Origin: a virus | Lineage: Duplodnaviria; Heunggongvirae; Uroviricota; Caudoviricetes | Direction: 5' to 3' (one strand) | IMG/VR virus record: IMGVR_UViG_2529292734_000016 | DNA length: 28,326 nt | In this document: one piece after another, positions 1-28,326 of the stretch | How the letters are laid out: each line of letters begins with the position of its first letter | How positions within the stretch are numbered: position 1 is the first letter of the stretch | The notes under the pieces: model-generated | What the model was told of the DNA's origin: nothing | The model's database searches: none | Seen by the model: only the letters and a program-made list of their open reading frames with translations | Translations under genes and position numbers: made by a program

Positions 1-990
1 GTGAGAGCACTACTGACCCCTGAAATTGCCCCGCGTATGGGGATCGTATTGTTCAGGCCAGGTTCAGAGCTGATGCCCCTGTTTATGCAGGGGCGTGTCC
101 TGCTGGAGCCTGAGCCAGAACGTTATTCATCTTTCGCCAGTGGTGCCGTTCCGGCGGCATCACAACCGCTGGCGGATGATCCTGCCGTTCGGGCCGTGTT
201 CCGCAATGAGGCAGTGATCCGTCGTGCTGGTGGCGTGGAATGTCTTGAAAGCTGGTTACTTCGTGAAAAAGGCTGCCAGTGGCCTCATTCCGACTGGCAC
301 AGCGAGAACATGACCACAATGCGACACGCTCCGGGCGCAATCCGTCTGTGCTGGCACTGCGATAACCAGCTGCGCGATCAGTTCACGGAACGGCTGGAAT
401 CAATGGCAACGGATAACTGTGCCCGCTGGGTGTTGTCTGTAGTCCGTCGGGATCTCGGTTTTGATGATAACCATGCCGTGACAATGCCGGAACTGTGCTG
501 GTGGCTGATTCGTAATGACCTGGCGGATGCCTTACCTGAAAGCGCAGCCCGTAAGGCGCTGAGATTACCGAAACCTGTTGTGCCGTCTGTCACCCGGGAA
601 AGTGACCTTGTGCCTTCGGTTCCTGCCACCAGCATCATCCAGGATAAAGCGAAAAAGGTGCTGGCGCTGAAAGTGGATCCGGAGTCGCCGGAGTCTTTTA
701 TGTTACGCCCAAAACGCCGCCGCTGGGTTAATGAAAAGTACACGCGCTGGGTTAAGACACAGCCGTGTGCATGTTGTGGAAAGCCTGCTGATGATCCCCA
801 CCACCTGATAGGCCACGGTCAGGGTGGAATGGGTACAAAAGCGCATGACCTCTTTGTGTTGCCTTTGTGCAGAAAGCATCACGACGAGCTGCATGCGGAT
901 ACCGTGGCATTTGAAGAGAAGTATGGCTCTCAGCTGGAGCTGATATTTCGTTTTATCGATCGTGCGCTGGCAATTGGCGTATTGGCGTAA
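1..990 (+). CDS. DUF968-like (YdfU-like) nin-region protein, possibly truncated at the window edge
   Basis: C-terminal Cys/His cluster (CACCGKP...HHLIGHG...KAHD...LPLCRKHHDELH) typical of DUF968 proteins found upstream of Q in lambdoid prophages. ORF runs to position 1 and starts on GTG. Confidence 0.5.
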   Translation: MRALLTPEIAPRMGIVLFRPGSELMPLFMQGRVLLEPEPERYSSFASGAVPAASQPLADDPAVRAVFRNEAVIRRAGGVECLESWLLREKGCQWPHSDWHSENMTTMRHAPGAIRLCWHCDNQLRDQFTERLESMATDNCARWVLSVVRRDLGFDDNHAVTMPELCWWLIRNDLADALPESAARKALRLPKPVVPSVTRESDLVPSVPATSIIQDKAKKVLALKVDPESPESFMLRPKRRRWVNEKYTRWVKTQPCACCGKPADDPHHLIGHGQGGMGTKAHDLFVLPLCRKHHDELHADTVAFEEKYGSQLELIFRFIDRALAIGVLA

Positions 991-1003
991 GTGGAGAACG
1001 AGC

Positions 1004-1756
1004 ATGAACCTTGAAGCCTTACCAAAATATTACTCCCCAAAATCTCCAAAATTGAGCGATGACGCACCGGCGACAGGCTCAGGTGGTTTAACGATTACGG
1101 ATGTGATGGCTGCGCAGGGGATGGTGCAGTCGAAAGCACCGCTTGGGTTTGCCTTATTCCTGGCAAAAGTTGGTGTTCAGGATCCTCAATTTGCGATTGA
1201 AGGTCTGCTCAATTACGCGATGGCACTGGATAACCCGACATTGAACAAATTGAGTGAAGAAAGTCGGTTACAGATCATCCCTTACCTTGTGAATTTTGCC
1301 TTTGCTGATTATTCCAGGTCTGCGGCAAGTAAGGCTCGCTGTGAGCATTGTGCTGGTACTGGATTTCATAATGTATTGCGCGAAGTGGTGAAACACTCCA
1401 GAAGCGGGGAATCTGTTATCAAGGAAGAGTGGGTGAAGGAACTATGTCAGCATTGTCATGGTAAGGGAGAAGTCAGCACAGCGTGCAGAGGGTGTAAGGG
1501 TAAAGGTATTGTCCTGGATGAAAAAAGGACCCGGCTTCATGGCACACCTGTTTATAAGATTTGTGGGCGTTGCAATGGAAACCGGTTTAGCCGTTTACCA
1601 ACCACACTGGCGCGGCATCATGTCCAGAAGCTGGTACCAGACCTGACAGATTATCAGTGGTACAAAGGATATGCAGATGTCATTGATAAACTGGTGACAA
1701 AGTGCTGGCAGGAAGAAGCATATGCTGAGGCGCAATTAAGAAAAGTGACGAGATAA
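1004..1756 (+). CDS. Late-gene antitermination protein Q family
   Basis: Start moved to the in-frame ATG at 1004 (MNLEALPKYYSPK), preceded by GGAGAA. Product has repeated CxxC zinc-finger-like motifs (CEHCAGTG, CQHCHGKG, CRGCKGKG, CGRCNG) and sits immediately upstream of the lysis cassette. Confidence 0.65.
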   Translation: MNLEALPKYYSPKSPKLSDDAPATGSGGLTITDVMAAQGMVQSKAPLGFALFLAKVGVQDPQFAIEGLLNYAMALDNPTLNKLSEESRLQIIPYLVNFAFADYSRSAASKARCEHCAGTGFHNVLREVVKHSRSGESVIKEEWVKELCQHCHGKGEVSTACRGCKGKGIVLDEKRTRLHGTPVYKICGRCNGNRFSRLPTTLARHHVQKLVPDLTDYQWYKGYADVIDKLVTKCWQEEAYAEAQLRKVTR

Positions 1757-1787
1757 ATGATTTTCGCCGAAGATAGCGACATGATGC

Positions 1788-1816
1788 TTGCATTTTTCAA
1801 AAAATCTGGTTAGGAT
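1788..1816 (+). promoter_or_regulatory. Candidate late promoter (pR'-like): -35 TTGCAT, 17-bp spacer, -10 TAGGAT, overlapping palindrome TTAGGATTTTCCTAA
   Basis: Hexamers read directly at 1788-1793 and 1811-1816, just downstream of the Q stop codon. Confidence 0.35.
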
Positions 1817-1866
1817 TTTCCTAACGATGGGCTTTGTATGTCTGCCGTTAACGAAATCATAACAAA

Positions 1867-1894
1867 CCTCGCTTCGGCGGGGTTTTTGCTTTTC
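1867..1894 (+). terminator. Intrinsic terminator (tR'-like) between Q and the first late gene
   Basis: CCTCGC-TTCG-GCGGGG hairpin (6-bp stem with one G-U pair, UUCG tetraloop) followed by TTTTTGCTTTT. Confidence 0.5.
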
Positions 1895-1906
1895 TGGAGG
1901 TCAATA

Positions 1907-2164
1907 ATGCAGGGCGAAAAGCAGCAGCCATATTTTTTTAACCCTGGTATGACTGTTGAACAGCTTGAAGACTGGCTGGAGCAGCAAAAGCTGCATCTAA
2001 GCCGCTATAACCGTCTGGTAAAAGAAAAAGCAGAGCTTGAAGAACGGCTCAGTGATATTTCTGTGGAAATTGAACGAATGTCTGCTGGTGGTTTTAACGG
2101 AAAGTTGAGTTTCCCTTGGGAGTCAAGTTCGCTTCTGAGAAATCATCAACAGGGTAGTGTTTGA
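1907..2164 (+). CDS. Hypothetical small protein, first gene after the tR'-like terminator
   Basis: In-frame ATG at 1907 with GGAGG 7 nt upstream. The annotated upstream start at 1838 would place the terminator hairpin inside the coding sequence. Confidence 0.45.
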   Translation: MQGEKQQPYFFNPGMTVEQLEDWLEQQKLHLSRYNRLVKEKAELEERLSDISVEIERMSAGGFNGKLSFPWESSSLLRNHQQGSV

Positions 2165-2243
2165 CTGAAATAATAAACAGACTGTCATTAAGATCCCTTC
2201 CCCTCATATCTGAGAGGACCAACAGCAATTAAGAGGGGGCTAA

Positions 2244-2630
2244 ATGTCCGATCCGATTTCCGGTACTGGGCTGGCTGGTGGTGCCCTGACGGGTGCCAGT
2301 GTTTATGGACTGCTGACCGGAACTGATTACGGCGTTGTATTTGGCGCATTTGCAGGGGCTGTATTCTACATAGCAACAGCAGCAGATCTGAGTGCATCGC
2401 GCCGACTGGCATATTTTATCGTGTCATATATTGCCGGGATTCTTTGCTCTGGGTTGGTTGGCTCCAAGCTGGCGAACTTGACCGGATACAGTGATAAACC
2501 TCTGGATGCTATTGGTGCCGTAATCGTCTCTGCTTTAGCCGTTAAAATCCTGACGTTCCTGAATAATCAGGATATCGGCTCGCTGGTGGCGCTCATAACG
2601 CGCCGGGGAGGTTCAGGTGGAGCTAAATGA
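2244..2630 (+). CDS. Putative holin or antiholin-like membrane protein
   Basis: Strongly hydrophobic, Gly/Ala-rich 128-aa product with several predicted membrane segments, preceded by GAGGGGG and positioned at the head of the lysis cassette. Confidence 0.45.
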   Translation: MSDPISGTGLAGGALTGASVYGLLTGTDYGVVFGAFAGAVFYIATAADLSASRRLAYFIVSYIAGILCSGLVGSKLANLTGYSDKPLDAIGAVIVSALAVKILTFLNNQDIGSLVALITRRGGSGGAK

Positions 2631-2898
2631 CCCGACAGCAACTATAAATGCGCTGTTATGTGCTTGTGTTGTTATTACTCTGATGTTTTATCGTCGTGGT
2701 GATTCGCGGCATCGTCCTTGGGTTTCACGTTTAGCCTGGCTGATTACTGTTACATACAGTGCTGTTCCGTTGGCCTATCTCTGTGGGATTTATCCTCATT
2801 CCTCATGGCCCATTATCGTGGCGAACACTATTTTTCTTTCCGTGCTGGTGGCCGTCAGAGGCAACGTTGCACGTCTGGTTGATCATCTGAGGCACTAA
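2617..2898 (+). CDS. Putative holin
   Basis: 93-aa protein with 2-3 hydrophobic segments and a charged C-terminus, directly upstream of the endolysin with overlapping stop/start. Confidence 0.5.
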   Translation: MELNDPTATINALLCACVVITLMFYRRGDSRHRPWVSRLAWLITVTYSAVPLAYLCGIYPHSSWPIIVANTIFLSVLVAVRGNVARLVDHLRH

Positions 2899-3512
2899 TG
2901 AACCAACAATTATTTCAAAAGGCGGCTGGTATTAGCGCCGGGCTGGCTGCGCGCTGGTTTCCGCACATTGATGCGGCGATGAAGGAATTCGGCATTACAG
3001 CACCAGCGGATCAGGCAATGTTTATCGCTCAGGTAGGCCATGAGTCGATGGGGTTTAGCGCCGTAGTTGAAAATTTTAACTACACACCATCTGCGCTGGT
3101 GGCGACGTTCGGAAAGAGGATCACACAGCAGCAGGCTGATGCCCTTGGCAGAACATCCGGACATGCAGCTCGTCAGGATGCTATTGCCAATCTGGTGTAT
3201 AGCAACAGACTGGGTAACAAAGCACCAGGTGATGGCTGGAAATATCGTGGTAGAGGATTAATTCAAATCACTGGCCTCCATAATTATCGCATCTGTGGCG
3301 CGGCGCTGAAGTTAGATCTGGTGACTTCACCTGAACAACTGGAACAGGAACTACAGGCTGCGCGCTCAGCTGCATGGTTCTACACATCTAAAGGCTGCAT
3401 GGTCTACGGTGCCGATATTAATCGTGTTACGCGCATCATTAACGGCGGTATGAACGGTATTGAGGATCGTAAGGTTCGATACAACAAGGCGCGGGCGGCG
3501 CTGCTGATATGA
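2898..3512 (+). CDS. Endolysin, glycoside hydrolase family 19 (chitinase-like lysozyme)
   Basis: Motifs FIAQVGHES, YRGRGLIQITG and INGGMNG are characteristic of GH19-type phage endolysins; located between holin and Rz. Confidence 0.8.
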   Translation: MNQQLFQKAAGISAGLAARWFPHIDAAMKEFGITAPADQAMFIAQVGHESMGFSAVVENFNYTPSALVATFGKRITQQQADALGRTSGHAARQDAIANLVYSNRLGNKAPGDGWKYRGRGLIQITGLHNYRICGAALKLDLVTSPEQLEQELQAARSAAWFYTSKGCMVYGADINRVTRIINGGMNGIEDRKVRYNKARAALLI

Positions 3513-3970
3513 AGATGAGTTATTGGGCGCTCATTTTAACGTTTATTGCTTGTATTGCTGGTGGTCTTGTCTGGTCAGCTAATCATTACCACAATAAAGC
3601 CATTGAATACAAAAAACAGCGCGACGAAAACGCTATGGCATTAGATTCGGCTATGGCGACGATCTCTGATATGCAGAAGCGTCAACGTGACGTAGCAGAA
3701 CTCGATGCCAGATATACAAAGGAGCTTGCTGATGCTAACGCGACTATCGAAAGTCTCCGTGCTGATGTTTCTGCTGGTCGTAAGCGCCTGCAAGTCGCCG
3801 CCACCTGTGCAAAGTCAACGACCGGAGCCAGCGGCATGGGCGATGGAGAAAGCCCAGGACTTACAACAGATGCTGAACTCAATTATTACCGTCTCCGAAG
3901 TGGAATCGACAGGATAACCGCGCAGGTTAACTACCTGCAGGAGTACATCAGGACGCAATGCCTGAAATAA
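3509..3970 (+). CDS. Rz: i-spanin (Rz)
   Basis: N-terminal transmembrane segment (YWALILTFIACIAGGLVW), coiled-coil-like periplasmic domain, and an embedded +1-frame lipoprotein gene. Confidence 0.75.
   Translation: MKMSYWALILTFIACIAGGLVWSANHYHNKAIEYKKQRDENAMALDSAMATISDMQKRQRDVAELDARYTKELADANATIESLRADVSAGRKRLQVAATCAKSTTGASGMGDGESPGLTTDAELNYYRLRSGIDRITAQVNYLQEYIRTQCLK
3732..3917 (+). CDS. Rz1: o-spanin (Rz1), fully embedded in Rz in another frame
   Basis: ATG at 3732 with AAAGGAG 7 nt upstream; lipoprotein signal with lipobox VSAC and a proline-rich mature region (KSPPPVQSQRPEPAAW). Confidence 0.65.
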   Translation: MLTRLSKVSVLMFLLVVSACKSPPPVQSQRPEPAAWAMEKAQDLQQMLNSIITVSEVESTG

Positions 3971-4002
3971 TTTTTTTTGCAAATCACAAAGTCCATTTAA
4001 TG

Positions 4003-4026
4003 AGCCTCGCGATGCGGGGCTTTTTG
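4003..4026 (+). terminator. Intrinsic terminator after the lysis cassette (first of two)
   Basis: AGCCTCGC-GAT-GCGGGGCT hairpin (8-bp stem with one G-U pair) followed by TTTTT. Confidence 0.5.
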
Positions 4027-4032
4027 CAATAA

Positions 4033-4057
4033 ATGCGTACCGCAACGCATGTTTTTT
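4033..4057 (+). terminator. Intrinsic terminator after the lysis cassette (second of two)
   Basis: ATGCGT-ACCGCA-ACGCAT hairpin followed by GTTTTTT. Confidence 0.5.
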
Positions 4058-4172
4058 ACACCGAACCTGCCCCTTTGGAATGGGCCTTTGAGGATACCAG
4101 TTAGTGCTGGCGAGCCTCGGTGGGCTGGTTTCCTGTGCGGCAAAGGTTCATTTCAAAGAGTAGGTACACGCT

Positions 4173-4670
4173 ATGAAATCATTAACCCTCTTCAATCAAC
4201 CAATTCGTATCGGTGAAGATGGCATGATCTGCCTCACTGATATGTGGAAAGCCAGTGGTAAAAGTGAATCTGAATCTCCGTACCACTACCTGCGAAACAA
4301 GCAGACCAAAGAGTTCTTAGCTGAGCTGGAGAAAAACCACGAATCTGTGGTTTTTACTGAGCGCGGTGTACACGGTGGAACATATGGCGGGAAGTTTGTT
4401 GCTTACGATTATGCGGCTTGGTTAAACCCCGGGTTCAAGTACGCGGCCTATAAAGTCCTGGATGACTACTTCACCGGAGAACTTCAGCATCGCAACAGCT
4501 TAAGTGCGCAGCTCAACATGAAATGTCATGAGTTTGACCAGAAGAAAGACATGGCGAGCTTCTGCGGACAAGGGCTGGCGGCATGGCGCTATACGAAGCC
4601 AGTGTTGGTCGCTGAGATTAACTCCCTGGCTAACCAGCTGCAGATAACGATCCCCGGGCTTCCGGGATGA
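4173..4670 (+). CDS. KilA-N domain protein
   Basis: N-terminal region (FNQPIRIGEDGMICLTDMWKASGK...YAAWLNP) resembles KilA-N/Bro-N DNA-binding domains of phage antirepressor-like proteins. Confidence 0.6.
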   Translation: MKSLTLFNQPIRIGEDGMICLTDMWKASGKSESESPYHYLRNKQTKEFLAELEKNHESVVFTERGVHGGTYGGKFVAYDYAAWLNPGFKYAAYKVLDDYFTGELQHRNSLSAQLNMKCHEFDQKKDMASFCGQGLAAWRYTKPVLVAEINSLANQLQITIPGLPG

Positions 4671-5086
4671 GTGATCGTGTCATTGAATGCGCCTCCAGAG
4701 CGGGGCACGACTTCTCAGAGTTCATGAAAGGCGAGAAGGGCATGATGGAAGCATTGGCCTCGGTGGATGAGTTTGGCGAGCAGCTGCGCCTCAACGGCTG
4801 TGTCAATCATCACTTTGTTAGCTACATGATGCGGAACTCGATCATGCAGGCATTCATGGACATGGCAAAAGCCGAGAGGAAAGAAGAGCGCCGGCGTAAG
4901 CGAGCGGAAGCAAAAGCGGACCAGCAGCGTACTGAAGAACATGCCGCAGCAACTGAAGCGGTTGCAGAACGCCGGGTAGAAACAACGAAAGAGGCCAGCA
5001 ATGTACAGCAGAGTGTTAACCATATGCTTGGCGACGATGTTGATCGTGAGCTGCGCAACAACTGGACCCGCCCCGGTAGTCGTTGA
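4667..5086 (+). CDS. Hypothetical protein, translationally coupled to the KilA-N gene
   Basis: ATGA stop/start overlap at 4667-4670; charged Arg/Lys/Glu-rich central segment; no recognisable family. Confidence 0.45.
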   Translation: MSDRVIECASRAGHDFSEFMKGEKGMMEALASVDEFGEQLRLNGCVNHHFVSYMMRNSIMQAFMDMAKAERKEERRRKRAEAKADQQRTEEHAAATEAVAERRVETTKEASNVQQSVNHMLGDDVDRELRNNWTRPGSR

Positions 5087-5231
5087 TACCGCGTGCGATT
5101 GGGTTAAGCCTATCTATCTTACTGACCACGATATTTCCGCTATGGATAAACAGATGAAGCGCGACATCCTGACGCATAACAAAACATGGCAGTCGAACTG
5201 TTTGAAGGGAGAAACTGAAATGAAGCAGTAA
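5001..5231 (+). CDS. Putative small lipoprotein
   Basis: Signal peptide with lipobox-like LIVSC; GAAAGAGG 6 nt upstream of the ATG; overlaps the 3' end of the preceding gene in another frame. Confidence 0.45.
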   Translation: MYSRVLTICLATMLIVSCATTGPAPVVVDTACDWVKPIYLTDHDISAMDKQMKRDILTHNKTWQSNCLKGETEMKQ

Positions 5232-5512
5232 AGCGGACAGACCGCCCTTACAAGCCGCAGTCATGATGCTACCCCGAGTCTCAATGAGAGCCAGATGCAG
5301 GTCCAAACTGCAATACGCGCTGGTGAGGGTTAACGAAGAAAAAGGCGTACCGGTACTCCAGAGCGATCGCCAGTCGCTCACCGGTTAGAGGTGAGGGATT
5401 CATGAGATACCCCTGACTACAGACTCAAGGGCATGAGCGCGGCCACTGCGAGAGTGTGGTTTATAACCGCTAAAAAATTTATACTCCATGGGCATTGAGC
5501 ATGGAGGGTTGA

Positions 5513-5920
5513 ATGAAACTAGATATCGATTATTTAAAGTCGTTCTTAGCTTTATTTTTAGAATCTGAAAATCCATTTGTTTCGACAGATGAGTTGGCTA
5601 AAGCCGGTTACGATATTTCAGATGCTGTTGGATATTTTCACTACACCCAGCTAATTGAAAAAGGATTCGTGAGTACCTTGGATCTCAGGACGGGCAACCC
5701 AAAAGAGTTGGGATTAGTATTTTCTACAAATAGCATCACAAGCTGGTCTACTTACATCAGGCTAACTTCAAGCGGATATGATTTTGCATTGTCATTAAGT
5801 AAGCCGGATGTTTTTGAAAGATTGAAAGAGTTGAGCAATGAACCCATCGGGGTTTTGAAGGATGTTGGTGTTGAATTGCTTAAGTCTTATGCCAAGAAGA
5901 AGCTTGGTTTATCTGATTAG
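5513..5920 (+). CDS. Hypothetical protein in an AT-rich single-gene cassette
   Basis: 135-aa ORF in a visibly AT-rich block with candidate -10 TATACT at 5480-5485, GGAGGG RBS and a downstream intrinsic terminator. Confidence 0.55.
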   Translation: MKLDIDYLKSFLALFLESENPFVSTDELAKAGYDISDAVGYFHYTQLIEKGFVSTLDLRTGNPKELGLVFSTNSITSWSTYIRLTSSGYDFALSLSKPDVFERLKELSNEPIGVLKDVGVELLKSYAKKKLGLSD

Positions 5921-5947
5921 TATTACTTTCAAATAAAATGAAGTAGG

Positions 5948-5980
5948 AAGCCACAGGCATGTGCCGGTGGCTTTTTTTTA
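5948..5980 (+). terminator. Intrinsic terminator after the AT-rich cassette
   Basis: AAGCCAC ... GTGGCTT stem followed by an 8-T run. Confidence 0.55.
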
Positions 5981-5991
5981 TTGGAGTAAAT

Positions 5992-6342
5992 ATGCCACCC
6001 CGGACACCTAAAGCTTGCCGTGTTCGCGGCTGCCGCTCTACAACAACAGACCCATCAGGTTACTGCGAGTCCCACAAAGGCGAAGGCTGGAAATCCTACA
6101 AATCGGGACAATCCCGGCATCAGCGCGGCTACGGTTCGAAGTGGGATGTTATCCGTGAACGAGTGCTGAAGCGTGACAAAGGCCTGTGTCAGTTATGTCT
6201 GCATGCCGGTGTGGTGCGTGAGGCGAAAACTGTTGACCACATCATCCCTAAAGCGCATGGCGGCACTGATGCCGATATTAATCTGCAGAGCCTGTGCTGG
6301 CCGTGTCATAAGGCGAAGACGGCCCGTGAACGACTTAAGTGA
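5992..6342 (+). CDS. HNH endonuclease (phage packaging-associated)
   Basis: ATG at 5992 with GGAG 5 nt upstream; HNH motif (CQLCLHAG...VDHIIPKAHGGTD...NLQSLCWPCHKAK); positioned immediately upstream of TerS as in HK97-like phages. Confidence 0.8.
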   Translation: MPPRTPKACRVRGCRSTTTDPSGYCESHKGEGWKSYKSGQSRHQRGYGSKWDVIRERVLKRDKGLCQLCLHAGVVREAKTVDHIIPKAHGGTDADINLQSLCWPCHKAKTARERLK

Positions 6343-6467
6343 TAATAATTCTCAACTTTCTGAGGGGAGGGGCGGGTCAAATCTCTATGACCTGACGTCT
6401 TCCGGACTGCCCGCCCCATCGTTTTTTTATACCCGCGAAAAATGAAATTTAACCAGGAGTGCCGCAT

Positions 6468-6953
6468 ATGGCTGGAACGGCGGGGCGTTCCGGGCGTCGC
6501 CCCAAGCCAACGGCGCGCAAGGCGCTGGCCGGAAACCCCGGCAAGCGAGCCCTGAATAAAGATGAACCTGTTTTTACGCCCATCAAAGGTGTTGAGCCAC
6601 CGGAGTGGTTCGCTGAAGAAGATCTCCCTCTCGCCACGATCATGTGGCAACTGACAACCAAAGAACTCTGCGGTCAGGGCCTGCTGTGCGTGACTGACCT
6701 GGCGGTACTTGAGCGGTGGTGTGTGGCCTATGAGTTCTGGCGACGTGCCGTGAAAAATATTGCCAGACAGGGTAACACCATCACCGGTGCAATGGGTGGC
6801 ATGGTCAAAAATCCGGAGCTGACCGCCAAAAAAGAACAGGAGTCCGAGATGAGCAGCACGGGGGCAATGCTCGGACTCGACCCCAGCAGCCGCCAGCGTC
6901 TGATTGGCCTGGCGGGGAAGAAGAAAGCCACTAACCCGTTTCTGACAATCTGA
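6468..6953 (+). CDS. Terminase small subunit (P27-like family)
   Basis: ATG at 6468 with AGGAG 9 nt upstream; N-terminal GRSGRRPKP motif and position directly before the large terminase. Confidence 0.7.
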
Positions 6954-6966
6954 AAATCATCGAATC

Positions 6967-8700
6967 ATGAGCCGGAAATCTTACCCCAACGTAAATGCTG
7001 CCAATCAGTATGCCCGGGATGTCGTGCGCGGAAAGATTGTGGCCTGCCAGTTTGTGATTCAGGCCTGCCAGCGCCATCTTGATGACCTGATGGCGGAAAA
7101 AAGTAAGTCGTTTCGTTACCGCTTCGACAAGGACCTGGCTGAACGGGCCGCGAAATTTATTCAGCTGTTGCCGCACACCAAGGGGGAGTGGGCATTCAAA
7201 CGGATGCCCATCACGCTGGAGCCGTGGCAGCTCTTTGTGATCTGCTGTGCGTTTGGCTGGGTCAATAAAGGCACCCGGCTGCGCCGCTTCCGAGAGGTGT
7301 ACACCGAAATCCCCCGTAAGAACGGCAAATCAGCAATCTCTGCCGGTGTTGCCCTGTATTGTTTTGCCTGTGATAACGAGTTTGGCGCGGAAGTGTATTC
7401 CGGTGCCACGACAGAGAAACAGGCGTGGGAAGTCTTTCGCCCGGCGCGACTGATGTGTAAACGCACACCCATGCTGACGGAAGCGTTCGGGATTGAGGTT
7501 AACGCCTCAAACATGAACCGTCCGGAGGATGGCGCGCGGTTTGAACCGCTGATCGGCAACCCAGGTGATGGTTCATCACCCCACTGTGCCGTGGTTGATG
7601 AATATCACGAGCATGCCACCGATGCGCTTTATACCACAATGCTTACCGGGATGGGGGCGCGACGTCAGCCACTGATGTGGGCCATCACCACCGCCGGGTA
7701 CAACATTGAGGGGCCGTGCTACGACAAACGGCGGGAAGTCATCGAGATGCTCAACGGCTCGGTGCCTAACGATGAACTGTTCGGGATCATCTATACCGTT
7801 GATGAAGGTGACGACTGGACCGACCCGCAGGTGCTGGAAAAAGCCAATCCAAATATTGGCGTGTCGGTTTATCGCGAATTTTTGTTAAGTCAGCAGCAGC
7901 GTGCGAAAAATAATGCCCGTCTGGCAAACGTCTTTAAAACAAAACACCTCAATATCTGGGTGTCGGCGCGTTCGGCGTATTTCAACCTGGTGAGCTGGCA
8001 GAGCTGCGAGGATAAATCACTGACCCTTGAGCAGTTCGAGGGGCAGCCGTGCATTCTGGCCTTTGACCTGGCGCGTAAGCTGGATATGAACAGCATGGCG
8101 CGACTTTATACCCGCGAGATTGACGGTAAAACGCATTACTACAGTGTGGCCCCGCGTTTCTGGGTACCGTATGACACGGTGTACAGCGTCGAGAAAAATG
8201 AAGATCGCCGGACAGCCGAACGCTTTCAGAAATGGGTGGAAATGGGCGTTCTGACTGTTACCGCTGGTGCGGAGGTGGATTATCGCTACATCCTCGAGGA
8301 GGCCAAAGCGGCGAACAAAATCAGCCCGGTCAGTGAGTCACCCATCGACCCCTTCGGGGCGACCGGGCTGTCGCATGACCTTGCTGATGAAGACCTGAAC
8401 CCCATCACCATCATTCAGAACTACACCAACATGTCCGATCCGATGAAAGAGCTGGAAGCGGCGATTGAATCGGGGCGCTTTCATCATGACGGCAATCCCA
8501 TCATGACCTGGTGTATCGGCAACGTGGTCGGCAAAACCATTCCGGGTAACGATGATGTGGTGAAGCCTGTCAAGGAGCAGGCGGAAAACAAAATCGATGG
8601 TGCGGTTGCACTGATTATGGCGATCGGTCGGGCAATGCTCAAAGAACCCGACGATTTCCTCTCATCTCTTGATCCGGACGATGTTCTCTTAATTCTATGA
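6967..8700 (+). CDS. Terminase large subunit
   Basis: 577-aa protein with ATPase and nuclease regions typical of Terminase_1-type TerL; followed by portal, protease and capsid. Confidence 0.9.
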
Positions 8701-8858
8701 AATCACTAATTGCTGATGTTATCGGGTTGGCTGGTTTTGGCCTGCTTACGTGCGGGTTTTACCTGCAGTTTGGTATGGCTCCGGCTCTGATGCTGTCCGG
8801 CGGTTTACTGCTGGTGGGCGCACTGGCTATGGCCAGAAGGGGGACGCGTGCTGCTTGA
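8697..8858 (+). CDS. Small hydrophobic protein (53 aa) between terminase and portal
   Basis: Own translation: [53 protein letters not shown]; ATGA overlap with the TerL stop; two hydrophobic segments. Below the ORF-track length cut-off. Confidence 0.35.
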
Positions 8859-10074
8859 TGCTCTGTTCAGAAGTAAATCACTGGAAAATCCTTCCACCCC
8901 GATAACCGGGGATGCCGTTGATACTGATGGGCTGTTCCGGGCAGACGTTTATGTCAGTCCTGAAACTGCGATGAAACTGGCTGCGGTGTATTCCTGTATC
9001 TATGTCCTGTCTTCCAGCCTTGCCCAGATGCCGTTGCATGTTATGCGCAGGCACAATGGGAAGGTTGAGCCCGCACGCGATCATCCGGCGTTTTATCTGG
9101 TTCATGATGAGCCCAATACCTGGCAAACCAGTTACAAATGGCGCGAACTGAAGCAACGTCACATCCTTGGCTGGGGGAATGGGTATACCTGGGTGAAACG
9201 TAATCGTCGCGGTGAAGTCATATCCCTGGATTGCTGTATGCCGTGGGAAACGACGCTGATGAATACTGGTGGCCGATACACCTACGGTTTGTACAACGAA
9301 TATGGGGCGTTTGCGATCAGCCCCGACGATATGATCCACATCCGTGCGCTGGGTAATAATCAGAAGATGGGGCTGAGTCCGATTATGCAACATGCCGAAA
9401 CAATAGGCATGGGGATGAGCGGTCAGAAATACACAGAAAGCTTCTTCAGCGGTAATGCCCGTCCGGCGGGGATAGTATCCGTTAAAAGCGGACTCAATAA
9501 GGACAGCTGGGGCTGGCTTAAAGATCAGTGGCAGAAGGCATCGCAGGCGTTACGCCGCCAGGAAAACAAAACCATGCTGCTGCCAGCCGATCTGGATTAC
9601 AAGGCACTGACTGTGTCGCCAGTTGACGCTCAGATCATTGACATGATGAAACTGAACCGTTCAATGATTGCCGGTATTTTCAATATTCCTGCGCACATGA
9701 TTAATGACCTCGAAAAAGCCACCTTCTCCAATATTTCTGCGCAGGCGATTCAGTTTGTCCGCTACACGATGATGCCGTGGGTGACGAACTGGGAGCAGGA
9801 GCTTAACCGTCGCTTGTTTACCCGCGCTGAGTTAGCCGCCGGGTATTACGTCAGGTTCAATCTGACGGGGCTTTTACGCGGAACTCCGCAGGAGCGCGCG
9901 CAATTCTATCACTTCGCTATTACCGATGGATGGATGAGCCGTAATGAGGCCCGCGCATTCGAGGATATGAATCCGGTTGAAGGGCTGGATGAGATGCTGG
10001 TAAGCGTGAATGCTGCTAACCCGGCAGGAGATTTTAAGCCCCCAAAAAATGATGAGGGAAAAACCAATGAATGA
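8848..10074 (+). CDS. Portal protein (HK97 family)
   Basis: GTG start with GGGGGA upstream; N-terminal ENPSTP motif and overall portal-like sequence; position after TerL. Confidence 0.9.
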   Translation: MLLDALFRSKSLENPSTPITGDAVDTDGLFRADVYVSPETAMKLAAVYSCIYVLSSSLAQMPLHVMRRHNGKVEPARDHPAFYLVHDEPNTWQTSYKWRELKQRHILGWGNGYTWVKRNRRGEVISLDCCMPWETTLMNTGGRYTYGLYNEYGAFAISPDDMIHIRALGNNQKMGLSPIMQHAETIGMGMSGQKYTESFFSGNARPAGIVSVKSGLNKDSWGWLKDQWQKASQALRRQENKTMLLPADLDYKALTVSPVDAQIIDMMKLNRSMIAGIFNIPAHMINDLEKATFSNISAQAIQFVRYTMMPWVTNWEQELNRRLFTRAELAAGYYVRFNLTGLLRGTPQERAQFYHFAITDGWMSRNEARAFEDMNPVEGLDEMLVSVNAANPAGDFKPPKNDEGKTNE

Positions 10075-10669
10075 CCGTGAAATCCGTTGTTACAGCGGTG
10101 AGGTGCGTGCTGAGCGGCATGACGATAACCCTGCGCACATTATCGGTTATGGATCGGTGTTTGACTGTCGTTCTGAGCTGATATTTGGTTCATTCCGCGA
10201 AATCATCCGGCCCGGCGCTTTTGACGATGTGCTTGGTGATGATGTACGCGCACTGTTTAACCACGATCCTAATTTTATTCTTGGGCGTAGTGCAGCAGGC
10301 ACGCTGAATCTTTCAGTTGATGAGCGCGGATTGCGCTATGACATCCAGGCTCCGGAGACACAGACCATTCGTGATCTGGTGCTGGCCCCGATGCAACGTG
10401 GAGATATTAACCAGTCATCTTTTGCTTTCCGTGTCGCCCGTGACGGCGAGGAGTGGTATCAGGATGAGGACGGGGTTGTTATTCGCGAGATAACCCGCTT
10501 TTCCCGTCTGCTGGATGTCAGTCCTGTGACATATCCTGCCTATCAGGAGGCTGACTCGGCTGTTCGCTCCATGAAAGCATGGCAGGAGGCGCGCAACAGC
10601 GGCGCGCTACAGAAAGCCATTAATCAACGTATGGCGCGTGAGCGCGTCCTGACCCTTCTTAACGCGTAA
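10067..10669 (+). CDS. Prohead protease (HK97 family, peptidase U35)
   Basis: Start at ATG 10067 (MNDREIRCYSGEV) overlapping the portal stop; typical prohead-protease sequence and position before the major capsid gene. Confidence 0.85.
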   Translation: MNDREIRCYSGEVRAERHDDNPAHIIGYGSVFDCRSELIFGSFREIIRPGAFDDVLGDDVRALFNHDPNFILGRSAAGTLNLSVDERGLRYDIQAPETQTIRDLVLAPMQRGDINQSSFAFRVARDGEEWYQDEDGVVIREITRFSRLLDVSPVTYPAYQEADSAVRSMKAWQEARNSGALQKAINQRMARERVLTLLNA

Positions 10670-10679
10670 AGGAAACATC

Positions 10680-11909
10680 ATGAAACTGCATGAACTGAAA
10701 CAGAAACGTAATACTATCGCAACTGACATGCGTGCCCTGAATGAAAAAATTGGTGATAACGCATGGACGGAAGAGCAGCGCACTGAGTGGAACAAAGCAA
10801 AATCCGAACTGGAAGCGCTTGATGAACGAATTGCACGCGAAGAAGAACTGCGTCGTCAGGATCAGGCGTACATTGAAAGCAATGAGGAAGAGCAGCGTCA
10901 GAATCTTGATCCGGAAAACAATCCGCAACAGGATGAGAAACGAGCTCAGGTTTTTGATAAGTGGATGCGTCACGGTGCCAGTGAGCTGACATCAGAAGAA
11001 CGAAAGGCGTTGCGTGAACTTCGTGCCCAGGGCGTAGCTCAGGATGAAAAGGGCGGATATACCGTACCAGAAACATTCCTGGCGAAAGTTGTTGAGAAGA
11101 TGAAGTCCTACGGTGGCATCGCCAGTGTGGCGCAGATTCTTACCACTTCTGACGGTCGCACTATGGAGTGGGCAACAGCTGATGGTACTTCCGAAGTTGG
11201 TGTTCTGCTGGGCGAAAATGAAGAAGCCGGTGAAGAAGACACCGATTTCGGTATGGGAAGTCTTGGGGCGCTCAAAATGACATCGAAAATCATTCGTGTG
11301 TCTAATGAGTTGCTGCAGGACAGCGCGATCGATATGGAAGCTTATCTTGCCCGTCGTATTGCTGAACGTATTGGTCGTGGTGAAGCCCGTTATCTGATTC
11401 AGGGAACTGGTGCTGGTACGCCTAAACAACCCAAAGGGCTGGTCGCATCTGTGACCGGCACAACACAGACTGCCGCGGCAAATACGGTGAAGTGGCAGGA
11501 AATTCTGGCTCTGAAACACAGCATTGATCCTGCATATCGTCGCGGGCCGAAATTCCGCCTGGCGTTTAACGATAATACGCTGAAACTGATCAGTGAGATG
11601 GAAGACGGTCAGGGACGCCCTTTATGGTTGCCGGATATTGTTGGTGTGGCACCTGCTTCAGTGTTGAATGTACCGTATGTCATTGATCAGGAAATTGATG
11701 ATATCGGGGCGGGTAAAAAATTCATGTTCTGTGGTGACTTTGATCGCTTCATTATCCGTCGTGTGCGATACATGATTCTTAAACGTCTGGTTGAGCGTTA
11801 CGCGGAATATGATCAGACCGGTTTTCTGGCCTTCCATCGTTTTGACTGTATCCTGGAAGACACCTCTGCCATTAAAGCGCTGGTGGGGAAAGGTAGCGTT
11901 GGTGGTTGA
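10680..11909 (+). CDS. Major capsid protein (HK97 family)
   Basis: 409-aa protein with an N-terminal coiled-coil delta-domain-like region and HK97-fold-like body, following the prohead protease. Confidence 0.9.
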   Translation: MKLHELKQKRNTIATDMRALNEKIGDNAWTEEQRTEWNKAKSELEALDERIAREEELRRQDQAYIESNEEEQRQNLDPENNPQQDEKRAQVFDKWMRHGASELTSEERKALRELRAQGVAQDEKGGYTVPETFLAKVVEKMKSYGGIASVAQILTTSDGRTMEWATADGTSEVGVLLGENEEAGEEDTDFGMGSLGALKMTSKIIRVSNELLQDSAIDMEAYLARRIAERIGRGEARYLIQGTGAGTPKQPKGLVASVTGTTQTAAANTVKWQEILALKHSIDPAYRRGPKFRLAFNDNTLKLISEMEDGQGRPLWLPDIVGVAPASVLNVPYVIDQEIDDIGAGKKFMFCGDFDRFIIRRVRYMILKRLVERYAEYDQTGFLAFHRFDCILEDTSAIKALVGKGSVGG

Positions 11910-11935
11910 TTAGTCTTTTTACGTAATACAGCACG

Positions 11936-11977
11936 CCGCGTAATGCGGTTTTTTTGTGCCCGCGTTCTGGCGGGCAC
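11936..11977 (+). terminator. Tandem hairpins after the major capsid gene (short terminator-like hairpin with a T run, then an 8-bp stem)
   Basis: CCGC-GTAAT-GCGG followed by TTTTTTT, then GTGCCCGC-GTTCTG-GCGGGCAC immediately before the AGGAGG of the next gene. Confidence 0.4.
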
Positions 11978-11987
11978 AGGAGGTTTT

Positions 11988-12311
11988 ATGCTGTTAAAAA
12001 TGGAAGAGATTAAGCTTCAGCTCCGTCTGGATGATGATTTCTCTGATGAAGATGAGTTGCTTGAACTGCTTGGTAAGGCCGCTCAGAGTCGTACGGAAAA
12101 CTTCCTTAACCGTAAGTTGTATGCAACCGCAGATGACAGGCCTGCGGATGATCCTGATGGGCTTGTGATATCTGATGATGTGAAGCTGGCGCTTCTGCTA
12201 CTTGTCAGCCATTTCTACGAAAACCGCTCAACGGTTACAGACGTTGAGAAAATGGAGTTGCCAATGAGTTTTAACTGGTTGGTTGTTCCTTATCGCCTTA
12301 TACCACTATGA
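11988..12311 (+). CDS. Head-tail connector protein (gp6-like)
   Basis: ATG at 11988 with AGGAGG upstream; small acidic protein in the first post-capsid position. Confidence 0.55.
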   Translation: MLLKMEEIKLQLRLDDDFSDEDELLELLGKAAQSRTENFLNRKLYATADDRPADDPDGLVISDDVKLALLLLVSHFYENRSTVTDVEKMELPMSFNWLVVPYRLIPL

Positions 12312-12718
12312 AAATTCGTCAGGCGCAGACCAGCGCAACCTACATTCTGCCGGACCCCGGCGAACTGAATAAACGCGTCCTGATCCGCCAGCGGGTGGAT
12401 ATGCCCGCGGATAACTTTGGCGTGGAGCCTCAATACCCGGTTGCGTTCCGGGCATGGGCGAAGGTTATCCAGACCAGTGCCACCACCTGGCAGGAAACCG
12501 CGCAGACCGGAGACGCCATCACCCATTACATCACCATTCGCTACCGCCGGGGGATCACTGCTGATTATGAGGTGGTCTGTGATGACAGTGTGTACCGGGT
12601 GAAACGTCAGCGCGATCTGAACGGGGCGCGGCGCTTTCTGCTGCTGGAGTGTACGGAACTGGGCGAATTTACGCAGAGTCACGGAGGCAGCAATGGCGAC
12701 TCCCTTTTTTCACGTTGA
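12308..12718 (+). CDS. Head-tail joining / head closure protein
   Basis: ATGA overlap with the upstream gene; size and position typical of HK97 gp7-like head-tail adaptors. Confidence 0.55.
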   Translation: MKIRQAQTSATYILPDPGELNKRVLIRQRVDMPADNFGVEPQYPVAFRAWAKVIQTSATTWQETAQTGDAITHYITIRYRRGITADYEVVCDDSVYRVKRQRDLNGARRFLLLECTELGEFTQSHGGSNGDSLFSR

Positions 12719-13199
12719 TGTTCAGCAGCCCGCGGAGATGCGCTTTAACCGCGCCCGTGTCCGGCGGGCGTTTGTCACGATTGGGCAGCGTCATATGCGT
12801 GATGCCCGTCGGCTGGTGATGCGCCGTGCGCGGTCGGCACCGGGTGAAAACCCCGGTTATCAGACCGGACGCCTGGCTCGTTCGATTGGTTACATGGTGC
12901 CGAGAGCCAGTAAAAAGCGAGCCGGTTTTATGACACGCATTGCCCCTAACCAGCGCAACGGGAAGGGGAACCGGATGATCTCTGGTGACTTCTATCCGGC
13001 GTTTCTGTTTTTTGGTGTCCGGGGAGGAGCAAAACGTCGTCGTAGTCATCATCGTGGTGCATCCGGTGGCAGCGGCTGGCGGCTGGCTCCACGTAATAAC
13101 TTTATGGTGGAAACGCTTGAAAAGAACCGCAGCTGGACACGCTATTTTCTGGCGCGGGAATTGCGTAAATCACTGAAGCCGGAGCGACGACACAGATGA
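12693..13199 (+). CDS. HK97 gp10-like virion morphogenesis / tail completion protein
   Basis: Basic 168-aa protein in the head-tail joining block. Confidence 0.5.
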   Translation: MATPFFHVDVQQPAEMRFNRARVRRAFVTIGQRHMRDARRLVMRRARSAPGENPGYQTGRLARSIGYMVPRASKKRAGFMTRIAPNQRNGKGNRMISGDFYPAFLFFGVRGGAKRRRSHHRGASGGSGWRLAPRNNFMVETLEKNRSWTRYFLARELRKSLKPERRHR

Positions 13200-13756
13200 A
13201 ACTGACGCCTGTTATTGCTGCGCTGCGTGCCCGCTGCCCGTATTTTGAAAACCGGGTGGCAGGCGCGGCACAGTTCAAAAATCTGCCGGAGGTCGGAAAG
13301 CTGAGACTCCCGGCGGCGTATGTGGTACCGGGTGATGACTCTCCGGGAGAAAACAAAAGCCAGACCGACTACTGGCAGGAGCTGAAAGAGGGCTTCTCCG
13401 TGGTTGTCATACTGAGTAACGGGCGTGATGAGCGCGGTCAGTTTGCCTCGTATGATGTGGTGGACGATGTCCGGCAGATGCTCTTTAAGGCTCTGCTGGG
13501 CTGGAACCCGGAAGCGTGCGGTAACCCGATTACCTATGACGGCGGCACGCTGCTGGATCTGAATCGTCATGAGCTGATTTATCAGTTTGATTTTTCGGTC
13601 ATCAGCGAGCTGACCGAAGACGATACCCGCCAGCAGGATGACCTGAACAGTCTGGATGAACTGCGAACGCTGGCGATTGATGTTGATTATCTCGATCCCG
13701 GTAACGGGCCTGACGGCGATATCGAACATCACACCGAAATAACCCTTCCTTCCTGA
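13196..13756 (+). CDS. Tail terminator-like protein (Mu-like tail module)
   Basis: ATGA overlap with the upstream gene; position immediately before the small ORF and sheath gene, as in Mu-like tail clusters. Confidence 0.45.
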   Translation: MKLTPVIAALRARCPYFENRVAGAAQFKNLPEVGKLRLPAAYVVPGDDSPGENKSQTDYWQELKEGFSVVVILSNGRDERGQFASYDVVDDVRQMLFKALLGWNPEACGNPITYDGGTLLDLNRHELIYQFDFSVISELTEDDTRQQDDLNSLDELRTLAIDVDYLDPGNGPDGDIEHHTEITLPS

Positions 13757-13764
13757 GAATCTTC

Positions 13765-13935
13765 ATGTTTGTCAAACCTGTTAAAGGGCGGTCAGTTCCT
13801 GACCCTGCCCGCGGCGACCTTTTGCCCGCCGAAGGGCGAAATGTTGACGAGAACAACTACTGGCTGCGCCGTGAAGCAGCGGGTGATATCCGGCGCGTGA
13901 ATAAAAAGGTGAATACCGATGACGATGAGCTTTAA
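13765..13935 (+). CDS. Small protein (56 aa) upstream of the sheath gene, DUF2635-like by position
   Basis: Own translation: MFVKPVKGRSVPDPARGDLLPAEGRNVDENNYWLRREAAGDIRRVNKKVNTDDDEL; overlaps the sheath start. Below the ORF-track length cut-off. Confidence 0.35.
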   Translation: MFVKPVKGRSVPDPARGDLLPAEGRNVDENNYWLRREAAGDIRRVNKKVNTDDDEL

Positions 13936-15415
13936 CACCATTCCGTCGAATACGCTGGTTCCGATTTTTTATGCGGAAATGGATAACCAGGCGGCGAATA
14001 CTGCACAGGATAGCGGAGCATCGCTGCTGATTGGTCATGCCAATAACGGTGCAGAGATTGTTGCCAACAGTCTGGTGCTGATGCCATCGGCAGACTATGC
14101 ACGCCAGATTTGTGGTGCGGGAAGTCAGCTGGCGCGTATGGTCGAGGCTTATCGCCAGACCGACCCGTTTGGTGAGCTGTATGTGATTGCCGTTCCGGAA
14201 GCCACAGGCGCGGCGGCAACGGTTACGCTGACGGTGACCGGGGAAGCAACCGAAAGCGGCACGGTGAATGTCTATGTGGGACGTACCCGCGTGCAGGCTC
14301 CGGTGACCAACGGCGATAACGTCACGACGATTGCCAGCAGTATCAAAGATGCCATCAATGCCGTTCCGGCCCTGCCGTTTACGGCTTCATCTTCGGCAGG
14401 TGTGGTCACACTGACCGCGCGTCATAAGGGGCTTTGCGGGAATGAAATTCCTGTCAGCCTCAATTACTACGGCTTTGGTGGGGGCGAAGTGCTGCCAGCG
14501 GGCGTACAGATTGCCGTGGCGACGGGTACCGCCGGAACGGGTGCTCCGGTTCTCACCGGCGCGGTGGCTGCAATGGCGGATGAGCCGTTTGATTATATCG
14601 GCCTGCCGTTCAACGACACGGCCTCCGTTAACACGCTGGTGACCGAGATGAACGATACCAGCGGTCGCTGGAGCTATGCGCGTCAGCTGTATGGTCATGT
14701 GTATACGGCAAAGATCGGCACGCTGTCAGAACTGGTGACCGCAGGTGACCAGTTTAACCAGCAGCACATTACCCTGGCGGGGTACGAAAAAGAGACCCAG
14801 ACGCCTGCCGACGAACTGGCGGCAAGCCGTACCGCCCGCGCAGCGGTGTTTATTCGCAACGATCCGGCACGTCCCACGCAGACCGGTGAGCTGGTGGGTA
14901 TGCTGCCTGCGCCGAAGGGGAAACGGTTCACGATGACCGAACAACAGACCCTGCTGTCTCATGGCGTGGCAACGGCGTATGTCGAAAGCGGGGTACTGCG
15001 CATTCAGCGTGATGTCACCACGTACAGGAAAAACGCTTACGGGGTTGCGGATAACAGCTACCTCGACAGTGAGACACTGCATACCAGCGCGTATGTACTG
15101 CGCAAACTGAAATCCGTCATTACCAGTAAGTACGGGCGTCACAAGCTTGCCAGTGACGGTACCCGCTTTGGTCCCGGTCAGGCGATTGTCACCCCGGCGG
15201 TGATCAAAGGGGAACTGCTGGCAACCTACCGTCAGCTTGAGCGTGCGGGGATCGTGGAAAACTACGAACTGTTTAAGCAGTACCTGGTTGTGGAGCGTGA
15301 TGCCAGCGATCCGAACCGCCTGAACACGCTGTTCCCGCCTGACTATGTTAACCAGTTGCGTGTCTTTGCCGTGGTTAACCAGTTCCGTCTTCAGTATTCA
15401 GAGGAGTCTGCATAA
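13919..15415 (+). CDS. Tail sheath protein (Mu gpL-like)
   Basis: 498-aa protein followed by tube, chaperone and tape-measure genes; AAGGTG 7 nt upstream of the ATG. Confidence 0.85.
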   Translation: MTMSFNTIPSNTLVPIFYAEMDNQAANTAQDSGASLLIGHANNGAEIVANSLVLMPSADYARQICGAGSQLARMVEAYRQTDPFGELYVIAVPEATGAAATVTLTVTGEATESGTVNVYVGRTRVQAPVTNGDNVTTIASSIKDAINAVPALPFTASSSAGVVTLTARHKGLCGNEIPVSLNYYGFGGGEVLPAGVQIAVATGTAGTGAPVLTGAVAAMADEPFDYIGLPFNDTASVNTLVTEMNDTSGRWSYARQLYGHVYTAKIGTLSELVTAGDQFNQQHITLAGYEKETQTPADELAASRTARAAVFIRNDPARPTQTGELVGMLPAPKGKRFTMTEQQTLLSHGVATAYVESGVLRIQRDVTTYRKNAYGVADNSYLDSETLHTSAYVLRKLKSVITSKYGRHKLASDGTRFGPGQAIVTPAVIKGELLATYRQLERAGIVENYELFKQYLVVERDASDPNRLNTLFPPDYVNQLRVFAVVNQFRLQYSEESA

Positions 15416-15771
15416 TGGCCCGTATCGGGGGAACCTGTTATTTCAAAATTGACGGTCAACAGCTATCGCTGACCGGCGGCATTGAGGTGCCCATGAACAG
15501 GACGGTCAATGATGACATCATCGGCCTGGACGGTTCAGTGGACCGCAAGGAAACTCACCGTGCGCCTTATGTCAAAGGGACCTTCAAGGTGCCGAAGAAT
15601 TTTCCGGTGAGCAAAATCACCTCGTCTGATGAGATGACCATCACTGCCGAGCTGGCGAACGGTCAGGTCTATGTATTGTCGTCCGCCTGGCTGCACGGCG
15701 AAGCGAACCATAATGCCGAAGAAGGCACGGTTGATCTTGAGTTCCACGGTGAAGAAGGGGATTACCAGTAA
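15415..15771 (+). CDS. Tail tube protein (Mu gpM-like)
   Basis: 118-aa protein directly after the sheath gene, with a TAATG stop/start overlap. Confidence 0.8.
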   Translation: MARIGGTCYFKIDGQQLSLTGGIEVPMNRTVNDDIIGLDGSVDRKETHRAPYVKGTFKVPKNFPVSKITSSDEMTITAELANGQVYVLSSAWLHGEANHNAEEGTVDLEFHGEEGDYQ

Positions 15772-16040
15772 TGAAAGAGCTTGAGTTAAAGAAACCGATT
15801 ATCGCTCATGGTGAGACACTCTCCGTACTGGAGTTTGATGAGCCCACCGGGAAGGATGTCCGCGAGCTGGGGTATCCCTACCAGATGAATCAGGATGAGT
15901 CAGTCAAACTTCTGGCGCATGTGGTGTCGAAATACATTGTGCGGCTGGCGAAAGTGCCGCAAAGCTCTGTCGACCAGATGTCTCCGGCAGACCTGAATGC
16001 AGCGGCGTGGCTTGTGGCTGGTTTTTTCCTCCAGGCCTGA
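15771..16040 (+). CDS. Tail assembly chaperone, short form
   Basis: Small acidic protein between tube and tape measure; contains the slippery site near its 3' end. Confidence 0.7.
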   Translation: MKELELKKPIIAHGETLSVLEFDEPTGKDVRELGYPYQMNQDESVKLLAHVVSKYIVRLAKVPQSSVDQMSPADLNAAAWLVAGFFLQA

Positions 16041-16189
16041 CGGCTGAATACCTCACTGATCGCTTCTTTGACTGCGCCAGCTACTGGCGCATTAATCCTT
16101 TCGAATTGCTGAATATGCCGATCAGTGAAATTCCCTTACTGGTCAGTCAGGCAAACAGGATAGAGCAGGAGAAACGCACACATGGCTGA
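15771..16189 (+). CDS. Tail assembly chaperone, predicted -1 frameshift extended form
   Basis: The -1 frame after the slippery heptamer is open to 16189 and matches the 16007..16189 ORF from FFPPGLTAEYL onward. Confidence 0.5.
16022..16028 (+). promoter_or_regulatory. Programmed -1 ribosomal frameshift slippery heptamer T_TTT_TTC
   Basis: Zero-frame codons are ttt (16023-25) and ttc (16026-28), preceded by t at 16022. Confidence 0.55.
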
Positions 16190-18014
16190 ATTTGAGCTTA
16201 AGGCGTTGATCACCGGTGTCGACAGGCTTTCTCCCGCGCTGTCGAAAATGCAAAAGAAAATCCGGGGATTTAAACGCCAGGCGGAAGAAGCGTCACAGGG
16301 TGGGCTGGCGCTTGGTGGCGGACTGGCAGCGGGTCTGACGCTTTCCCTGAAATCTTATGCCGATCAGGAAAACGCCGCCACCGGGCTGAAAGTCGCCATG
16401 ATGGATGCGAATGGCGAGGTTGGAAAGAGCTTTCAGGACATCAATAAACTGGCTATTGGCCTGGGTAACCAGCTACCCGGTACAACGGCTGATTTCCAGA
16501 ACATGATGCAGATGCTGGTGCGTCAGGGGATCCCGGCAGAAAACATTCTGGGTGGTGTGGGTAAAGCAACAGCTTATCTTGCGGTACAACTGAAAAAAAC
16601 ACCGGAAGCGGCTGCTGAGTTTGCTGCAAAGATGCAGGATGCTACCGGAACGGCGTCAGAAGACATGATGGGGCTGTTCGACACTATCCAGAAGGCGTTT
16701 TATCTGGGCGTTGACGATACCAACATGTTGTCCTTCTTCACTAAAACCAGCTCTGTTCTGAAGATGGTGAACAAGGATGGTCTTCAGGCTGCACAGAGCC
16801 TTGCCCCCATCAGCGTCATGATGGATCAGATGGGGATGAACGGGGAGTCGGCAGGTAATGCCCTGCGAAAAGTTATCCAGTCCGGATTAAGCGTTAAGAA
16901 AATCAGGGACGTTAATAAAGTTATGGCCCGCCAGAAACTCGGGGTACAGCTCGATTTTACTGACGGCAAAGGAAGTTTTGGCGGTCTTGATAACATGTTC
17001 AGGCAACTGGCAAAGCTGCGAAAACTGACCGACGTTAAGCGAACAGGTGTACTTAAGGCAATATTTGGTGATGATGCCGAAACCCTTCAGGTGGTCAATG
17101 CACTAATCGATAAAGGAAAGGATGGCTACGATCAGATCCAGCAGAAGATGAATAAACAGGCCAGCCTGAATAAACGTGTTCAGGCACAGCTTGGTACGCT
17201 GTCCAACCTGTGGGAGGCAATGACAGGGACCGCAACTAACGGCCTTGCGGCTATTGGCGGCGCATTTTCTGGTGACGCTAAAAATATCACACAATGGCTG
17301 GGGGAGTTGGGGGAGAAATTCACGAAGTTTGCGGATGAAAATCCCCGGGTTATTCGCGGCGTCGTCGGGCTTGCTGCCGGTCTTGCGATTCTGAAACTGG
17401 GATTGATGGGCGTGGGCAGTGCCATCAGTATTGTCAGCAGGATTATGTCGATGACGCCGATTGGCATGATTGCGACGGCGATTGCTCTGGCTGCGGGATT
17501 AATTATCACTAACTGGGATGTTGTCGGACCTTATTTCAAGAAGCTCTGGGAAACCATTGGTCCTTATTTTGAGGCAGGTTGGGAACTTCTGAAGAAGGTT
17601 TTTGCCTGGTCGCCGCTTGGGATGGTGATCAATAACTGGGGACCGGTTGTTAAGTGGTTTCAGGATATGTGGGATAAGCTGAAGCCGATTATTGAATGGT
17701 TTACCGACAGTTCCGGTGACACGGTCGATGCCATTAACTCGGCGCAGTGGGGCGCGGGTGCTTATGATGCTTATGGGACGGGAATACCGCCACGGGGATA
17801 CACTCCTTATCCGGTAGTGGATCCGGCTCAGGCAAACAACGCCTCCGATGCCACAGGCTCGAATCCCTTCATGATTAACAAAGCTTCTGTGCCAAAAGTT
17901 GATGGTGAGATCAAGGTATCTTTTGTGAATTCGCCTCCGGGTATGCGGGTTATGGAAACGCGATCCAGCGGTTTTGATGTCAGCCATGATGTTGGCTATA
18001 CGCGGTTCAGGTAG
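16182..18014 (+). CDS. Tail tape measure protein
   Basis: 610-aa protein with a Gly/Ala-rich hydrophobic segment, located after the chaperone pair. Confidence 0.85.
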   Translation: MAEFELKALITGVDRLSPALSKMQKKIRGFKRQAEEASQGGLALGGGLAAGLTLSLKSYADQENAATGLKVAMMDANGEVGKSFQDINKLAIGLGNQLPGTTADFQNMMQMLVRQGIPAENILGGVGKATAYLAVQLKKTPEAAAEFAAKMQDATGTASEDMMGLFDTIQKAFYLGVDDTNMLSFFTKTSSVLKMVNKDGLQAAQSLAPISVMMDQMGMNGESAGNALRKVIQSGLSVKKIRDVNKVMARQKLGVQLDFTDGKGSFGGLDNMFRQLAKLRKLTDVKRTGVLKAIFGDDAETLQVVNALIDKGKDGYDQIQQKMNKQASLNKRVQAQLGTLSNLWEAMTGTATNGLAAIGGAFSGDAKNITQWLGELGEKFTKFADENPRVIRGVVGLAAGLAILKLGLMGVGSAISIVSRIMSMTPIGMIATAIALAAGLIITNWDVVGPYFKKLWETIGPYFEAGWELLKKVFAWSPLGMVINNWGPVVKWFQDMWDKLKPIIEWFTDSSGDTVDAINSAQWGAGAYDAYGTGIPPRGYTPYPVVDPAQANNASDATGSNPFMINKASVPKVDGEIKVSFVNSPPGMRVMETRSSGFDVSHDVGYTRFR

Positions 18015-18113
18015 TGTACAAAATGATTAATGTGTTTTTGTCTGGCATAATTTGGGTTTTCAGCTTTAAGTAGTTAATATAATCATTCCTTACAAATGAT
18101 TGAAGGGATGATT

Positions 18114-18608
18114 ATGCGTATCTTTGTTTTTTTTATATCTGCACTTTTATCTTTTAACTTGGCCGCGGAGGAGTGTAAGTTCAGCTTTAATGAGTCAGAA
18201 TTAATCTCTTCTATAGGTATTGCACCAGTTAAGCAAGAGATAATAAAGGATGAAGGAATAACTAAGCGGCAATATGAATTCAGAAGAGAATTATCTTCTG
18301 AAGAAATGCTTAGTGATGACGCTGATGAAAAATATGAGCCGCAGTTTTATATATCTGTTTATAATCCATCATGCCCACAAAAGGTTATTGTTTGGTTTTT
18401 CAAAGACAATAAAAACACAATGGATTTAAGTAATGAGGTCCTTGCTGGTAGAGCGTTCAAGTATTTAACTGGTGTTAATGAAAGTATTTTTGAAAATAAA
18501 ATGAAAAAGTTTTTAAAGGTACAGTCATTTGAATCTTTTGATGAAAGGACAGATTCTAAATTTATAAAGAGTGGTGATATTTATTCCATTGATGTTCAAC
18601 TCAGATAG
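18114..18608 (+). CDS. Secreted hypothetical protein in an AT-rich moron-like cassette
   Basis: ATG at 18114 with GAAGGGA upstream; Sec-type signal peptide (MRIFVFFISALLSFNLA/AEEC); visibly AT-rich, Lys/Glu/Asn-rich coding region unlike the flanking tail genes. Confidence 0.55.
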   Translation: MRIFVFFISALLSFNLAAEECKFSFNESELISSIGIAPVKQEIIKDEGITKRQYEFRRELSSEEMLSDDADEKYEPQFYISVYNPSCPQKVIVWFFKDNKNTMDLSNEVLAGRAFKYLTGVNESIFENKMKKFLKVQSFESFDERTDSKFIKSGDIYSIDVQLR

Positions 18609-18627
18609 TAATTAAAAATATTAGGTT

Positions 18628-18685
18628 CCCGCCACATCTTCTGCGATGTAAATAACTGACAAAGCAGATTTGGCGGGTTTTTTGT
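18628..18685 (+). terminator. Putative terminator after the secreted-protein cassette
   Basis: CCCGCC ... GGCGGG stem with a long structured loop, followed by TTTTTTT. Confidence 0.35.
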
Positions 18686-18698
18686 ATCCGGAGTTTAT

Positions 18699-20027
18699 AT
18701 GACGTGGAAAGACAGGCTTCAGGATGCGTCATTTCGCGGCGTACCGTTTAAGGTTGAAGAAGAAAGTGCGGGAACCGGTCGCCGTGTGGAAACACATGAA
18801 TACCCGAACCGCGACAAGCCCTATACCGAAGATCTGGGAAAAGTCACTTTCCGCCCGTCCATCACAGCTTATGTGGTGGGAGATGACTGCTTTGACCAGC
18901 GCGATCGCCTGATTGAAGCGCTGAATAAACCCGGTCCCGGCACGCTTGTCCACCCGACATATGGTGAGCTGAAAGTCTGTGTTGACGGGGAAGTTCGGGT
19001 CAGCACATCGAAGAGTGAAGGGCGTATTGTCCGCTTTGACCTGAAGTTTGTCGAAGCAGGAGAACTCTCTTACCCCACATCAGGTGCGGCGACGGCGCAG
19101 ACGCTGATGTCATCCTGTTCTGCACTGGATGACTGCATCAGTGACAGCTTCAGCGGTTTCAGTATCGATGGTGTGGCGGATTTCGTGCAGAACGACGTTA
19201 TCGGTAATGCCAGCATAATGCTGGGGTATGTTTCTGATGCGATGAAAGTGGTGGATTCTGCCGTATCGGATGCCGCCAGGCTGTTGCAGGGGGATATCTC
19301 GGTACTTCTGCCGCCGCCATCGTCAGGCAAAAATTTCGTTGAGCAGGTGCAGAAAATGTGGCGTACCGGGAAACGCCTTTATGGTAACGCCAGCGACCTG
19401 GTCACCATGATCAAAACGCTTTCCGGTGTCAGCCTCGGCAGCGATCTGCAACCGCGCGGCGTCTGGAAAACGGACAGTAAAACCACCGCCACGGCGACGC
19501 AGCAGCGTAACGTGGTTGCCAGCACCCTTCGTACGACCGCAATCAGCGAAGCGGCGTATGCCGTCACCCGATTGCCTGCGCCAACAACTTCCGCGGTGAT
19601 GCAGAATTCCGCAGTGGGGCAGGCAACAACACCTGCGCAGAGCACTGGCTGGCCTTCCGTCACGCATCCGGCACTGAACAATGCACCGGCGGTGAAAAAC
19701 ACAGTTGACCTGCCGACGTGGGAAGAACTGACTGACATTCGCGACACACTGAATACGGCAATTGATAAGGAGTTGTCCCGTACAACCAGTGATGCGCTGT
19801 TTCTGGCGCTGCGCCGGGTGAAAGCAGATCTGAATGCGGATATCAACACGCGCCTTGAACAGTCTGCACGGATCATTCAGCGCACGCCGGATGAGGTTTT
19901 ACCCGCGCTGGTGCTGGCGGCGACCTGGTTTGATAACGCGGCGCGTGATGCGGACATTATCCGGCGTAATGCCATTACGCATCCCGGCTTTGTGCCGGTG
20001 ATCCCTCTGAAGGTGCCAGTGCAATGA
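18699..20027 (+). CDS. DNA circulation protein (Mu gpN-like)
   Basis: N-terminal WKDRLQDASFRGVPF motif and position after the tape measure. Confidence 0.75.
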   Translation: MTWKDRLQDASFRGVPFKVEEESAGTGRRVETHEYPNRDKPYTEDLGKVTFRPSITAYVVGDDCFDQRDRLIEALNKPGPGTLVHPTYGELKVCVDGEVRVSTSKSEGRIVRFDLKFVEAGELSYPTSGAATAQTLMSSCSALDDCISDSFSGFSIDGVADFVQNDVIGNASIMLGYVSDAMKVVDSAVSDAARLLQGDISVLLPPPSSGKNFVEQVQKMWRTGKRLYGNASDLVTMIKTLSGVSLGSDLQPRGVWKTDSKTTATATQQRNVVASTLRTTAISEAAYAVTRLPAPTTSAVMQNSAVGQATTPAQSTGWPSVTHPALNNAPAVKNTVDLPTWEELTDIRDTLNTAIDKELSRTTSDALFLALRRVKADLNADINTRLEQSARIIQRTPDEVLPALVLAATWFDNAARDADIIRRNAITHPGFVPVIPLKVPVQ

Positions 20028-21103
20028 ACGACAATGTCACGCTACGGGTAAATGGCCGGGAGTGGAATGGCTGGACATCGGTGCGCATCGGTGCCGGTAT
20101 TGAACGGCTGGCGCGGGATTTCAGTGTGGAGATCACTCGCCAGTGGCCGGGAGATGAGGGTATCACCACGCTTCAGCCGCGCATTAAAAACGGTTCAAAA
20201 GTGGAGGTGCTGATTGGTGATGAGCTGGTGATCACCGGCTGGGTGGAGGCGACGCCCGTTCGTTACGATGCCCGTTCGGTCAGCACCGGTATTGCCGGAC
20301 GCAGTCTGACCGCTGACCTGATTGACTGTGCAGCCGAACCGACACAGTTTAACGGACGATCGCTGGTACAGATAGCGCAGGCGCTTGCTGCGCCTTTCGG
20401 CATTGAGGTGGTGAACAACGGTGCGCCGTCGGGTGTTATTCCTGACGTCCAGCCCGATCACGGCGAAACGGTGATTGAGGTGATCAACAAAATACTCGGT
20501 CAGCAGCAGGCACTGGCTTACGACGACCCGCACGGCAGGCTGGTGATTGGCGGTATTGGCTCAACGCGGGCACATACCGCGCTGGTACTCGGGGAAAACA
20601 TCCTTTCCTGCGATACGGAGAAGAGTATCCGGGAGCGGTTTTCTGTTTACCAGGTGGCGGGGCAGCGTGCCGGAAACGACGATGATTTCGGTGAGGCCAC
20701 CACCACCGCGCTGCGGGCCCGCACAGAGGACGCATTTATTGCCCGTTACCGTCCGATGTATATCAGGCAGACAGGGCAGGCCACGGGGGCAGGCTGTATT
20801 GCGCGTGCTGACTTTGAAGCCCGACAACGGGCGGCGCGGACGGATGAAACCACCTATGTGGTGCAGGGCTGGCGACAGGGTAACGGTACGCTGTGGCAGC
20901 CCAACCAGCGGGTGATTGTCTTCGATCCGGTCTGTGGTTTCGACAATACCGAACTGCTTGTTTCGGAAGTCACGTTTACTCAGGACCAGAACGGCACCCT
21001 GACGGAAATCCGTGTCGGCCCACCAGATGCTTATCTGCCTGAACCCGAAGCCCCCGGCGCGCGGAAAAAGAAAAAAGCCAGAGTACAGGAGGACCCGTTC
21101 TGA
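20024..21103 (+). CDS. Baseplate hub / tail protein (Mu gpP-like)
   Basis: 359-aa protein in the conserved Mu-like order, with ATGA overlap to the upstream gene. Confidence 0.75.
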   Translation: MNDNVTLRVNGREWNGWTSVRIGAGIERLARDFSVEITRQWPGDEGITTLQPRIKNGSKVEVLIGDELVITGWVEATPVRYDARSVSTGIAGRSLTADLIDCAAEPTQFNGRSLVQIAQALAAPFGIEVVNNGAPSGVIPDVQPDHGETVIEVINKILGQQQALAYDDPHGRLVIGGIGSTRAHTALVLGENILSCDTEKSIRERFSVYQVAGQRAGNDDDFGEATTTALRARTEDAFIARYRPMYIRQTGQATGAGCIARADFEARQRAARTDETTYVVQGWRQGNGTLWQPNQRVIVFDPVCGFDNTELLVSEVTFTQDQNGTLTEIRVGPPDAYLPEPEAPGARKKKKARVQEDPF

Positions 21104-21651
21104 TGAGGACGATTGAAGCCATGCAGCGACAACTCCTCGGCCTGATTGGGCGGGCAGTGGTGAAAAGCATCAGTGCCGCCACGAAATGTCAGACCGTGGA
21201 TGTGTCTCTGATTGCCGGTGAACCCAAAGCCGGGGTTGAACATCTTGAACCCTACGGTTTTACCTCAAGGGCAAACAGCGGTGCGGAAGCGGTGGTGTTG
21301 TTTCCGGATGGCGACCGTTCTCATGCGGTGGTTGTTACGGTGTCGGACCGGCGCTACCGCCTGAAAGGGCTGCAGACGGGTGAGGTGGCTGTCTATGACG
21401 ATCAGGGGCAGTCCGTGACGCTGACCCGGGAGGGGATCGTGGTGGACGGTGCAGGTAAAACGATCACGTTTCGCAATGCACCTGAAGCACGTTTTGAAAT
21501 GGACCTGGAAGTGACAGGACAGGTGAAAGACCTGTGCGACTCCGGCGGCACTACCATGTCAGCGATGCGGCTTGCCTATAACGGGCATCGTCACAGAGAG
21601 AACGGTCAGGGCAGTAACACCGACAAACCTGATAAAGCGATGGAGGCATGA
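21103..21651 (+). CDS. Baseplate assembly protein V / spike (Mu gp45-like)
   Basis: 182-aa protein in the conserved Mu-like baseplate position. Confidence 0.7.
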   Translation: MRTIEAMQRQLLGLIGRAVVKSISAATKCQTVDVSLIAGEPKAGVEHLEPYGFTSRANSGAEAVVLFPDGDRSHAVVVTVSDRRYRLKGLQTGEVAVYDDQGQSVTLTREGIVVDGAGKTITFRNAPEARFEMDLEVTGQVKDLCDSGGTTMSAMRLAYNGHRHRENGQGSNTDKPDKAMEA

Positions 21652-22076
21652 TGGAACTGTGGCTGACGGTGAACGGTAAACGCACCTGCGCCAGCGCACC
21701 GCTGGATCCGCTGATCCGCGCCGTGGTGATTTCCCTGTTTACCTGGCGGCGGGCGGAGCCTGATGACAACGCCGACGTCCCGATGGGATGGTGGGGGGAT
21801 ACCTGGCCTGCGGTACAGAATGACCGTTACGGCTCCCGGCTGTGGCTGCTTCAGCGCAGCAAACTGACCAATCAGCTGGTGCAGACGGTAAGGGGGTATA
21901 TCCGCGAATGCCTGCAATGGATGATTGATGACGGTGTGGTGTCCCGTATTGATCTGGATATCCGCCGCACCGGGATTAATGAACTGGGTAACAGTATCAC
22001 TCTCTGGCGTCGTGACGGACCGGTAATGATTTCTTTTGATGATCTGTGGAGTGCGATAACGCATGGCGGACAGTGA
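21651..22076 (+). CDS. Baseplate wedge protein (Mu gp46-like / GPW-gp25 family)
   Basis: Start chosen at ATG 21651 (GGAGG 4 nt upstream); conserved position before the baseplate J gene. Confidence 0.7.
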   Translation: MELWLTVNGKRTCASAPLDPLIRAVVISLFTWRRAEPDDNADVPMGWWGDTWPAVQNDRYGSRLWLLQRSKLTNQLVQTVRGYIRECLQWMIDDGVVSRIDLDIRRTGINELGNSITLWRRDGPVMISFDDLWSAITHGGQ

Positions 22077-23121
22077 ATTTCAGCGTCCGACGCTGGCAGA
22101 AAATATCAGTATGCTCCGTAACGATTTATTCGCCAGGCTGGACGTCAGCGATACGCTCCGGCGCATGGATGAAGACGTGCGGGCAAAGGTGTATGCGGCG
22201 GCGCTGCATACGGTTTACGGGTACATCGATTATCTGGCAATGAATATGCTGCCTGACCTGTGCGATGAGTCCTGGCTGGCGCGACATGCTGCGATGAAAC
22301 GGTGTCCGCGCAAGGGGGCCACGGCTGCCAGCGGGTATATGCGTTGGGAAGGTGTCAGCGATGGCCTGAAGGTGACCGCCGGGAGTGTTATTCAGCGCGA
22401 TGACCTGGTTCAGTACACGGCAACTGCCGATGCAACCAGCTCCGGTGGTGTCCTGCGCGTGCCGATCGCCTGCTCAAGTGCAGGAGCGGTCGGTAACGCT
22501 GACGACGGTACGTCATTAATCCTGGTCACGCCGGTTAATGGTCTGCCGTCTTCCGGCGTGGCAGATACCCTGACAGGCGGATTTGATACTGAAGAGCTGG
22601 AAACGTGGCGCGCCCGCGTCATTGAGCGGTATTACTGGACGCCGCAGGGCGGGGCTGACGGGGACTATGTCGTCTGGGCTAAAGAAGTGCCCGGCATTAC
22701 CCGCGCATGGACATACCGTCACTGGATGGGAACGGGAACTGTCGGTGTGATGATTGCCGGCAGTGACCTGATTAATCCCATTCCGGAAGAATCAACGGAA
22801 ACGGCGGCAAGACAACACATTGAGCCACTGGCCCCGGTGGCAGGCTCTGATTTGTATGTGTTCAGGCCGGTGGCGCATACGGTGGATTTTCATATCCGCG
22901 TGACGCCGGACACACCGGAAATACGGGCTGCCATCACCGCCGAGTTGCGTTCGTTCCTGCTGCGTGATGGTTATCCGCAGGGAGAACTGAAGGTGTCACG
23001 TATCAGTGAAGCGATTTCCGGTGCGAACGGGGAATACAGCCATCAGTTGCTTGCACCGGTGGACAATATCTCCATTGCGAAAAACGAACTGGCGGTTCTG
23101 GGGACGATTTCATGGACGTGA
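22063..23121 (+). CDS. Baseplate J-like protein (Mu gp47-like)
   Basis: 352-aa protein in the baseplate J position. Confidence 0.8.
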
Positions 23122-23696
23122 CAAACGATGATTACATCCGTCTGTTGTCGGCACTGCTGCCGCCCGGTCCGGCGTGGTCAGCCAGCGATCCGGCGATTGC
23201 AGGTGCGGCACCGTCATTAACCCGTGTTCATCAGCGTGCGGATGCCCTGATGCGGGAGCTGGATCCGCGCACCACCACCGAACTGATAAACCGCTGGGAG
23301 CGTCTGTGCGGCCTGCCGGATGAATGTATTCCCGCAGGGACACAGACCCTTCGCCAGCGTCAGCAACGGCTGGATGCGAAGGTTAACCTGGCGGGCGGCA
23401 TCAACGAGGATTTTTATCTTGCACAGCTTGCTGCCCTGGGCAGACCAGATGCCACCATCACGCGATACGACAAAAGCACCTTCACCTGCTCATCGGCCTG
23501 TACTGACGCGGTGAATGCGCCGGAATGGCGGTATTACTGGCAGGTCAACATGCCAGCTGCCACCAACACCACCTGGATGACATGTGGTGATCCCTGTGAT
23601 TCCGCACTGCGTATCTGGGGCGACACCGTTGTCGAGTGTGTGCTTAACAAACTCTGCCCTTCGCATACCTACGTAATTTTTAAATATCCGGAGTAA
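23112..23696 (+). CDS. Tail protein, Mu gp48-like (DUF2313 / YmfQ-like)
   Basis: 194-aa protein following baseplate J, with the Cys-rich C-terminal region typical of this family. Confidence 0.75.
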
Positions 23697-23699
23697 TCC

Positions 23700-24170
23700 A
23701 TGCATCGTATAGACACGAAAACCGCGCAGAAGGATAAGTTCGGCGCGGGTAAGAACGGTTTTACCCGTGGTAACCCCCAGACCGGCACGCCTGCCACCGA
23801 TCTGGATGATGACTACTTTGACATGTTGCAGGAAGAACTCTGCAGCGTGGTGGAGGCATCCGGTGCCAGCCTGGAGAAGGGGCGGCACGATCAGCTTCTT
23901 ACCGCGCTTCGTGCGCTGCTGTTAAGCCGCAAGAATCCGTTTGGCGATATCAAATCGGATGGCACTGTGCAAACGGCTCTCGAAAACCTGGGAATGACAG
24001 ACATTCTGAATGATAAACAGGATAAAAATGATAATCTGACATCATTGTCGAGCTTAACAGGAATACCGGATGGGCTGGCATTTTTTACAGGTGCCAGAAC
24101 AATGGATATGACAGCGCTGACTCAAAATGGCAGGGAAATTTTAAGTAAAAAAACGTATCGGAAACTCTAA
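23700..24170 (+). CDS. Tail fibre protein, N-terminal baseplate-attachment part (short, possibly truncated by recombination)
   Basis: N-terminus [26 protein letters not shown] resembles side-tail-fibre N-termini; composition turns AT-rich at about 23990 and the ORF stops after 156 aa. Confidence 0.55.
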
Positions 24171-24205
24171 AATATTTAACACTTGGGGATGGAACAGGAA
24201 GGCTT

Positions 24206-24799
24206 TTGGGGGTTCAGGCATTTGGATCATCTGGGACTTATATCAAATCACCTGATGTAACGAAAATTATAGTGGAAGCCGTTGGCGGAGGTGGTGCCAG
24301 TGGTAATTTGTCGGCAACTGCATCTGGTAACTGTGGTGTAAGTGCTGCCGGTTCCAACGGGGCATATGCTAAAGCATTTTTTTATCAGTCTATACCTGAA
24401 TCCGTGCAAGTAACTATTGGAAGCGGTGGTGTAGCAGGAACAGGACCAGGAGGCTCTGGAGGTGACGGCGGGAATACAAGCTTTGGTGATTTGCTTGTAT
24501 GTCCGGGAGGAAGGGGATCAACTCAAGTTCAGCAGGTACCTCCATTTTCAGGGGGAAGTGCAACAGAAGCACCAATTCCTACAGGGCAAGGGATTCTGTT
24601 CCATTCAGTTTCACGATCAAATTTATGTGGGGCACTTGGACTTGGTGATGATCAGGCGATTGGCGTTGAAAGTATAACCACTACTATGCTTGGGATATAC
24701 GGTATTGGCGGGACAGGTAAATACAATAAGGCGTCATCAGGTCCAGCGACAGGAAATAATGGAAATCAGGGATATATTCTTGTGTGGGAGTATCAGTAA
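24206..24799 (+). CDS. Glycine-rich putative tail-fibre distal / receptor-binding protein
   Basis: TTG start (no in-frame ATG before it; in-frame stop at 24146-24148); Gly/Ser/Ala-rich runs (GGGGASGN, GSGGVAGTGPGGSGGDGGN); AT-rich region. Confidence 0.45.
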   Translation: MGVQAFGSSGTYIKSPDVTKIIVEAVGGGGASGNLSATASGNCGVSAAGSNGAYAKAFFYQSIPESVQVTIGSGGVAGTGPGGSGGDGGNTSFGDLLVCPGGRGSTQVQQVPPFSGGSATEAPIPTGQGILFHSVSRSNLCGALGLGDDQAIGVESITTTMLGIYGIGGTGKYNKASSGPATGNNGNQGYILVWEYQ

Positions 24800-25005
24800 T
24801 GAGCGATATTTATGCAGTCGTACAAAATGGTGTCGTTACAAATCTTGTTGTATGGGATGGTAAGTCAGAGTTTAAGCCAGAAAAAGCGGATATGGTTAAA
24901 TGTGTTGGAGATGTTGGTATTGGCTGGTCATATGACGGTGAAAAATTCATTAAGCCTTCCTTAAAACCAGATGTAGTTACTCCTCAAGATGAGTTAGTCA
25001 GTTAA
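24799..25005 (+). CDS. Small hypothetical protein coupled to the Gly-rich gene (possible fibre accessory protein)
   Basis: TAATG stop/start overlap at 24797-24801; 68-aa product; followed by a terminator. Confidence 0.35.
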   Translation: MSDIYAVVQNGVVTNLVVWDGKSEFKPEKADMVKCVGDVGIGWSYDGEKFIKPSLKPDVVTPQDELVS

Positions 25006-25014
25006 TTGCTAGTA

Positions 25015-25049
25015 CGCTGGAGATTTTGATAATTTCCAGCGCATTTTTC
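25015..25049 (+). terminator. Intrinsic terminator ending the late operon
   Basis: CGCTGGA ... TCCAGCG stem followed by CATTTTTCC. Confidence 0.45.
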
Positions 25050-25416
25050 CTTCTGCAGTAATGGATGAAATACCGCGAGTATAATGTTTTTATGCATATG
25101 AACCGTTTAAACCAGAGGAATCCTGACGAAATTGGTTATTGCGCCGAGAGTTGTCGGAGGGGGTGATATAGGTTATCTAATGGAGTAATCATTTTAACAT
25201 TAATCAGTTTCCCCATGACATCCTCTAAACCCTATATAAACGATTTCCTGCTACTGGCATTCAAACGAAATAATTTGAAAGCAATTTAAAGAGTTATTTG
25301 TCTAATGTTGGAAGCCGCAGCCACGTCGTATGCAAGAACGTGCTGCGGCTGGCTGGCGAACTTTCGATAGTGCGAGTATTGAATGATTTCCAGCCGTTAC
25401 CGATTTTACGTGTTAA

Positions 25417-25665
25417 TTAGTGAACAAACCACTCGTCAGCAGATTCCCAGGTATCTTTCAGAGTCTCCTGAACAAAAGTTTTTGCAGAATCCTTATCTGC
25501 GGTGCGTGTAACAGAAAGGCTATCGTTGCTGGTGGCTTTTACGATCACCTCTACATCGTCATAACGTTTACTGATGCGTCGGGTTAATTCTTCCTTTAAC
25601 GCATCCACAGCACCGGTTGGCATTTTAGTCATTTTTTCTTTGGCTATGCAGATTTCAATACGCAT
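25417..25665 (-). CDS. DinI-like DNA-damage-inducible protein (prophage-encoded)
   Basis: 82-aa product starting MRIE and ending [10 protein letters not shown], a DinI-family signature; GAGGGA RBS; LexA boxes in its upstream region. Confidence 0.8.
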
Positions 25666-25678
25666 AAAAGTCCCTCTA

Positions 25679-25698
25679 TACTGTGTTTGTATACAGTA
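25679..25698 (-). promoter_or_regulatory. LexA box (SOS operator) 1: TACTGTGTTTGTATACAGTA
   Basis: Exact CTGT-N8-ACAG with consensus flanks, 14 bp upstream of the DinI-like start codon. Confidence 0.7.
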
Positions 25699-25706
25699 TT
25701 ATTTTT

Positions 25707-25726
25707 AACTGTATGGATAAACAGTG
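25707..25726 (-). promoter_or_regulatory. LexA box 2: AACTGTATGGATAAACAGTG
   Basis: Second CTGT-N8-ACAG palindrome 8 bp from box 1, abutting the integrase stop codon. Confidence 0.6.
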
Positions 25727-26824
25727 TCAAGAGGTCTTATTTCTGCTCCTTTGGAGCTCTTCAAAACGATTATGTAAAGATTTCGGATACAGTTCGGTAT
25801 ATACCTGCCATAGCACGTTTAATGAACGATGCCCTGTAACCTGGGCGACTTCCTCAATACTAAAACCAGCCTCAAATAAGCGACTTGCCCCTTCTCTACG
25901 CAAATCATGGTATCGCAGATCCTTAATACCTAATTTGCTTCTTACCCTCTGAAATCCCGCAGTAACAGAAGTGCTGTTATATGGAAAAATGAATTCCGAT
26001 TTTTGGGGCTGTCGTTGGACGATATCCCAGGCTTCCCCAAGCAAGGCTACTTTCATGTGGTTGCCTTCCTTTTTGCGTGGGTCTTTCCTGTCTCTTACGA
26101 GTATAGATTTTTGTTCCTGGTCGAGATCTTCCCATCGTAACCGGCATACTTCTCCGATTCGCATACAGGACCACACAGAAAATTTGAGGATATCAACGAA
26201 CGGAATTTTTGAGCATTTATGAGTAGATCGTTGTTGAAGGCCTTCAATGAGCAGGTCCAGTTCATCAGATGCTGGTCTACGATTACGACGGTTTGATTTA
26301 CCAATCAAACCAAGTTTAAGTAGATATGGACGAGCACTTTTCGCCGGGTTTGATGTGTAATTAATTCCGTATACAGGTTTGGCCGCATCCAGAACACTGC
26401 CAAGATAACTAACATCGTGGCTGACTGTTGCTGGACCTGCGCCAGCGTTGTTTCTTAGCCTGCAATGTTCAATTACGTCATTTTCTGTCAGTTCAGATAG
26501 TTTGATCGCGGATATGTCACTATCCATAAGCAGTTCCAGCACATATCTTTTAGTACGGCCTGCTTTACCTCCGGCATTTGGGTCATTTAAATATTTGTGT
26601 AGTAAGTCACGGACTGTAAGTCCGTCAACTGCATTTGATGATGGAATGCCATATAGATCTAATTCCATCACTTTCTGTGTGCCCCATGTTTTGGCATGAG
26701 CATGTTTAGGGAATGTTTTGCTTTCCCTGTAAGTGATAACACCTTTTTCTTTGATAATCACATTACAGCGATAGCGTGGTGTGCCATCGGATTTTAGTCG
26801 TTTCTCTATGTTATAGTACGCCAT
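25727..26824 (-). CDS. Tyrosine-type site-specific integrase
   Basis: 365-aa protein whose C-terminal region has the spaced Arg/His/Tyr catalytic pattern (RIGE...HDLRR...Y) of phage integrases; divergent from and adjacent to dusA. Confidence 0.9.
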   Translation of the reverse strand: MAYYNIEKRLKSDGTPRYRCNVIIKEKGVITYRESKTFPKHAHAKTWGTQKVMELDLYGIPSSNAVDGLTVRDLLHKYLNDPNAGGKAGRTKRYVLELLMDSDISAIKLSELTENDVIEHCRLRNNAGAGPATVSHDVSYLGSVLDAAKPVYGINYTSNPAKSARPYLLKLGLIGKSNRRNRRPASDELDLLIEGLQQRSTHKCSKIPFVDILKFSVWSCMRIGEVCRLRWEDLDQEQKSILVRDRKDPRKKEGNHMKVALLGEAWDIVQRQPQKSEFIFPYNSTSVTAGFQRVRSKLGIKDLRYHDLRREGASRLFEAGFSIEEVAQVTGHRSLNVLWQVYTELYPKSLHNRFEELQRSRNKTS

Positions 26825-26912
26825 TACACGACCTCGTTATTTCGGGTTCCCATAAAACGTGGGAACCTGTGCGGGAACCTAACGCGAGAAAAATAGCCTG
26901 AAATGTTCAAAA

Positions 26913-27950
26913 ATGCACGATAATCATGAAACACAAAAAATTAATCAAACCAGCGTGATGCCTGAAAAAACTGGTGTTTACTGGAATTCTCGGTTTAGCA
27001 TTGCTCCTATGCTCGACTGGACGGACAGACATTGCCGCTATTTCTTGCGTCTGCTTTCCCGCAATACGTTGCTGTATACCGAAATGGTGACCACAGGGGC
27101 GATTATTCACGGTAAAGGTGATTACCTGGCGTACAGTGAAGAAGAACATCCGGTAGCGTTGCAACTCGGCGGTAGCGATCCGGCGGCGCTGGCACAGTGT
27201 GCGAAGCTGGCAGAAGCGCGTGGATATGATGAGATCAACCTGAATGTCGGCTGCCCGTCTGACCGGGTGCAGAACGGCATGTTTGGTGCGTGTCTGATGG
27301 GTAATGCGCAGCTGGTTGCCGACTGTGTGAAAGCGATGCGCGATGTGGTGTCGATTCCAGTGACGGTGAAAACGCGTATTGGCATCGATGACCAGGACAG
27401 CTATGAATTTCTCTGCGATTTCATCAACACTGTTTCCGGCAAAGGCGAGTGTGAGATGTTTATCATCCACGCACGTAAAGCCTGGCTTTCGGGGTTAAGC
27501 CCGAAAGAAAACCGTGAAATCCCGCCGCTCGATTATCCGCGTGTGTATCAACTGAAGCGTGACTTTCCGCATCTGACAATGTCGATTAACGGTGGTATCA
27601 AGTCGCTGGAAGAGGCCAAAGCACACCTGCAACATATGGATGGCGTGATGGTCGGGCGCGAGGCGTATCAGAATCCGGGTATTCTGGCGGCGGTAGACCG
27701 GGAGATCTTTGGTTCCTCGGATACCGATGCCGATCCGGTGGCGGTAGTGCGCGCCATGTATCCGTACATTGAGCGTGAACTCAGCCAGGGGACGTATCTC
27801 GGCCATATTACCCGGCATATGCTGGGTTTGTTCCAGGGTATTCCTGGCGCGCGGCAGTGGCGGCGTTATTTAAGTGAAAATGCCCATAAAGCGGGTGCTG
27901 ACATTAACGTGCTGGAACACGCGCTCAAACTGGTGGCGGATAAGCGTTAA
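26913..27950 (+). CDS. dusA: tRNA-dihydrouridine synthase A
   Basis: TIM-barrel Dus motifs ([28 protein letters not shown]); followed by pspG as in enterobacterial chromosomes. The true start may be the internal ATG at 26958 (MPEKTG). Confidence 0.85.
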
Positions 27951-28032
27951 CTTTTCACCAAAAAGTAGTCAAATTCACCACGCCCTGCGCACCGTCGCGG
28001 GGCGTTTTGCTGTTAAATCAATAGATTATTTT

Positions 28033-28047
28033 TGGCATGATTCTTGT
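28033..28047 (+). promoter_or_regulatory. Candidate sigma54 promoter for pspG: TGGCAT-N5-TTGT
   Basis: GG and G spaced 12 nt apart in a -24/-12-like arrangement about 37 nt upstream of the pspG ATG; the -12 element is GT rather than consensus GC. Confidence 0.35.
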
Positions 28048-28083
28048 AATGCCAGCAAGAGATTTCATATTTGGGAGAGCATC

Positions 28084-28326
28084 ATGCTGGAACTACTTTT
28101 TGTGATTGGCTTTTTTGTCATGCTGATGGTCACCGGCGTTTCGTTGCTGGGCATTATCGCCGCGCTGGTTGTGGCGACGGCCATTATGTTCCTCGGCGGT
28201 ATGCTGGCATTGATGATTAAGTTGCTGCCGTGGTTACTACTGGCGATTGCGGTGGTGTGGGTTATTAAGGCGATTAAAGCACCAAAAATGCCGAAATATC
28301 AGCGTTATGACCGCTGGCGTTACTAA
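28084..28326 (+). CDS. pspG: Phage shock protein G
   Basis: 80-aa hydrophobic product (MLELLFVIGFFVMLMVTGVSLLGIIAALVV...) with GGGAGAG upstream; the longer 27874 ORF is a read-through extension. Confidence 0.8.
   Translation: MLELLFVIGFFVMLMVTGVSLLGIIAALVVATAIMFLGGMLALMIKLLPWLLLAIAVVWVIKAIKAPKMPKYQRYDRWRY

Follow-up and report, generated by a model that had tools for sequence, protein, structure and literature searches.

HK639 and mEp390 are listed as an overlapped two-component spanin family, with the i-spanin family named "HK639, mEP390" and the o-spanin family named "BcepNazgul" (Kongari et al., 2018; PMC6139136). According to the established spanin model, the i-spanin requires an inner-membrane anchor, and its C-terminal domain is located in the periplasm (PMC6139136). 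Spanin activity is a putative assignment for the mEp390/HK639 family, made from gene context and by cataloguing. Our sample of the o-spanin family consisted of 80 fetched IMG/VR loci, 77 of them uncut, and four reference loci. The ORF overlapping the o-spanin gene contains a strongly hydrophobic segment in all 77 uncut loci and in the four reference loci (best 17-residue Kyte-Doolittle window 2.24-3.02). The overlap is usually 86 nt, with a minority of loci at 80 nt, and a homologue of the GH19 endolysin of the window analysed here lies upstream in 51 of the 80 loci, ending approximately 10 nt before the i-spanin start in 37. Neither hkbK, hkbL nor a lambda-type Rz was found near the 80 loci.

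The second system with which the present locus must be compared is the hkbK-hkbL gene pair of phage HK620, which is also found in PhiR49_1, ECP1, the Stx2 phages 1717 and 2851, and Salmonella P22-like phages. The pair occurs without any lipoprotein in approximately 1000 complete E. coli genomes and in many phages. A literature search for hkbK or hkbL found nothing. The mosaicism of lambdoid phages includes "novel joints", where non-homologous or microhomology exchange takes place at module boundaries, as in the HK97, HK022 and HK620 genomes.

The window is a stretch of 28,326 nucleotides from a virus of the Caudoviricetes (IMG/VR record IMGVR_UViG_2529292734_000016). All features with coordinates below are on the plus strand, except for two antisense ORFs (4715-5023 and 5016-5381) that were taken as shadows of the coding strand. 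A preliminary description of the region between 4173 and 5231 had proposed a single three-gene accessory module, and the layout on which it relied was borne out. Three ORFs are present, with 165 aa at 4173-4670, 139 aa at 4667-5086 and 76 aa at 5001-5231. The first two are coupled by an ATGA (4667-4670) that contains both the stop codon of one and the start codon of the other; the third covers the end of the second in another frame over 86 nt (5001-5086) and is preceded by a ribosome-binding site, AAAGAGG, 6 nt upstream of its ATG. The three are not chance ORFs, each product having strong PHROG homologues (E 1e-17 to 1e-64). None of the three proteins had a match in NCBIfam (E <= 0.01), and searching the entire window for Rfam families and tRNAs gave no match.

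The first ORF is a homologue of hkbK. Its product carries the KilA-N domain that had been described (residues 9-101, PF04383, E 1.3e-15) and, in addition, an ORF11CD3 domain (residues 109-161, PF10549, E 2.4e-13), and it matches PHROG 129 and 10441. The gene shares 94-99% nucleotide identity with HK620 hkbK and with its counterparts in PhiR49_1, ECP1 and Stx phages, and, of 5426 complete E. coli genomes, 1015 carry it. The 165-aa KilA-N and ORF11CD3 protein, the ATGA coupling and the place directly after Rz/Rz1 are all shared with the HK620 pair. This domain architecture belongs to the Bro/antirepressor network (PMC10111431), and the hkbK product is probably a DNA-binding regulator, for which "antirepressor-like" would be a reasonable label at the family level. 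A PDB sequence search with the protein gave no match, and PADLOC gave a weak, domain-level match to the candidate defence family PDC-S22 (E 1.2e-8).

The second ORF begins as hkbL. Residues 1-84 of its product (4667-4918) match positions 1-84 of the 85-position profile of PHROG 875 (E 2.2e-52). However, native hkbL of the HK620 type has about 85 aa (range 83-87) and ends in ...RRRKRAEAKAK*, whereas here the stop codon is gone and 55 foreign residues have been added, giving 139 aa. The added part (4919-5086) corresponds to the periplasmic domain of an mEp390/HK639-type i-spanin, now an anchorless C-terminal tail. PHROG 1026, "Rz-like spanin", matches residues 75-136 (E 3.5e-17), and residues from about 80 to 139 are i-spanin-derived. 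At the protein level, the tail has 100% identity with the last 62 residues of an intact, anchored 92-aa E. coli i-spanin (P0098), and its region has 83% nucleotide identity to the gp51 region of mEp390. On these matches, the 139-aa protein is an hkbL::i-spanin fusion. As the preliminary description had noted, the protein has no membrane anchor: no hydrophobic segment was found, and the best 17-residue Kyte-Doolittle window scores 0.45, the value that also applies to the last 95 residues of the fusion in the window and in siblings with the same joint. The anchor is missing because the recombination has put hkbL in its place. An AF2 model of the hkbL part (the 84 N-terminal residues) is a three-helix bundle (pLDDT 89) with no PDB match by Foldseek at E <= 0.001, and PADLOC gave only noise-level matches with the whole fusion.

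The boundary between the two parts can be placed exactly. Identity to the left parental type extends up to 4918 and identity to the right parental type begins at 4903, such that the two share a 16-nt microhomology, AGCGGAAGCAAAAGCG (4903-4918), which encodes (A)EAKA in frame in both parents. Megablast matches with 107 phage and 1021 E. coli records end at 4918, and homology to the spanin pairs of mEp390, HK639 and Klebsiella prophages starts at 4903. The left parental type is represented by PhiR49_1, with an 85-aa hkbL and 98.7% identity over 3662-4918, and the right by an E. coli locus (L010) with the order holin-holin-GH19-i-spanin-o-spanin, whose i-spanin is the anchored P0098; over 4903-5092, the window differs from this locus at one synonymous base. 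The 16-nt match is the longest exact string common to both parental-type regions; in 300 composition-matched controls, the longest such string was 14 nt. As at the known novel joints, identity of approximately 99% falls abruptly to none against one relative, the reverse is seen against another, and a short match is found at the crossover. Unlike those joints, the present one lies inside two coding sequences and in frame, with a fusion protein and an orphaned neighbour gene as the result, and both parental types as well as the exact 16-nt crossover can be named.

The third ORF (5001-5231) encodes an intact mEp390/HK639-type o-spanin lipoprotein (PHROG 1275, "Rz-like spanin", E 1.9e-32). Its lipoprotein character, which had been recognized previously, is evident from the signal MYSRVLTICLATMLIVS followed by the cysteine, with a positive n-region, a hydrophobic core and an I-V-S-C lipobox. 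The protein is 68-90% identical to its 80 IMG/VR relatives. The lipobox Ser-Cys is invariant in 67 distinct family sequences, and Cys18 is kept here, together with the DTACDWV..IY.T motif, Cys67, the conserved AAAGAGG ribosome-binding site and all other invariant columns. The remnant resembles the mEp390/HK639 locus in its o-spanin of about 75 aa, with lipobox, motif, conserved cysteines and ribosome-binding site, and also in its i-spanin periplasmic domain (AEAKADQQRTEE...DVDRELR..W.RPG) and 86-nt out-of-frame overlap. Nucleotide identity of the remnant is 83% to mEp390 and 94.6% to L010. It differs in its i-spanin, which is fused to hkbL and has lost the N-terminal 30 or so residues together with the transmembrane anchor that they contain. 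It also differs in position: the pair does not directly follow the endolysin gene but starts 1.4 kb downstream of its stop, with Rz/Rz1, the two hairpins and hkbK in between. Among the o-spanin loci compared, this joint lineage is the sole exception to a membrane-anchored partner. Because that partner has no anchor, the o-spanin is orphaned, and by family membership we consider the 76-aa lipoprotein to be an orphan o-spanin. The preliminary description had dismissed a spanin origin on account of the absent anchor; this dismissal does not survive the matches to PHROG 1275 and PHROG 1026 and a tail that is that of an intact i-spanin. A literature search for spanin remnants found nothing relevant.

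Upstream, the window contains a complete lambda-type spanin pair. The i-spanin gene Rz (3509-3970) encodes 153 aa with the N-terminal anchor YWALILTFIACIAGGLVW and matches Pfam PF03245 over residues 30-151 (E 1.8e-38) and PHROG 13 (E 8e-69). The embedded lambda/HK97-type o-spanin gene Rz1 (3705-3917) encodes a lipoprotein with a V-S-A-C lipobox and matches PF06085 (E 2.4e-20) and, over residues 10-70, PHROG 3198 (E 6.5e-29); its start is probably Met10, at 3732. The anchor of Rz and the lipobox of Rz1 are both visible in the translations. Blastn block boundaries show that the Rz gene, too, is a hybrid, which resembles SKA5 as far as 3591 and PhiR49_1 from 3662 on. No sequence similarity is detectable between the Rz/Rz1 pair and the remnant downstream; the pair belongs to separate PHROG families and, in contrast to the remnant, is covered by Pfam. 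The two also differ in architecture: in the lambda type the o-spanin gene is wholly within the i-spanin gene, whereas in the remnant it overlaps the end of the i-spanin gene. The lambda-type pair at 3509-3970 is most likely the spanin pair in use.

After the Rz stop, two terminator-like hairpins, each followed by a U-run, occupy 3998-4057. The first (stem at approximately 4002-4022) folds at -14.6 kcal/mol (z -2.36); the second (stem 4033-4050) is weaker, at -6.9 kcal/mol (z -1.37), and is followed by GUUUUUU. The "two tandem terminators" that had been described here are therefore only partly reproduced, with both hairpins and their U-runs present and a simple terminator scan listing 4033-4050 only, but we find the designation plausible. 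The segment has 98.7% identity to PhiR49_1, by which measure the hairpins are part of the block that came in with hkbK-hkbL.

We believe that the region is very probably a recombination scar that joins two unrelated modules, in which the downstream pair has been crippled and the lambda-type pair does the spanin job. The left module would consist of the 3' part of Rz with Rz1, the terminator-like hairpins, hkbK and hkbL, a block that directly follows the lysis genes of HK620, PhiR49_1, ECP1 and many Stx phages, and the right module would be the 3' two-thirds of an mEp390/HK639-type overlapped two-component spanin locus. A crossover within the 16-nt identity (4903-4918, AEAKA in both genes) would have deleted the last codons and stop of hkbL, as well as the first 30 or so codons of the i-spanin gene, including the whole transmembrane anchor. 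The proposed outcome is an in-frame 139-aa fusion followed by an untouched o-spanin gene with its own ribosome-binding site, and the whole stretch is probably transcribed within the Q-antiterminated late operon. Because it has neither a signal peptide nor an anchor, the fusion is expected to be cytoplasmic. The lipoprotein should be exported, lipidated and, with Ala at +2, sorted to the outer membrane; an o-spanin without an inner-membrane partner would therefore form no spanin bridge, and disruption of the outer membrane should rely on the lambda-type Rz/Rz1. The hkbK-hkbL pair presumably retains its own accessory function, the hkbL core (residues 1 to about 73) being intact. Such a scar of phage mosaicism is of an ordinary kind, but it is unusually clean.

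The same joint was found in the NCBI drafts GCA_002467725.1, GCA_005889645.1 and GCA_000818965.1, in ENA metagenomes and in Logan assemblies. It occurs behind two different lysis cassettes and has thus outlasted at least one exchange of the upstream cassette. Over 4790-5250, the 12 joint-bearing loci compared do not differ at any position, and this invariance marks the joint as a single recent event. The exact 139-aa sequence was found in three contigs, and 84 index blocks of the collection contain a near-identical protein (P0001). A joint-spanning query gave no covering match in 5426 complete E. coli genomes, and the exact 35-nt joint pattern gave no match in the GTDB species-representative genomes. 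The joint is rare and is known from drafts and metagenomes only. In every copy examined, the remnant is undecayed, with a tail of functional-type i-spanin sequence and the invariant o-spanin residues kept. With zero divergence among the 12 loci, this state fits a recent origin and would also be compatible with upkeep by selection. In the genome GCA_047715025.1, a nonsense change (E74*) removes the entire spanin-derived tail and leaves the hkbL core, so that the tail may not be needed. One 2.3-kb metagenome contig (L099, sample ERZ27240554) carries another in-frame hkbL fusion of independent origin, in which the periplasmic tail comes from a lambda-type Rz and an intact mEp390-type pair lies alongside. 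Both in-frame hkbL fusions, here and in L099, adjoin an intact spanin of the opposite type.

The original proposal, a dedicated accessory module in which an antirepressor-like KilA-N protein and its charged partner are accompanied by a lipoprotein for superinfection exclusion at the cell surface, could draw on the Bro/antirepressor architecture of the hkbK product and on its weak PDC-S22 match. The outer-membrane lipoproteins Cor and Llp are known exclusion factors and would provide a precedent. Searches of the 76-aa lipoprotein against exclusion and defence families in Pfam (E <= 0.1), NCBIfam (E <= 0.01) and PADLOC (E <= 0.01) gave no match, however, whereas its membership in the o-spanin family is clear, its homologues overlap an anchored i-spanin by 80-86 nt in all 77 uncut IMG/VR loci, and the endolysin of the window has its homologue upstream in most of the fetched loci. 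Moreover, hkbK-hkbL occurs without a lipoprotein in approximately 1000 complete E. coli genomes and in many phages, and the three genes are found together in this one joint lineage only. The exclusion idea is therefore unsupported, the single module is replaced by hkbK-hkbL joined to a truncated overlapped spanin locus, and we regard a dedicated module as very unlikely. That the fusion and the lipoprotein might still disrupt the outer membrane, such that the phage would have two working spanin systems, is suggested by the full-length, undecayed periplasmic domain and o-spanin and by the intact overlap and ribosome-binding site. Such a system is highly improbable in view of the membrane requirement of i-spanins (PMC6139136): the fusion lacks both a signal peptide and a hydrophobic segment (its score is 0.45, whereas the 81 family loci all reach 2.24 or more), and its N-terminal 84 residues are modelled as a soluble bundle. 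We give almost no credence to a joint created by assembly or sequencing. Short repeats are able to mis-join contigs, and the exact protein is present in only three of them, but the joint recurs in independent NCBI isolate drafts, ENA metagenomes and Logan assemblies, on contigs of up to 206 kb, and P0001 is spread over its 84 index blocks. In addition, an identity of 16 nt is far below the k-mer sizes of assemblers.

The recombination scar could also have been retained for a new function. The orphan o-spanin, the fusion or both would then be kept for an effect on other phages or on hkbL function; a co-resident or superinfecting phage of the mEp390 type might have its i-spanin paired with or titrated by the orphan, or the fusion might alter hkbL. 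The presence of the joint in at least two phage backgrounds and dozens of samples without decay is consistent with this explanation, as is the mirror-image fusion in L099. However, zero divergence implies a recent origin, which accounts for the undecayed state without selection, the joint is absent from the complete E. coli genomes and GTDB representatives searched, one copy carries the tail-removing nonsense mutation, and the second fusion is a single short contig. Retention for a new function is thus unlikely. The more specific idea that the capture of i-spanin periplasmic domains by hkbL is not accidental, with the remnant kept for conflict or cooperation between phages, or with hkbL itself related to lysis, is quite unlikely, although the second independent fusion could be a hint of more than accident. 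Pairing with or titration of the i-spanin of a co-resident mEp390-type prophage might alter whose lysis succeeds, and if the remnant were functional, it would be the first case of an o-spanin acting without a partner encoded in cis.

Read as a recombination scar, the region offers a clean mosaic joint in which the parental types are known and the 16-nt crossover is placed exactly; since its formation, the joint has come to lie behind two different lysis cassettes. It may also be viewed as a spanin replacement in progress, with the mEp390-type pair being displaced by the lambda-type pair. For annotation, the case indicates that a plausible "accessory operon" may be a fusion of two unrelated modules, and we propose that the lipoprotein be annotated as an orphan o-spanin and the 139-aa protein as an hkbL::i-spanin fusion. 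RefSeq-style pipelines label all these genes as hypothetical, and the o-spanin gene is often missed or given the wrong start.

The cluster at 4173-5231 is a recombination scar, in which a known accessory gene pair is fused to a truncated spanin of a known family and an orphan o-spanin is left behind, and it does not represent a new kind of system. The preliminary description was accurate for the sequence and partly wrong in its interpretation. All three described genes are present on the plus strand and encode a KilA-N protein of 165 aa (4173-4670), a 139-aa protein (4667-5086) and a 76-aa lipoprotein (5001-5231). Domain searches recovered KilA-N (E 1.3e-15) and ORF11CD3 (E 2.4e-13) in the first product, and the proposed coupling to the second gene has its ATGA overlap. 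The lipoprotein gene shares 86 nt, out of frame, with the 139-aa gene and has an AAAGAGG motif 6 nt 5′ of its start codon, which agrees with the good ribosome-binding site assigned to it; its product has a canonical lipoprotein signal ending in I-V-S-C. No hydrophobic segment was detected in the 139-aa protein, in line with the lack of an N-terminal membrane anchor noted before. Two tandem terminators had also been proposed; two hairpins with U-runs 3′ of the stem indeed follow the Rz stop codon, one at approximately 4002-4022 (-14.6 kcal/mol, z -2.4) and a weaker one at 4033-4050 (-6.9 kcal/mol, z -1.4), but only the latter is picked up by a simple terminator scan. It is plausible that both are terminators.

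The left part of the 139-aa protein (residues 1-84) matches the 85-position profile of PHROG 875 end to end (E 2.2e-52). Its DNA has matches in 107 phage and 1021 E. coli records, and all these matches stop at 4918. The HK620 counterparts are hkbK (KilA-N, 165 aa) and hkbL (85 aa), which are ATGA-coupled and lie directly 3′ of Rz; PhiR49_1 shares this layout, with 98.7% identity to 3662-4918. The hkbL core is predicted to form a three-helix bundle (pLDDT 89), and a structural search with this model gave no informative match. Residues 60-90 of the KilA-N protein weakly match the PADLOC candidate defence family PDC-S22 (E 1.2e-8), which probably reflects shared KilA-N domain similarity.

The right part has a different source. 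Residues 75-136 match positions 31-84 of PHROG 1026 (E 3.5e-17) and the lipoprotein matches PHROG 1275 (E 1.9e-32); both families are annotated as 'Rz-like spanin', which contradicts the earlier rejection of a spanin origin. Starting at 4903, the DNA aligns with spanin pairs from mEp390 (83%), from HK639 and from prophages of E. coli and, in several cases, Klebsiella. HK639 and mEp390 are catalogued as having an overlapped two-component spanin, with the i-spanin family '(HK639, mEP390)' and the o-spanin family 'BcepNazgul' (Kongari et al., 2018; PMC6139136). In mEp390 and E. coli C3728, two holins and a GH19 endolysin are followed by an i-spanin of 91 or 89 aa with an N-terminal anchor (MGLETIIGIAALVMAAIAGAFGIG...) and then by an o-spanin of 75-77 aa that overlaps its end. 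An intact relative from the protein search, a 92-aa E. coli i-spanin (P0098, MSIVEIIIWVIGAICVAAAGGFGVGHIRGTSKAEAKADQQ...), is identical to the chimera tail in its C-terminal 62 residues, and its locus is identical to 4903-5092 except for one synonymous base. The origins of both segments are established.

Neither Pfam nor NCBIfam has a model covering the i-spanin or o-spanin of this type. Annotations of the o-spanin gene are often wrong; gene callers predict products of 64-71 aa or miss it altogether (loci L012 and L014-L018), and in RefSeq mEp390 (o-spanin 2599-2826) the start was placed at the internal codon 2674, which yields 50 aa without a signal peptide. In GCA_000818965.1, the 139-aa gene is uncalled despite DNA identical to the window.

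The parents change within a 16-nt string, AGCGGAAGCAAAAGCG (4903-4918), that hkbL and the i-spanin share in the same codon phase. The native hkbL 3′ end reads CGT AAG CGA GCG GAA GCA AAA GCG AAG TAG (RKRAEAKAK*), and the i-spanin counterpart reads AGC AAA GCG GAA GCA AAA GCG GAC CAG (SKAEAKADQ). This string is the longest exact one common to both parental-type 1.6-kb regions, compared with 9-14 nt in 300 composition-matched controls, and the crossover point is likewise established. Crossover here deleted the hkbL stop codon and the first ~30 i-spanin codons, that is, the entire anchor, and the reading frame runs open into the periplasmic-domain codons.

The missing anchor is unusual for this family. 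We compared 80 IMG/VR loci encoding relatives of the lipoprotein, 77 of them uncut by a contig end, and four reference loci. In 77/77 uncut loci and in the four references, the frame into which the o-spanin start falls contains a strongly hydrophobic segment of ~20 residues, with Kyte-Doolittle 17-residue maxima of 2.24-3.02 versus 0.45 in the window and its same-joint siblings. The overlap between the two genes is 86 nt (80 nt in a minority of loci), and upstream in 51/80 loci is a gene homologous to the GH19 endolysin of the window, ending ~10 nt before the i-spanin start in 37 of these 51. No hkbK, hkbL or lambda-type Rz was found within 2.5 kb in the 80 loci. Anchor loss is established in the window, as is the integrity of its o-spanin, which retains every invariant family feature (lipobox Ser-Cys, DTACDWV, IY.T and the distal Cys), together with the ribosome-binding site usual for the family.

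According to the established spanin model, contact between the inner-membrane-anchored i-spanin and the outer-membrane lipoprotein takes place in the periplasm. On this model, the fusion would remain cytoplasmic and the lipoprotein, whose Ala at +2 implies Lol sorting, would be exported to the outer membrane. The two products would have no way to meet, so that outer-membrane disruption would depend on Rz/Rz1 at 3509-3970. This lambda-type spanin is established as complete (Rz, PF03245, E 1.8e-38; embedded Rz1, PF06085, E 2.4e-20). A working second spanin is contradicted by the missing anchor. An exclusion lipoprotein or a three-gene module, as the preliminary description tentatively suggested, is contradicted by the family membership of the lipoprotein and by its context. 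Independent assemblies, as well as long contigs, contradict an assembly artefact at the joint. Retention of the remnant in a new function is an unlikely reading that has circumstantial support only. We consider the scar a clean, well-resolved case of lambdoid mosaicism and spanin replacement that is of use for annotation.

The exact 139-aa protein occurs on three contigs. For a version differing by two residues (P0001), the collection has 84 index blocks, with NCBI E. coli drafts and gut metagenomes among them; of the best 120 protein clusters, both halves are present in P0001 and its truncated copy only. The joint was found in 0 of 5426 complete E. coli genomes and in none of the GTDB species representatives, and the exact o-spanin sequence was found in joint contexts only. 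Because 4790-5250 is fully identical across the 12 joint-bearing loci compared, one recent event is indicated. In loci L011-L018, the module (96.5-97% identical to 4100-8639) follows another lysis cassette, one resembling that of HK620 (S-type holin, 158-aa lysozyme and 155-aa Rz); therefore, the joint has moved between phage backgrounds. In GCA_047715025.1, a G>T change at the position homologous to 4886 creates the nonsense mutation E74*, so that the basic tail and everything derived from the spanin are lost from the chimera, with the o-spanin frame downstream remaining intact; this single data point is consistent with a dispensable chimera tail. Locus L104 shows a 1-nt gap in the part homologous to 4173-5231, probably in hkbK, which is called there as a shortened 107-aa product.

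A mirror image of the window occurs on a single 2.3-kb metagenome contig (L099; ENA ERZ27240554 k141_15079; 17-437 and 886-1799). An intact, anchored mEp390-type i-spanin (91 aa) and o-spanin (76 aa) are followed by hkbK and by hkbL residues 1-79 fused in frame with the last ~60 aa of a lambda-type Rz, joined at an 8-nt identity, CGTAAGCG, encoding RKR. Moreover, the hkbL relatives P0003, P0037, P0066 and P0115 diverge after approximately residue 70-82 into unrelated C-terminal extensions (e.g., ...RSRHYKAYLRVGLIMKPEF...). This suggests that recombination has used the hkbL 3′ end as a module boundary repeatedly.

The window covers the late region of a lambdoid prophage of E. coli. A DUF968 protein, a Q-type antiterminator, two holins and the GH19 endolysin (2898-3512) precede Rz, and the cluster is followed by a PHROG-585 gene, an HNH endonuclease, the small and large terminase, portal, protease, capsid and tail genes. 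The window shares its backbone with Escherichia phage SKA5 (98.4% identical over 1-3591 and 95.7% over 5992-8630), which carries none of the three cluster genes. The Rz gene, too, is a recombinant. Up to 3591, where the anchor is encoded, it resembles SKA5 (98.4% identity), and from 3662 onward, including the embedded Rz1, it resembles PhiR49_1 (98.7% identity); because the periplasmic part and Rz1 share one source, they should be a cognate pair. The 135-aa PHROG-585 gene (5513-5920; sub-threshold DUF2513 match) accompanies the module in all joint-bearing loci and is missing at this position in SKA5, mEp390 and the P0098 locus. The 280 nt between the o-spanin and this gene (5232-5512) have no convincing open reading frame and no Rfam match; they are ~85% conserved in other E. 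coli prophages (H95-H100, with nothing annotated there) and 75% in C3728.

What the first reader, a model, noticed from the sequence alone, without database searches (positions are those of the whole stretch)
5390..5990. AT-rich single-gene cassette with own promoter and terminator upstream of the HNH-terminase block
A 135-aa ORF (5513-5920) sits in a sharply AT-rich block with a candidate -10 (TATACT at 5480-5485), a GGAGGG RBS, and an intrinsic terminator at 5948-5980. A 7-bp inverted repeat (CTCCATG at 5484-5490 and CATGGAG at 5500-5506) overlaps the RBS and could occlude it in the 5' UTR. The block sits between the lysis/KilA-N region and the packaging genes, a position where lambdoid and HK97-like prophages often carry accessory genes. 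The protein has no features I can assign to a structural or lysis role, making it a candidate single-gene defence or regulatory moron.
Basis: partly seen in the sequence, partly recalled or inferred. Interest (0 to 1): 0.65.

Follow-up and report, generated by a model that had tools for sequence, protein, structure and literature searches.

The report
Prophage accessory gene cassette, winged-helix protein
This is a real, self-contained accessory gene ("moron") in an E. coli prophage that encodes a small winged-helix protein of unknown function; it is an ordinary kind of feature, but its ribosome-binding site is locked in a hairpin and a widespread structured RNA absent from Rfam lies just upstream.

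Summary
The ORF (5513-5920), the AT-rich block, the 7-bp inverted repeat over the RBS and the strong terminator are all there. Only the promoter is weak: a -10 hexamer with no -35.

Comparison shows a mosaic cargo module. Window 4903-5978 is one block, 77.6% identical to Enterobacter prophages, recombined into the KilA-N/HNH slot. Close E. coli relatives have that slot empty or filled with other genes.

The protein belongs to PHROG 585, a divergent DUF2513 branch of unknown function. It is acidic, with a confidently modelled winged helix and a nearly invariant C-terminal tail. It matches no defence, packaging or lysis family.

Across 29 non-redundant family loci:
- The gene is AT-rich in 28.
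- It is terminator-flanked in 22.
- It lies between lysis and terminase genes of many unrelated types.

Its Shine-Dalgarno is hairpin-occluded in 7 of 9 lineages, by unrelated sequences.

Best reading: a gene expressed in the lysogen and insulated from the late operon. Its biochemical role is unresolved, and a defence role is neither supported nor excluded.

In passing: a ~225-nt structured RNA (5232-5460), not in Rfam, with strong covariation, precedes variable cargo in many lambdoid phages.

The parts
4903..5978 (+). Imported mosaic block. It contains the tail of a foreign lysis module, a structured RNA, and the cassette (promoter-like region, hairpin, ORF, terminator).
   Evidence: One continuous 1,090-nt alignment at 77.6% identity to Enterobacter prophage contigs L004/L005. 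Homology to E. coli relatives of this prophage stops at 4918 and resumes at 5974-6012.
5001..5231 (+). 76-aa ORF with a signal peptide and lipobox (…MLIVSC). It is probably the o-spanin-like end of the donor's lysis cassette and is redundant here.
   Evidence: Read directly from the sequence. The homologous region in L023/L004 lies directly after the endolysin, as an overlapping 89-aa/65-aa ORF pair. There is no Pfam hit and no similarity to an annotated LysC, so the assignment is positional only.
5207..5231 (+). SD (GGGAGA) followed by the mini-ORF ATG AAG CAG TAA, abutting the RNA element. Here it is in frame with the end of the 76-aa ORF.
   Evidence: An SD, an ATG, 1-4 codons and a stop precede nearly all 70 aligned copies of the element.
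5232..5460 (+). Conserved ~225-nt structured RNA element that forms the left anchor of the cargo slot. It ends in the hairpin GCCACUGC-GAGA-GUGUGG.
   Evidence: 77-88% identical copies in other prophages stop at exactly this 3' end and are then followed by different genes. The 16-mer at 5444-5459 occurs in at least 120 IMG/VR contigs. Covariation: 93.2% of cells paired, and 237 double-change cells against 67.6±6.5 in shuffles, 0/500. It is not in Rfam 15.
5480..5485 (+). -10-like hexamer TATACT, the candidate cassette promoter. There is no convincing -35.
   Evidence: The hexamer is identical in the Enterobacter homologue. A -10-like hexamer ends 25-30 nt before the ATG in 7 of 9 family lineages.
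5484..5506 (+). Hairpin CTCCATG-N9-CATGGAG. Its 3' arm contains the SD, and its 5' arm overlaps the -10 hexamer.
   Evidence: The arms are conserved but the loop differs at 5 of 9 positions in L004-L006.
5503..5508 (+). Shine-Dalgarno GGAGGG.
5513..5920 (+). 135-aa ORF of the phrog_585 / divergent DUF2513 family. It encodes an acidic winged-helix protein with a nearly invariant C-terminal tail of ~35 residues.
5948..5979 (+). Intrinsic terminator: a 12-nt-arm hairpin followed by T8. An upstream A-tract (5929-5943) could make it bidirectional.
   Evidence: Terminator-like sites follow the gene in 22 of 29 non-redundant family loci.
5980..5994 (+). Right junction of the slot: ATTGGAG (the HNH RBS) followed by the HNH start ATG at 5992.
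   Evidence: The same 'T-run + ATTGGAG + N5-6 + ATGCC' junction lies behind different cargo in L001 and L023 and in Pantoea L015.
5992..6342 (+). HNH endonuclease gene, the first gene of the packaging block (context).

Best explanation
The locus is a moron-type cargo cassette. It entered this SfV/HK97-like E. coli prophage by recombination with a lambdoid phage of the Enterobacter type. It came as a ~1.08-kb block that also carries the tail of the donor's lysis module and a conserved structured RNA.

The cassette encodes a 135-aa acidic protein of the uncharacterised phrog_585/DUF2513 family. Residues 1-100 form a winged helix. The C-terminal helices are nearly invariant and probably form a dimer or partner interface.

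The gene is insulated from the late operon in which it is embedded in two ways.
- Transcription: a strong intrinsic terminator lies directly after the stop codon.
- Translation: a hairpin sequesters the Shine-Dalgarno.

The hairpin's 5' arm overlaps the -10-like hexamer. Transcripts that start at the cassette's own promoter would therefore lack the anti-SD arm and be translatable. Q-antiterminated read-through transcripts would carry the arm and be largely silent. On this reading the protein is made mainly in the lysogen, at a modest level. It would act by binding a partner rather than by catalysis, most plausibly a protein or nucleic acid of the host or of another phage.

Shown here: the anatomy, the mosaic origin, the dispensability, and the family-wide AT-richness, terminator, SD occlusion and position.
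Inferred: promoter use, the transcription start site, expression in the lysogen, dimerisation, and the kind of target.
For: Anatomy.

Mosaic origin and dispensability:
- Homology to about 1,900 E. coli genomes covers both flanks but not 4919-5990.
- In relatives the slot is empty (L003), holds a 92-aa gene (L001), a Gp49-family gene (L002) or an S1 peptidase (L023).
- The single 77.6% block shared with L004/L005 is shown.

Family-level signature in 29 non-redundant loci:
- Gene GC has a median of 0.387 against 0.493 for flanks, and is lower in 28 of 29.
- A terminator-like hairpin with a T-run lies within 90 nt of the stop in 22 of 29.

SD occlusion: 7 of 9 lineages have P(unpaired) of 0.03 or less, using different sequences. 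The fraction of shuffles at least as occluded is 0.04 or less in 6 of them. A -10-like hexamer ends 25-30 nt before the ATG in 7 of 9. The hairpin arms are conserved and the loop has diverged between the window and Enterobacter.

Temperate-only distribution: 4 of 50,697 phage genomes, each showing temperate features (prophage-derived, integrase-bearing or with a lambdoid Q/lysis layout). The family was also found in 39 IMG/VR contigs and 4 species genomes.

Independence from packaging type: the identical proteins P0016, P0002 and P0195 occur with different TerS/TerL modules. At least 5 TerS families lie downstream across the family.

Protein:
- phrog_585 full-length match, E = 3e-20.
- AF2 pLDDT above 90 for residues 1-100, winged helix.
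- The C-terminal 35 aa are nearly invariant.
Against: - No sigma-70 promoter passes the consensus scan. The -35 is 2/6. -10-like hexamers are easy to find in AT-rich DNA, and no null model was run for their position.
- In several lineages the gene starts only about 60 nt, or 34 nt, after the preceding late gene. That fits simple co-transcription with the late operon.
- The gene is always in late-operon orientation.
- 7 of 29 loci showed no terminator with my ad hoc scan.
- SD occlusion was not seen in the L012 and L015 lineages.
- No expression data exist.
- The molecular target is unknown, and no homologue has a tested function.
Confidence: 0.5

Rival explanations
1. It is an ordinary late-operon accessory gene. 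It is transcribed only by Q-modified read-through during lytic growth and serves lysis or DNA packaging, for example as a cos/pac-region or terminase helper. The terminator is then merely an mRNA 3' stabiliser or a relic.
For: - It has the same orientation as the late operon and lies at the lysis-terminase junction across the family. In 28 non-redundant loci lysis-gene families dominate upstream and terminase/portal families dominate downstream.
- Gaps to the upstream Rz-type gene are short in some lineages.
- In Aeromonas it lies 15 nt upstream of the presumptive large terminase, where a small terminase would be expected.
- Promoter evidence is weak.
Against: - The closest relatives of this prophage lack the gene yet keep identical packaging genes.
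- Identical proteins are paired with unrelated TerS/TerL/portal types.
- A recognisable TerS is present in the window and in most loci.
- A 31%-identical relative sits near xis/int instead.
- SD occlusion and a terminator are not what a needed late gene would carry.
- There is no similarity to any terminase or lysis family.
Confidence: 0.22
2. It is a single-gene anti-phage defence or superinfection-exclusion factor. The variable winged-helix part senses an incoming phage component and the invariant C-terminal tail acts on a conserved host or phage target.
For: - It is prophage cargo in a hypervariable slot. The equivalent slots behind the same RNA element hold 33 PHROG families among 57 genes, including a PADLOC candidate (PDC-S45) and DNA methyltransferases.
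- It is AT-rich foreign DNA, rare and patchily distributed.
- The pattern of a variable N-terminal/wing region and an invariant C-terminus is shown.
Against: - There is no match to any of 5,027 PADLOC models.
- The 135-aa protein has no enzymatic or recognisable effector domain.
- The C-terminal helix is not amphipathic enough for a membrane-active role (hydrophobic moment 0.22).
- No conserved partner gene is present.
- No experimental precedent exists for DUF2513.
Confidence: 0.18
3. It is an autoregulated MarR-like DNA-binding transcription factor. The dimer binds the palindrome CTCCATG-N9-CATGGAG, which overlaps its own -10/start site, and it may also bind host or phage promoters.
For: - Best structural matches are MarR-family repressors and other winged-helix DNA binders.
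- It has the 'R-L-T-x-x-G' wing-to-helix motif typical of MarR-like proteins (the comparison rests on my own knowledge).
- The palindrome arms are conserved while the spacer has diverged in the Enterobacter homologue.
Against: - The winged-helix domain is acidic: net -4 here, family median -5, domain pI about 4.7.
- The predicted recognition helix (38-49, AVGYFHYTQLIE) has no Lys or Arg.
- No MarR/PadR Pfam model matches even at E = 10.
- Other lineages have no such palindrome. They have SD-pairing hairpins of unrelated sequence, which points to an RNA-level function rather than an operator.
- Structural matches are weak (Foldseek E of 0.026 or higher, TM about 0.4).
Confidence: 0.12

Closest known systems
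Morons of lambdoid phages (Juhala et al. 2000, HK97/HK022; e.g. HK97 gp15, lambda bor/lom). The concept is cited in PMC4104026.
   Same: - A single extra gene set between two conserved phage genes and absent from close relatives.
- Deviating (AT-rich) composition.
- A factor-independent terminator directly downstream and a promoter-like sequence upstream.
- Location in a known permissive junction of the late region.
   Different: - The promoter is only a -10-like hexamer.
- The SD is sequestered by a hairpin whose 5' arm overlaps that hexamer. To my knowledge this arrangement has not been described for classical morons.
- The cassette arrived as part of a larger block led by a conserved structured RNA.
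Pfam DUF2513 (PF10711) / PHROG phrog_585, both of unknown function
   Same: - Full-length match to phrog_585 (E = 3e-20).
- UniRef names this exact protein 'DUF2513 domain-containing', and NCBI gives that name to several close relatives.
- Remote relatives P0204 and P0208 carry PF10711.
- Size is uniform at about 130-146 aa.
   Different: - This protein scores 14 bits against a Pfam cut-off of 29.6.
- The subfamily has its own nearly invariant C-terminal tail.
- No member of either family has a tested function.
MarR/PadR/TubR-type winged-helix dimers (e.g. PDB 2qww, 4asn, 7el2; STIV F93, 2co5)
   Different: - No sequence-profile membership.
- An acidic DNA-reading surface.
- Low model confidence for residues 100-135.
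- Dimerisation and DNA binding are untested.
SD-sequestering 5'-UTR hairpins (translational repression elements, RNA thermometers of the ROSE/fourU kind)
   Same: A short hairpin pairs the GGAG of the SD. This is conserved as structure, not sequence, across the family.
   Different: - No ROSE/fourU sequence features and no Rfam match.
- The proposed switch is the choice of transcription start, not temperature.
- Neither mechanism was tested.

Membership tests
Moron (Juhala et al. 2000) | The gene is present in one phage and absent between the same flanking genes in close relatives. | tested here: met
   Flanks are 92-99% identical in E. coli prophages that lack 4919-5990. The slot is empty in L003 and holds other cargo in L001, L002 and L023.
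Moron (Juhala et al. 2000) | Nucleotide composition differs from the surrounding phage genome. | tested here: met
   GC is 0.375 against 0.50-0.55. The gene's GC is lower than its flanks in 28 of 29 family loci.
Moron (Juhala et al. 2000) | Its own factor-independent terminator lies downstream. | tested here: met
   The hairpin has an MFE of -18.5 kcal/mol (z -3.65) and is followed by T8. A terminator-like site is present in 22 of 29 family loci.
Moron (Juhala et al. 2000) | Its own promoter lies upstream. | tested here: inconclusive
   TATACT is a 5/6 match but the best -35 is 2/6, and the scanner finds none. The hexamer is conserved in the Enterobacter homologue, and -10-like hexamers recur at -25 to -30 in 7 of 9 lineages.
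Moron (Juhala et al. 2000) | The gene is expressed from the repressed prophage. | not testable with these tools
   This needs RNA 5'-end mapping or proteomics of the lysogen.
Pfam DUF2513 (PF10711) | The whole-protein score reaches the gathering cut-off of 29.6 bits. | tested here: not met
   The score is 14 bits (E = 0.068), although the match spans profile positions 1-96 of 100. Relatives at profile E = 4e-23 (P0204) and 6.7e-4 (P0208) carry PF10711, and sources name close relatives DUF2513. It is best described as a divergent sister subfamily.
PHROG phrog_585 | A significant full-length match to the family HMM. | tested here: met
   E = 3.1e-20, residues 1-133 matched to profile positions 1-127 of 128.
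MarR-family transcription factors | A match to the MarR/MarR_2 sequence profiles. | tested here: not met
   No Pfam family other than DUF2513 appears even at E = 10. There are no PDB sequence hits.
MarR-family transcription factors | A winged-helix fold with N- and C-terminal dimerisation helices. | tested here: inconclusive
MarR-family transcription factors | A basic DNA-reading surface on the recognition helix and wing. | tested here: not met
   The domain has net charge -4 and pI 4.7. Helix 38-49 has no K or R, and the wing has only R83.
Known anti-phage defence systems (PADLOC-DB 2.0) | A match to any defence-protein model. | tested here: not met
   0 families at E up to 10.
Small terminase / packaging accessory | Homology to a TerS family, or co-variation with the terminase type. 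| tested here: not met
   No Pfam, NCBIfam or PHROG terminase match. The same protein occurs with different TerS/TerL types. The window has its own P27-family TerS.
Intrinsic (Rho-independent) terminator | A GC-rich hairpin immediately followed by a U-tract. | tested here: met
   5948-5973 hairpin followed by U8.
Rfam families (for the upstream RNA element 5232-5460) | A covariance-model match. | tested here: not met
   No hit with E of 1 or less in 4000-7000. Only a spurious E = 9 hit appears in 5200-5520. There are no hits with E of 0.1 or less in seven other loci that carry the element.

The most novel reading that the evidence does not exclude
The cassette is one instance of a general cargo system of enterobacterial temperate phages. 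In this reading a ~225-nt structured RNA, preceded by an SD and a 1-4-codon mini-ORF, marks and services hypervariable cargo slots. It might insulate, process or license expression of whatever gene follows. The slots lie behind tR', in the PL operon and after the lysis genes. The DUF2513-like protein would then be a new single-gene exclusion or defence factor whose synthesis is gated by choice of transcription start (own promoter: SD free; late read-through: SD locked).
Probability: 0.12. Interest if true: 0.75.

Novelty: new member of a known kind. Interest (0 to 1): 0.4.

Why it matters
The cassette itself adds one more uncharacterised moron to a long list, so taken alone it matters little.

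Two aspects could matter.

First, the family-wide pairing of a terminator with an SD-locking hairpin abutting a -10-like hexamer suggests a simple design. With it, a gene embedded in a heavily transcribed late operon could be expressed only in the lysogen. This is cheap to test and would apply to many prophage cargo genes.

Second, the conserved structured RNA just upstream is widespread, shows strong covariation and is absent from Rfam. It sits in front of highly diverse cargo genes. If it is a cis-acting element of cargo slots, it would be both a new RNA class and a practical marker for finding prophage accessory, defence and anti-defence genes.

Tried and rejected
- **PDB sequence searches.** The single protein and the family profile gave nothing meaningful; the best hit was gyrase A at E = 0.056.
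- **NCBIfam and PADLOC.** No hits.
- **Literature.** Searches for DUF2513, PF10711 and phrog_585 found no functional study.
- **C-terminal tail as a MinD/FtsA-like amphipathic membrane-targeting helix.** Rejected: the hydrophobic moment is only 0.22 for residues 113-130.
- **The protein as a small terminase, suggested by the Aeromonas arrangement.** Rejected on independence from terminase type.
- **The 76-aa ORF (5001-5231) as LysC/Rz1-like.** I recalled this from a motif. It has no Pfam hit and no similarity to an annotated LysC, so only the positional and lipobox argument is kept.
- **The upstream RNA element as known prophage sRNAs.** AgvB/AsxR are 51-60 nt and lie elsewhere, and no Pas or STnc100 family matched in the Rfam scans. 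No Rfam match was found, and its conserved 12-mer appears in no relevant paper.
- **The element as an antiterminator upstream of a terminator.** Not supported: only 5 of 73 copies have a terminator-like site within 160 nt downstream.
- **The element as a 3'-UTR element upstream of PR'.** Contradicted by mEp237, where it follows PR' and tR'.
- **Not attempted.** A dimer structure prediction, because concatenated sequences are not accepted by the tool. A covariance model of the element was also not built.
Full report

Yes. The window carries an ATG-initiated 135-codon ORF at 5513-5920 on the + strand. It lies in a block whose GC content falls to 0.38-0.40 between flanks of 0.52-0.58.

- GGAGGG lies 4 nt before the ATG.
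- The 7-bp inverted repeat CTCCATG/CATGGAG is at exactly the stated positions. As RNA it pairs the Shine-Dalgarno: MFE -12.4 kcal/mol, z -2.3, and P(SD unpaired) 0.02 against 0.40 in shuffles.
- The terminator is strong. A hairpin of -18.5 kcal/mol (z -3.65; no shuffle out of 200 folds as well) is followed by eight T. The consensus scanner missed it only because of one internal mismatch.
- The weak element is the promoter. TATACT is a 5/6 match to the -10, but the best -35 is 2/6 and there is no extended -10. The scanner finds no + strand promoter.

**2. Where does the window come from, and what surrounds the gene?**

The protein is 100% identical to a hypothetical protein of E. coli C691-71 (14b), contig JXBV01000092.1. 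Pfam calls on that contig give this order: DUF968, Q antiterminator, two holins, GH19 endolysin, Rz, KilA-N, the cassette, HNH, P27-family TerS, TerL, portal, S78 protease, HK97-type capsid, then a sheath/tube tail. SfII, SfIV and SfV genomes begin at window positions of about 6343-6420. The cos site is therefore probably between HNH and TerS, which puts the cassette near the right end of the virion chromosome.

**3. The cassette is mosaic cargo.**

About 1,900 E. coli genomes match the flanks at 92-99% identity, but none matches 4919-5990. In those relatives the KilA-N-to-HNH slot varies:
- empty (L003);
- a 92-aa gene (L001);
- a Gp49-family gene (L002);
- an S1 peptidase (L023).

Enterobacter prophage contigs align to window 4903-5978 as one 1,090-nt block at 77.6% identity. 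This block contains:
- the end of a second lysis module, consisting of a chimeric 139-aa ORF and a 76-aa lipobox ORF;
- a conserved non-coding element;
- the promoter-like region with the hairpin;
- the ORF;
- the terminator.

The right junction is the terminator T-run, then ATTGGAG, then the HNH ATG. The same junction lies behind unrelated cargo in L001 and L023 and in Pantoea L015. The slot is thus bounded by conserved anchors at which modules are exchanged.

**4. The protein.**

- Pfam gives only a sub-threshold, but full-length, DUF2513 match: 14 bits against a cut-off of 29.6.
- PHROGs gives a full-length match to phrog_585, of unknown function, at E = 3e-20.
- NCBIfam and PADLOC give nothing.
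- Word-indexed searches find about 60 clusters in Enterobacterales and Aeromonas.
- An exhaustive profile search finds 297 clusters at E < 1e-3, nearly all of 130-146 aa.
- Two remote relatives carry PF10711, and sources name close relatives DUF2513. This is therefore a divergent DUF2513 subfamily.
- No paper in the library reports a function.

The C-terminal 35 residues are nearly invariant across the family, while the wing and helix 2 vary. The family is acidic: median pI 5.2 and winged-helix net charge about -5. The predicted recognition helix of the window protein has no Lys or Arg. I therefore regard classical operator binding as less likely than protein, or atypical nucleic-acid, binding. 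The tail is not a membrane-type amphipathic helix.

**5. Family-level genomic signature.**

I collected 50 loci, 29 of them non-redundant at 95%.
- Gene GC has a median of 0.387 against 0.493 for flanks. It is lower in 28 of 29 loci, in hosts ranging from E. coli to Aeromonas.
- 22 of 29 loci have a hairpin with a T-run within 90 nt of the stop.
- Upstream ORFs are holins, lysozymes and Rz-type proteins. Downstream ORFs are terminases and portals of many unrelated families, including five TerS families.
- Identical proteins (P0016, P0002, P0195) are paired with different terminase modules. This argues against a packaging-specific role.
- A 31%-identical relative in phage Chlobot lies near xis/int.
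- Only 4 of 50,697 phage genomes encode a relative, each showing temperate features: prophage-derived, integrase-bearing or with a lambdoid Q/lysis layout.

**6. Translation control.**

In 7 of 9 distinct lineages the SD is predicted to be almost fully paired. P(unpaired) is 0.03 or less, and in 6 of them it is lower than in at least 96% of shuffles. The anti-SD sequences differ from lineage to lineage. Between the window and Enterobacter the arms are identical and the 9-nt loop differs at 5 of 9 positions.

A -10-like hexamer ends 25-30 nt before the ATG in 7 of 9 lineages. In the window it overlaps the 5' arm. A start about 7 nt downstream of TATACT would produce an mRNA without the anti-SD arm, whereas read-through late transcripts would contain it.

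My working model follows from this, and it is an inference. Transcripts from the cassette's own promoter in the lysogen are translated. Q-driven late transcripts are not. The terminator keeps lysogenic transcription out of the packaging genes.

**7. Verdict on function.**

The moron-type anatomy is well supported. Lysogen expression is plausible but unproven. The biochemical role is open. I rank the possibilities as follows:
- a lysogen-expressed binding or regulatory factor of unknown target (best);
- a plain late-operon accessory gene (0.22);
- a defence or exclusion factor (0.18), which is a special case of the best reading rather than independent of it;
- an autoregulated DNA-binding repressor (0.12).

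**8. Noticed in passing: a conserved structured RNA.**

Window 5232-5460, preceded by an SD and the mini-ORF ATG AAG CAG TAA (5207-5231), is a conserved element.

- Copies that are 77-88% identical lie after Q, after a CI-like repressor and after spanin genes in other E. coli prophages. In every case homology stops at …GCGAGAGTGTGG, and a different gene follows.
- The 16-mer at its 3' end occurs in at least 120 IMG/VR contigs.
- 70 non-redundant copies were aligned. They support four variable helices plus a 3' GNRA-capped hairpin.
  - 93.2% of cells are paired.
  - 237 cells have double changes, against 67.6±6.5 in shuffles (0/500) and 28-73 when partners are slid.
  - Frequent G·U pairs indicate the + strand.
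- It matches no Rfam 15 family.
- Upstream neighbours are Q antiterminators (16 of 47), CI-like repressors, Ral, N, Acb2/Tad1 and spanins.
- Downstream genes are very diverse: 33 PHROG families among 57 genes, including holins, N-like proteins, methyltransferases and a PADLOC candidate.
- In phage mEp237 it follows the likely PR' and the tR' terminator.
- E. coli BE2-5 (L021) is 99.5% identical to the window through Q-PR'-tR' up to the SD at 1900, and 97% identical again from 2198. Between those points it has the mini-ORF, the element and a 213-aa gene, where the window has an 85-aa ORF.

The element therefore leads exchangeable cargo modules. Its function is unknown. No terminator generally follows it.

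**9. Novelty and score.**

The finding is a new member of a known kind: a moron encoding a protein from a known family of unknown function. Interest is moderate to low for the cassette itself. The family-wide expression logic raises it somewhat. The adjacent RNA element deserves its own follow-up.

Noticed in passing
window 5207-5460 (+); also L021 2825-3071, L022 2819-3036, L023 3855-4068, L024 3043-3256, L145 (mEp237) 2501-2747, L146 (mEp213) 2501-2725: A widespread ~225-nt structured RNA, preceded by an SD and a 1-4-codon mini-ORF and ending in the hairpin GCCACUGC-GAGA-GUGUGG. It shows strong covariation: 237 double-change cells against 68 in shuffles, 0/500. It is absent from Rfam 15. It lies after Q/tR', after CI-like genes or after spanins, and is always followed by different cargo genes. 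Its function is unknown.
   Followed up: partly
window 1788-2197 versus L021 2700-3902: The window's own late leader has a PR'-like promoter (TTGCAT 1788-1793, 17-nt spacer, TAGGAT 1811-1816), a tR' hairpin at 1867-1882 with a T-run, an SD at 1896-1900, and an 85-aa ORF starting at ATG 1907. A 99.5%-identical E. coli prophage (BE2-5) diverges exactly after the SD. There it carries the mini-ORF, the RNA element and a 213-aa gene. This is a second cargo slot with alternative modules.
   Followed up: partly
window 4667-5231: A chimeric 139-aa ORF, whose first ~250 nt match the gene after KilA-N in E. coli relatives, overlaps a 76-aa lipobox ORF. Together they look like the leftover end of a second (donor) lysis module with an overlapped spanin-like pair. 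The functional Rz/Rz1 pair is at 3509-3970 / 3705-3917. Neither ORF has a Pfam hit.
   Followed up: partly
window ~6343-6458: The published linear genomes of SfII, SfIV, SfV and SfI start at window positions of about 6343-6420. The cos site of this prophage is therefore probably in the HNH-TerS intergenic region.
   Followed up: no
several loci downstream of the RNA element (e.g. L138, L143, L117, L068, L036, L102, L026) and L020 4928-5000: A second recurrent module consists of a hairpin with a conserved loop (…GGCAUUCACUGAGUGCC…) and covarying stems. It is often followed by TGATAATG and then by an SD-sequestering hairpin in front of the cargo gene. The window's hairpin loop GGCATTGAG resembles it.
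   Followed up: no
L004 6575-8604; L194 5942-8535; L196 5942-7974: A recurrent pair of unannotated genes (485 aa and 196-197 aa, with no Pfam families recorded for them at these loci) lies between the DUF2513-like gene and the terminase genes in three different prophage contexts.
   Followed up: no
L193 6001-7398 (Photobacterium sp. TY1-4 chromosome): A more typical DUF2513 protein (146 aa, carrying PF10711) lies outside any recognisable prophage. It is followed 19 nt later by a 312-aa protein with no Pfam hit, so this may be a two-gene module.
   Followed up: no
protein P0034: A 2,457-aa protein matches the family profile (positions 16-57) in 24 separate stretches. It appears to be a giant protein built of repeats resembling part of the winged helix.
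   Followed up: no
window 5929-5985: An A-rich tract (TCAAATAAAATGAAG) upstream of the terminator hairpin is complementary to the T-tract downstream. The terminator could therefore work in both directions.
   Followed up: no

Follow-up and report, generated by a model that had tools for sequence, protein, structure and literature searches.

The locus and its borders

The window analysed here, that is, the whole stretch of 28,326 nt, represents an SfV-like prophage that combines an HK97-type head with a Mu-type contractile tail. In its tail module, the tape-measure gene and the DNA-circulation gene are separated by 684 nt (18015-18698), counted from the tape-measure stop at 18014 to the DNA-circulation ATG at 18699, and this interval, which we call the slot, contains an additional gene, referred to here as the cargo gene, together with a leader, a ribosome-binding site (RBS) and a hairpin (Table 1). 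The region flanking the slot is 99% identical to that of Escherichia phage SKA5, and E. coli strain TL20 matches the 684-nt segment at 100% identity. The tape-measure label is also given in the annotation of SKA5 and in RefSeq, and the DNA-circulation gene product is 98% identical to its SfV orthologue.

A preliminary description of this DNA had placed a 164-aa ORF, an RBS and a perfect TATAAT between the two tail genes, and the positions of all these elements and of the two borders were borne out. An alternative ATG at 18096 would yield a product of 170 aa; the homologues and the RefSeq annotation begin at MR, as does the 164-aa product.

Table 1. Features of the slot and of the two genes that border it, in window coordinates
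Feature	Position	Strand	Basis
Tape-measure gene, 610 aa, left border of the slot	16182..18014	+	ORF; Pfam PhageMin_Tail, E 1e-26
AT-rich leader (intergenic region) 5′ of the cargo ORF, 99 nt, 28% GC	18015..18113	+	sequence
Perfect -10 hexamer TATAAT, 30 nt 5′ of the ATG; candidate promoter	18078..18083	+	sequence
RBS GAAGGGA, 5 nt before the ATG at 18114	18102..18108	+	sequence
Cargo gene, 164-aa precursor of a predicted exported protein, WP_001219112.1, PHROG 8976	18114..18608	+	ORF
Predicted signal peptide, residues 1-18, MR / IFVFFISALLSF / NLAA, cleavage before EEC	18114..18167	+	n-h-c layout, conservation
Terminator-like hairpin, 7-bp GC-rich outer stem, 36-nt structured loop, then T6	18628..18683	+	fold
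DNA-circulation (Mu gp43/N-like) tail gene, right border of the slot	18699..20027	+	ORF; Pfam DNA_circ_N, E 4e-34

Contents of the slot in related prophages

The proposal that the segment is extra DNA inside a Mu-like tail module agrees with what is found in related phages. In SfV, SfI and SfII, the two flanking genes are adjacent, with about 45 nt and no insert between them, and the cargo gene is absent from these three viable phages as well as from SfIV. The DNA-circulation gene, and with it the SfV-like tail module, occurs in 1091 of 5426 complete E. coli genomes (about one in five), and roughly half of these modules carry an uncharacterised and mostly envelope-targeted gene in the slot. 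An empty junction of the SfV type is present in 540 of the complete genomes, while 85 have the cargo insert at 95-100% identity, and the hosts of the latter include clinical, avian and livestock E. coli. Since so many genomes have the empty junction, the gene is dispensable and therefore not structural. A role as a structural or tail-assembly protein, which we also considered, was rejected because the gene is missing from SfV, SfI, SfII, SfIV and 39 of 80 relatives in IMG/VR.

These 80 IMG/VR loci, in which the DNA-circulation protein is 98-100% identical to that of the window, were used for a survey of the slot. It is empty in the 39 loci just mentioned, and the gene of the window occupies it in eight. 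The most frequent occupant, present in 19 of the loci, is a gene for a 176-aa protein with an N-terminal membrane or signal segment, which was also found in 179 complete genomes. A membrane-anchored OB-fold protein (PF12869) is encoded on the opposite strand in five loci, four of them intact (the L050/L055 type) and one truncated (L107), and a divergent homologue of this protein, also on the opposite strand, in one more (L108). A cytoplasmic bPH_1 protein (PF08000) was found twice, and another Sec-signal protein and an IS66 fragment once each. One locus (L101) has a different, SfIV-like tape-measure end and no cargo gene, and the remaining three were too short to score. A sixth cargo type, present in 55 complete genomes, is a 225-aa lipoprotein with the lipobox LLGGC.

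N-terminal envelope-targeting sequences are found in five of the six cargo types, and the alternative cargo genes are AT-rich (34-42% GC). A profile comparison between the family of the window's protein and two other slot occupants detected no relationship, and PADLOC gave no match for any of the six types. Across the genomes and loci compared, the slot is thus a polymorphic hotspot for cargo in E. coli: about half of the sites are empty, and the others are filled by AT-rich genes of at least six unrelated types.

Base composition

The slot segment is the lowest-GC stretch of the window, with 31% GC over 18015-18698 compared with 51-56% in the flanking genes. When the composition is computed over 300 nt at a time, the values are 0.30-0.34 across 18000-18700 and 0.49-0.56 on either side, and the difference is also seen at third codon positions, where the cargo ORF (31.7% GC overall) has a GC3 of 0.27, against 0.56 in the tape-measure gene (51.3% GC) and 0.60 in the DNA-circulation gene (56.1% GC). 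The AT-richness that had been noted at first reading is therefore clear by either measure.

This composition is not peculiar to the window. The cargo gene is AT-rich in all nine lineages compared, with a GC3 of 0.25-0.42 against 0.46-0.64 in the flanks, and down to 27% protein identity a gene of 32-40% GC has stayed AT-rich between tail genes of about 50% GC. Because the AT-richness persists while the gene co-diverges with its tail neighbours, low GC gives no evidence of recent import; judging from these lineages, it is a maintained property of the gene and not the mark of a recent arrival, and we would warn against reading it as recent acquisition.

Transcription signals

The preliminary description also credited the segment with its own promoter, and this claim stands only in part. 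On the one hand, the -10 hexamer is perfect, and the leader in which it lies shows 2-3 differences in 99 nt among E. coli alleles whose dS with respect to the window is 0.16 for the ORF and 0.11 for the tape-measure gene; by this comparison, the leader is conserved beyond the synonymous rate among the E. coli variants. On the other hand, the best -35 element for this hexamer is TTTTCA, which is poor and has a 15-nt spacer, and a consensus promoter scan of the window made no call at 18078-18083. Moreover, a single TATAAT is not above chance, because the window contains five copies when 8.1 are expected, a second one being located inside the ORF at 18360.

The homologues give a mixed picture as well. 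Hexamers resembling a -10 lie 31-35 nt before the ATG in two of four close homologues inspected (L006 and L011), and also in two unrelated slot occupants (L016 and L017), both with an extended TG, while none was found at a comparable distance in homologues L004 and L010. In the lineage closest to Escherichia, a 72-134-nt upstream region with -10-like elements is conserved, which suggests expression outside the late operon. In the distant homologues, by contrast, the ORF begins 15-17 nt after the tape-measure stop and is preceded by an RBS only, a spacing that excludes a promoter of their own and implies co-transcription with the tail operon. A promoter that is weak and specific to one lineage, rather than conserved across the family, is weakly supported by these observations.

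This arrangement would suit a function in the lytic cycle. A protein made late and exported could mask or alter the receptor or the envelope and so keep progeny from being wasted on debris and dying cells, following the logic of T5 Llp, or it could tune the breakdown of the envelope at lysis, in neither case protecting the lysogen. Consistent with such a helper role, neither inspection of the sequence nor a terminator scan found a terminator between the tape-measure gene and the cargo ORF, the distant homologues would be transcribed together with the late genes, and the family is strictly linked to one tail type (see below). Nevertheless, the lineage closest to Escherichia has acquired and conserves the longer upstream region, the lysis genes sit elsewhere in the genome, away from the slot, and about half of the related prophages have no cargo at this position, and we therefore regard a helper role in lytic growth as unlikely.

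Downstream of the ORF, the predicted hairpin is formed by arms at 18628-18634 and 18671-18677 and is followed by the T6 run at 18678-18683 (fold z = -2.1). A terminator scan of the window did not call it because of its 36-nt loop, but relatives have at the equivalent position a canonical CCCGC-TTCG-GCGGG hairpin with a T7 run or an equivalent structure. Furthermore, SfV and SfII, in which the site is empty, carry a hairpin and T-run at the matching place, which in SfII is annotated as a rho-independent terminator, and every locus examined with a homologous or an alternative cargo gene has a hairpin immediately before the RBS of the DNA-circulation gene. Since the hairpin also occurs at empty sites and follows each of the other cargo genes examined, it is, by its distribution, part of the phage backbone and not of the cargo, which sits between the tape-measure stop and this pre-existing element. 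The terminator-like hairpin that had been pointed out in the preliminary description does exist, but it is not the cassette's own, and the idea of a self-contained cassette that brings its own terminator does not hold. The backbone hairpin would nonetheless end any transcript begun within the slot. An Rfam search of the window gave no match.

A conserved and predicted exported protein

The N-terminus of the cargo protein consists of MR, a 12-residue hydrophobic core and the sequence LAA/EEC, with Leu16 at position -3 and Ala at -1. As judged by rules and conservation rather than by a trained predictor, it has the features of a Sec-type signal with a signal peptidase I site. All phage homologues share this n-h-c layout despite their differences in sequence, and they have Ala at -1 and one of V, A, S, T, I and L at -3. 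The Sec-type signal peptide that had been proposed is therefore well founded, but its cleavage site needs a small correction, since the alignment of homologues places the cut after Ala18, one residue past the NLA that had been suggested. Thus, the protein is predicted to be exported by Sec to the periplasm. A lipoprotein was considered and rejected, as there is no lipobox and the sequence NLAAEEC puts the cysteine three residues past the predicted cleavage site.

The mature protein would comprise about 146 aa, with an alpha/beta model and a conserved pair of cysteines, Cys21 and Cys87, which are invariant among the phage homologues. The sole paralogue outside phages, which lies downstream of an autotransporter gene, has neither a signal peptide nor Cys21, and this joint loss fits a periplasmic disulfide in the exported members.

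Several observations indicate that the ORF is maintained by selection. None of the four substitutions that separate it from the SKA5 allele changes an amino acid, dN/dS with respect to more distant E. coli alleles is 0.11-0.18 (0-0.18 overall), and 39 alignment columns are invariant across proteins that are 55-66% identical. From these comparisons, the cargo ORF is a real protein-coding gene under purifying selection. One could argue instead that it is a functionless passenger, an AT-rich remnant that is kept because the slot tolerates insertions; in fact, the slot accepts many unrelated inserts, including the IS66 fragment, and about half of the sites are empty. However, the dN/dS values and the invariant columns, the retention of the signal peptide and the cysteines down to 27% identity, and a confident AlphaFold2 model (pLDDT 88, pTM 0.80, with low confidence only over residues 1-20, the signal peptide) are hardly what a remnant would display, and such a passenger, already disfavoured by the selection data, seems to us very improbable.

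Comparison of the model with the PDB by Foldseek produced no match below E 0.05, and a hit to DcrB at a TM-score of 0.22 is meaningless. In BFVD, there is a single match, A0A8S5RVB8 from a gut siphovirus (TM 0.63, 13% identity); its label, ABC transporter periplasmic binding protein, is uninformative. NDUA7 and TIR-STING, which appeared in a sequence profile search of the PDB, were discarded as spurious partial matches. The model bears a weak resemblance to a PAS/PDC-like fold.

Family and distribution

The cargo protein had been described at the outset as belonging to no known family, and the homology and structure searches agree with this. Searches against Pfam and NCBIfam yielded no family match, PADLOC-DB 2.0 gave 0 families at E values up to 1, and the PDB fold search was also without a match. 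The only family recovered was PHROG 8976, which matches the protein end to end (E 3e-107) and, having no annotated function, adds nothing on mechanism. A word-indexed search returned 16 clusters at 90% identity, and an exhaustive HMMER search of 1.84 billion proteins gave only 12 representatives at 50% identity, which do not link the protein to any known family. No functional study of the family came up when the literature was searched by accession, by PHROG number and by phage name; a paper on mEpimmI phages was set aside as a source because it concerns siphoviruses and not SfV-like phages.

Among the possibilities for a small periplasmic protein of this kind is that it inhibits, or confers immunity to, a cell-wall hydrolase or toxin, in the manner of T4 Spackle, Ivy, MliC and PliC or of an orphan immunity protein directed at effectors or bacteriocins that act in the periplasm. 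Its size, predicted location, disulfide-capable cysteine pair and fast divergence would all be in keeping with such an activity. Yet searches of Pfam, NCBIfam and fold databases gave no match to HK97 gp15/YebO, Ivy, MliC, PliC or other named periplasmic inhibitors, no Pfam or NCBIfam match was found to PliG or to any immunity family, and the tape-measure protein matches PhageMin_Tail only, with no recognisable peptidoglycan-hydrolase domain. Thus, we consider an inhibitor or immunity protein quite improbable.

Two isolated phages, SKA5 and Pantoea phage AH07, have a member of the family, and further homologues (27-66% identity) come from Kosakonia, Atlantibacter, Kluyvera and metagenome contigs. 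In every phage homologue retrieved, including the most distant ones (27-36% identity), the gene lies in the slot between the PhageMin_Tail and DNA_circ_N genes; within this set, the family is found in phages only at the tape-measure/DNA-circulation slot. Furthermore, the identity of the cargo protein tracks that of its flanks, with a Spearman coefficient of 0.54 for the tape measure and 0.80 for the DNA-circulation protein over pairs that are not independent. In view of this co-divergence of the gene with its flanks, a recent foreign insertion was rejected. The notion of acquired cargo, in the sense of the preliminary description, finds no support in a gene whose phage homologues are confined to the slot, co-diverge with their neighbours down to 27% identity and are AT-rich throughout, and which is thus not a one-off insert.

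The cargo protein nevertheless diverges about 1.5-2 times faster than the proteins that flank it. For instance, between loci L006 and L010, the flanks are 93% (tape measure) and 89% identical and the cargo protein only 60%, a mismatch that fits diversification or allele swapping, as would be expected in an arms race.

Since the family never leaves the tail module, while its hosts range from the gut to plant leaves, a phage-directed function is to be expected, and because the family is so strictly tied to one tail type, exclusion or a similar role is more plausible than a host-directed one in toxicity or virulence. This distribution bears on the possibility that the protein is a lysogenic-conversion or host-fitness factor that alters envelope physiology, stress tolerance, colonisation or virulence, like Bor and Lom of lambda or the SodC of prophages. 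There are several points in its favour: the gene is AT-rich, its product is predicted to be exported, it is present in clinical, avian and livestock E. coli, it may have a promoter active in the lysogen, its chromosomal paralogue sits beside an autotransporter gene, and the possible PAS/PDC-like fold is typical of extracytoplasmic ligand-binding domains. A factor of this type, however, should move between phage types and positions, and the family is confined to one slot across several genera, including a plant-leaf Pantoea phage; in addition, the distant members have no promoter of their own. A benefit to the host of this sort is, in our view, rather improbable.

A moron of the tail module and its possible function

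Morons, as defined by Juhala and Hendrix, are recognised by extra DNA of deviant GC with its own promoter and terminator and with expression from the repressed prophage (PMC3594210). The cargo gene is extra DNA and its GC is deviant, but the terminator is not its own, and it is a moron in the broad sense, that is, a newly recognised and uncharacterised member of a well-known kind. As far as sequence comparison can tell, it is an optional, constrained and non-structural accessory gene at a fixed slot of SfV-like temperate phages. The broader suggestion that the segment encodes optional exported cargo is thus upheld by its absence from relatives, the conserved signal peptide and the purifying selection.

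By analogy with known systems, the cargo protein may be a periplasmic superinfection-exclusion protein or entry blocker, a possibility that we put forward tentatively and rate somewhat below an even chance. During lytic growth, transcription of the tail operon would run on from the tape-measure gene into the cargo gene, as no terminator lies in between. In the lineage closest to Escherichia, the cargo gene could also be expressed in the lysogen from the weak candidate promoter in the conserved 99-nt leader, with the backbone hairpin as the end of this transcript. Once exported by Sec and oxidised in the periplasm, the protein would interfere there with the delivery of genomes by phages of the matching tail type, at its periplasmic stage. 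It might target the tip of the tail, the conduit of the tape-measure or DNA-circulation protein, or a factor of the host envelope on which these depend. The lysogen or infected cell would thereby be protected, and progeny phages would be spared a wasteful injection.

The closest precedent may be gp15 of HK97, the product of a tail-operon moron, whose block to genome entry depends on the tail of the incoming phage (Juhala et al. 2000; Cumby et al. 2012; reviewed in PMC3594210). Like the cargo protein, gp15 is small, envelope-directed and optional, and it is encoded by extra DNA of deviant GC that adjoins the tape-measure gene in the tail operon. In contrast, gp15 is a YebO-like inner-membrane protein from a siphovirus, and its gene lies upstream of the tape-measure gene, while the cargo protein, with about 146 aa in its mature form, is predicted to be soluble and periplasmic, and its gene lies downstream of the tape-measure gene in the module for a contractile Mu-like tail. 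No sequence similarity connects the two (no Pfam match), and an exclusion activity of the cargo protein is putative.

Lipoproteins of other phages offer a second line of comparison. Ltp of phage TP-J34 targets the tape measure, and Llp of T5 and Cor act against the function of tail genes that lie next to their own. These proteins share with the cargo protein their export by a signal peptide, their action outside the cytoplasm and their tie to the tail or receptor-binding module. Ltp, Llp and Cor are lipoproteins, whereas the cargo protein has no lipobox and its cysteine is at +3 after an AxA-type site; PADLOC and PDB fold searches detected no sequence or fold similarity between them. A lipoprotein does, however, occur as an alternative occupant of the slot, in the form of the 225-aa protein with the LLGGC motif. 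Superinfection exclusion is mediated by Ltp-type proteins as lipoproteins exposed at the surface (PMC3952083), and Cor of phi80/N15/T1-like phages inactivates FhuA (PMC3594210). In recent work, the tape-measure conduit has been recognised as a target at the injection step (PMC13190303).

What speaks for exclusion or entry blocking is, then, that the gene is optional, constrained, tail-linked and predicted to encode an exported protein, that the alternative occupants of the slot are mostly envelope-targeted, and that gp15, Ltp, Llp and Cor set precedents for such proteins beside tail genes. What speaks against it is that the searches detected no resemblance in sequence or fold to known exclusion proteins, that the lysogen promoter would be weak and is not conserved, with the operonic position of the distant members implying a late expression that is unusual for lysogen protection, and that the cargo protein co-varies only loosely with the tape-measure allele, as the comparison of L006 and L010 illustrates. 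On balance, we hold this function to be the likeliest of those considered, although at less than an even chance.

If the genes of the slot do encode exclusion factors that act at the entry stage, the slot would be a compact source of new periplasmic anti-phage proteins, which current defence catalogues miss, as none of them matches PADLOC, and there would be consequences for the host range of therapeutic phages in E. coli and Shigella. A stronger version would make the cargo protein the founding member of a family of tail-module-linked periplasmic superinfection-exclusion proteins, with a fold not in the PDB, that blocks contractile tails of the Mu/SfV type, and would make the slot a previously undescribed hotspot at which envelope-acting anti-phage genes are swapped; taken as a whole, this is doubtful. 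The variable loci of P2-like phages are reported to be hotspots of accessory and defence genes (Rousset et al. 2022). They resemble the slot in their fixed position within a conserved late region and in their mutually exclusive, unrelated and AT-rich cargo. The cargo of the P2 hotspots consists mostly of cytoplasmic defence systems that are represented in PADLOC, whereas none of the six types in the slot is found there, and five of the six are predicted to be directed to the envelope.

Variability of the cargo slot and the tail module

The cargo gene, which encodes a 164-aa predicted exported protein, is only one of several genes found between the tape-measure and DNA-circulation genes. The slot equivalent to window 18015-18698 is occupied in other SfV-like prophages of E. 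coli by AT-rich genes of at least five further, unrelated types (see the table); one of them, the PHROG 5485 gene, was found in 179 genomes. PADLOC returned no match for any of the five other slot cargo types.

Slot occupants and other features, in the window and in loci of other genomes (L-numbers)
Feature	Location	Strand
225-aa lipoprotein, PHROG 1353 (slot occupant)	L016:2299-2976	
176-aa protein, N-terminal membrane segment, PHROG 5485 (slot occupant)	L017:2436-2966	
Membrane-anchored OB-fold protein (PF12869)	L050/L108, ~330-780 nt upstream of DNA-circulation start	minus (opposite)
bPH_1 protein (PF08000) and 162-aa Sec-signal protein (slot occupants)	L104, L098	
Backbone hairpin	window 18628-18683	
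135-aa ORF	window 5513-5920	
DinI-like gene	window 25417-25665	minus
Tyrosine integrase	window 25727-26824	minus
Dus-family tRNA-dihydrouridine synthase gene	window 26913-27950	
Two additional genes (506 aa, 93 aa)	L011:7980-9778	
P0023 gene (156 aa)	L026:5001-5471	

Upstream of the DNA-circulation gene, the backbone hairpin takes an expanded form in the window, its 36-nt loop containing an inner stem, whereas relatives carry a tight CCCGC-TTCG-GCGGG hairpin. We compared four E. coli alleles of the window cargo type: in the 90-nt downstream region, which contains the expanded hairpin, they showed at most two differences, and in two of the four this region was identical.

This tail module also varies at a second position, the junction between the DNA-circulation and baseplate hub genes, where the Atlantibacter relative (L011) carries two additional genes; Pfam gave no matches for their products. 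In the window itself, a second low-GC island (5401-5920, 38-40% GC) lies between the KilA-N/ORF11CD3 gene region on one side and the HNH endonuclease and terminase genes on the other; its 135-aa ORF had no Pfam match, and the island is possibly a further moron.

The sole non-phage member of the cargo-protein family, P0023, is a paralogue encoded by an AT-rich gene; it has neither a signal peptide nor the first of the conserved cysteines. A gene for a 1079-aa autotransporter lies directly 5′ of the P0023 gene, and YqeI/YqeJ-like regulators are found nearby.

Mosaicism and a possible integration site

Across the whole window (1-28326), collinearity with E. coli strain TL20 (L019), the closest database match, holds in blocks only, with the offset shifting from one matching block to the next and many 25-mers unmatched, so that the prophage is mosaic relative to this strain. 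The window and TL20 agree at every position of the 684-nt cargo segment (100% identity).

The right end of the prophage (24600-27950) includes a low-GC stretch that has few long ORFs, and none of the ORFs examined was recognised as a gtr O-antigen-modification gene. Its gene order, with the DinI-like gene and the integrase followed by the Dus-family gene, suggests that the prophage is integrated beside a dus gene.

Follow-up and report, generated by a model that had tools for sequence, protein, structure and literature searches.

The tail-fibre region of this prophage raises a simple question: does it code for two proteins, a short baseplate adaptor and a separate receptor-binding protein, or for a single fibre that the deposited sequence presents in two pieces? 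The window, that is, the whole stretch of 28,326 nucleotides that was analysed, is the Escherichia coli DEC14B draft contig AIHL01000081.1. An earlier note on this DNA had described a 156-aa fibre ORF, a separate glycine-rich ORF of 197 aa with a TTG start, a coupled 68-aa ORF and a terminator, all of which are present as placed. The features on which the following argument depends are these:

23700..23990, + strand: N-terminal baseplate-anchor module of the StfP/SfV Orf21 type (aa 1-97), from nucleotide and protein alignment.
23700..24170, + strand: 5' part of the tail-fibre gene as read in the window, with an ATG start and 156 aa (ORF list and translation).
23925..24060, + strand: recombination-junction zone (blastn breakpoints and protein alignment).
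24147..24153, + strand: A7 homopolymer, the site of a one-base deficit; the A8 of relatives reads Lys-Lys-Asn (direct reading).
24149..24799, + strand: remainder (3' part) of the fibre gene, read in the -1 frame, with the end of the linker and then, from about 24190, a predicted TNF-like and glycine-rich distal domain (Pfam, phrog_863, PDB profile, Foldseek and dN/dS).
24799..25005, + strand: translationally coupled 68-aa ORF, homologous as a stand-alone protein to the fibre-binding N-terminal domain found in chaperones of tail-fibre assembly; its ATG overlaps the preceding TAA (TAATG).
24957..24971, + strand: right-hand limit of the cassette that relatives share, which falls within the small ORF (blastn matches end at 24957 or 24971 in most loci; alignment).
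25015..25050, + strand: intrinsic-terminator-like hairpin closing the late (tail) operon (11-bp stem, 5-nt loop, T-rich tail).

We found a single cause for the two-ORF appearance. At 24147-24153 the window has seven A residues where the gene needs eight, and because of this A7 in place of A8 the fibre is split into the ORFs 23700-24170 and 24206-24799. Adding one A at the run gives an ORF of 366 aa. As it stands, the product of 23700-24170 consists of 151 native residues, which match the 366-aa proteins of relatives, followed by five out-of-frame residues (TYRKL) and a stop; it matches PHROG tail-fibre families (phrog_1396, E 1.6e-52). The frame of the 197-aa ORF opens at 24149 and contains no ATG until close to its end, and the ORF at 24206-24799 (+ strand, TTG start) is the portion of this -1 frame that lies past the first possible start codon. 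The separate glycine-rich ORF of the earlier note thus exists as a frame with a TTG, but it is half of a fused gene rather than a gene of its own. The note's suggestion of a frameshifted fibre gene proved right, the two ORFs being one gene put out of frame by a single homopolymer base.

The relatives support this view. All 27 of the 27 related loci from other projects (L001-L016, L018-L029) have A8, and in 25 of them the ORF is complete, with 366, 382, 398 or 413 aa; the two others are cut by the contig end (L029) or stop early near it (L028). Likewise, the 12 complete E. coli genomes that carry the cassette all have one more nucleotide over the stretch containing the run. The family phrog_863 spans both halves contiguously. 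Proteins homologous to the glycine-rich part are for the most part 211-413 aa long and nearly all N-terminally extended; the shortest are internal-start or partial calls, and no stand-alone 197-aa family emerged. Moreover, the fused frame has dN/dS values of 0.09-0.31, also for aa 140-170, the segment that covers the run and the apparent intergenic gap; it is thus under purifying selection across the supposed gap. In homologous prophages we found one fused ORF and not the conserved, functional two-ORF pair that the note had set against its own reading.

A gp48 Pfam match on 23112-23696 lies directly 5' of the fibre gene, and the synteny agrees with the order of a Mu gp48-like (YmfQ) gene followed by the fibre. 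On the 3' side, the terminator hairpin (25015-25041) continues after its stem with CATTTTTCCT, and at the corresponding site in SfV a rho-independent terminator is annotated. DinI, a tyrosine integrase and then dusA are found 3' of the fibre genes. Altogether, positions 23700-24799 are the single tail-fibre gene of an SfV/e14-like prophage, with an HK97-type head and a Mu-type tail, integrated beside dusA.

A fibre made of two proteins, namely a 156-aa baseplate adaptor and a separate 197-aa glycine-rich receptor-binding protein started at the TTG at 24206, could draw on the sequence AGGAAGG 3 nt 5' of this TTG and on the listing of the 197-aa ORF by gene callers in A7 assemblies. Yet AGGAAGG codes for the conserved TGRLLG of the fused protein, the gap is under purifying selection as fused-frame coding sequence, and the TTG-started fragment would have neither the anchor nor most of the trimerising linker. 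Outside the A7 drafts, the arrangement occurs in no relative. We regard a two-protein fibre as having next to no chance of being real.

A second reading would make the A run a functional switch, either a phase-variable tract or a programmed -1 frameshift or transcriptional-slippage site, that sets the ratio of a short anchor-only product to the full fibre. The A7 allele does recur on two prophage backgrounds that differ by about 1.1%, and a -1 slip on A7 restores the native frame. Nevertheless, outside the run of neighbouring accessions the tract has the in-frame length, A8, in 27 of 27 loci. The zero-frame codons around it are AGT AAA AAA ACG, with no in-phase X XXY YYZ heptamer; folding of the 91 nt that begin at the run is not more stable than that of shuffled sequences (-9.1 kcal/mol, z = +0.97), and the window gave no Rfam match. 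The out-of-frame tail is only five residues long and its stop is not conserved, being TAC in L002 and L004. Hence, neither the heptamer, nor the downstream structure, nor the conserved out-of-frame arrangement of a programmed -1 ribosomal frameshift was found. A tract of eight A residues is short for efficient slippage or phase variation in E. coli. Among assemblies, A7 occurred solely in records with neighbouring accession numbers, which argues against phase variation, and a literature search on prophage fibres under phase-variable or homopolymer control gave nothing of relevance to enterobacteria. A switch that sets the product ratio is therefore very improbable. Hardly more probable is that the A8 linker tract is a real slippage-prone switch and that lysogen populations are mixed, with the fibre on in A8 genomes and, in A7 genomes, off but leaky owing to -1 slippage; if a switch did operate, the recurrent A7 in three DEC strains would represent real heterogeneity and not sequencing error. 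The two-protein and recoding models were rejected for the reasons given with each.

If the gene is one, how was the A lost? Over 11,705 nt, the SRR254190 assembly differs from the window in nothing but its A8, and it encodes an intact 366-aa protein, P0290, with the window-specific residues R133 and D186. In the assembly of SRR099075, the run is A7 with an extra A at the next A, CGTAATCGG; this A7-plus-AA pattern looks like a flow-sequencing error, typical of pyrosequencing. The only other loci with A7 are AIHA01000044.1, AIHD01000078.1, SRR124115 and SRR125865, whose accession numbers adjoin those of DEC14B, so that A7 is confined to one run of neighbouring accession numbers. The first of these drafts, which has the same sequence as the IMG/VR contig L017, is identical over 6,594 nt to the complete genome of O111:H2 strain 12A (A8) apart from that A. 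Sequence identity and accession numbers together suggest that the A7 records belong to one sequencing project, that SRR254190 and SRR099075 are DEC14B runs, and that the AIHA draft and the complete genome named 12A are from one strain. At other runs of 7-8 bases in the window (e.g., T8 at 18127) the draft and the SRR254190 assembly agree, and therefore any undercalling was not general. In view of the A7-plus-AA pattern, we suspect that the DEC drafts were sequenced with 454 technology. A scan of genome contigs gave no match to the A-run pattern, and scans of viral contigs gave none to the two window-specific substitutions; the R133/D186 allele was recovered through exact-protein look-ups.

A true A8-to-A7 slippage mutation in the DEC14B prophage would make the fibre gene a recent pseudogene. 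Induced particles would then be devoid of the receptor-binding tip, barring rare revertants, and rare -1 slippage at the A run, in translation or in transcription, would recreate the exact wild-type protein, as a -1 shift there yields ...SKKNVSETL..., the same as in the intact protein. The A7 does stand in the deposited sequence, homopolymers are mutational hot spots, and an A8 tract is a plausible site for real slippage. The window allele also has Asp for a nearly invariant glycine (G186) and Arg for G133. Against a mutation, the same R133/D186 allele is intact, with A8, in another read set that is otherwise identical over 11.7 kb, and A7 is seen in three strains with neighbouring accessions but nowhere among 27 other loci. 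One A7 draft differs from a complete genome solely by this A, and the pattern in SRR099075 resembles a flow-sequencing error. We also considered G133R and G186D as decay after inactivation; this idea was rejected, as both occur in the intact A8 allele. The remaining structural genes of the window are all intact, which likewise favours an error. A strain mutation is thus unlikely. We infer that A7 originated in sequencing: an undercall is the most likely explanation because A8 is present in the otherwise identical SRR254190 assembly, A7 is limited to adjoining accessions, and the A7-plus-AA pattern is pyrosequencing-like. We put at about 0.8 the probability that the A was lost through a homopolymer undercall in the DEC14B draft and not by mutation of the strain, and that one gene has been split thereby.

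The repaired gene is a mosaic. Its anchor shows 95-97% nucleotide identity to SfV, SfI, SfII, SfIV and about 1800 E. coli genomes annotated stfP, and its N-terminal ~97 residues lie directly after the Mu gp48-like (YmfQ) gene, as in SfV Orf21 and e14 StfP. This homology ends at query positions 390-406, corresponding to 23989-24005 of the window, and the protein alignment has the same boundary. The AT-rich turn that the earlier note had placed at about 23990 coincides with this point: GC content drops from 0.52-0.56 (windows 23400-23999) to 0.41-0.50 (windows 23850-24899) where the homology to SfV orf21 and e14 stfP stops. A conserved linker motif lies at 23925-23993, and blastn breakpoints fall at 23925 (L002/L014/L021/L023/L024), 23986 (L005/L015) and 24060 (L006/L007/L012/L020). 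From one or other of these points onward, the cassette is shared with three other N-terminal anchor types. Past the right-hand boundary, relatives split into 59-aa and 68-aa C-terminal variants, and the cargo downstream of the cassette varies among them (acyltransferase, GDSL esterase or DinI). The cassette, from ~23925-24060 to ~24957-24971, is a mobile module, joined to at least four different anchors by recombination at conserved motifs of the linker. The recombinational replacement of the distal module that the note had proposed is thereby borne out: after about aa 97, the cassette differs from SfV orf21 and e14 stfP and recurs behind three other anchors.

The note had also seen no inversion system. 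We agree, as no inverted repeats of at least 20 nt are present in 23000-28326 and no serine recombinase was found among the ORFs checked or annotated in the closest complete prophage or in SfV. The adjacent serine invertase and flanking inverted repeats of Gin/Pin/Cin-type invertible tail fibres are accordingly missing here. This is normal for SfV-like phages; SfV itself has no such system.

What does the cassette encode? Residues 10-188 of the 197-aa ORF match the Pfam family Gly_rich_2 (PF21722) with 34 bits against a cut-off of 24.3, and none of the three ORFs has a match in NCBIfam. A profile search of the PDB retrieved the fibre of cyanophage Pam3 (7ypx_A, E 1.1e-4; 7yfw_a, E 4.6e-4; profile positions 95-307). 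In agreement with this, Foldseek on the AF2 model matched the same fibre (7ypx_A, E 1.1e-9, prob 1.0, TMt 0.57), the other top matches being the Bxb1 tail tip and the LTK/ALK TG domain. The whole-fibre model is of moderate confidence (pLDDT 69), with a poorly defined N-terminal half, whereas confidence in the C-terminal domain is moderate to high (means of 52-97 over blocks of 10 residues, most of them at least 76). The fibre has the motif VGGGGASGN, in which G196, G198 and G199 are invariant and G202 nearly so in a 40-sequence alignment; glycines 221, 241, 254, 258, 271, 335, 337, 340, 352, 355 and 358 are also invariant in that alignment. The intact 366-aa product comprises an anchor (~aa 1-97), a helical linker (~aa 98-165) and a distal TNF-like and glycine-rich domain of the Pam3 gp24 kind. 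The anchor, of the StfP/SfV-Orf21 type, presumably docks on the Mu-gp47/gp48-type baseplate wedge, and by analogy with Pam3 gp24 the distal domain may carry the receptor-binding tip.

In every close relative, and in Citrobacter with 49% identity, the 68-aa ORF comes directly after the fibre gene, its start overlapping the fibre stop in the same way. A profile search found 401 representative clusters, the longer members of which carry Caudo_TAP (PF02413) or DUF4376 after this domain. The ORF itself has no Pfam match above threshold, including Caudo_TAP (best DUF5874, 17.5 bits against a cut-off of 27.1), and a sequence-profile search of the PDB gave only two weak, unrelated chains (E 0.12 and 1.5). 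Its AF2 model is of modest confidence, one of five models having reached pLDDT 70. The best Foldseek match of that model is the 162-residue chain 7ypx_a of the Pam3 fibre-chaperone complex (prob 0.99, E 0.12, TMq 0.57); this predicted likeness to Pam3 gp25 is supportive and not decisive. The 68-aa protein is a minimal relative of the N-domain with which Tfa chaperones bind the fibre, and it probably helps the fibre tip to fold.

The two-ORF arrangement is most probably not a biological feature in itself: one homopolymer undercall in an old draft would have produced a convincing false picture of an adaptor plus a separate receptor-binding protein. That SfV-like enterobacterial prophages carry a Pam3-type TNF-like/glycine-rich cassette with a chaperone reduced to the Tfa N-domain is better supported than any switch. 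Within E. coli, exchange of the cassette has involved at least four anchors and two types of baseplate; homologues occur in Citrobacter and Yersinia. A portable Pam3-like glycine-rich fibre tip with its mini-chaperone is modest biology, but useful for predicting or engineering phage receptor-binding proteins. RefSeq divides even the intact gene: one piece is called an 'stfP pseudogene', and the other is left unannotated or called from an internal start as a 'glycine-rich domain-containing protein'. The receptor-binding cassette is therefore easily missed in host-range surveys.

Among known systems, SfV orf21/orf22 and e14 StfP belong to the same prophage type, with gp44-gp48 baseplate genes and near-identical first 97 fibre residues. 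Unlike the window's fibre, SfV Orf21 has 216 aa and an unrelated C-terminus after the ENLG motif, followed by a conventional 167-aa Tfa that the window cassette lacks. In e14 there is in addition an invertible segment with Pin, which is not part of the window cassette. The Gly_rich_2 family PF21722, which corresponds to the NCBI 'glycine-rich domain-containing protein', takes in the C-terminal 190 residues above the gathering threshold and gives the annotation of many homologues, although as a domain-defined family it is silent on function. The gp38 adhesin of Salmonella phage S16 and the TG ectodomain of ALK/LTK share with this fibre stacked glycine-rich motifs that form a lattice under variable distal loops. 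ALK/LTK TG appeared among the Foldseek matches with E 7e-5 to 4e-3 at low TM-scores (~0.2), and S16 gp38 is absent from the matches listed; both are fold analogues rather than close relatives. Pam3 gp24 resembles S16 gp38 (PMC9608196). The Caudo_TAP (PF02413) proteins, such as TfaMu and P2 gpG, differ from the 68-aa ORF in having that domain, but the ORF is homologous to the N-domain of their ~130-aa members and occupies the position of a Tfa gene.

A further comparison is with the tail fibre gp24 of cyanophage Pam3 and its chaperone gp25 (PDB 7YPX, 7YFW), whose domain description has been published (Wei et al., 2022, PMC9608196). Sequence identity is just 22-24%, and the anchor here is of the enterobacterial StfP/SfV type. 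Pam3 gp25 has 162 aa, while the 68 aa of the window correspond only to its beta-sandwich N-domain (residues 1-55), without the helical trimerisation domain. The motif VGGGGASGN is similar, not identical, to the GGGGxGG reported for gp24 (PMC9608196). [quoted passage not shown]

The tail-fibre locus belongs to an SfV/e14-like prophage whose head is of the HK97 type and whose tail, with gp44-gp48 homologues, is of the Mu type. The window is the late region of this prophage, which adjoins dusA, and the remaining structural genes in it are all intact. An earlier note had described here a short fibre ORF, a separate glycine-rich ORF starting with TTG and a small coupled ORF, and we found all three exactly as stated:

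23700-24170, plus strand: 5' fibre ORF, ATG start, 156 aa
24206-24799, plus strand: glycine-rich ORF, TTG start, 197 aa; its frame is open from 24149
24799-25005, plus strand: small ORF, 68 aa; its ATG overlaps the TAA of the preceding ORF
25015-25041: terminator-like hairpin
25417-25665, minus strand: DinI homologue
25727-26824, minus strand: tyrosine integrase
26913-27950: dusA

GC content is about 0.55 before ~23990 and 0.41-0.50 thereafter. The reported lack of an inversion system, which is usual for SfV-like phages, also holds: there is no inverted repeat of at least 20 nt in 23000-28326, and no serine invertase among the other ORFs of the window or in the closest complete prophage.

Several features of the surroundings deserve mention. 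The ~410 nt that separate the late-operon terminator from the DinI gene (25006-25416) are AT-rich, with no ORF of at least 60 aa and no Rfam match; relatives carry cargo at this place, for example an O-antigen-type acyltransferase or a GDSL esterase. In the closest complete relative (L009), the annotation places a dusA fragment (43111-43215) at the opposite end of the prophage, as would fit an integrase that targets dusA and restores its 5' end. Compared with CP066032, the integrase gene has two indels, +1 and -1, separated by 6 nt (26336-26342); they alter the frame over a short stretch only and compensate each other locally, and the integrase is otherwise conserved. A T8 run at 3971-3978, intergenic and immediately following the lysis-gene ORF, is T7 in CP066032; this further difference in homopolymer length has no coding consequence.

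Within the fibre region, the window reads AGT AAAAAAA CG, with seven A residues (A7) at 24147-24153. Adding one A regains a 366-aa ORF, and the first four relatives compared all have eight (A8) and a single continuous ORF. In 12 of 12 complete E. coli genomes with this stretch, the matching segment exceeds the query by one base. A pattern scan tolerating A6 to A9 retrieved 16 viral and 4 metagenome contigs; 19 of these carry A8, the exception being L017 with A7. Altogether, A8 was found in 27 loci, whose single open frames encode 366 aa with the StfP-type N-terminal anchor and 382, 398 or 413 aa with other anchors, except in L029, cut by the contig end, and L028, which ends early near one. The latter (metagenome contig PPYE01759750.1, 9011-9592) has A8, yet its fibre ORF stops after 193 aa with an unrelated tail, and homology to the window ceases at 24239, not far from the contig end; an insertion or a chimeric contig may be the cause. 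In the fused frame, dN/dS is 0.09-0.31, also for residues 140-170, the segment with the A run and the apparent intergenic gap of the window. In databases, most homologues of the glycine-rich part measure 211-413 aa and nearly all have an N-terminal extension, with no family of stand-alone ~200-aa proteins among them, and the PHROG 863 alignment runs contiguously over both ORF halves. Together, the A8 relatives, the restored frame, the dN/dS values, the homologue lengths and this alignment show that a single gene has been divided into the 156-aa and 197-aa ORFs. The frameshifted fibre gene that the earlier note offered as one of its two readings is thus supported. The two separate ORFs, which gave the locus its unusual look, are not a biological arrangement: they stem from a homopolymer discrepancy of one base, in all likelihood a sequencing error. 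The TTG and the upstream AGGAAGG merely spell out codons for a conserved TGRLLG.

A -1 slip on A7 would regenerate the native protein. However, no X XXY YYZ heptamer lies in phase at the run, the downstream RNA folds no better than shuffles (z = +0.97), Rfam gives no match and the run keeps its in-frame length in each of the 27 loci from other sources, which makes a recoding or phase-variation site highly improbable.

The origin of the window bears on the missing base. Exact-protein matches identify its sequence as E. coli DEC14B draft contig AIHL01000081.1. The Logan assembly of SRR254190 equals the window over 11,705 nt (13700-25403) with A8 as the sole difference, and encodes an intact 366-aa protein (P0290) with R133 and D186, otherwise unique to the window. 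Besides the draft contig and the SRR099075 assembly described below, the A7 loci are AIHA01000044.1 (the sequence of L017), AIHD01000078.1, SRR124115 and SRR125865, all with accession numbers neighbouring those of DEC14B, which suggests a single sequencing project. Apart from that A, AIHA01000044.1 shows no difference over 6,594 nt from the complete genome of E. coli O111:H2 strain 12A, where the run is A8. Hence, A7 occurs on two prophage backgrounds ~1.1% apart, is limited to records with neighbouring accession numbers and is twice contradicted by otherwise identical sequence. In the SRR099075 assembly (L036, SRR099075_1286; equivalent to 24147-24158), A7 is followed by CGTAATCGG instead of CGTATCGG: one A is missing from the run and one is surplus at the next A, creating an in-frame TAA. 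This undercall-then-overcall looks like a carry-forward error of pyrosequencing (flow sequencing). At other 7-8-base runs the draft and SRR254190 agree, and therefore any undercalling is not general. Judged from these records, the missing A is probably a homopolymer sequencing error (probability about 0.8), a real slippage mutation being unlikely. Two allele-specific substitutions, G133R and G186D (24096 and 24255), the latter at a nearly invariant residue of the family, were ruled out as signs of decay; because both are present in the intact A8 allele of SRR254190, they are true polymorphisms, in a gene that appears functional.

The intact gene is itself obscured in databases. L001 (3101-4201), L004 and L008, three related loci, have A8 and an intact 366-aa ORF. 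For these and L003 (3101-4201), RefSeq/PGAP labels the gene 'stfP pseudogene, missing C-terminus', covering the first 99 codons, and either leaves the glycine-rich part unannotated or starts a 268-aa 'glycine-rich domain-containing protein' at an internal Met. GenBank originally listed the 366-aa protein (P0283). This labelling looks like a systematic annotation artefact that conceals the putative receptor-binding cassette.

As for the mosaic structure, homology to SfV orf21 and e14 stfP, found in ~1800 E. coli genomes, covers about the first 97 codons and ends at 23989-24005. The cassette beyond recurs behind three other N-terminal anchors, from 23925, 23986 or 24060 on; these anchors occur in prophages that have another wedge protein (DUF2612/Phage_Wedge1) and integrate at other sites. 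These left junctions fall in a conserved motif and in the linker after it. On the right, the shared stretch stops within the small ORF at 24957 or 24971, and the cargo that follows varies by prophage: acyltransferase, GDSL esterase or, in the window, DinI. Because the anchor homology ends where it does and one cassette sits behind several anchors, the proposed recombinational replacement of the distal module is right. Two loci show further variation. In L006 (E. coli TW10590, 2109-3337), an IS3-family element lies between a truncated DUF2612 wedge gene and the fibre gene with the same cassette. L031 (Yersinia enterocolitica, 1636-5403) looks like a prophage remnant adjoining fliE/fliF. It retains only an integrase fragment, a gp48-like gene, an acyltransferase and a 351-aa fibre with a StfP-type anchor, Phage_fiber_2 repeats and a homologous glycine-rich tip; the small downstream ORF is not called.

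The intact gene is an ordinary, if new, representative of an already known kind of fibre. Its ~190 C-terminal residues match Pfam Gly_rich_2 above threshold, and a profile of 40 sequences matches the cyanophage Pam3 fibre, whose structure has been solved (7YPX and 7YFW, E 1e-4). The AlphaFold model has a mean pLDDT of 69, mostly 76-97 in the C-terminal domain, and Foldseek ranks highest its similarity to the Pam3 fibre (E 1.1e-9), to the tail tip of Bxb1 and to the LTK and ALK TNF-like/glycine-rich domains. The 68-aa ORF goes with the cassette in all close relatives, and its Citrobacter counterpart (49% identity) likewise has the stop/start overlap. A profile search over 1.8 billion representative proteins matched 401 clusters, most of them stand-alone proteins of 55-75 aa; in some, of ~130 or ~180 aa, the domain is N-terminal to Caudo_TAP (PF02413) or DUF4376. 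The best match of its model (pLDDT 70) is the 162-residue chaperone chain of the Pam3 complex (prob 0.99, E 0.12, TMq 0.57). In Pam3, the gene next to that of the fibre encodes the chaperone gp25, which grips the tip of the fibre with its N-terminal beta-sandwich, residues 1-55 (PMC9608196). Homology and gene position suggest that the 68-aa product is a minimal fibre chaperone, consisting of the fibre-binding domain alone.

Follow-up and report, generated by a model that had tools for sequence, protein, structure and literature searches.

A putative LexA-repressed DinI-like cassette with two operators at the integrase end of an SfV-like dusA prophage

At the integrase end of an SfV-like prophage of the dusA type, a gene for a DinI-like protein appears to form a self-contained cassette that is repressed by LexA and inducible by the SOS response; we put the probability of this reading at roughly 85%. 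The arrangement is best explained as a unit made up of a predicted sigma-70 promoter, two LexA operators, a ribosome-binding site, the 82-aa DinI-like gene and a terminal hairpin. What is said here about regulation is drawn from sequence, conservation and homology; from these we infer LexA occupancy, induction by DNA damage and any benefit to the phage or its host. The relevant features of the window (the whole 28,326-bp stretch of viral DNA that was analysed) are as follows.

26913-27950, beyond the integrase: dusA (NCBIfam DusA, E 6e-175).
25727-26824, minus strand: tyrosine integrase of the dusA-targeting type (Pfam Phage_integrase, E 7.8e-21).
25666-25726: intergenic gap of 61 bp, from the integrase stop to the DinI-like ATG.
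25725-25730, minus strand: -35 hexamer TTGACA, a perfect match (consensus scan; 10 of 12 promoter matches overall).
25707-25726, minus strand: distal LexA box, 20 bp, AACTGTATGGATAAACAGTG on the plus strand and CACTGTTTATCCATACAGTT on the gene strand, heterology index (HI) 6.34.
25701-25707, minus strand: predicted -10 element, either TAAAAA (17-nt spacer) or AAAAAT (18-nt spacer), from the consensus scan.
25679-25698, minus strand: proximal LexA box, 20 bp, TACTGTGTTTGTATACAGTA on the plus strand and TACTGTATACAAACACAGTA on the gene strand, HI 4.95.
25671-25677, minus strand: AGAGGGA, the Shine-Dalgarno sequence of the DinI-like gene, seen directly in the DNA.
25417-25665, minus strand: DinI-like gene (82 aa, 82 codons), ATG at 25665-25663.
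25313-25350, minus strand: G+C-rich hairpin, a probable transcription terminator at the 3' end of the cassette (folding and homology boundary).

On the minus strand the integrase gene (26824 to 25727) is followed by the gap (25726 to 25666) and the DinI-like gene (25665 to 25417). The integrase reading frame ends with a TGA codon at 25729-25727. Together with the 4 nt upstream of it, which belong to the last integrase codons, the gap reads TTGACActgtttatccatacagtTAAAAAtaaTACTGTATACAAACACAGTAtAGAGGGActtttATG on the gene strand (5' to 3'), and the TGA within its TTGACA is the integrase stop. The remainder of the window is occupied by late and tail genes of an SfV-like myovirus. As dusA lies beyond the integrase and the late and tail genes are SfV-like, the prophage is inserted in dusA and its integrase is located next to the junction. 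Such placement of dusA-targeting integrases is already known (PMC4482086), and phage 1720a-02 is one example (PMC6328086). The integrase-DinI pair is found likewise in phages SKA5, mEp460 and 1720a-02.

Two observations concern the insertion site itself. The first ~35 codons of dusA in the window (26825-27020) differ from what we take to be the usual N-terminus of E. coli dusA, and SKA5 carries a short phage-borne "tRNA-dihydrouridine" reading frame next to its integrase. The difference fits the known replacement of the dusA 5' end by dusA-targeting elements upon integration. In E. coli PEC122 (locus L166, 16419-17074) only about 4 kb separate the dusA insertion site from the lexA-dinF operon of the host. 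The far end of the prophage, away from the integrase, is thus close to lexA, the gene of the repressor that would control the cassette; this closeness is probably a coincidence.

The earlier note, made from the sequence alone, had described two CTGT-N8-ACAG palindromes in the gap upstream of the DinI-like gene. Both are present as quoted, and the two boxes occupy 40 of the 61 bases of the gap. The window contains two matches to this pattern, both in the gap, against 0.34 expected; since two or more matches were reached in 7 of 100 shuffles, the count taken alone is weak evidence. The weight-matrix scoring proposed in the same note was decisive. The matrix was derived from 18 documented E. coli K-12 sites (PMC3009722, Table 4) with symmetrised counts and a Lewis-type HI; owing to the small set and the symmetrisation, the HI values given here are comparable, not identical, to published ones. 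Known LexA sites scored by leave-one-out have a median HI of 7.3 (range 2.0-17), and the values of 4.95 and 6.34 for the two boxes fall among them. Each box is a 20-bp match to TACTG(TA)5CAGTA at the score of proven sites and can be classed as an Enterobacterales LexA operator.

The proximal box is the best-scoring site of the window, and the third-ranked site has an HI of only 15.5. Among 1000 random windows of equal length from a first-order Markov model, the best site averaged HI 14.5 and none had an HI of 6.34 or lower; two sites with HI of 10 or lower within 60 nt did not occur in any of the 1000. As a positive control, an unrelated piece of E. coli chromosome was scored, and the matrix recovered the two operators of the host lexA gene there. 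In SKA5, the closest phage record, the complete 37.6-kb genome has no LexA-like sites other than these two boxes. No further LexA sites that could serve the integrase or the late genes were found below HI 15 in the window or anywhere in the SKA5 genome, and the matrix scan found no LexA-like site upstream of int.

Both boxes are positioned to interfere with transcription initiation at the predicted promoter, the one promoter that the consensus scan found in the gap. Its -35 hexamer contains the integrase stop codon and overlaps the distal box by 2 nt, and the distal box spans the spacer between the -35 and -10 elements. The proximal box begins three bases past the predicted -10 and thus lies across the predicted transcription start; 13 nt separate it from the ATG, and 41 nt separate the distal box from the ATG. 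Between the boxes is an A/T-rich stretch with the predicted -10. On this predicted promoter, therefore, the operators overlap the promoter and start of the gene that they would regulate. The -10 element is weak (four of six consensus matches), and the promoter scan of the region was not enriched, finding three promoters against 4.6 expected from shuffles. The depositors of the mEp460 record (JQ182728) annotated the identical promoter. We consider the exact -10 hexamer and the transcription start as predictions from consensus and conservation. No divergent plus-strand promoter under these operators was found in the consensus scan.

The boxes are well conserved. Both are kept in 57 IMG/VR loci whose DinI-like protein shares at least 98% identity with that of the window; in a handful of these loci the upstream DNA is wholly different, the switch occurring exactly at the -35 hexamer. 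For a cross-species scan, one genome per species was searched with a DinI-family alignment as the query. A LexA box within 150 bp upstream of the start codon was found at 77 of 80 DinI-family loci and in 4 of 313 control segments drawn from those same loci. In chromosomal dinI-type genes, whose product has the N-terminus MRIEVTIAKT, only one box precedes the ATG, at a distance of about 19 nt. The window gene is a member of the 82-aa "IAKEK" clade, in which two boxes are typical, one 13-15 nt and the other 39-42 nt from the ATG. The clade is represented in Escherichia, Shigella, Pantoea, Trabulsiella, Erwinia and Mixta, and the two-box layout is kept across several enterobacterial genera in different flanking DNA.

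Two exact CTG-N10-CAG boxes were found in 34 out of 41 unique upstream regions of this clade. Among these 34 two-box relatives CTG and CAG are invariant and the box centres vary, as expected of selection for LexA binding; the operators can be described as conserved in orthologous promoters with motif-like variation. The hexamer directly 5' of the distal box is TTGACA in 27 of the 34 and a one-base variant of it in the other seven. An A/T-rich stretch of 6-9 nt is present at the -10 position in diverged relatives too, and purine-rich equivalents of the Shine-Dalgarno sequence are present in relatives. The centre-to-centre spacing of the boxes is 28 bp in the window and ranges from 24 to 29 bp among relatives, which makes cooperative, phase-dependent LexA binding unlikely. 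What is fixed is the position of each box with respect to the -35 and -10 elements rather than of one box with respect to the other. This argues for two operators that would act independently, each positioned on the promoter, rather than for a helically phased pair.

The product of the gene is a clear member of the DinI family. It matches Pfam DinI (PF06183) over profile positions 1-63 of 63 (E 1.9e-19; 70.2 bits against a cut-off of 24.2), and the E. coli DinI structures 1GHH and 7YWA are matched at E 2.8e-13. It is 49% identical to E. coli DinI and 41% identical to the Gifsy-1 DinI homologue. With 73.5 bits against a cut-off of 111, it falls below the NCBIfam DinI equivalog model (NF007893), and we regard it as a DinI-like paralogue, not a DinI orthologue. 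The cryo-EM structure of the RecA-DinI complex revealed a hydrophobic pocket formed by L13, L21, W71, W77 and F78 and an acidic patch of E24, E69 and D76 (PMC9926225). The aligned residues of the DinI-like protein are M15, L23, W73, W79 and F80 in the pocket and E26, D71 and E78 in the patch, i.e., five of the eight RecA-contact positions are identical and three are conservatively replaced. Since the groove-binding residues of DinI are kept, RecA-filament binding is the most likely activity, and judging from these contacts the protein very probably binds RecA filaments. DinI at stoichiometric amounts is known to stabilise them (PMC9926225).

Taken together, these data suggest the following mode of regulation. 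As long as the cell is undamaged, both operators would be bound by LexA dimers. The distal one, which takes up the space between the -35 and -10 elements and overlaps them in part, and the proximal one, located over the transcription start, would each exclude RNA polymerase, and both together would be expected to repress tightly. After DNA damage, activation of RecA would lead to LexA self-cleavage, the promoter would open and the DinI-like protein would be made; it could then bind RecA filaments and alter their stability or co-protease activity. Two operators may reasonably be expected to give tighter and later expression than that of the single-operator host dinI. The central proposal of the earlier note, SOS control of the DinI-like gene via two LexA operators, thus gains support from the strength of the sites, their overlap with a sigma-70 promoter, their conservation, the DinI-family protein and the precedent of the Gifsy prophages.

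The 3' end of the cassette is marked by the hairpin, which starts 66 nt past the DinI-like stop codon. The downstream region that contains it (25250-25430) folds better than shuffles (z = -2.96), and the hairpin segment alone has a predicted energy of -22.4 kcal/mol. All 13 sequence variants, folded separately, keep a stable stem (-14 to -24 kcal/mol). RNAalifold recovered six pairs from the hairpin variants, which contain single-base indels, and an alignment that included distant loci gave no common hairpin structure. No known RNA family was found in the window by Rfam at the gathering threshold. Past the stem, the variants of mEp460 and O157 read TTTTTCTTTTT, and stem and T-run together resemble an ordinary intrinsic terminator. 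The window reads CTTCCAACATT at this place, a degenerate U-tract lacking a U-run; here recombination just past the stem has replaced the T-run. With the T-run lost, termination in the window prophage may be leaky, and transcripts may extend antisense into the tail-fibre region.

Two side observations concern the DNA next to the hairpin. Next to the cassette the window retains no more than the final ~46 bp of a DNA invertase gene (25228-25273); at that place SKA5 (locus L002, 2411-2974) carries the complete invertase gene along with a tail-fibre segment that can be inverted. The tail-fibre genes of the window (23700-25005) differ from those of SKA5. The window prophage appears to have lost most of a tail-fibre switching module.

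About 105 nt past the stop codon are common to many phages, and homology ends right after the stem. At the other end, the homology boundary in other genomic contexts is the -35 hexamer. Homology that begins at the -35 hexamer and ends at the hairpin points to a self-contained, mobile, SOS-inducible cassette. Having its own promoter, a putative terminator and sharp boundaries across unrelated contexts, it can be assigned to phage morons. Full-length copies (at least 80% of the cassette) are present in 1512 of 5426 complete E. coli genomes (about 28%), and any match to it in 5245 of them; the E. coli matches number 11,390, and a single genome has up to nine matching places, partial matches and a widespread remnant being counted. 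The cassette is present in many Stx-converting phages. In 3531 records the best match, at 80-90% identity, is a short fragment. Every sampled match of this class turned out to be an unannotated remnant of ~150 bp, ~86% identical, in which the last part of a DinI-like gene survives together with its hairpin. In one examined locus of the E. coli chromosome (L163, 2501-2649, corresponding to window positions 25323-25474) it is located between ykgJ and ecpE. Presumably, this remnant is the fossil end of an ancient prophage.

A different view of the intergenic region is that the operators act mainly on transcription reading through from int, either as a LexA roadblock or via RNA structure, so that the DinI-like gene is reached or translated only during SOS. 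The earlier note had also suggested an influence of the boxes on integrase read-through. The scan found no terminator-like site between int and the DinI-like gene, the integrase stop lies inside the -35 hexamer, and the folding of the intergenic RNA is stronger than that of shuffled sequence (z = -3.15). Low folding energy is to be expected of two palindromic operators anyway, and the predicted accessibility of the ribosome-binding site is much the same in read-through RNA (0.41), promoter-initiated RNA (0.38) and RNA with a shuffled head (0.41). Concealment of the ribosome-binding site by read-through RNA was modelled and rejected for this locus, accessibility being equal to that of the controls for the window sequence and its pattern inconsistent across 18 contexts. 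Moreover, the promoter-operator unit also occurs with no integrase upstream. In the copy from O157:H7 MB41-1 (locus L164, 3354-3620), which has both boxes and the -35 variant TTGATA, it is the last gene of a prophage next to ssrA, is preceded by an intrinsic terminator and adjoins the type III effector genes espW and espM2; other contexts are known as well. Therefore, the boxes belong to the DinI-like gene rather than to the integrase, which is the upstream neighbour and is outside the cassette. We found no evidence for an effect of the boxes on integrase read-through and consider this view very unlikely.

It is still less probable, indeed barely so at all, that the cassette is the first gene of a Gifsy-type operon, in which a LexA-controlled dinI homologue is followed by a small antirepressor triggering prophage induction. 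No same-strand reading frame of at least 30 aa exists within 412 bp past the DinI-like stop. The only one of at least 20 aa wholly within these 412 bp is a 26-aa ATG reading frame (25136-25216) located some 200 nt away, beyond the conserved hairpin at which inter-phage homology stops. Besides, the repressor encoded by SKA5 and by a sister prophage in E. coli PEC122 is of the CI type and contains an S24 self-cleavage domain, so no antirepressor is needed, and the window protein shares only 41% identity with the Gifsy-1 homologue. Finally, we find it hardly credible that the palindromes are chance matches or serve another protein (a phage repressor, an integrase/Xis arm or IHF) with the gene outside SOS control: the bare pattern count is, as noted, only weakly significant, but the matrix scores and co-location were never reached in random windows, variation among relatives is LexA-shaped, LexA boxes precede nearly all DinI-family genes including chromosomal ones, and the recombination site, at the dusA junction, is more than 1 kb distant, beyond the other end of the integrase gene.

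Sister prophages encode a 108-aa protein which consists of a LexA DNA-binding domain only (Pfam LexA_DNA_bind, E 2.9e-19) and has no cleavage domain. It is 43% identical to the N-terminal domain of the host LexA and keeps the recognition-helix residues S39, N41, A42 and E45. In these relatives the gene is located at a place that corresponds to about 1.2 kb left of window position 1, outside the window (PEC122, locus L166, 2226-2552, minus strand; SKA5, locus L165, 8484-8810), and the protein is found in 61 phage records including SfV, SfII, SfIV, cdtI and Stx2c phages. As a repressor that escapes cleavage, it could recognise the two boxes of the cassette as well.

This leads to a broader speculation, which we rate as rather unlikely. 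The cassette might be a mobile SOS module exchanged by lambdoid and SfV-like prophages that gives lysogens an extra, tightly repressed RecA-filament binder only under strong damage and so reshapes the timing of SOS across co-resident prophages. In addition, its boxes might be read by the uncleavable 108-aa phage protein as well as by the host LexA, the former re-silencing the cassette or host SOS genes in lytic growth.

The authors of a Stx2a-phage study speculated in passing that the DinI of such a phage might limit induction (PMC8456039). In the sole genetic test that was found, prophage induction was not significantly altered when the dinI homologue of Gifsy-1 or Gifsy-3 was removed by a non-polar deletion (PMC3121763), which makes a role in induction doubtful and speaks against the suggestion of the earlier note that the gene could tune it. 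No measurements of LexA binding, transcription start or induction for the cassette were found in the searched literature, nor was a description of its operators; the mEp460 record marks the promoter only.

An extra SOS-induced DinI-like protein could alter the stability of RecA filaments and hence mutagenesis, repressor cleavage and the induction of toxin phages after antibiotics. As the gene is almost certainly repressed by LexA via two operators, its product should be sought under strong SOS conditions. The region also provides a compact promoter with two separately mutable operators.

LexA control of dinI is textbook knowledge. The dinI box is listed among the LexA sites of K-12 (PMC3009722), and LexA control of prophage dinI homologues is already known as well; what is found here is two operators and no downstream antirepressor gene. 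The cassette adds no new regulatory principle and can be considered an ordinary example of a known arrangement with a minor architectural twist, the two operators.

The chromosomal dinI genes of E. coli and Salmonella resemble the cassette in belonging to the same family and in having a LexA box between promoter and start codon. Their single strong box is found about 19 nt before the ATG (PMC8072944, Table 1), while the cassette has two strong boxes, the distal one fused to the -35 hexamer, and its gene is phage-borne and mobile.

The dinI homologues of Gifsy-1, -2 and -3 are likewise prophage genes directly behind a LexA-controlled promoter (PMC3121763). Replacement of the LexA-box region abolished mitomycin C induction (PMC3121763, Lemire et al. 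2011), and genome-wide work showed that the Gifsy homologues are damage-induced 4.6- to 23-fold, each having one box 19 nt from the ATG (PMC8072944). The Gifsy PdinI-gfoA/gftA operon is located in the early region and continues with an antirepressor gene and irsA, and prophage induction depends on it (PMC3121763). In contrast, the cassette has two boxes and no downstream gene, is located at the integrase end of SfV-like and lambdoid E. coli prophages, and its closest phage relatives have a self-cleaving CI-type repressor; its protein belongs to a DinI subfamily different from that of the Gifsy-1 homologue (41% identity).

Tum of coliphage 186, with split versions in Fels-2 and PSP3, is another LexA-controlled phage gene product with a DinI-like C-terminal half (PMC3121763). 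Tum is 146 aa long and has an antirepressor half, whereas the 82-aa window protein is DinI-like throughout. More than one LexA box per promoter is a feature shared with lexA (two boxes) and recN (three boxes), as listed for Salmonella (PMC8072944). The cassette differs from these multi-operator SOS promoters in its spacing (28 bp, 24-29 bp among relatives) and in the fixed position of the boxes relative to the -35 and -10 elements.

Comparative work on HK97 and HK022 defined phage morons as autonomous promoter-gene-terminator units in prophage genomes. Classical morons were described as being expressed from the repressed prophage. The cassette is similar to morons in having its own promoter, a terminal hairpin and sharp homology boundaries across different phages and contexts. 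Unlike classical morons, it would stay silent until SOS.

Follow-up and report, generated by a model that had tools for sequence, protein, structure and literature searches.

The locus described here raises two questions: where exactly does phage DNA give way to host DNA at the tRNA-modification gene dusA of a lysogen, and what reads the GGGAACC repeats that lie between the phage integrase gene and dusA? The DNA is a stretch of 28,326 nucleotides (IMG/VR record IMGVR_UViG_2529292734_000016), referred to below as the window. A tyrosine integrase of 365 aa is encoded on the minus strand (int, 25727-26824; PF00589 at E = 7.8e-21) and a DusA of 345 aa on the plus strand (26913-27950; PF01207 at E = 7.8e-105). 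The two genes diverge from a spacer of 88 bp (26825-26912), as an earlier note on this sequence had described. The best explanation overall, to which we assign a probability of roughly three in four, is a prophage integrated in dusA whose GGGAACC copies serve as arm-type sites of its integrase (Int).

The structural genes of the window are 97.7% identical to those of Shigella phage SfV, and pspG is found 3′ of dusA with the K-12 gene order retained. Judged from its sequence, the source prophage is an SfV-like temperate myovirus, and the window ends with its attR junction inside E. coli dusA. Prophage DNA occupies positions 1-27008, corresponding to the right-hand ~27 kb of the element, and attL, rdfN and the immunity region lie outside the window. 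The layout of the whole prophage was taken from the E. coli lysogen BS15R-A, in which the int-dusA-pspG stretch is 99.7% identical to that of the window. No complete E. coli genome in the collection contained more than 88% of window positions 1-25000 (98.2% identity), and for this reason the attL used here is that of BS15R-A and not that of the window's own strain. The same int-dusA junction was present in 733 of 5426 complete E. coli genomes (~13.5%).

Five sequences were aligned around the point of insertion: the empty site of K-12 (attB), the left junction of BS15R-A (attL), the attP regions of mEp460 and Lys8385Vzw, which are isolated phages with the same integrase as the window, and the window itself (attR). 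Around the core, attB reads GCACCAATGCTCGACTGGACGG and attP reads GCTCCTATGCTCGATAGGATGT. The attL sequence combines the left half of attB with the right half of attP, attR combines the left half of attP with the right half of attB, and the attP of free phage mEp460 equals the left half of attR joined to the right half of attL. The block identical in attB, attP, attL and attR is ATGCTCGA at 27009-27016 (plus strand), which must contain the region of strand exchange, and the last phage-specific base is the T at 27008. The core thereby covers nt 97-104 of dusA, in codons 33-35. It had been predicted to lie in the first part of the gene; it does so, 9 bp past the end coordinate of the earlier note.

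The phage attP core is CCTATGCTCGATAGG and the host site is CCAATGCTCGACTGG, about 100 nt into dusA. In attP the core is centred in a perfect inverted repeat, CCTAT-GCTCG-ATAGG, and core-type half-sites that flank the overlap region as an inverted repeat are the usual arrangement. The core of the window agrees with the published 7-base core of phage 1720a-02 and with its attB in C. rodentium, TCCAGTCGAGCATGGGAGC, which is the reverse complement of the site found here (PMC6328086).

Alignment of dusA with that of a prophage-free strain and a search for attL at the far prophage end, both suggested in the earlier note, bore out its proposal that the prophage sits at the 5′ end of dusA and replaces it. 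Identity to K-12 breaks at 27009: beginning with the core and including the host-derived remainder of the gene (27017-27950, plus strand), the window matches K-12 at 98.8% identity up to its last base, and the 96 nt that precede the core (26913-27008, plus strand), a phage-supplied surrogate for codons 1-32, are 81% identical to the native K-12 sequence. Further upstream, similarity to K-12 is at chance level. In BS15R-A the displaced native 5′ end of dusA was found at the far end of the prophage, about 39.6 kb to the left, where it is annotated as 'tRNA-dihydrouridine synthase, missing C-terminus'. Semi-conserved direct repeats in the ...APM(L/M)DWTD... region of dusA mark the two junctions, with the native 5′ end at the far one (attL from BS15R-A). 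The attP of mEp460 and the match of Int and P arm to phage 1720a-02 point the same way. Junction, core and surrogate 5′ end are direct observations, and we regard the integration picture that they compose, of a phage inside dusA with this core and this surrogate, as close to certain.

The surrogate is in frame with the host part of dusA, giving an intact Dus protein of 345 aa. That dusA is intact and in frame after integration follows from the phage carrying diverged codons 1-32 and an upstream region beside its core. Such an in-frame replacement 5′ end, as read from the sequence, is a feature of dusA-specific elements, and the DusA of the lysogen is, on the same reading, chimeric but presumably functional. 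A sigma-70 consensus scan of 25300-27300 gave no promoter in the int/dusA spacer on either strand. CTGAAA-15 nt-GATAAT (26898-26924), picked out by eye, was rejected as a promoter for its too short spacer. On the minus strand, TTGATT-17-GATTAT scores 8 of 12 by eye. By analogy with the Vibrio element IMEVchUSA3, phage DNA must supply the promoter of dusA, and any placing of the promoters of the two genes is inferred.

In the integrase, R222, H332 and Y342 are invariant among 60 homologues, and H306 and R309 nearly so; the R-H-R-H tetrad and the nucleophilic Tyr are conserved, and int adjoins the 5′ end of dusA. The protein shares 99.2% identity with the Int of phage 1720a-02 and 98.6% with that of mEp460, which carries the annotation INT_Rci cd00796. 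Its distant matches are annotated as shufflon-specific recombinases, and it is related in sequence to the published dusA-associated integrases (DAIs), whose nearest characterised relative is Rci. In the relatives BS15R-A, mEp460 and EKP1 a PrtN-family gene lies across attP from int, as expected of DAI elements with an RdfN. By these sequence characters the Int of the window is a member of the DAI family.

Int was modelled with AlphaFold from an alignment of 60 sequences (pLDDT 86). In the model, three beta-strands (2-10, 16-26 and 29-38) and one helix (41-58) form a predicted N-terminal unit, followed by a helical core-binding domain and then the catalytic domain. The unit, residues 1-58, is encoded at 26651-26824 (minus strand) and is the predicted arm-binding domain; modelled by itself it reached a pLDDT of 90.5. 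In Foldseek the full Int model aligned to full-length lambda Int (1z1g, 5j0n; about 360 columns) and to Tn1549 Int, and the N-terminal domain by itself gave no significant match. A Pfam arm-binding family was not found in residues 1-70, and the sole match in a Pfam scan of residues 1-192 at E <= 10 was PF24624 Int_N (E = 0.032, residues 72-165).

Three copies of the repeat lie in the spacer, on the P arm, and are located here by their distance from the first base of the core. Repeat a is TGGGAACC on the minus strand (26845-26852, -164), just upstream of the Shine-Dalgarno sequence of int. Repeats b, TGGGAACC (26860-26867, -149), and c, CGGGAACC (26872-26879, -137), are both on the plus strand and were identified by repeat search and from relatives. 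The repeat search recovered, as the earlier note had listed them, the inverted pair GGTTCCCA (26845-26852) and TGGGAACC (26860-26867), which are 100% complementary with 7 nt between the arms, and the third GGGAACC at 26873-26879. It also gave a direct pair of GGGAACCT at 26861-26868 and 26873-26880 with a spacing of 12 nt. The window contains 7 copies of GGGAACC where 3.4 are expected, and some 7-mer with three copies inside 40 bp somewhere in 28 kb is seen in about 21% of dinucleotide shuffles. The cluster by itself is thus modestly unusual, and the case for its being real comes from comparison with relatives.

In the attP of mEp460 the motif occurs five times: at -164 (inverted), at -149 and -137 (direct, on the int-proximal P arm), and at +50 (TGGGAGCC) and +61 (TGGGAACC) on the P′ arm. 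The Yersinia phage YeP1 and EKP1, with integrases of 67-68% identity, carry copies of GGGGTGCT and TGGTGTAC, respectively, at the five positions of mEp460, to within 1 bp. Morganella phage IME1369_02 has GGTGTCC on both arms, and Pseudoalteromonas C5a and Shewanella M16-3 have motifs of their own on both sides. As in lambda-type integrases, the motif is distinct from the core and is repeated on both arms of attP. Relatives also have a candidate IHF site, located between core and P′ pair. A possible sixth copy inside int at codons 59-61 (Gly-Val-Pro; about -366) was dropped from the map; it is present in YeP1, EKP1 and C5a, is inconsistent within classes and is absent from the window.

A survey of the P arm covered 45 sequences, the window and 44 chromosomal loci of other species. 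The direct pair is kept in 39 of them, spaced by 12 nt in 37 and by 11 nt in 2, and in 20 of these 39 the inverted copy is kept at the same place. The 7-mers fell into the classes GGGGTGC (21), GGTGTAC (6), GGGAACC (5) and GGTGTCC (4), with the others as single cases. An inverted-plus-two-direct layout, TTACACCAT...ATGGTGTAAttTTGGTGTAAT, is also seen beside the int start in the A. baumannii D1279779 sequence of Supplementary Fig. S4C in PMC4482086. The five-site layout and its conservation are directly observed, and since the positions are conserved to the base pair and the motif is replaced in concert on both arms, the comparison of sequences indicates a site that is read by an element-encoded protein.

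Int is the likely reader, and the GGGAACC repeats are considered good candidates for lambda-type arm-type sites. Residue 30 of Int is I, Y, H and R in the GGGAACC, GGGGTGC, GGTGTAC and GGTGTCC classes, respectively; residues 5, 7 and 23 likewise sort by motif class, and the class residues are located on the three predicted strands of the N-domain. This correlation, together with the predicted fold of the domain, is as expected if the N-domain binds the arms and the repeats are arm-type sites. The covariation could also reflect common descent, because physical linkage ties the repeats to both int and rdfN.

The other element-encoded protein to be weighed is the recombination directionality factor (RDF) RdfN of the PrtN family. 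It is the proven RDF of dusA-specific elements (PMC8409611), and its gene is the neighbour of int on the other side of attP. RDFs often bind direct repeats arranged in tandem on the P arm, and RdfN differs between motif classes (47-54% identity), so that it could account for class-specific motifs as well. Int diverges between the classes about as much as RdfN, and a comparison of divergence was uninformative for separating the two since both diverge in parallel. That the repeats bind RdfN and not Int is nevertheless judged unlikely. In lambda and the other systems that have been characterised, a single arm holds all RDF sites, whereas the motif studied here stands on both, and its distances from the core resemble those in lambda. 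Binding by RdfN would also leave the predicted extra N-terminal domain of Int, which is of a DNA-binding type, without a target, and the class-specific residues sit on the predicted beta-strands of Int. We infer that Int rather than RdfN is the binder.

The repeats might act chiefly as an operator that controls the divergent promoters of int and dusA through a regulator from phage or host, with no part in synapsis. Their location and layout suggest this: they lie in the spacer that is the sole non-coding DNA separating the divergent genes, their inverted copy adjoins the ribosome-binding site of int, and the inverted-plus-direct arrangement is operator-like. Yet the spacer is without a consensus promoter, two more copies stand on the P′ arm, where their distance from the core is fixed, and identical repeats accompany the int module in mEp460, Stx phage 1720a-02 and the SfV-like prophage, which otherwise differ. 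The immunity region of BS15R-A has two GGGAACC copies, and both lie outside the interval between the repressor and cro-like genes. An operator as the main function is accordingly held to be quite improbable, and the arm-site explanation leaves room for Int binding to influence regulation as a side-effect.

That the repeats are a functionless product of chance or a neutral relic would be in keeping with the 21% of shuffled 28-kb windows that hold a three-copy 7-mer cluster within 40 bp. This has very little probability left, for the positions are conserved to the base pair although the motif differs between lineages at 3-4 of 8 positions, and both arms change together. A native, uninterrupted dusA beside an integrase from an element with att sites elsewhere, which the earlier note had named as the refuting case, found no supporting evidence and is excluded for practical purposes by the break of K-12 identity at 27009, the displaced native 5′ end at the attL of BS15R-A and the matching attP of free phage.

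The following course of events is proposed. The DAI-family Int recombined the phage attP core with the host site in dusA, with strand exchange within ATGCTCGA (27009-27016). Exchange within TGCTCGA gives two products: attL, in which the native 5′ end of dusA adjoins the P′ arm, and attR, in which the P arm and the surrogate 5′ end lead into the host body of dusA. After integration the N-terminus of dusA is phage-supplied, as are, by the analogy drawn above, its expression signals, and the native 5′ end is stranded at attL. With the repeats taken as arm-type sites of Int, the N-terminal beta3-alpha domain of Int would bind them while its C-terminal domains hold the core, as in lambda Int, and this bridging of arm and core would build an integrative intasome on attP that captures naked attB in dusA. 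A host bending protein probably helps in the assembly, because the candidate IHF site lies between the core and P′1 in relatives. Excision would additionally require RdfN, the PrtN-type factor encoded across attP. Int bound at the P-arm sites would probably damp the transcription of int, and perhaps of dusA; repression of int is probable because the P-arm sites lie between its Shine-Dalgarno sequence and any promoter upstream.

A wider reading, which is put forward tentatively and may well prove wrong, is that dusA integrases form naturally orthogonal specificity classes. Beta-sheet residues of the N-domain, notably residue 30, would read a class-specific 7-8-mer at five fixed attP positions, and occupancy of the three spacer sites by Int would couple autoregulation of int to expression of the repaired dusA. 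The coupling is suggested by the three sites filling the 88-bp divergent spacer. The regulatory part is speculative, as the spacer scan gave no sigma-70-like promoter.

For annotation, the analysis provides an exact boundary, with phage DNA ending at 27008-27016, and identifies dusA as chimeric. The dusA-prophage phenomenon is already known, down to a near-identical module that has been studied experimentally. The present work adds the position of the core (27009-27016), shows how much of dusA comes from the phage (26913-27008) and maps the probable arm-type sites by comparison with relatives; of these, the five-site map of repeats, whose motifs vary by lineage, is the one that goes beyond published descriptions. 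Arm sites for dusA integrases were not mentioned in the dusA-integrase literature searched, and neither the repeat motif, nor an arm-site map, nor a coupling of Int to dusA expression was found there. The map opens no long-standing question. If binding is confirmed, it would supply the missing attP anatomy of a widespread integrase family, as well as several related and possibly orthogonal pairs of integrase and arm site for engineering.

Lambda Int is heterobivalent, has the arm-type sites P1, P2 and P′1-3 and requires an RDF for excision. The system in the window resembles that of lambda in its predicted three-domain integrase and in having 7-8-mers repeated on each attP arm, at distances of about -165 to -135 and +50 to +70 from the core. 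The two integrases share about 17% identity in structural alignment, and their arm motifs are different. Unlike in lambda, the target lies inside a protein-coding gene that is repaired by the phage, and int immediately adjoins the P arm and has a leader that passes through the candidate arm sites.

In the dusA-specific elements of Vibrio, among them IMEVchUSA3, int and the gene for a PrtN-type RDF (RdfN) lie on opposite sides of attP (Durand et al. 2021, PMC8409611). With a lacZ fusion, IMEVchUSA3 was shown to provide DusA with a promoter and with an N-terminus that is altered but of unchanged length (PMC8409611). It has the target dusA in common with the prophage of the window. The Vibrio elements are mobilisable islands under the control of AcaCD of IncC plasmids, whereas the window is part of a complete tailed prophage.

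The DAI family and the dusA-specific genomic islands, with att repeats of 21 bp, were defined by Farrugia et al. 2015 (PMC4482086), and E. coli lysogens are among the entries of their Table S1. A tyrosine recombinase adjoining and divergent from dusA, insertion at the 5′ end, semi-conserved att repeats and a replacement 5′ end characterise the family and are found in the window as well, which shows no essential difference from it. Arm-type sites were left unanalysed in that study (PMC4482086).

The closest known system is the Stx2dact phage 1720a-02 (KF030445), to which the window is base-for-base identical from the start codon of int through the core, the repeats and the surrogate included. 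The P′ arm of 1720a-02 has the same TGGGAGCC-tat-TGGGAACC pair, joined to a remnant of C. rodentium dusA. Integration 100 bp into dusA with a 7-base core was reported for this phage, and attL, attR, attB and the attP regenerated on induction were sequenced, so that excision as a circle with native dusA restored is documented for this phage, whose module is the same (Balasubramanian et al., PMC6328086). The authors noted the phage-encoded in-frame 5′ end of dusA and assigned the Int to the family of Farrugia et al.; the GGGAACC repeats were not described (PMC6328086). The remainder of 1720a-02 is that of a Stx2-converting lambdoid phage, whereas the structural genes of the window are SfV-like. 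The same int-attP cassette is therefore common to Stx-converting, lambdoid and SfV-like phages, and since the same module is found in mEp460, 1720a-02 and the SfV-like prophage, the dusA module is a mobile cassette among phages that otherwise differ.

The region holding the structural and lysis genes (window 6400-24000) showed 97.7% identity to the Shigella serotype-converting phage SfV. In contrast to these SfV-like genes, the integration module was that of phage mEp460 and of the Stx phage 1720a-02. The window is an example of phages exchanging modules, here at their int-attP cassette.

The annotated ATG of dusA falls within the string AAATGCACG(A/G)(A/T)AAT at window 26910-26924. The string is kept 96 nt ahead of the core in the window, in mEp460, in Yersinia phage YeP1, in Elizabethkingia phage EKP1 and in most of the chromosomal dusA-integrase loci from many genera (L005-L048), and it is also found in the native dusA of K-12. 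The codons located 3′ of it vary freely, unlike the string itself. Instead of encoding amino acids, the string may serve as a DNA signal, for instance as a -10 element (GATAAT); the start of DusA would then be Met16 (26958).

On the other side of int, a DinI-like gene (PF06183) is located at 25417-25665 on the minus strand. Two LexA-box-like sites, TACTGTGTTTGTATACAGTA at window 25679-25698 and AACTGTATGGATAAACAGTG at 25707-25726, were detected between this gene and the int stop codon, and they overlap a promoter-like TTGACA-18-AAAAAT. The DinI-like gene adjoining int is probably under SOS regulation.

Within int itself, at approximately -366 from the core, YeP1, EKP1 and Pseudoalteromonas C5a have a further copy of the arm motif particular to their lineage (GGGGTGCC, GGTGTACC), formed by the Gly-Val-Pro codons 59-61. 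This copy is inconsistent within motif classes, and at the same codons of the window int the arm motif is absent, the sequence there being GGCATTCC. The copy could be a sixth site, or else a coincidence. Elsewhere in the window, CCAAAAT occurs three times in 31 nt (1022-1052) at the 5′ start of the antitermination-protein gene, the sole three-copy 7-mer cluster besides that of GGGAACC.

Two of the deposited relatives call for comment on their records. The recorded host of EKP1 (OM284015) belongs to the Bacteroidota. Its dusA integrase is of the enterobacterial type (67% identical), its surrogate dusA 5′ end is enterobacterial-looking, and it also carries a PrtN gene and a DinI gene; on its gene content the host assignment looks doubtful. 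The attP of Escherichia phage Lys8385Vzw (MT225100) contains two copies of the core (ATGCTCGAATGCTCGA) in the deposited 'circular' genome, against one in mEp460, and the doubling looks like an artefact of prophage-end joining.

On the P′ arm, which lies beyond the window, mEp460, YeP1 and EKP1, representing three lineages, share a near-match to the IHF consensus WATCAAnnnnTTR at +27 to +40 from the core. This candidate IHF site separates the core from the first of the P′ repeats and is analogous to H′ of phage lambda.
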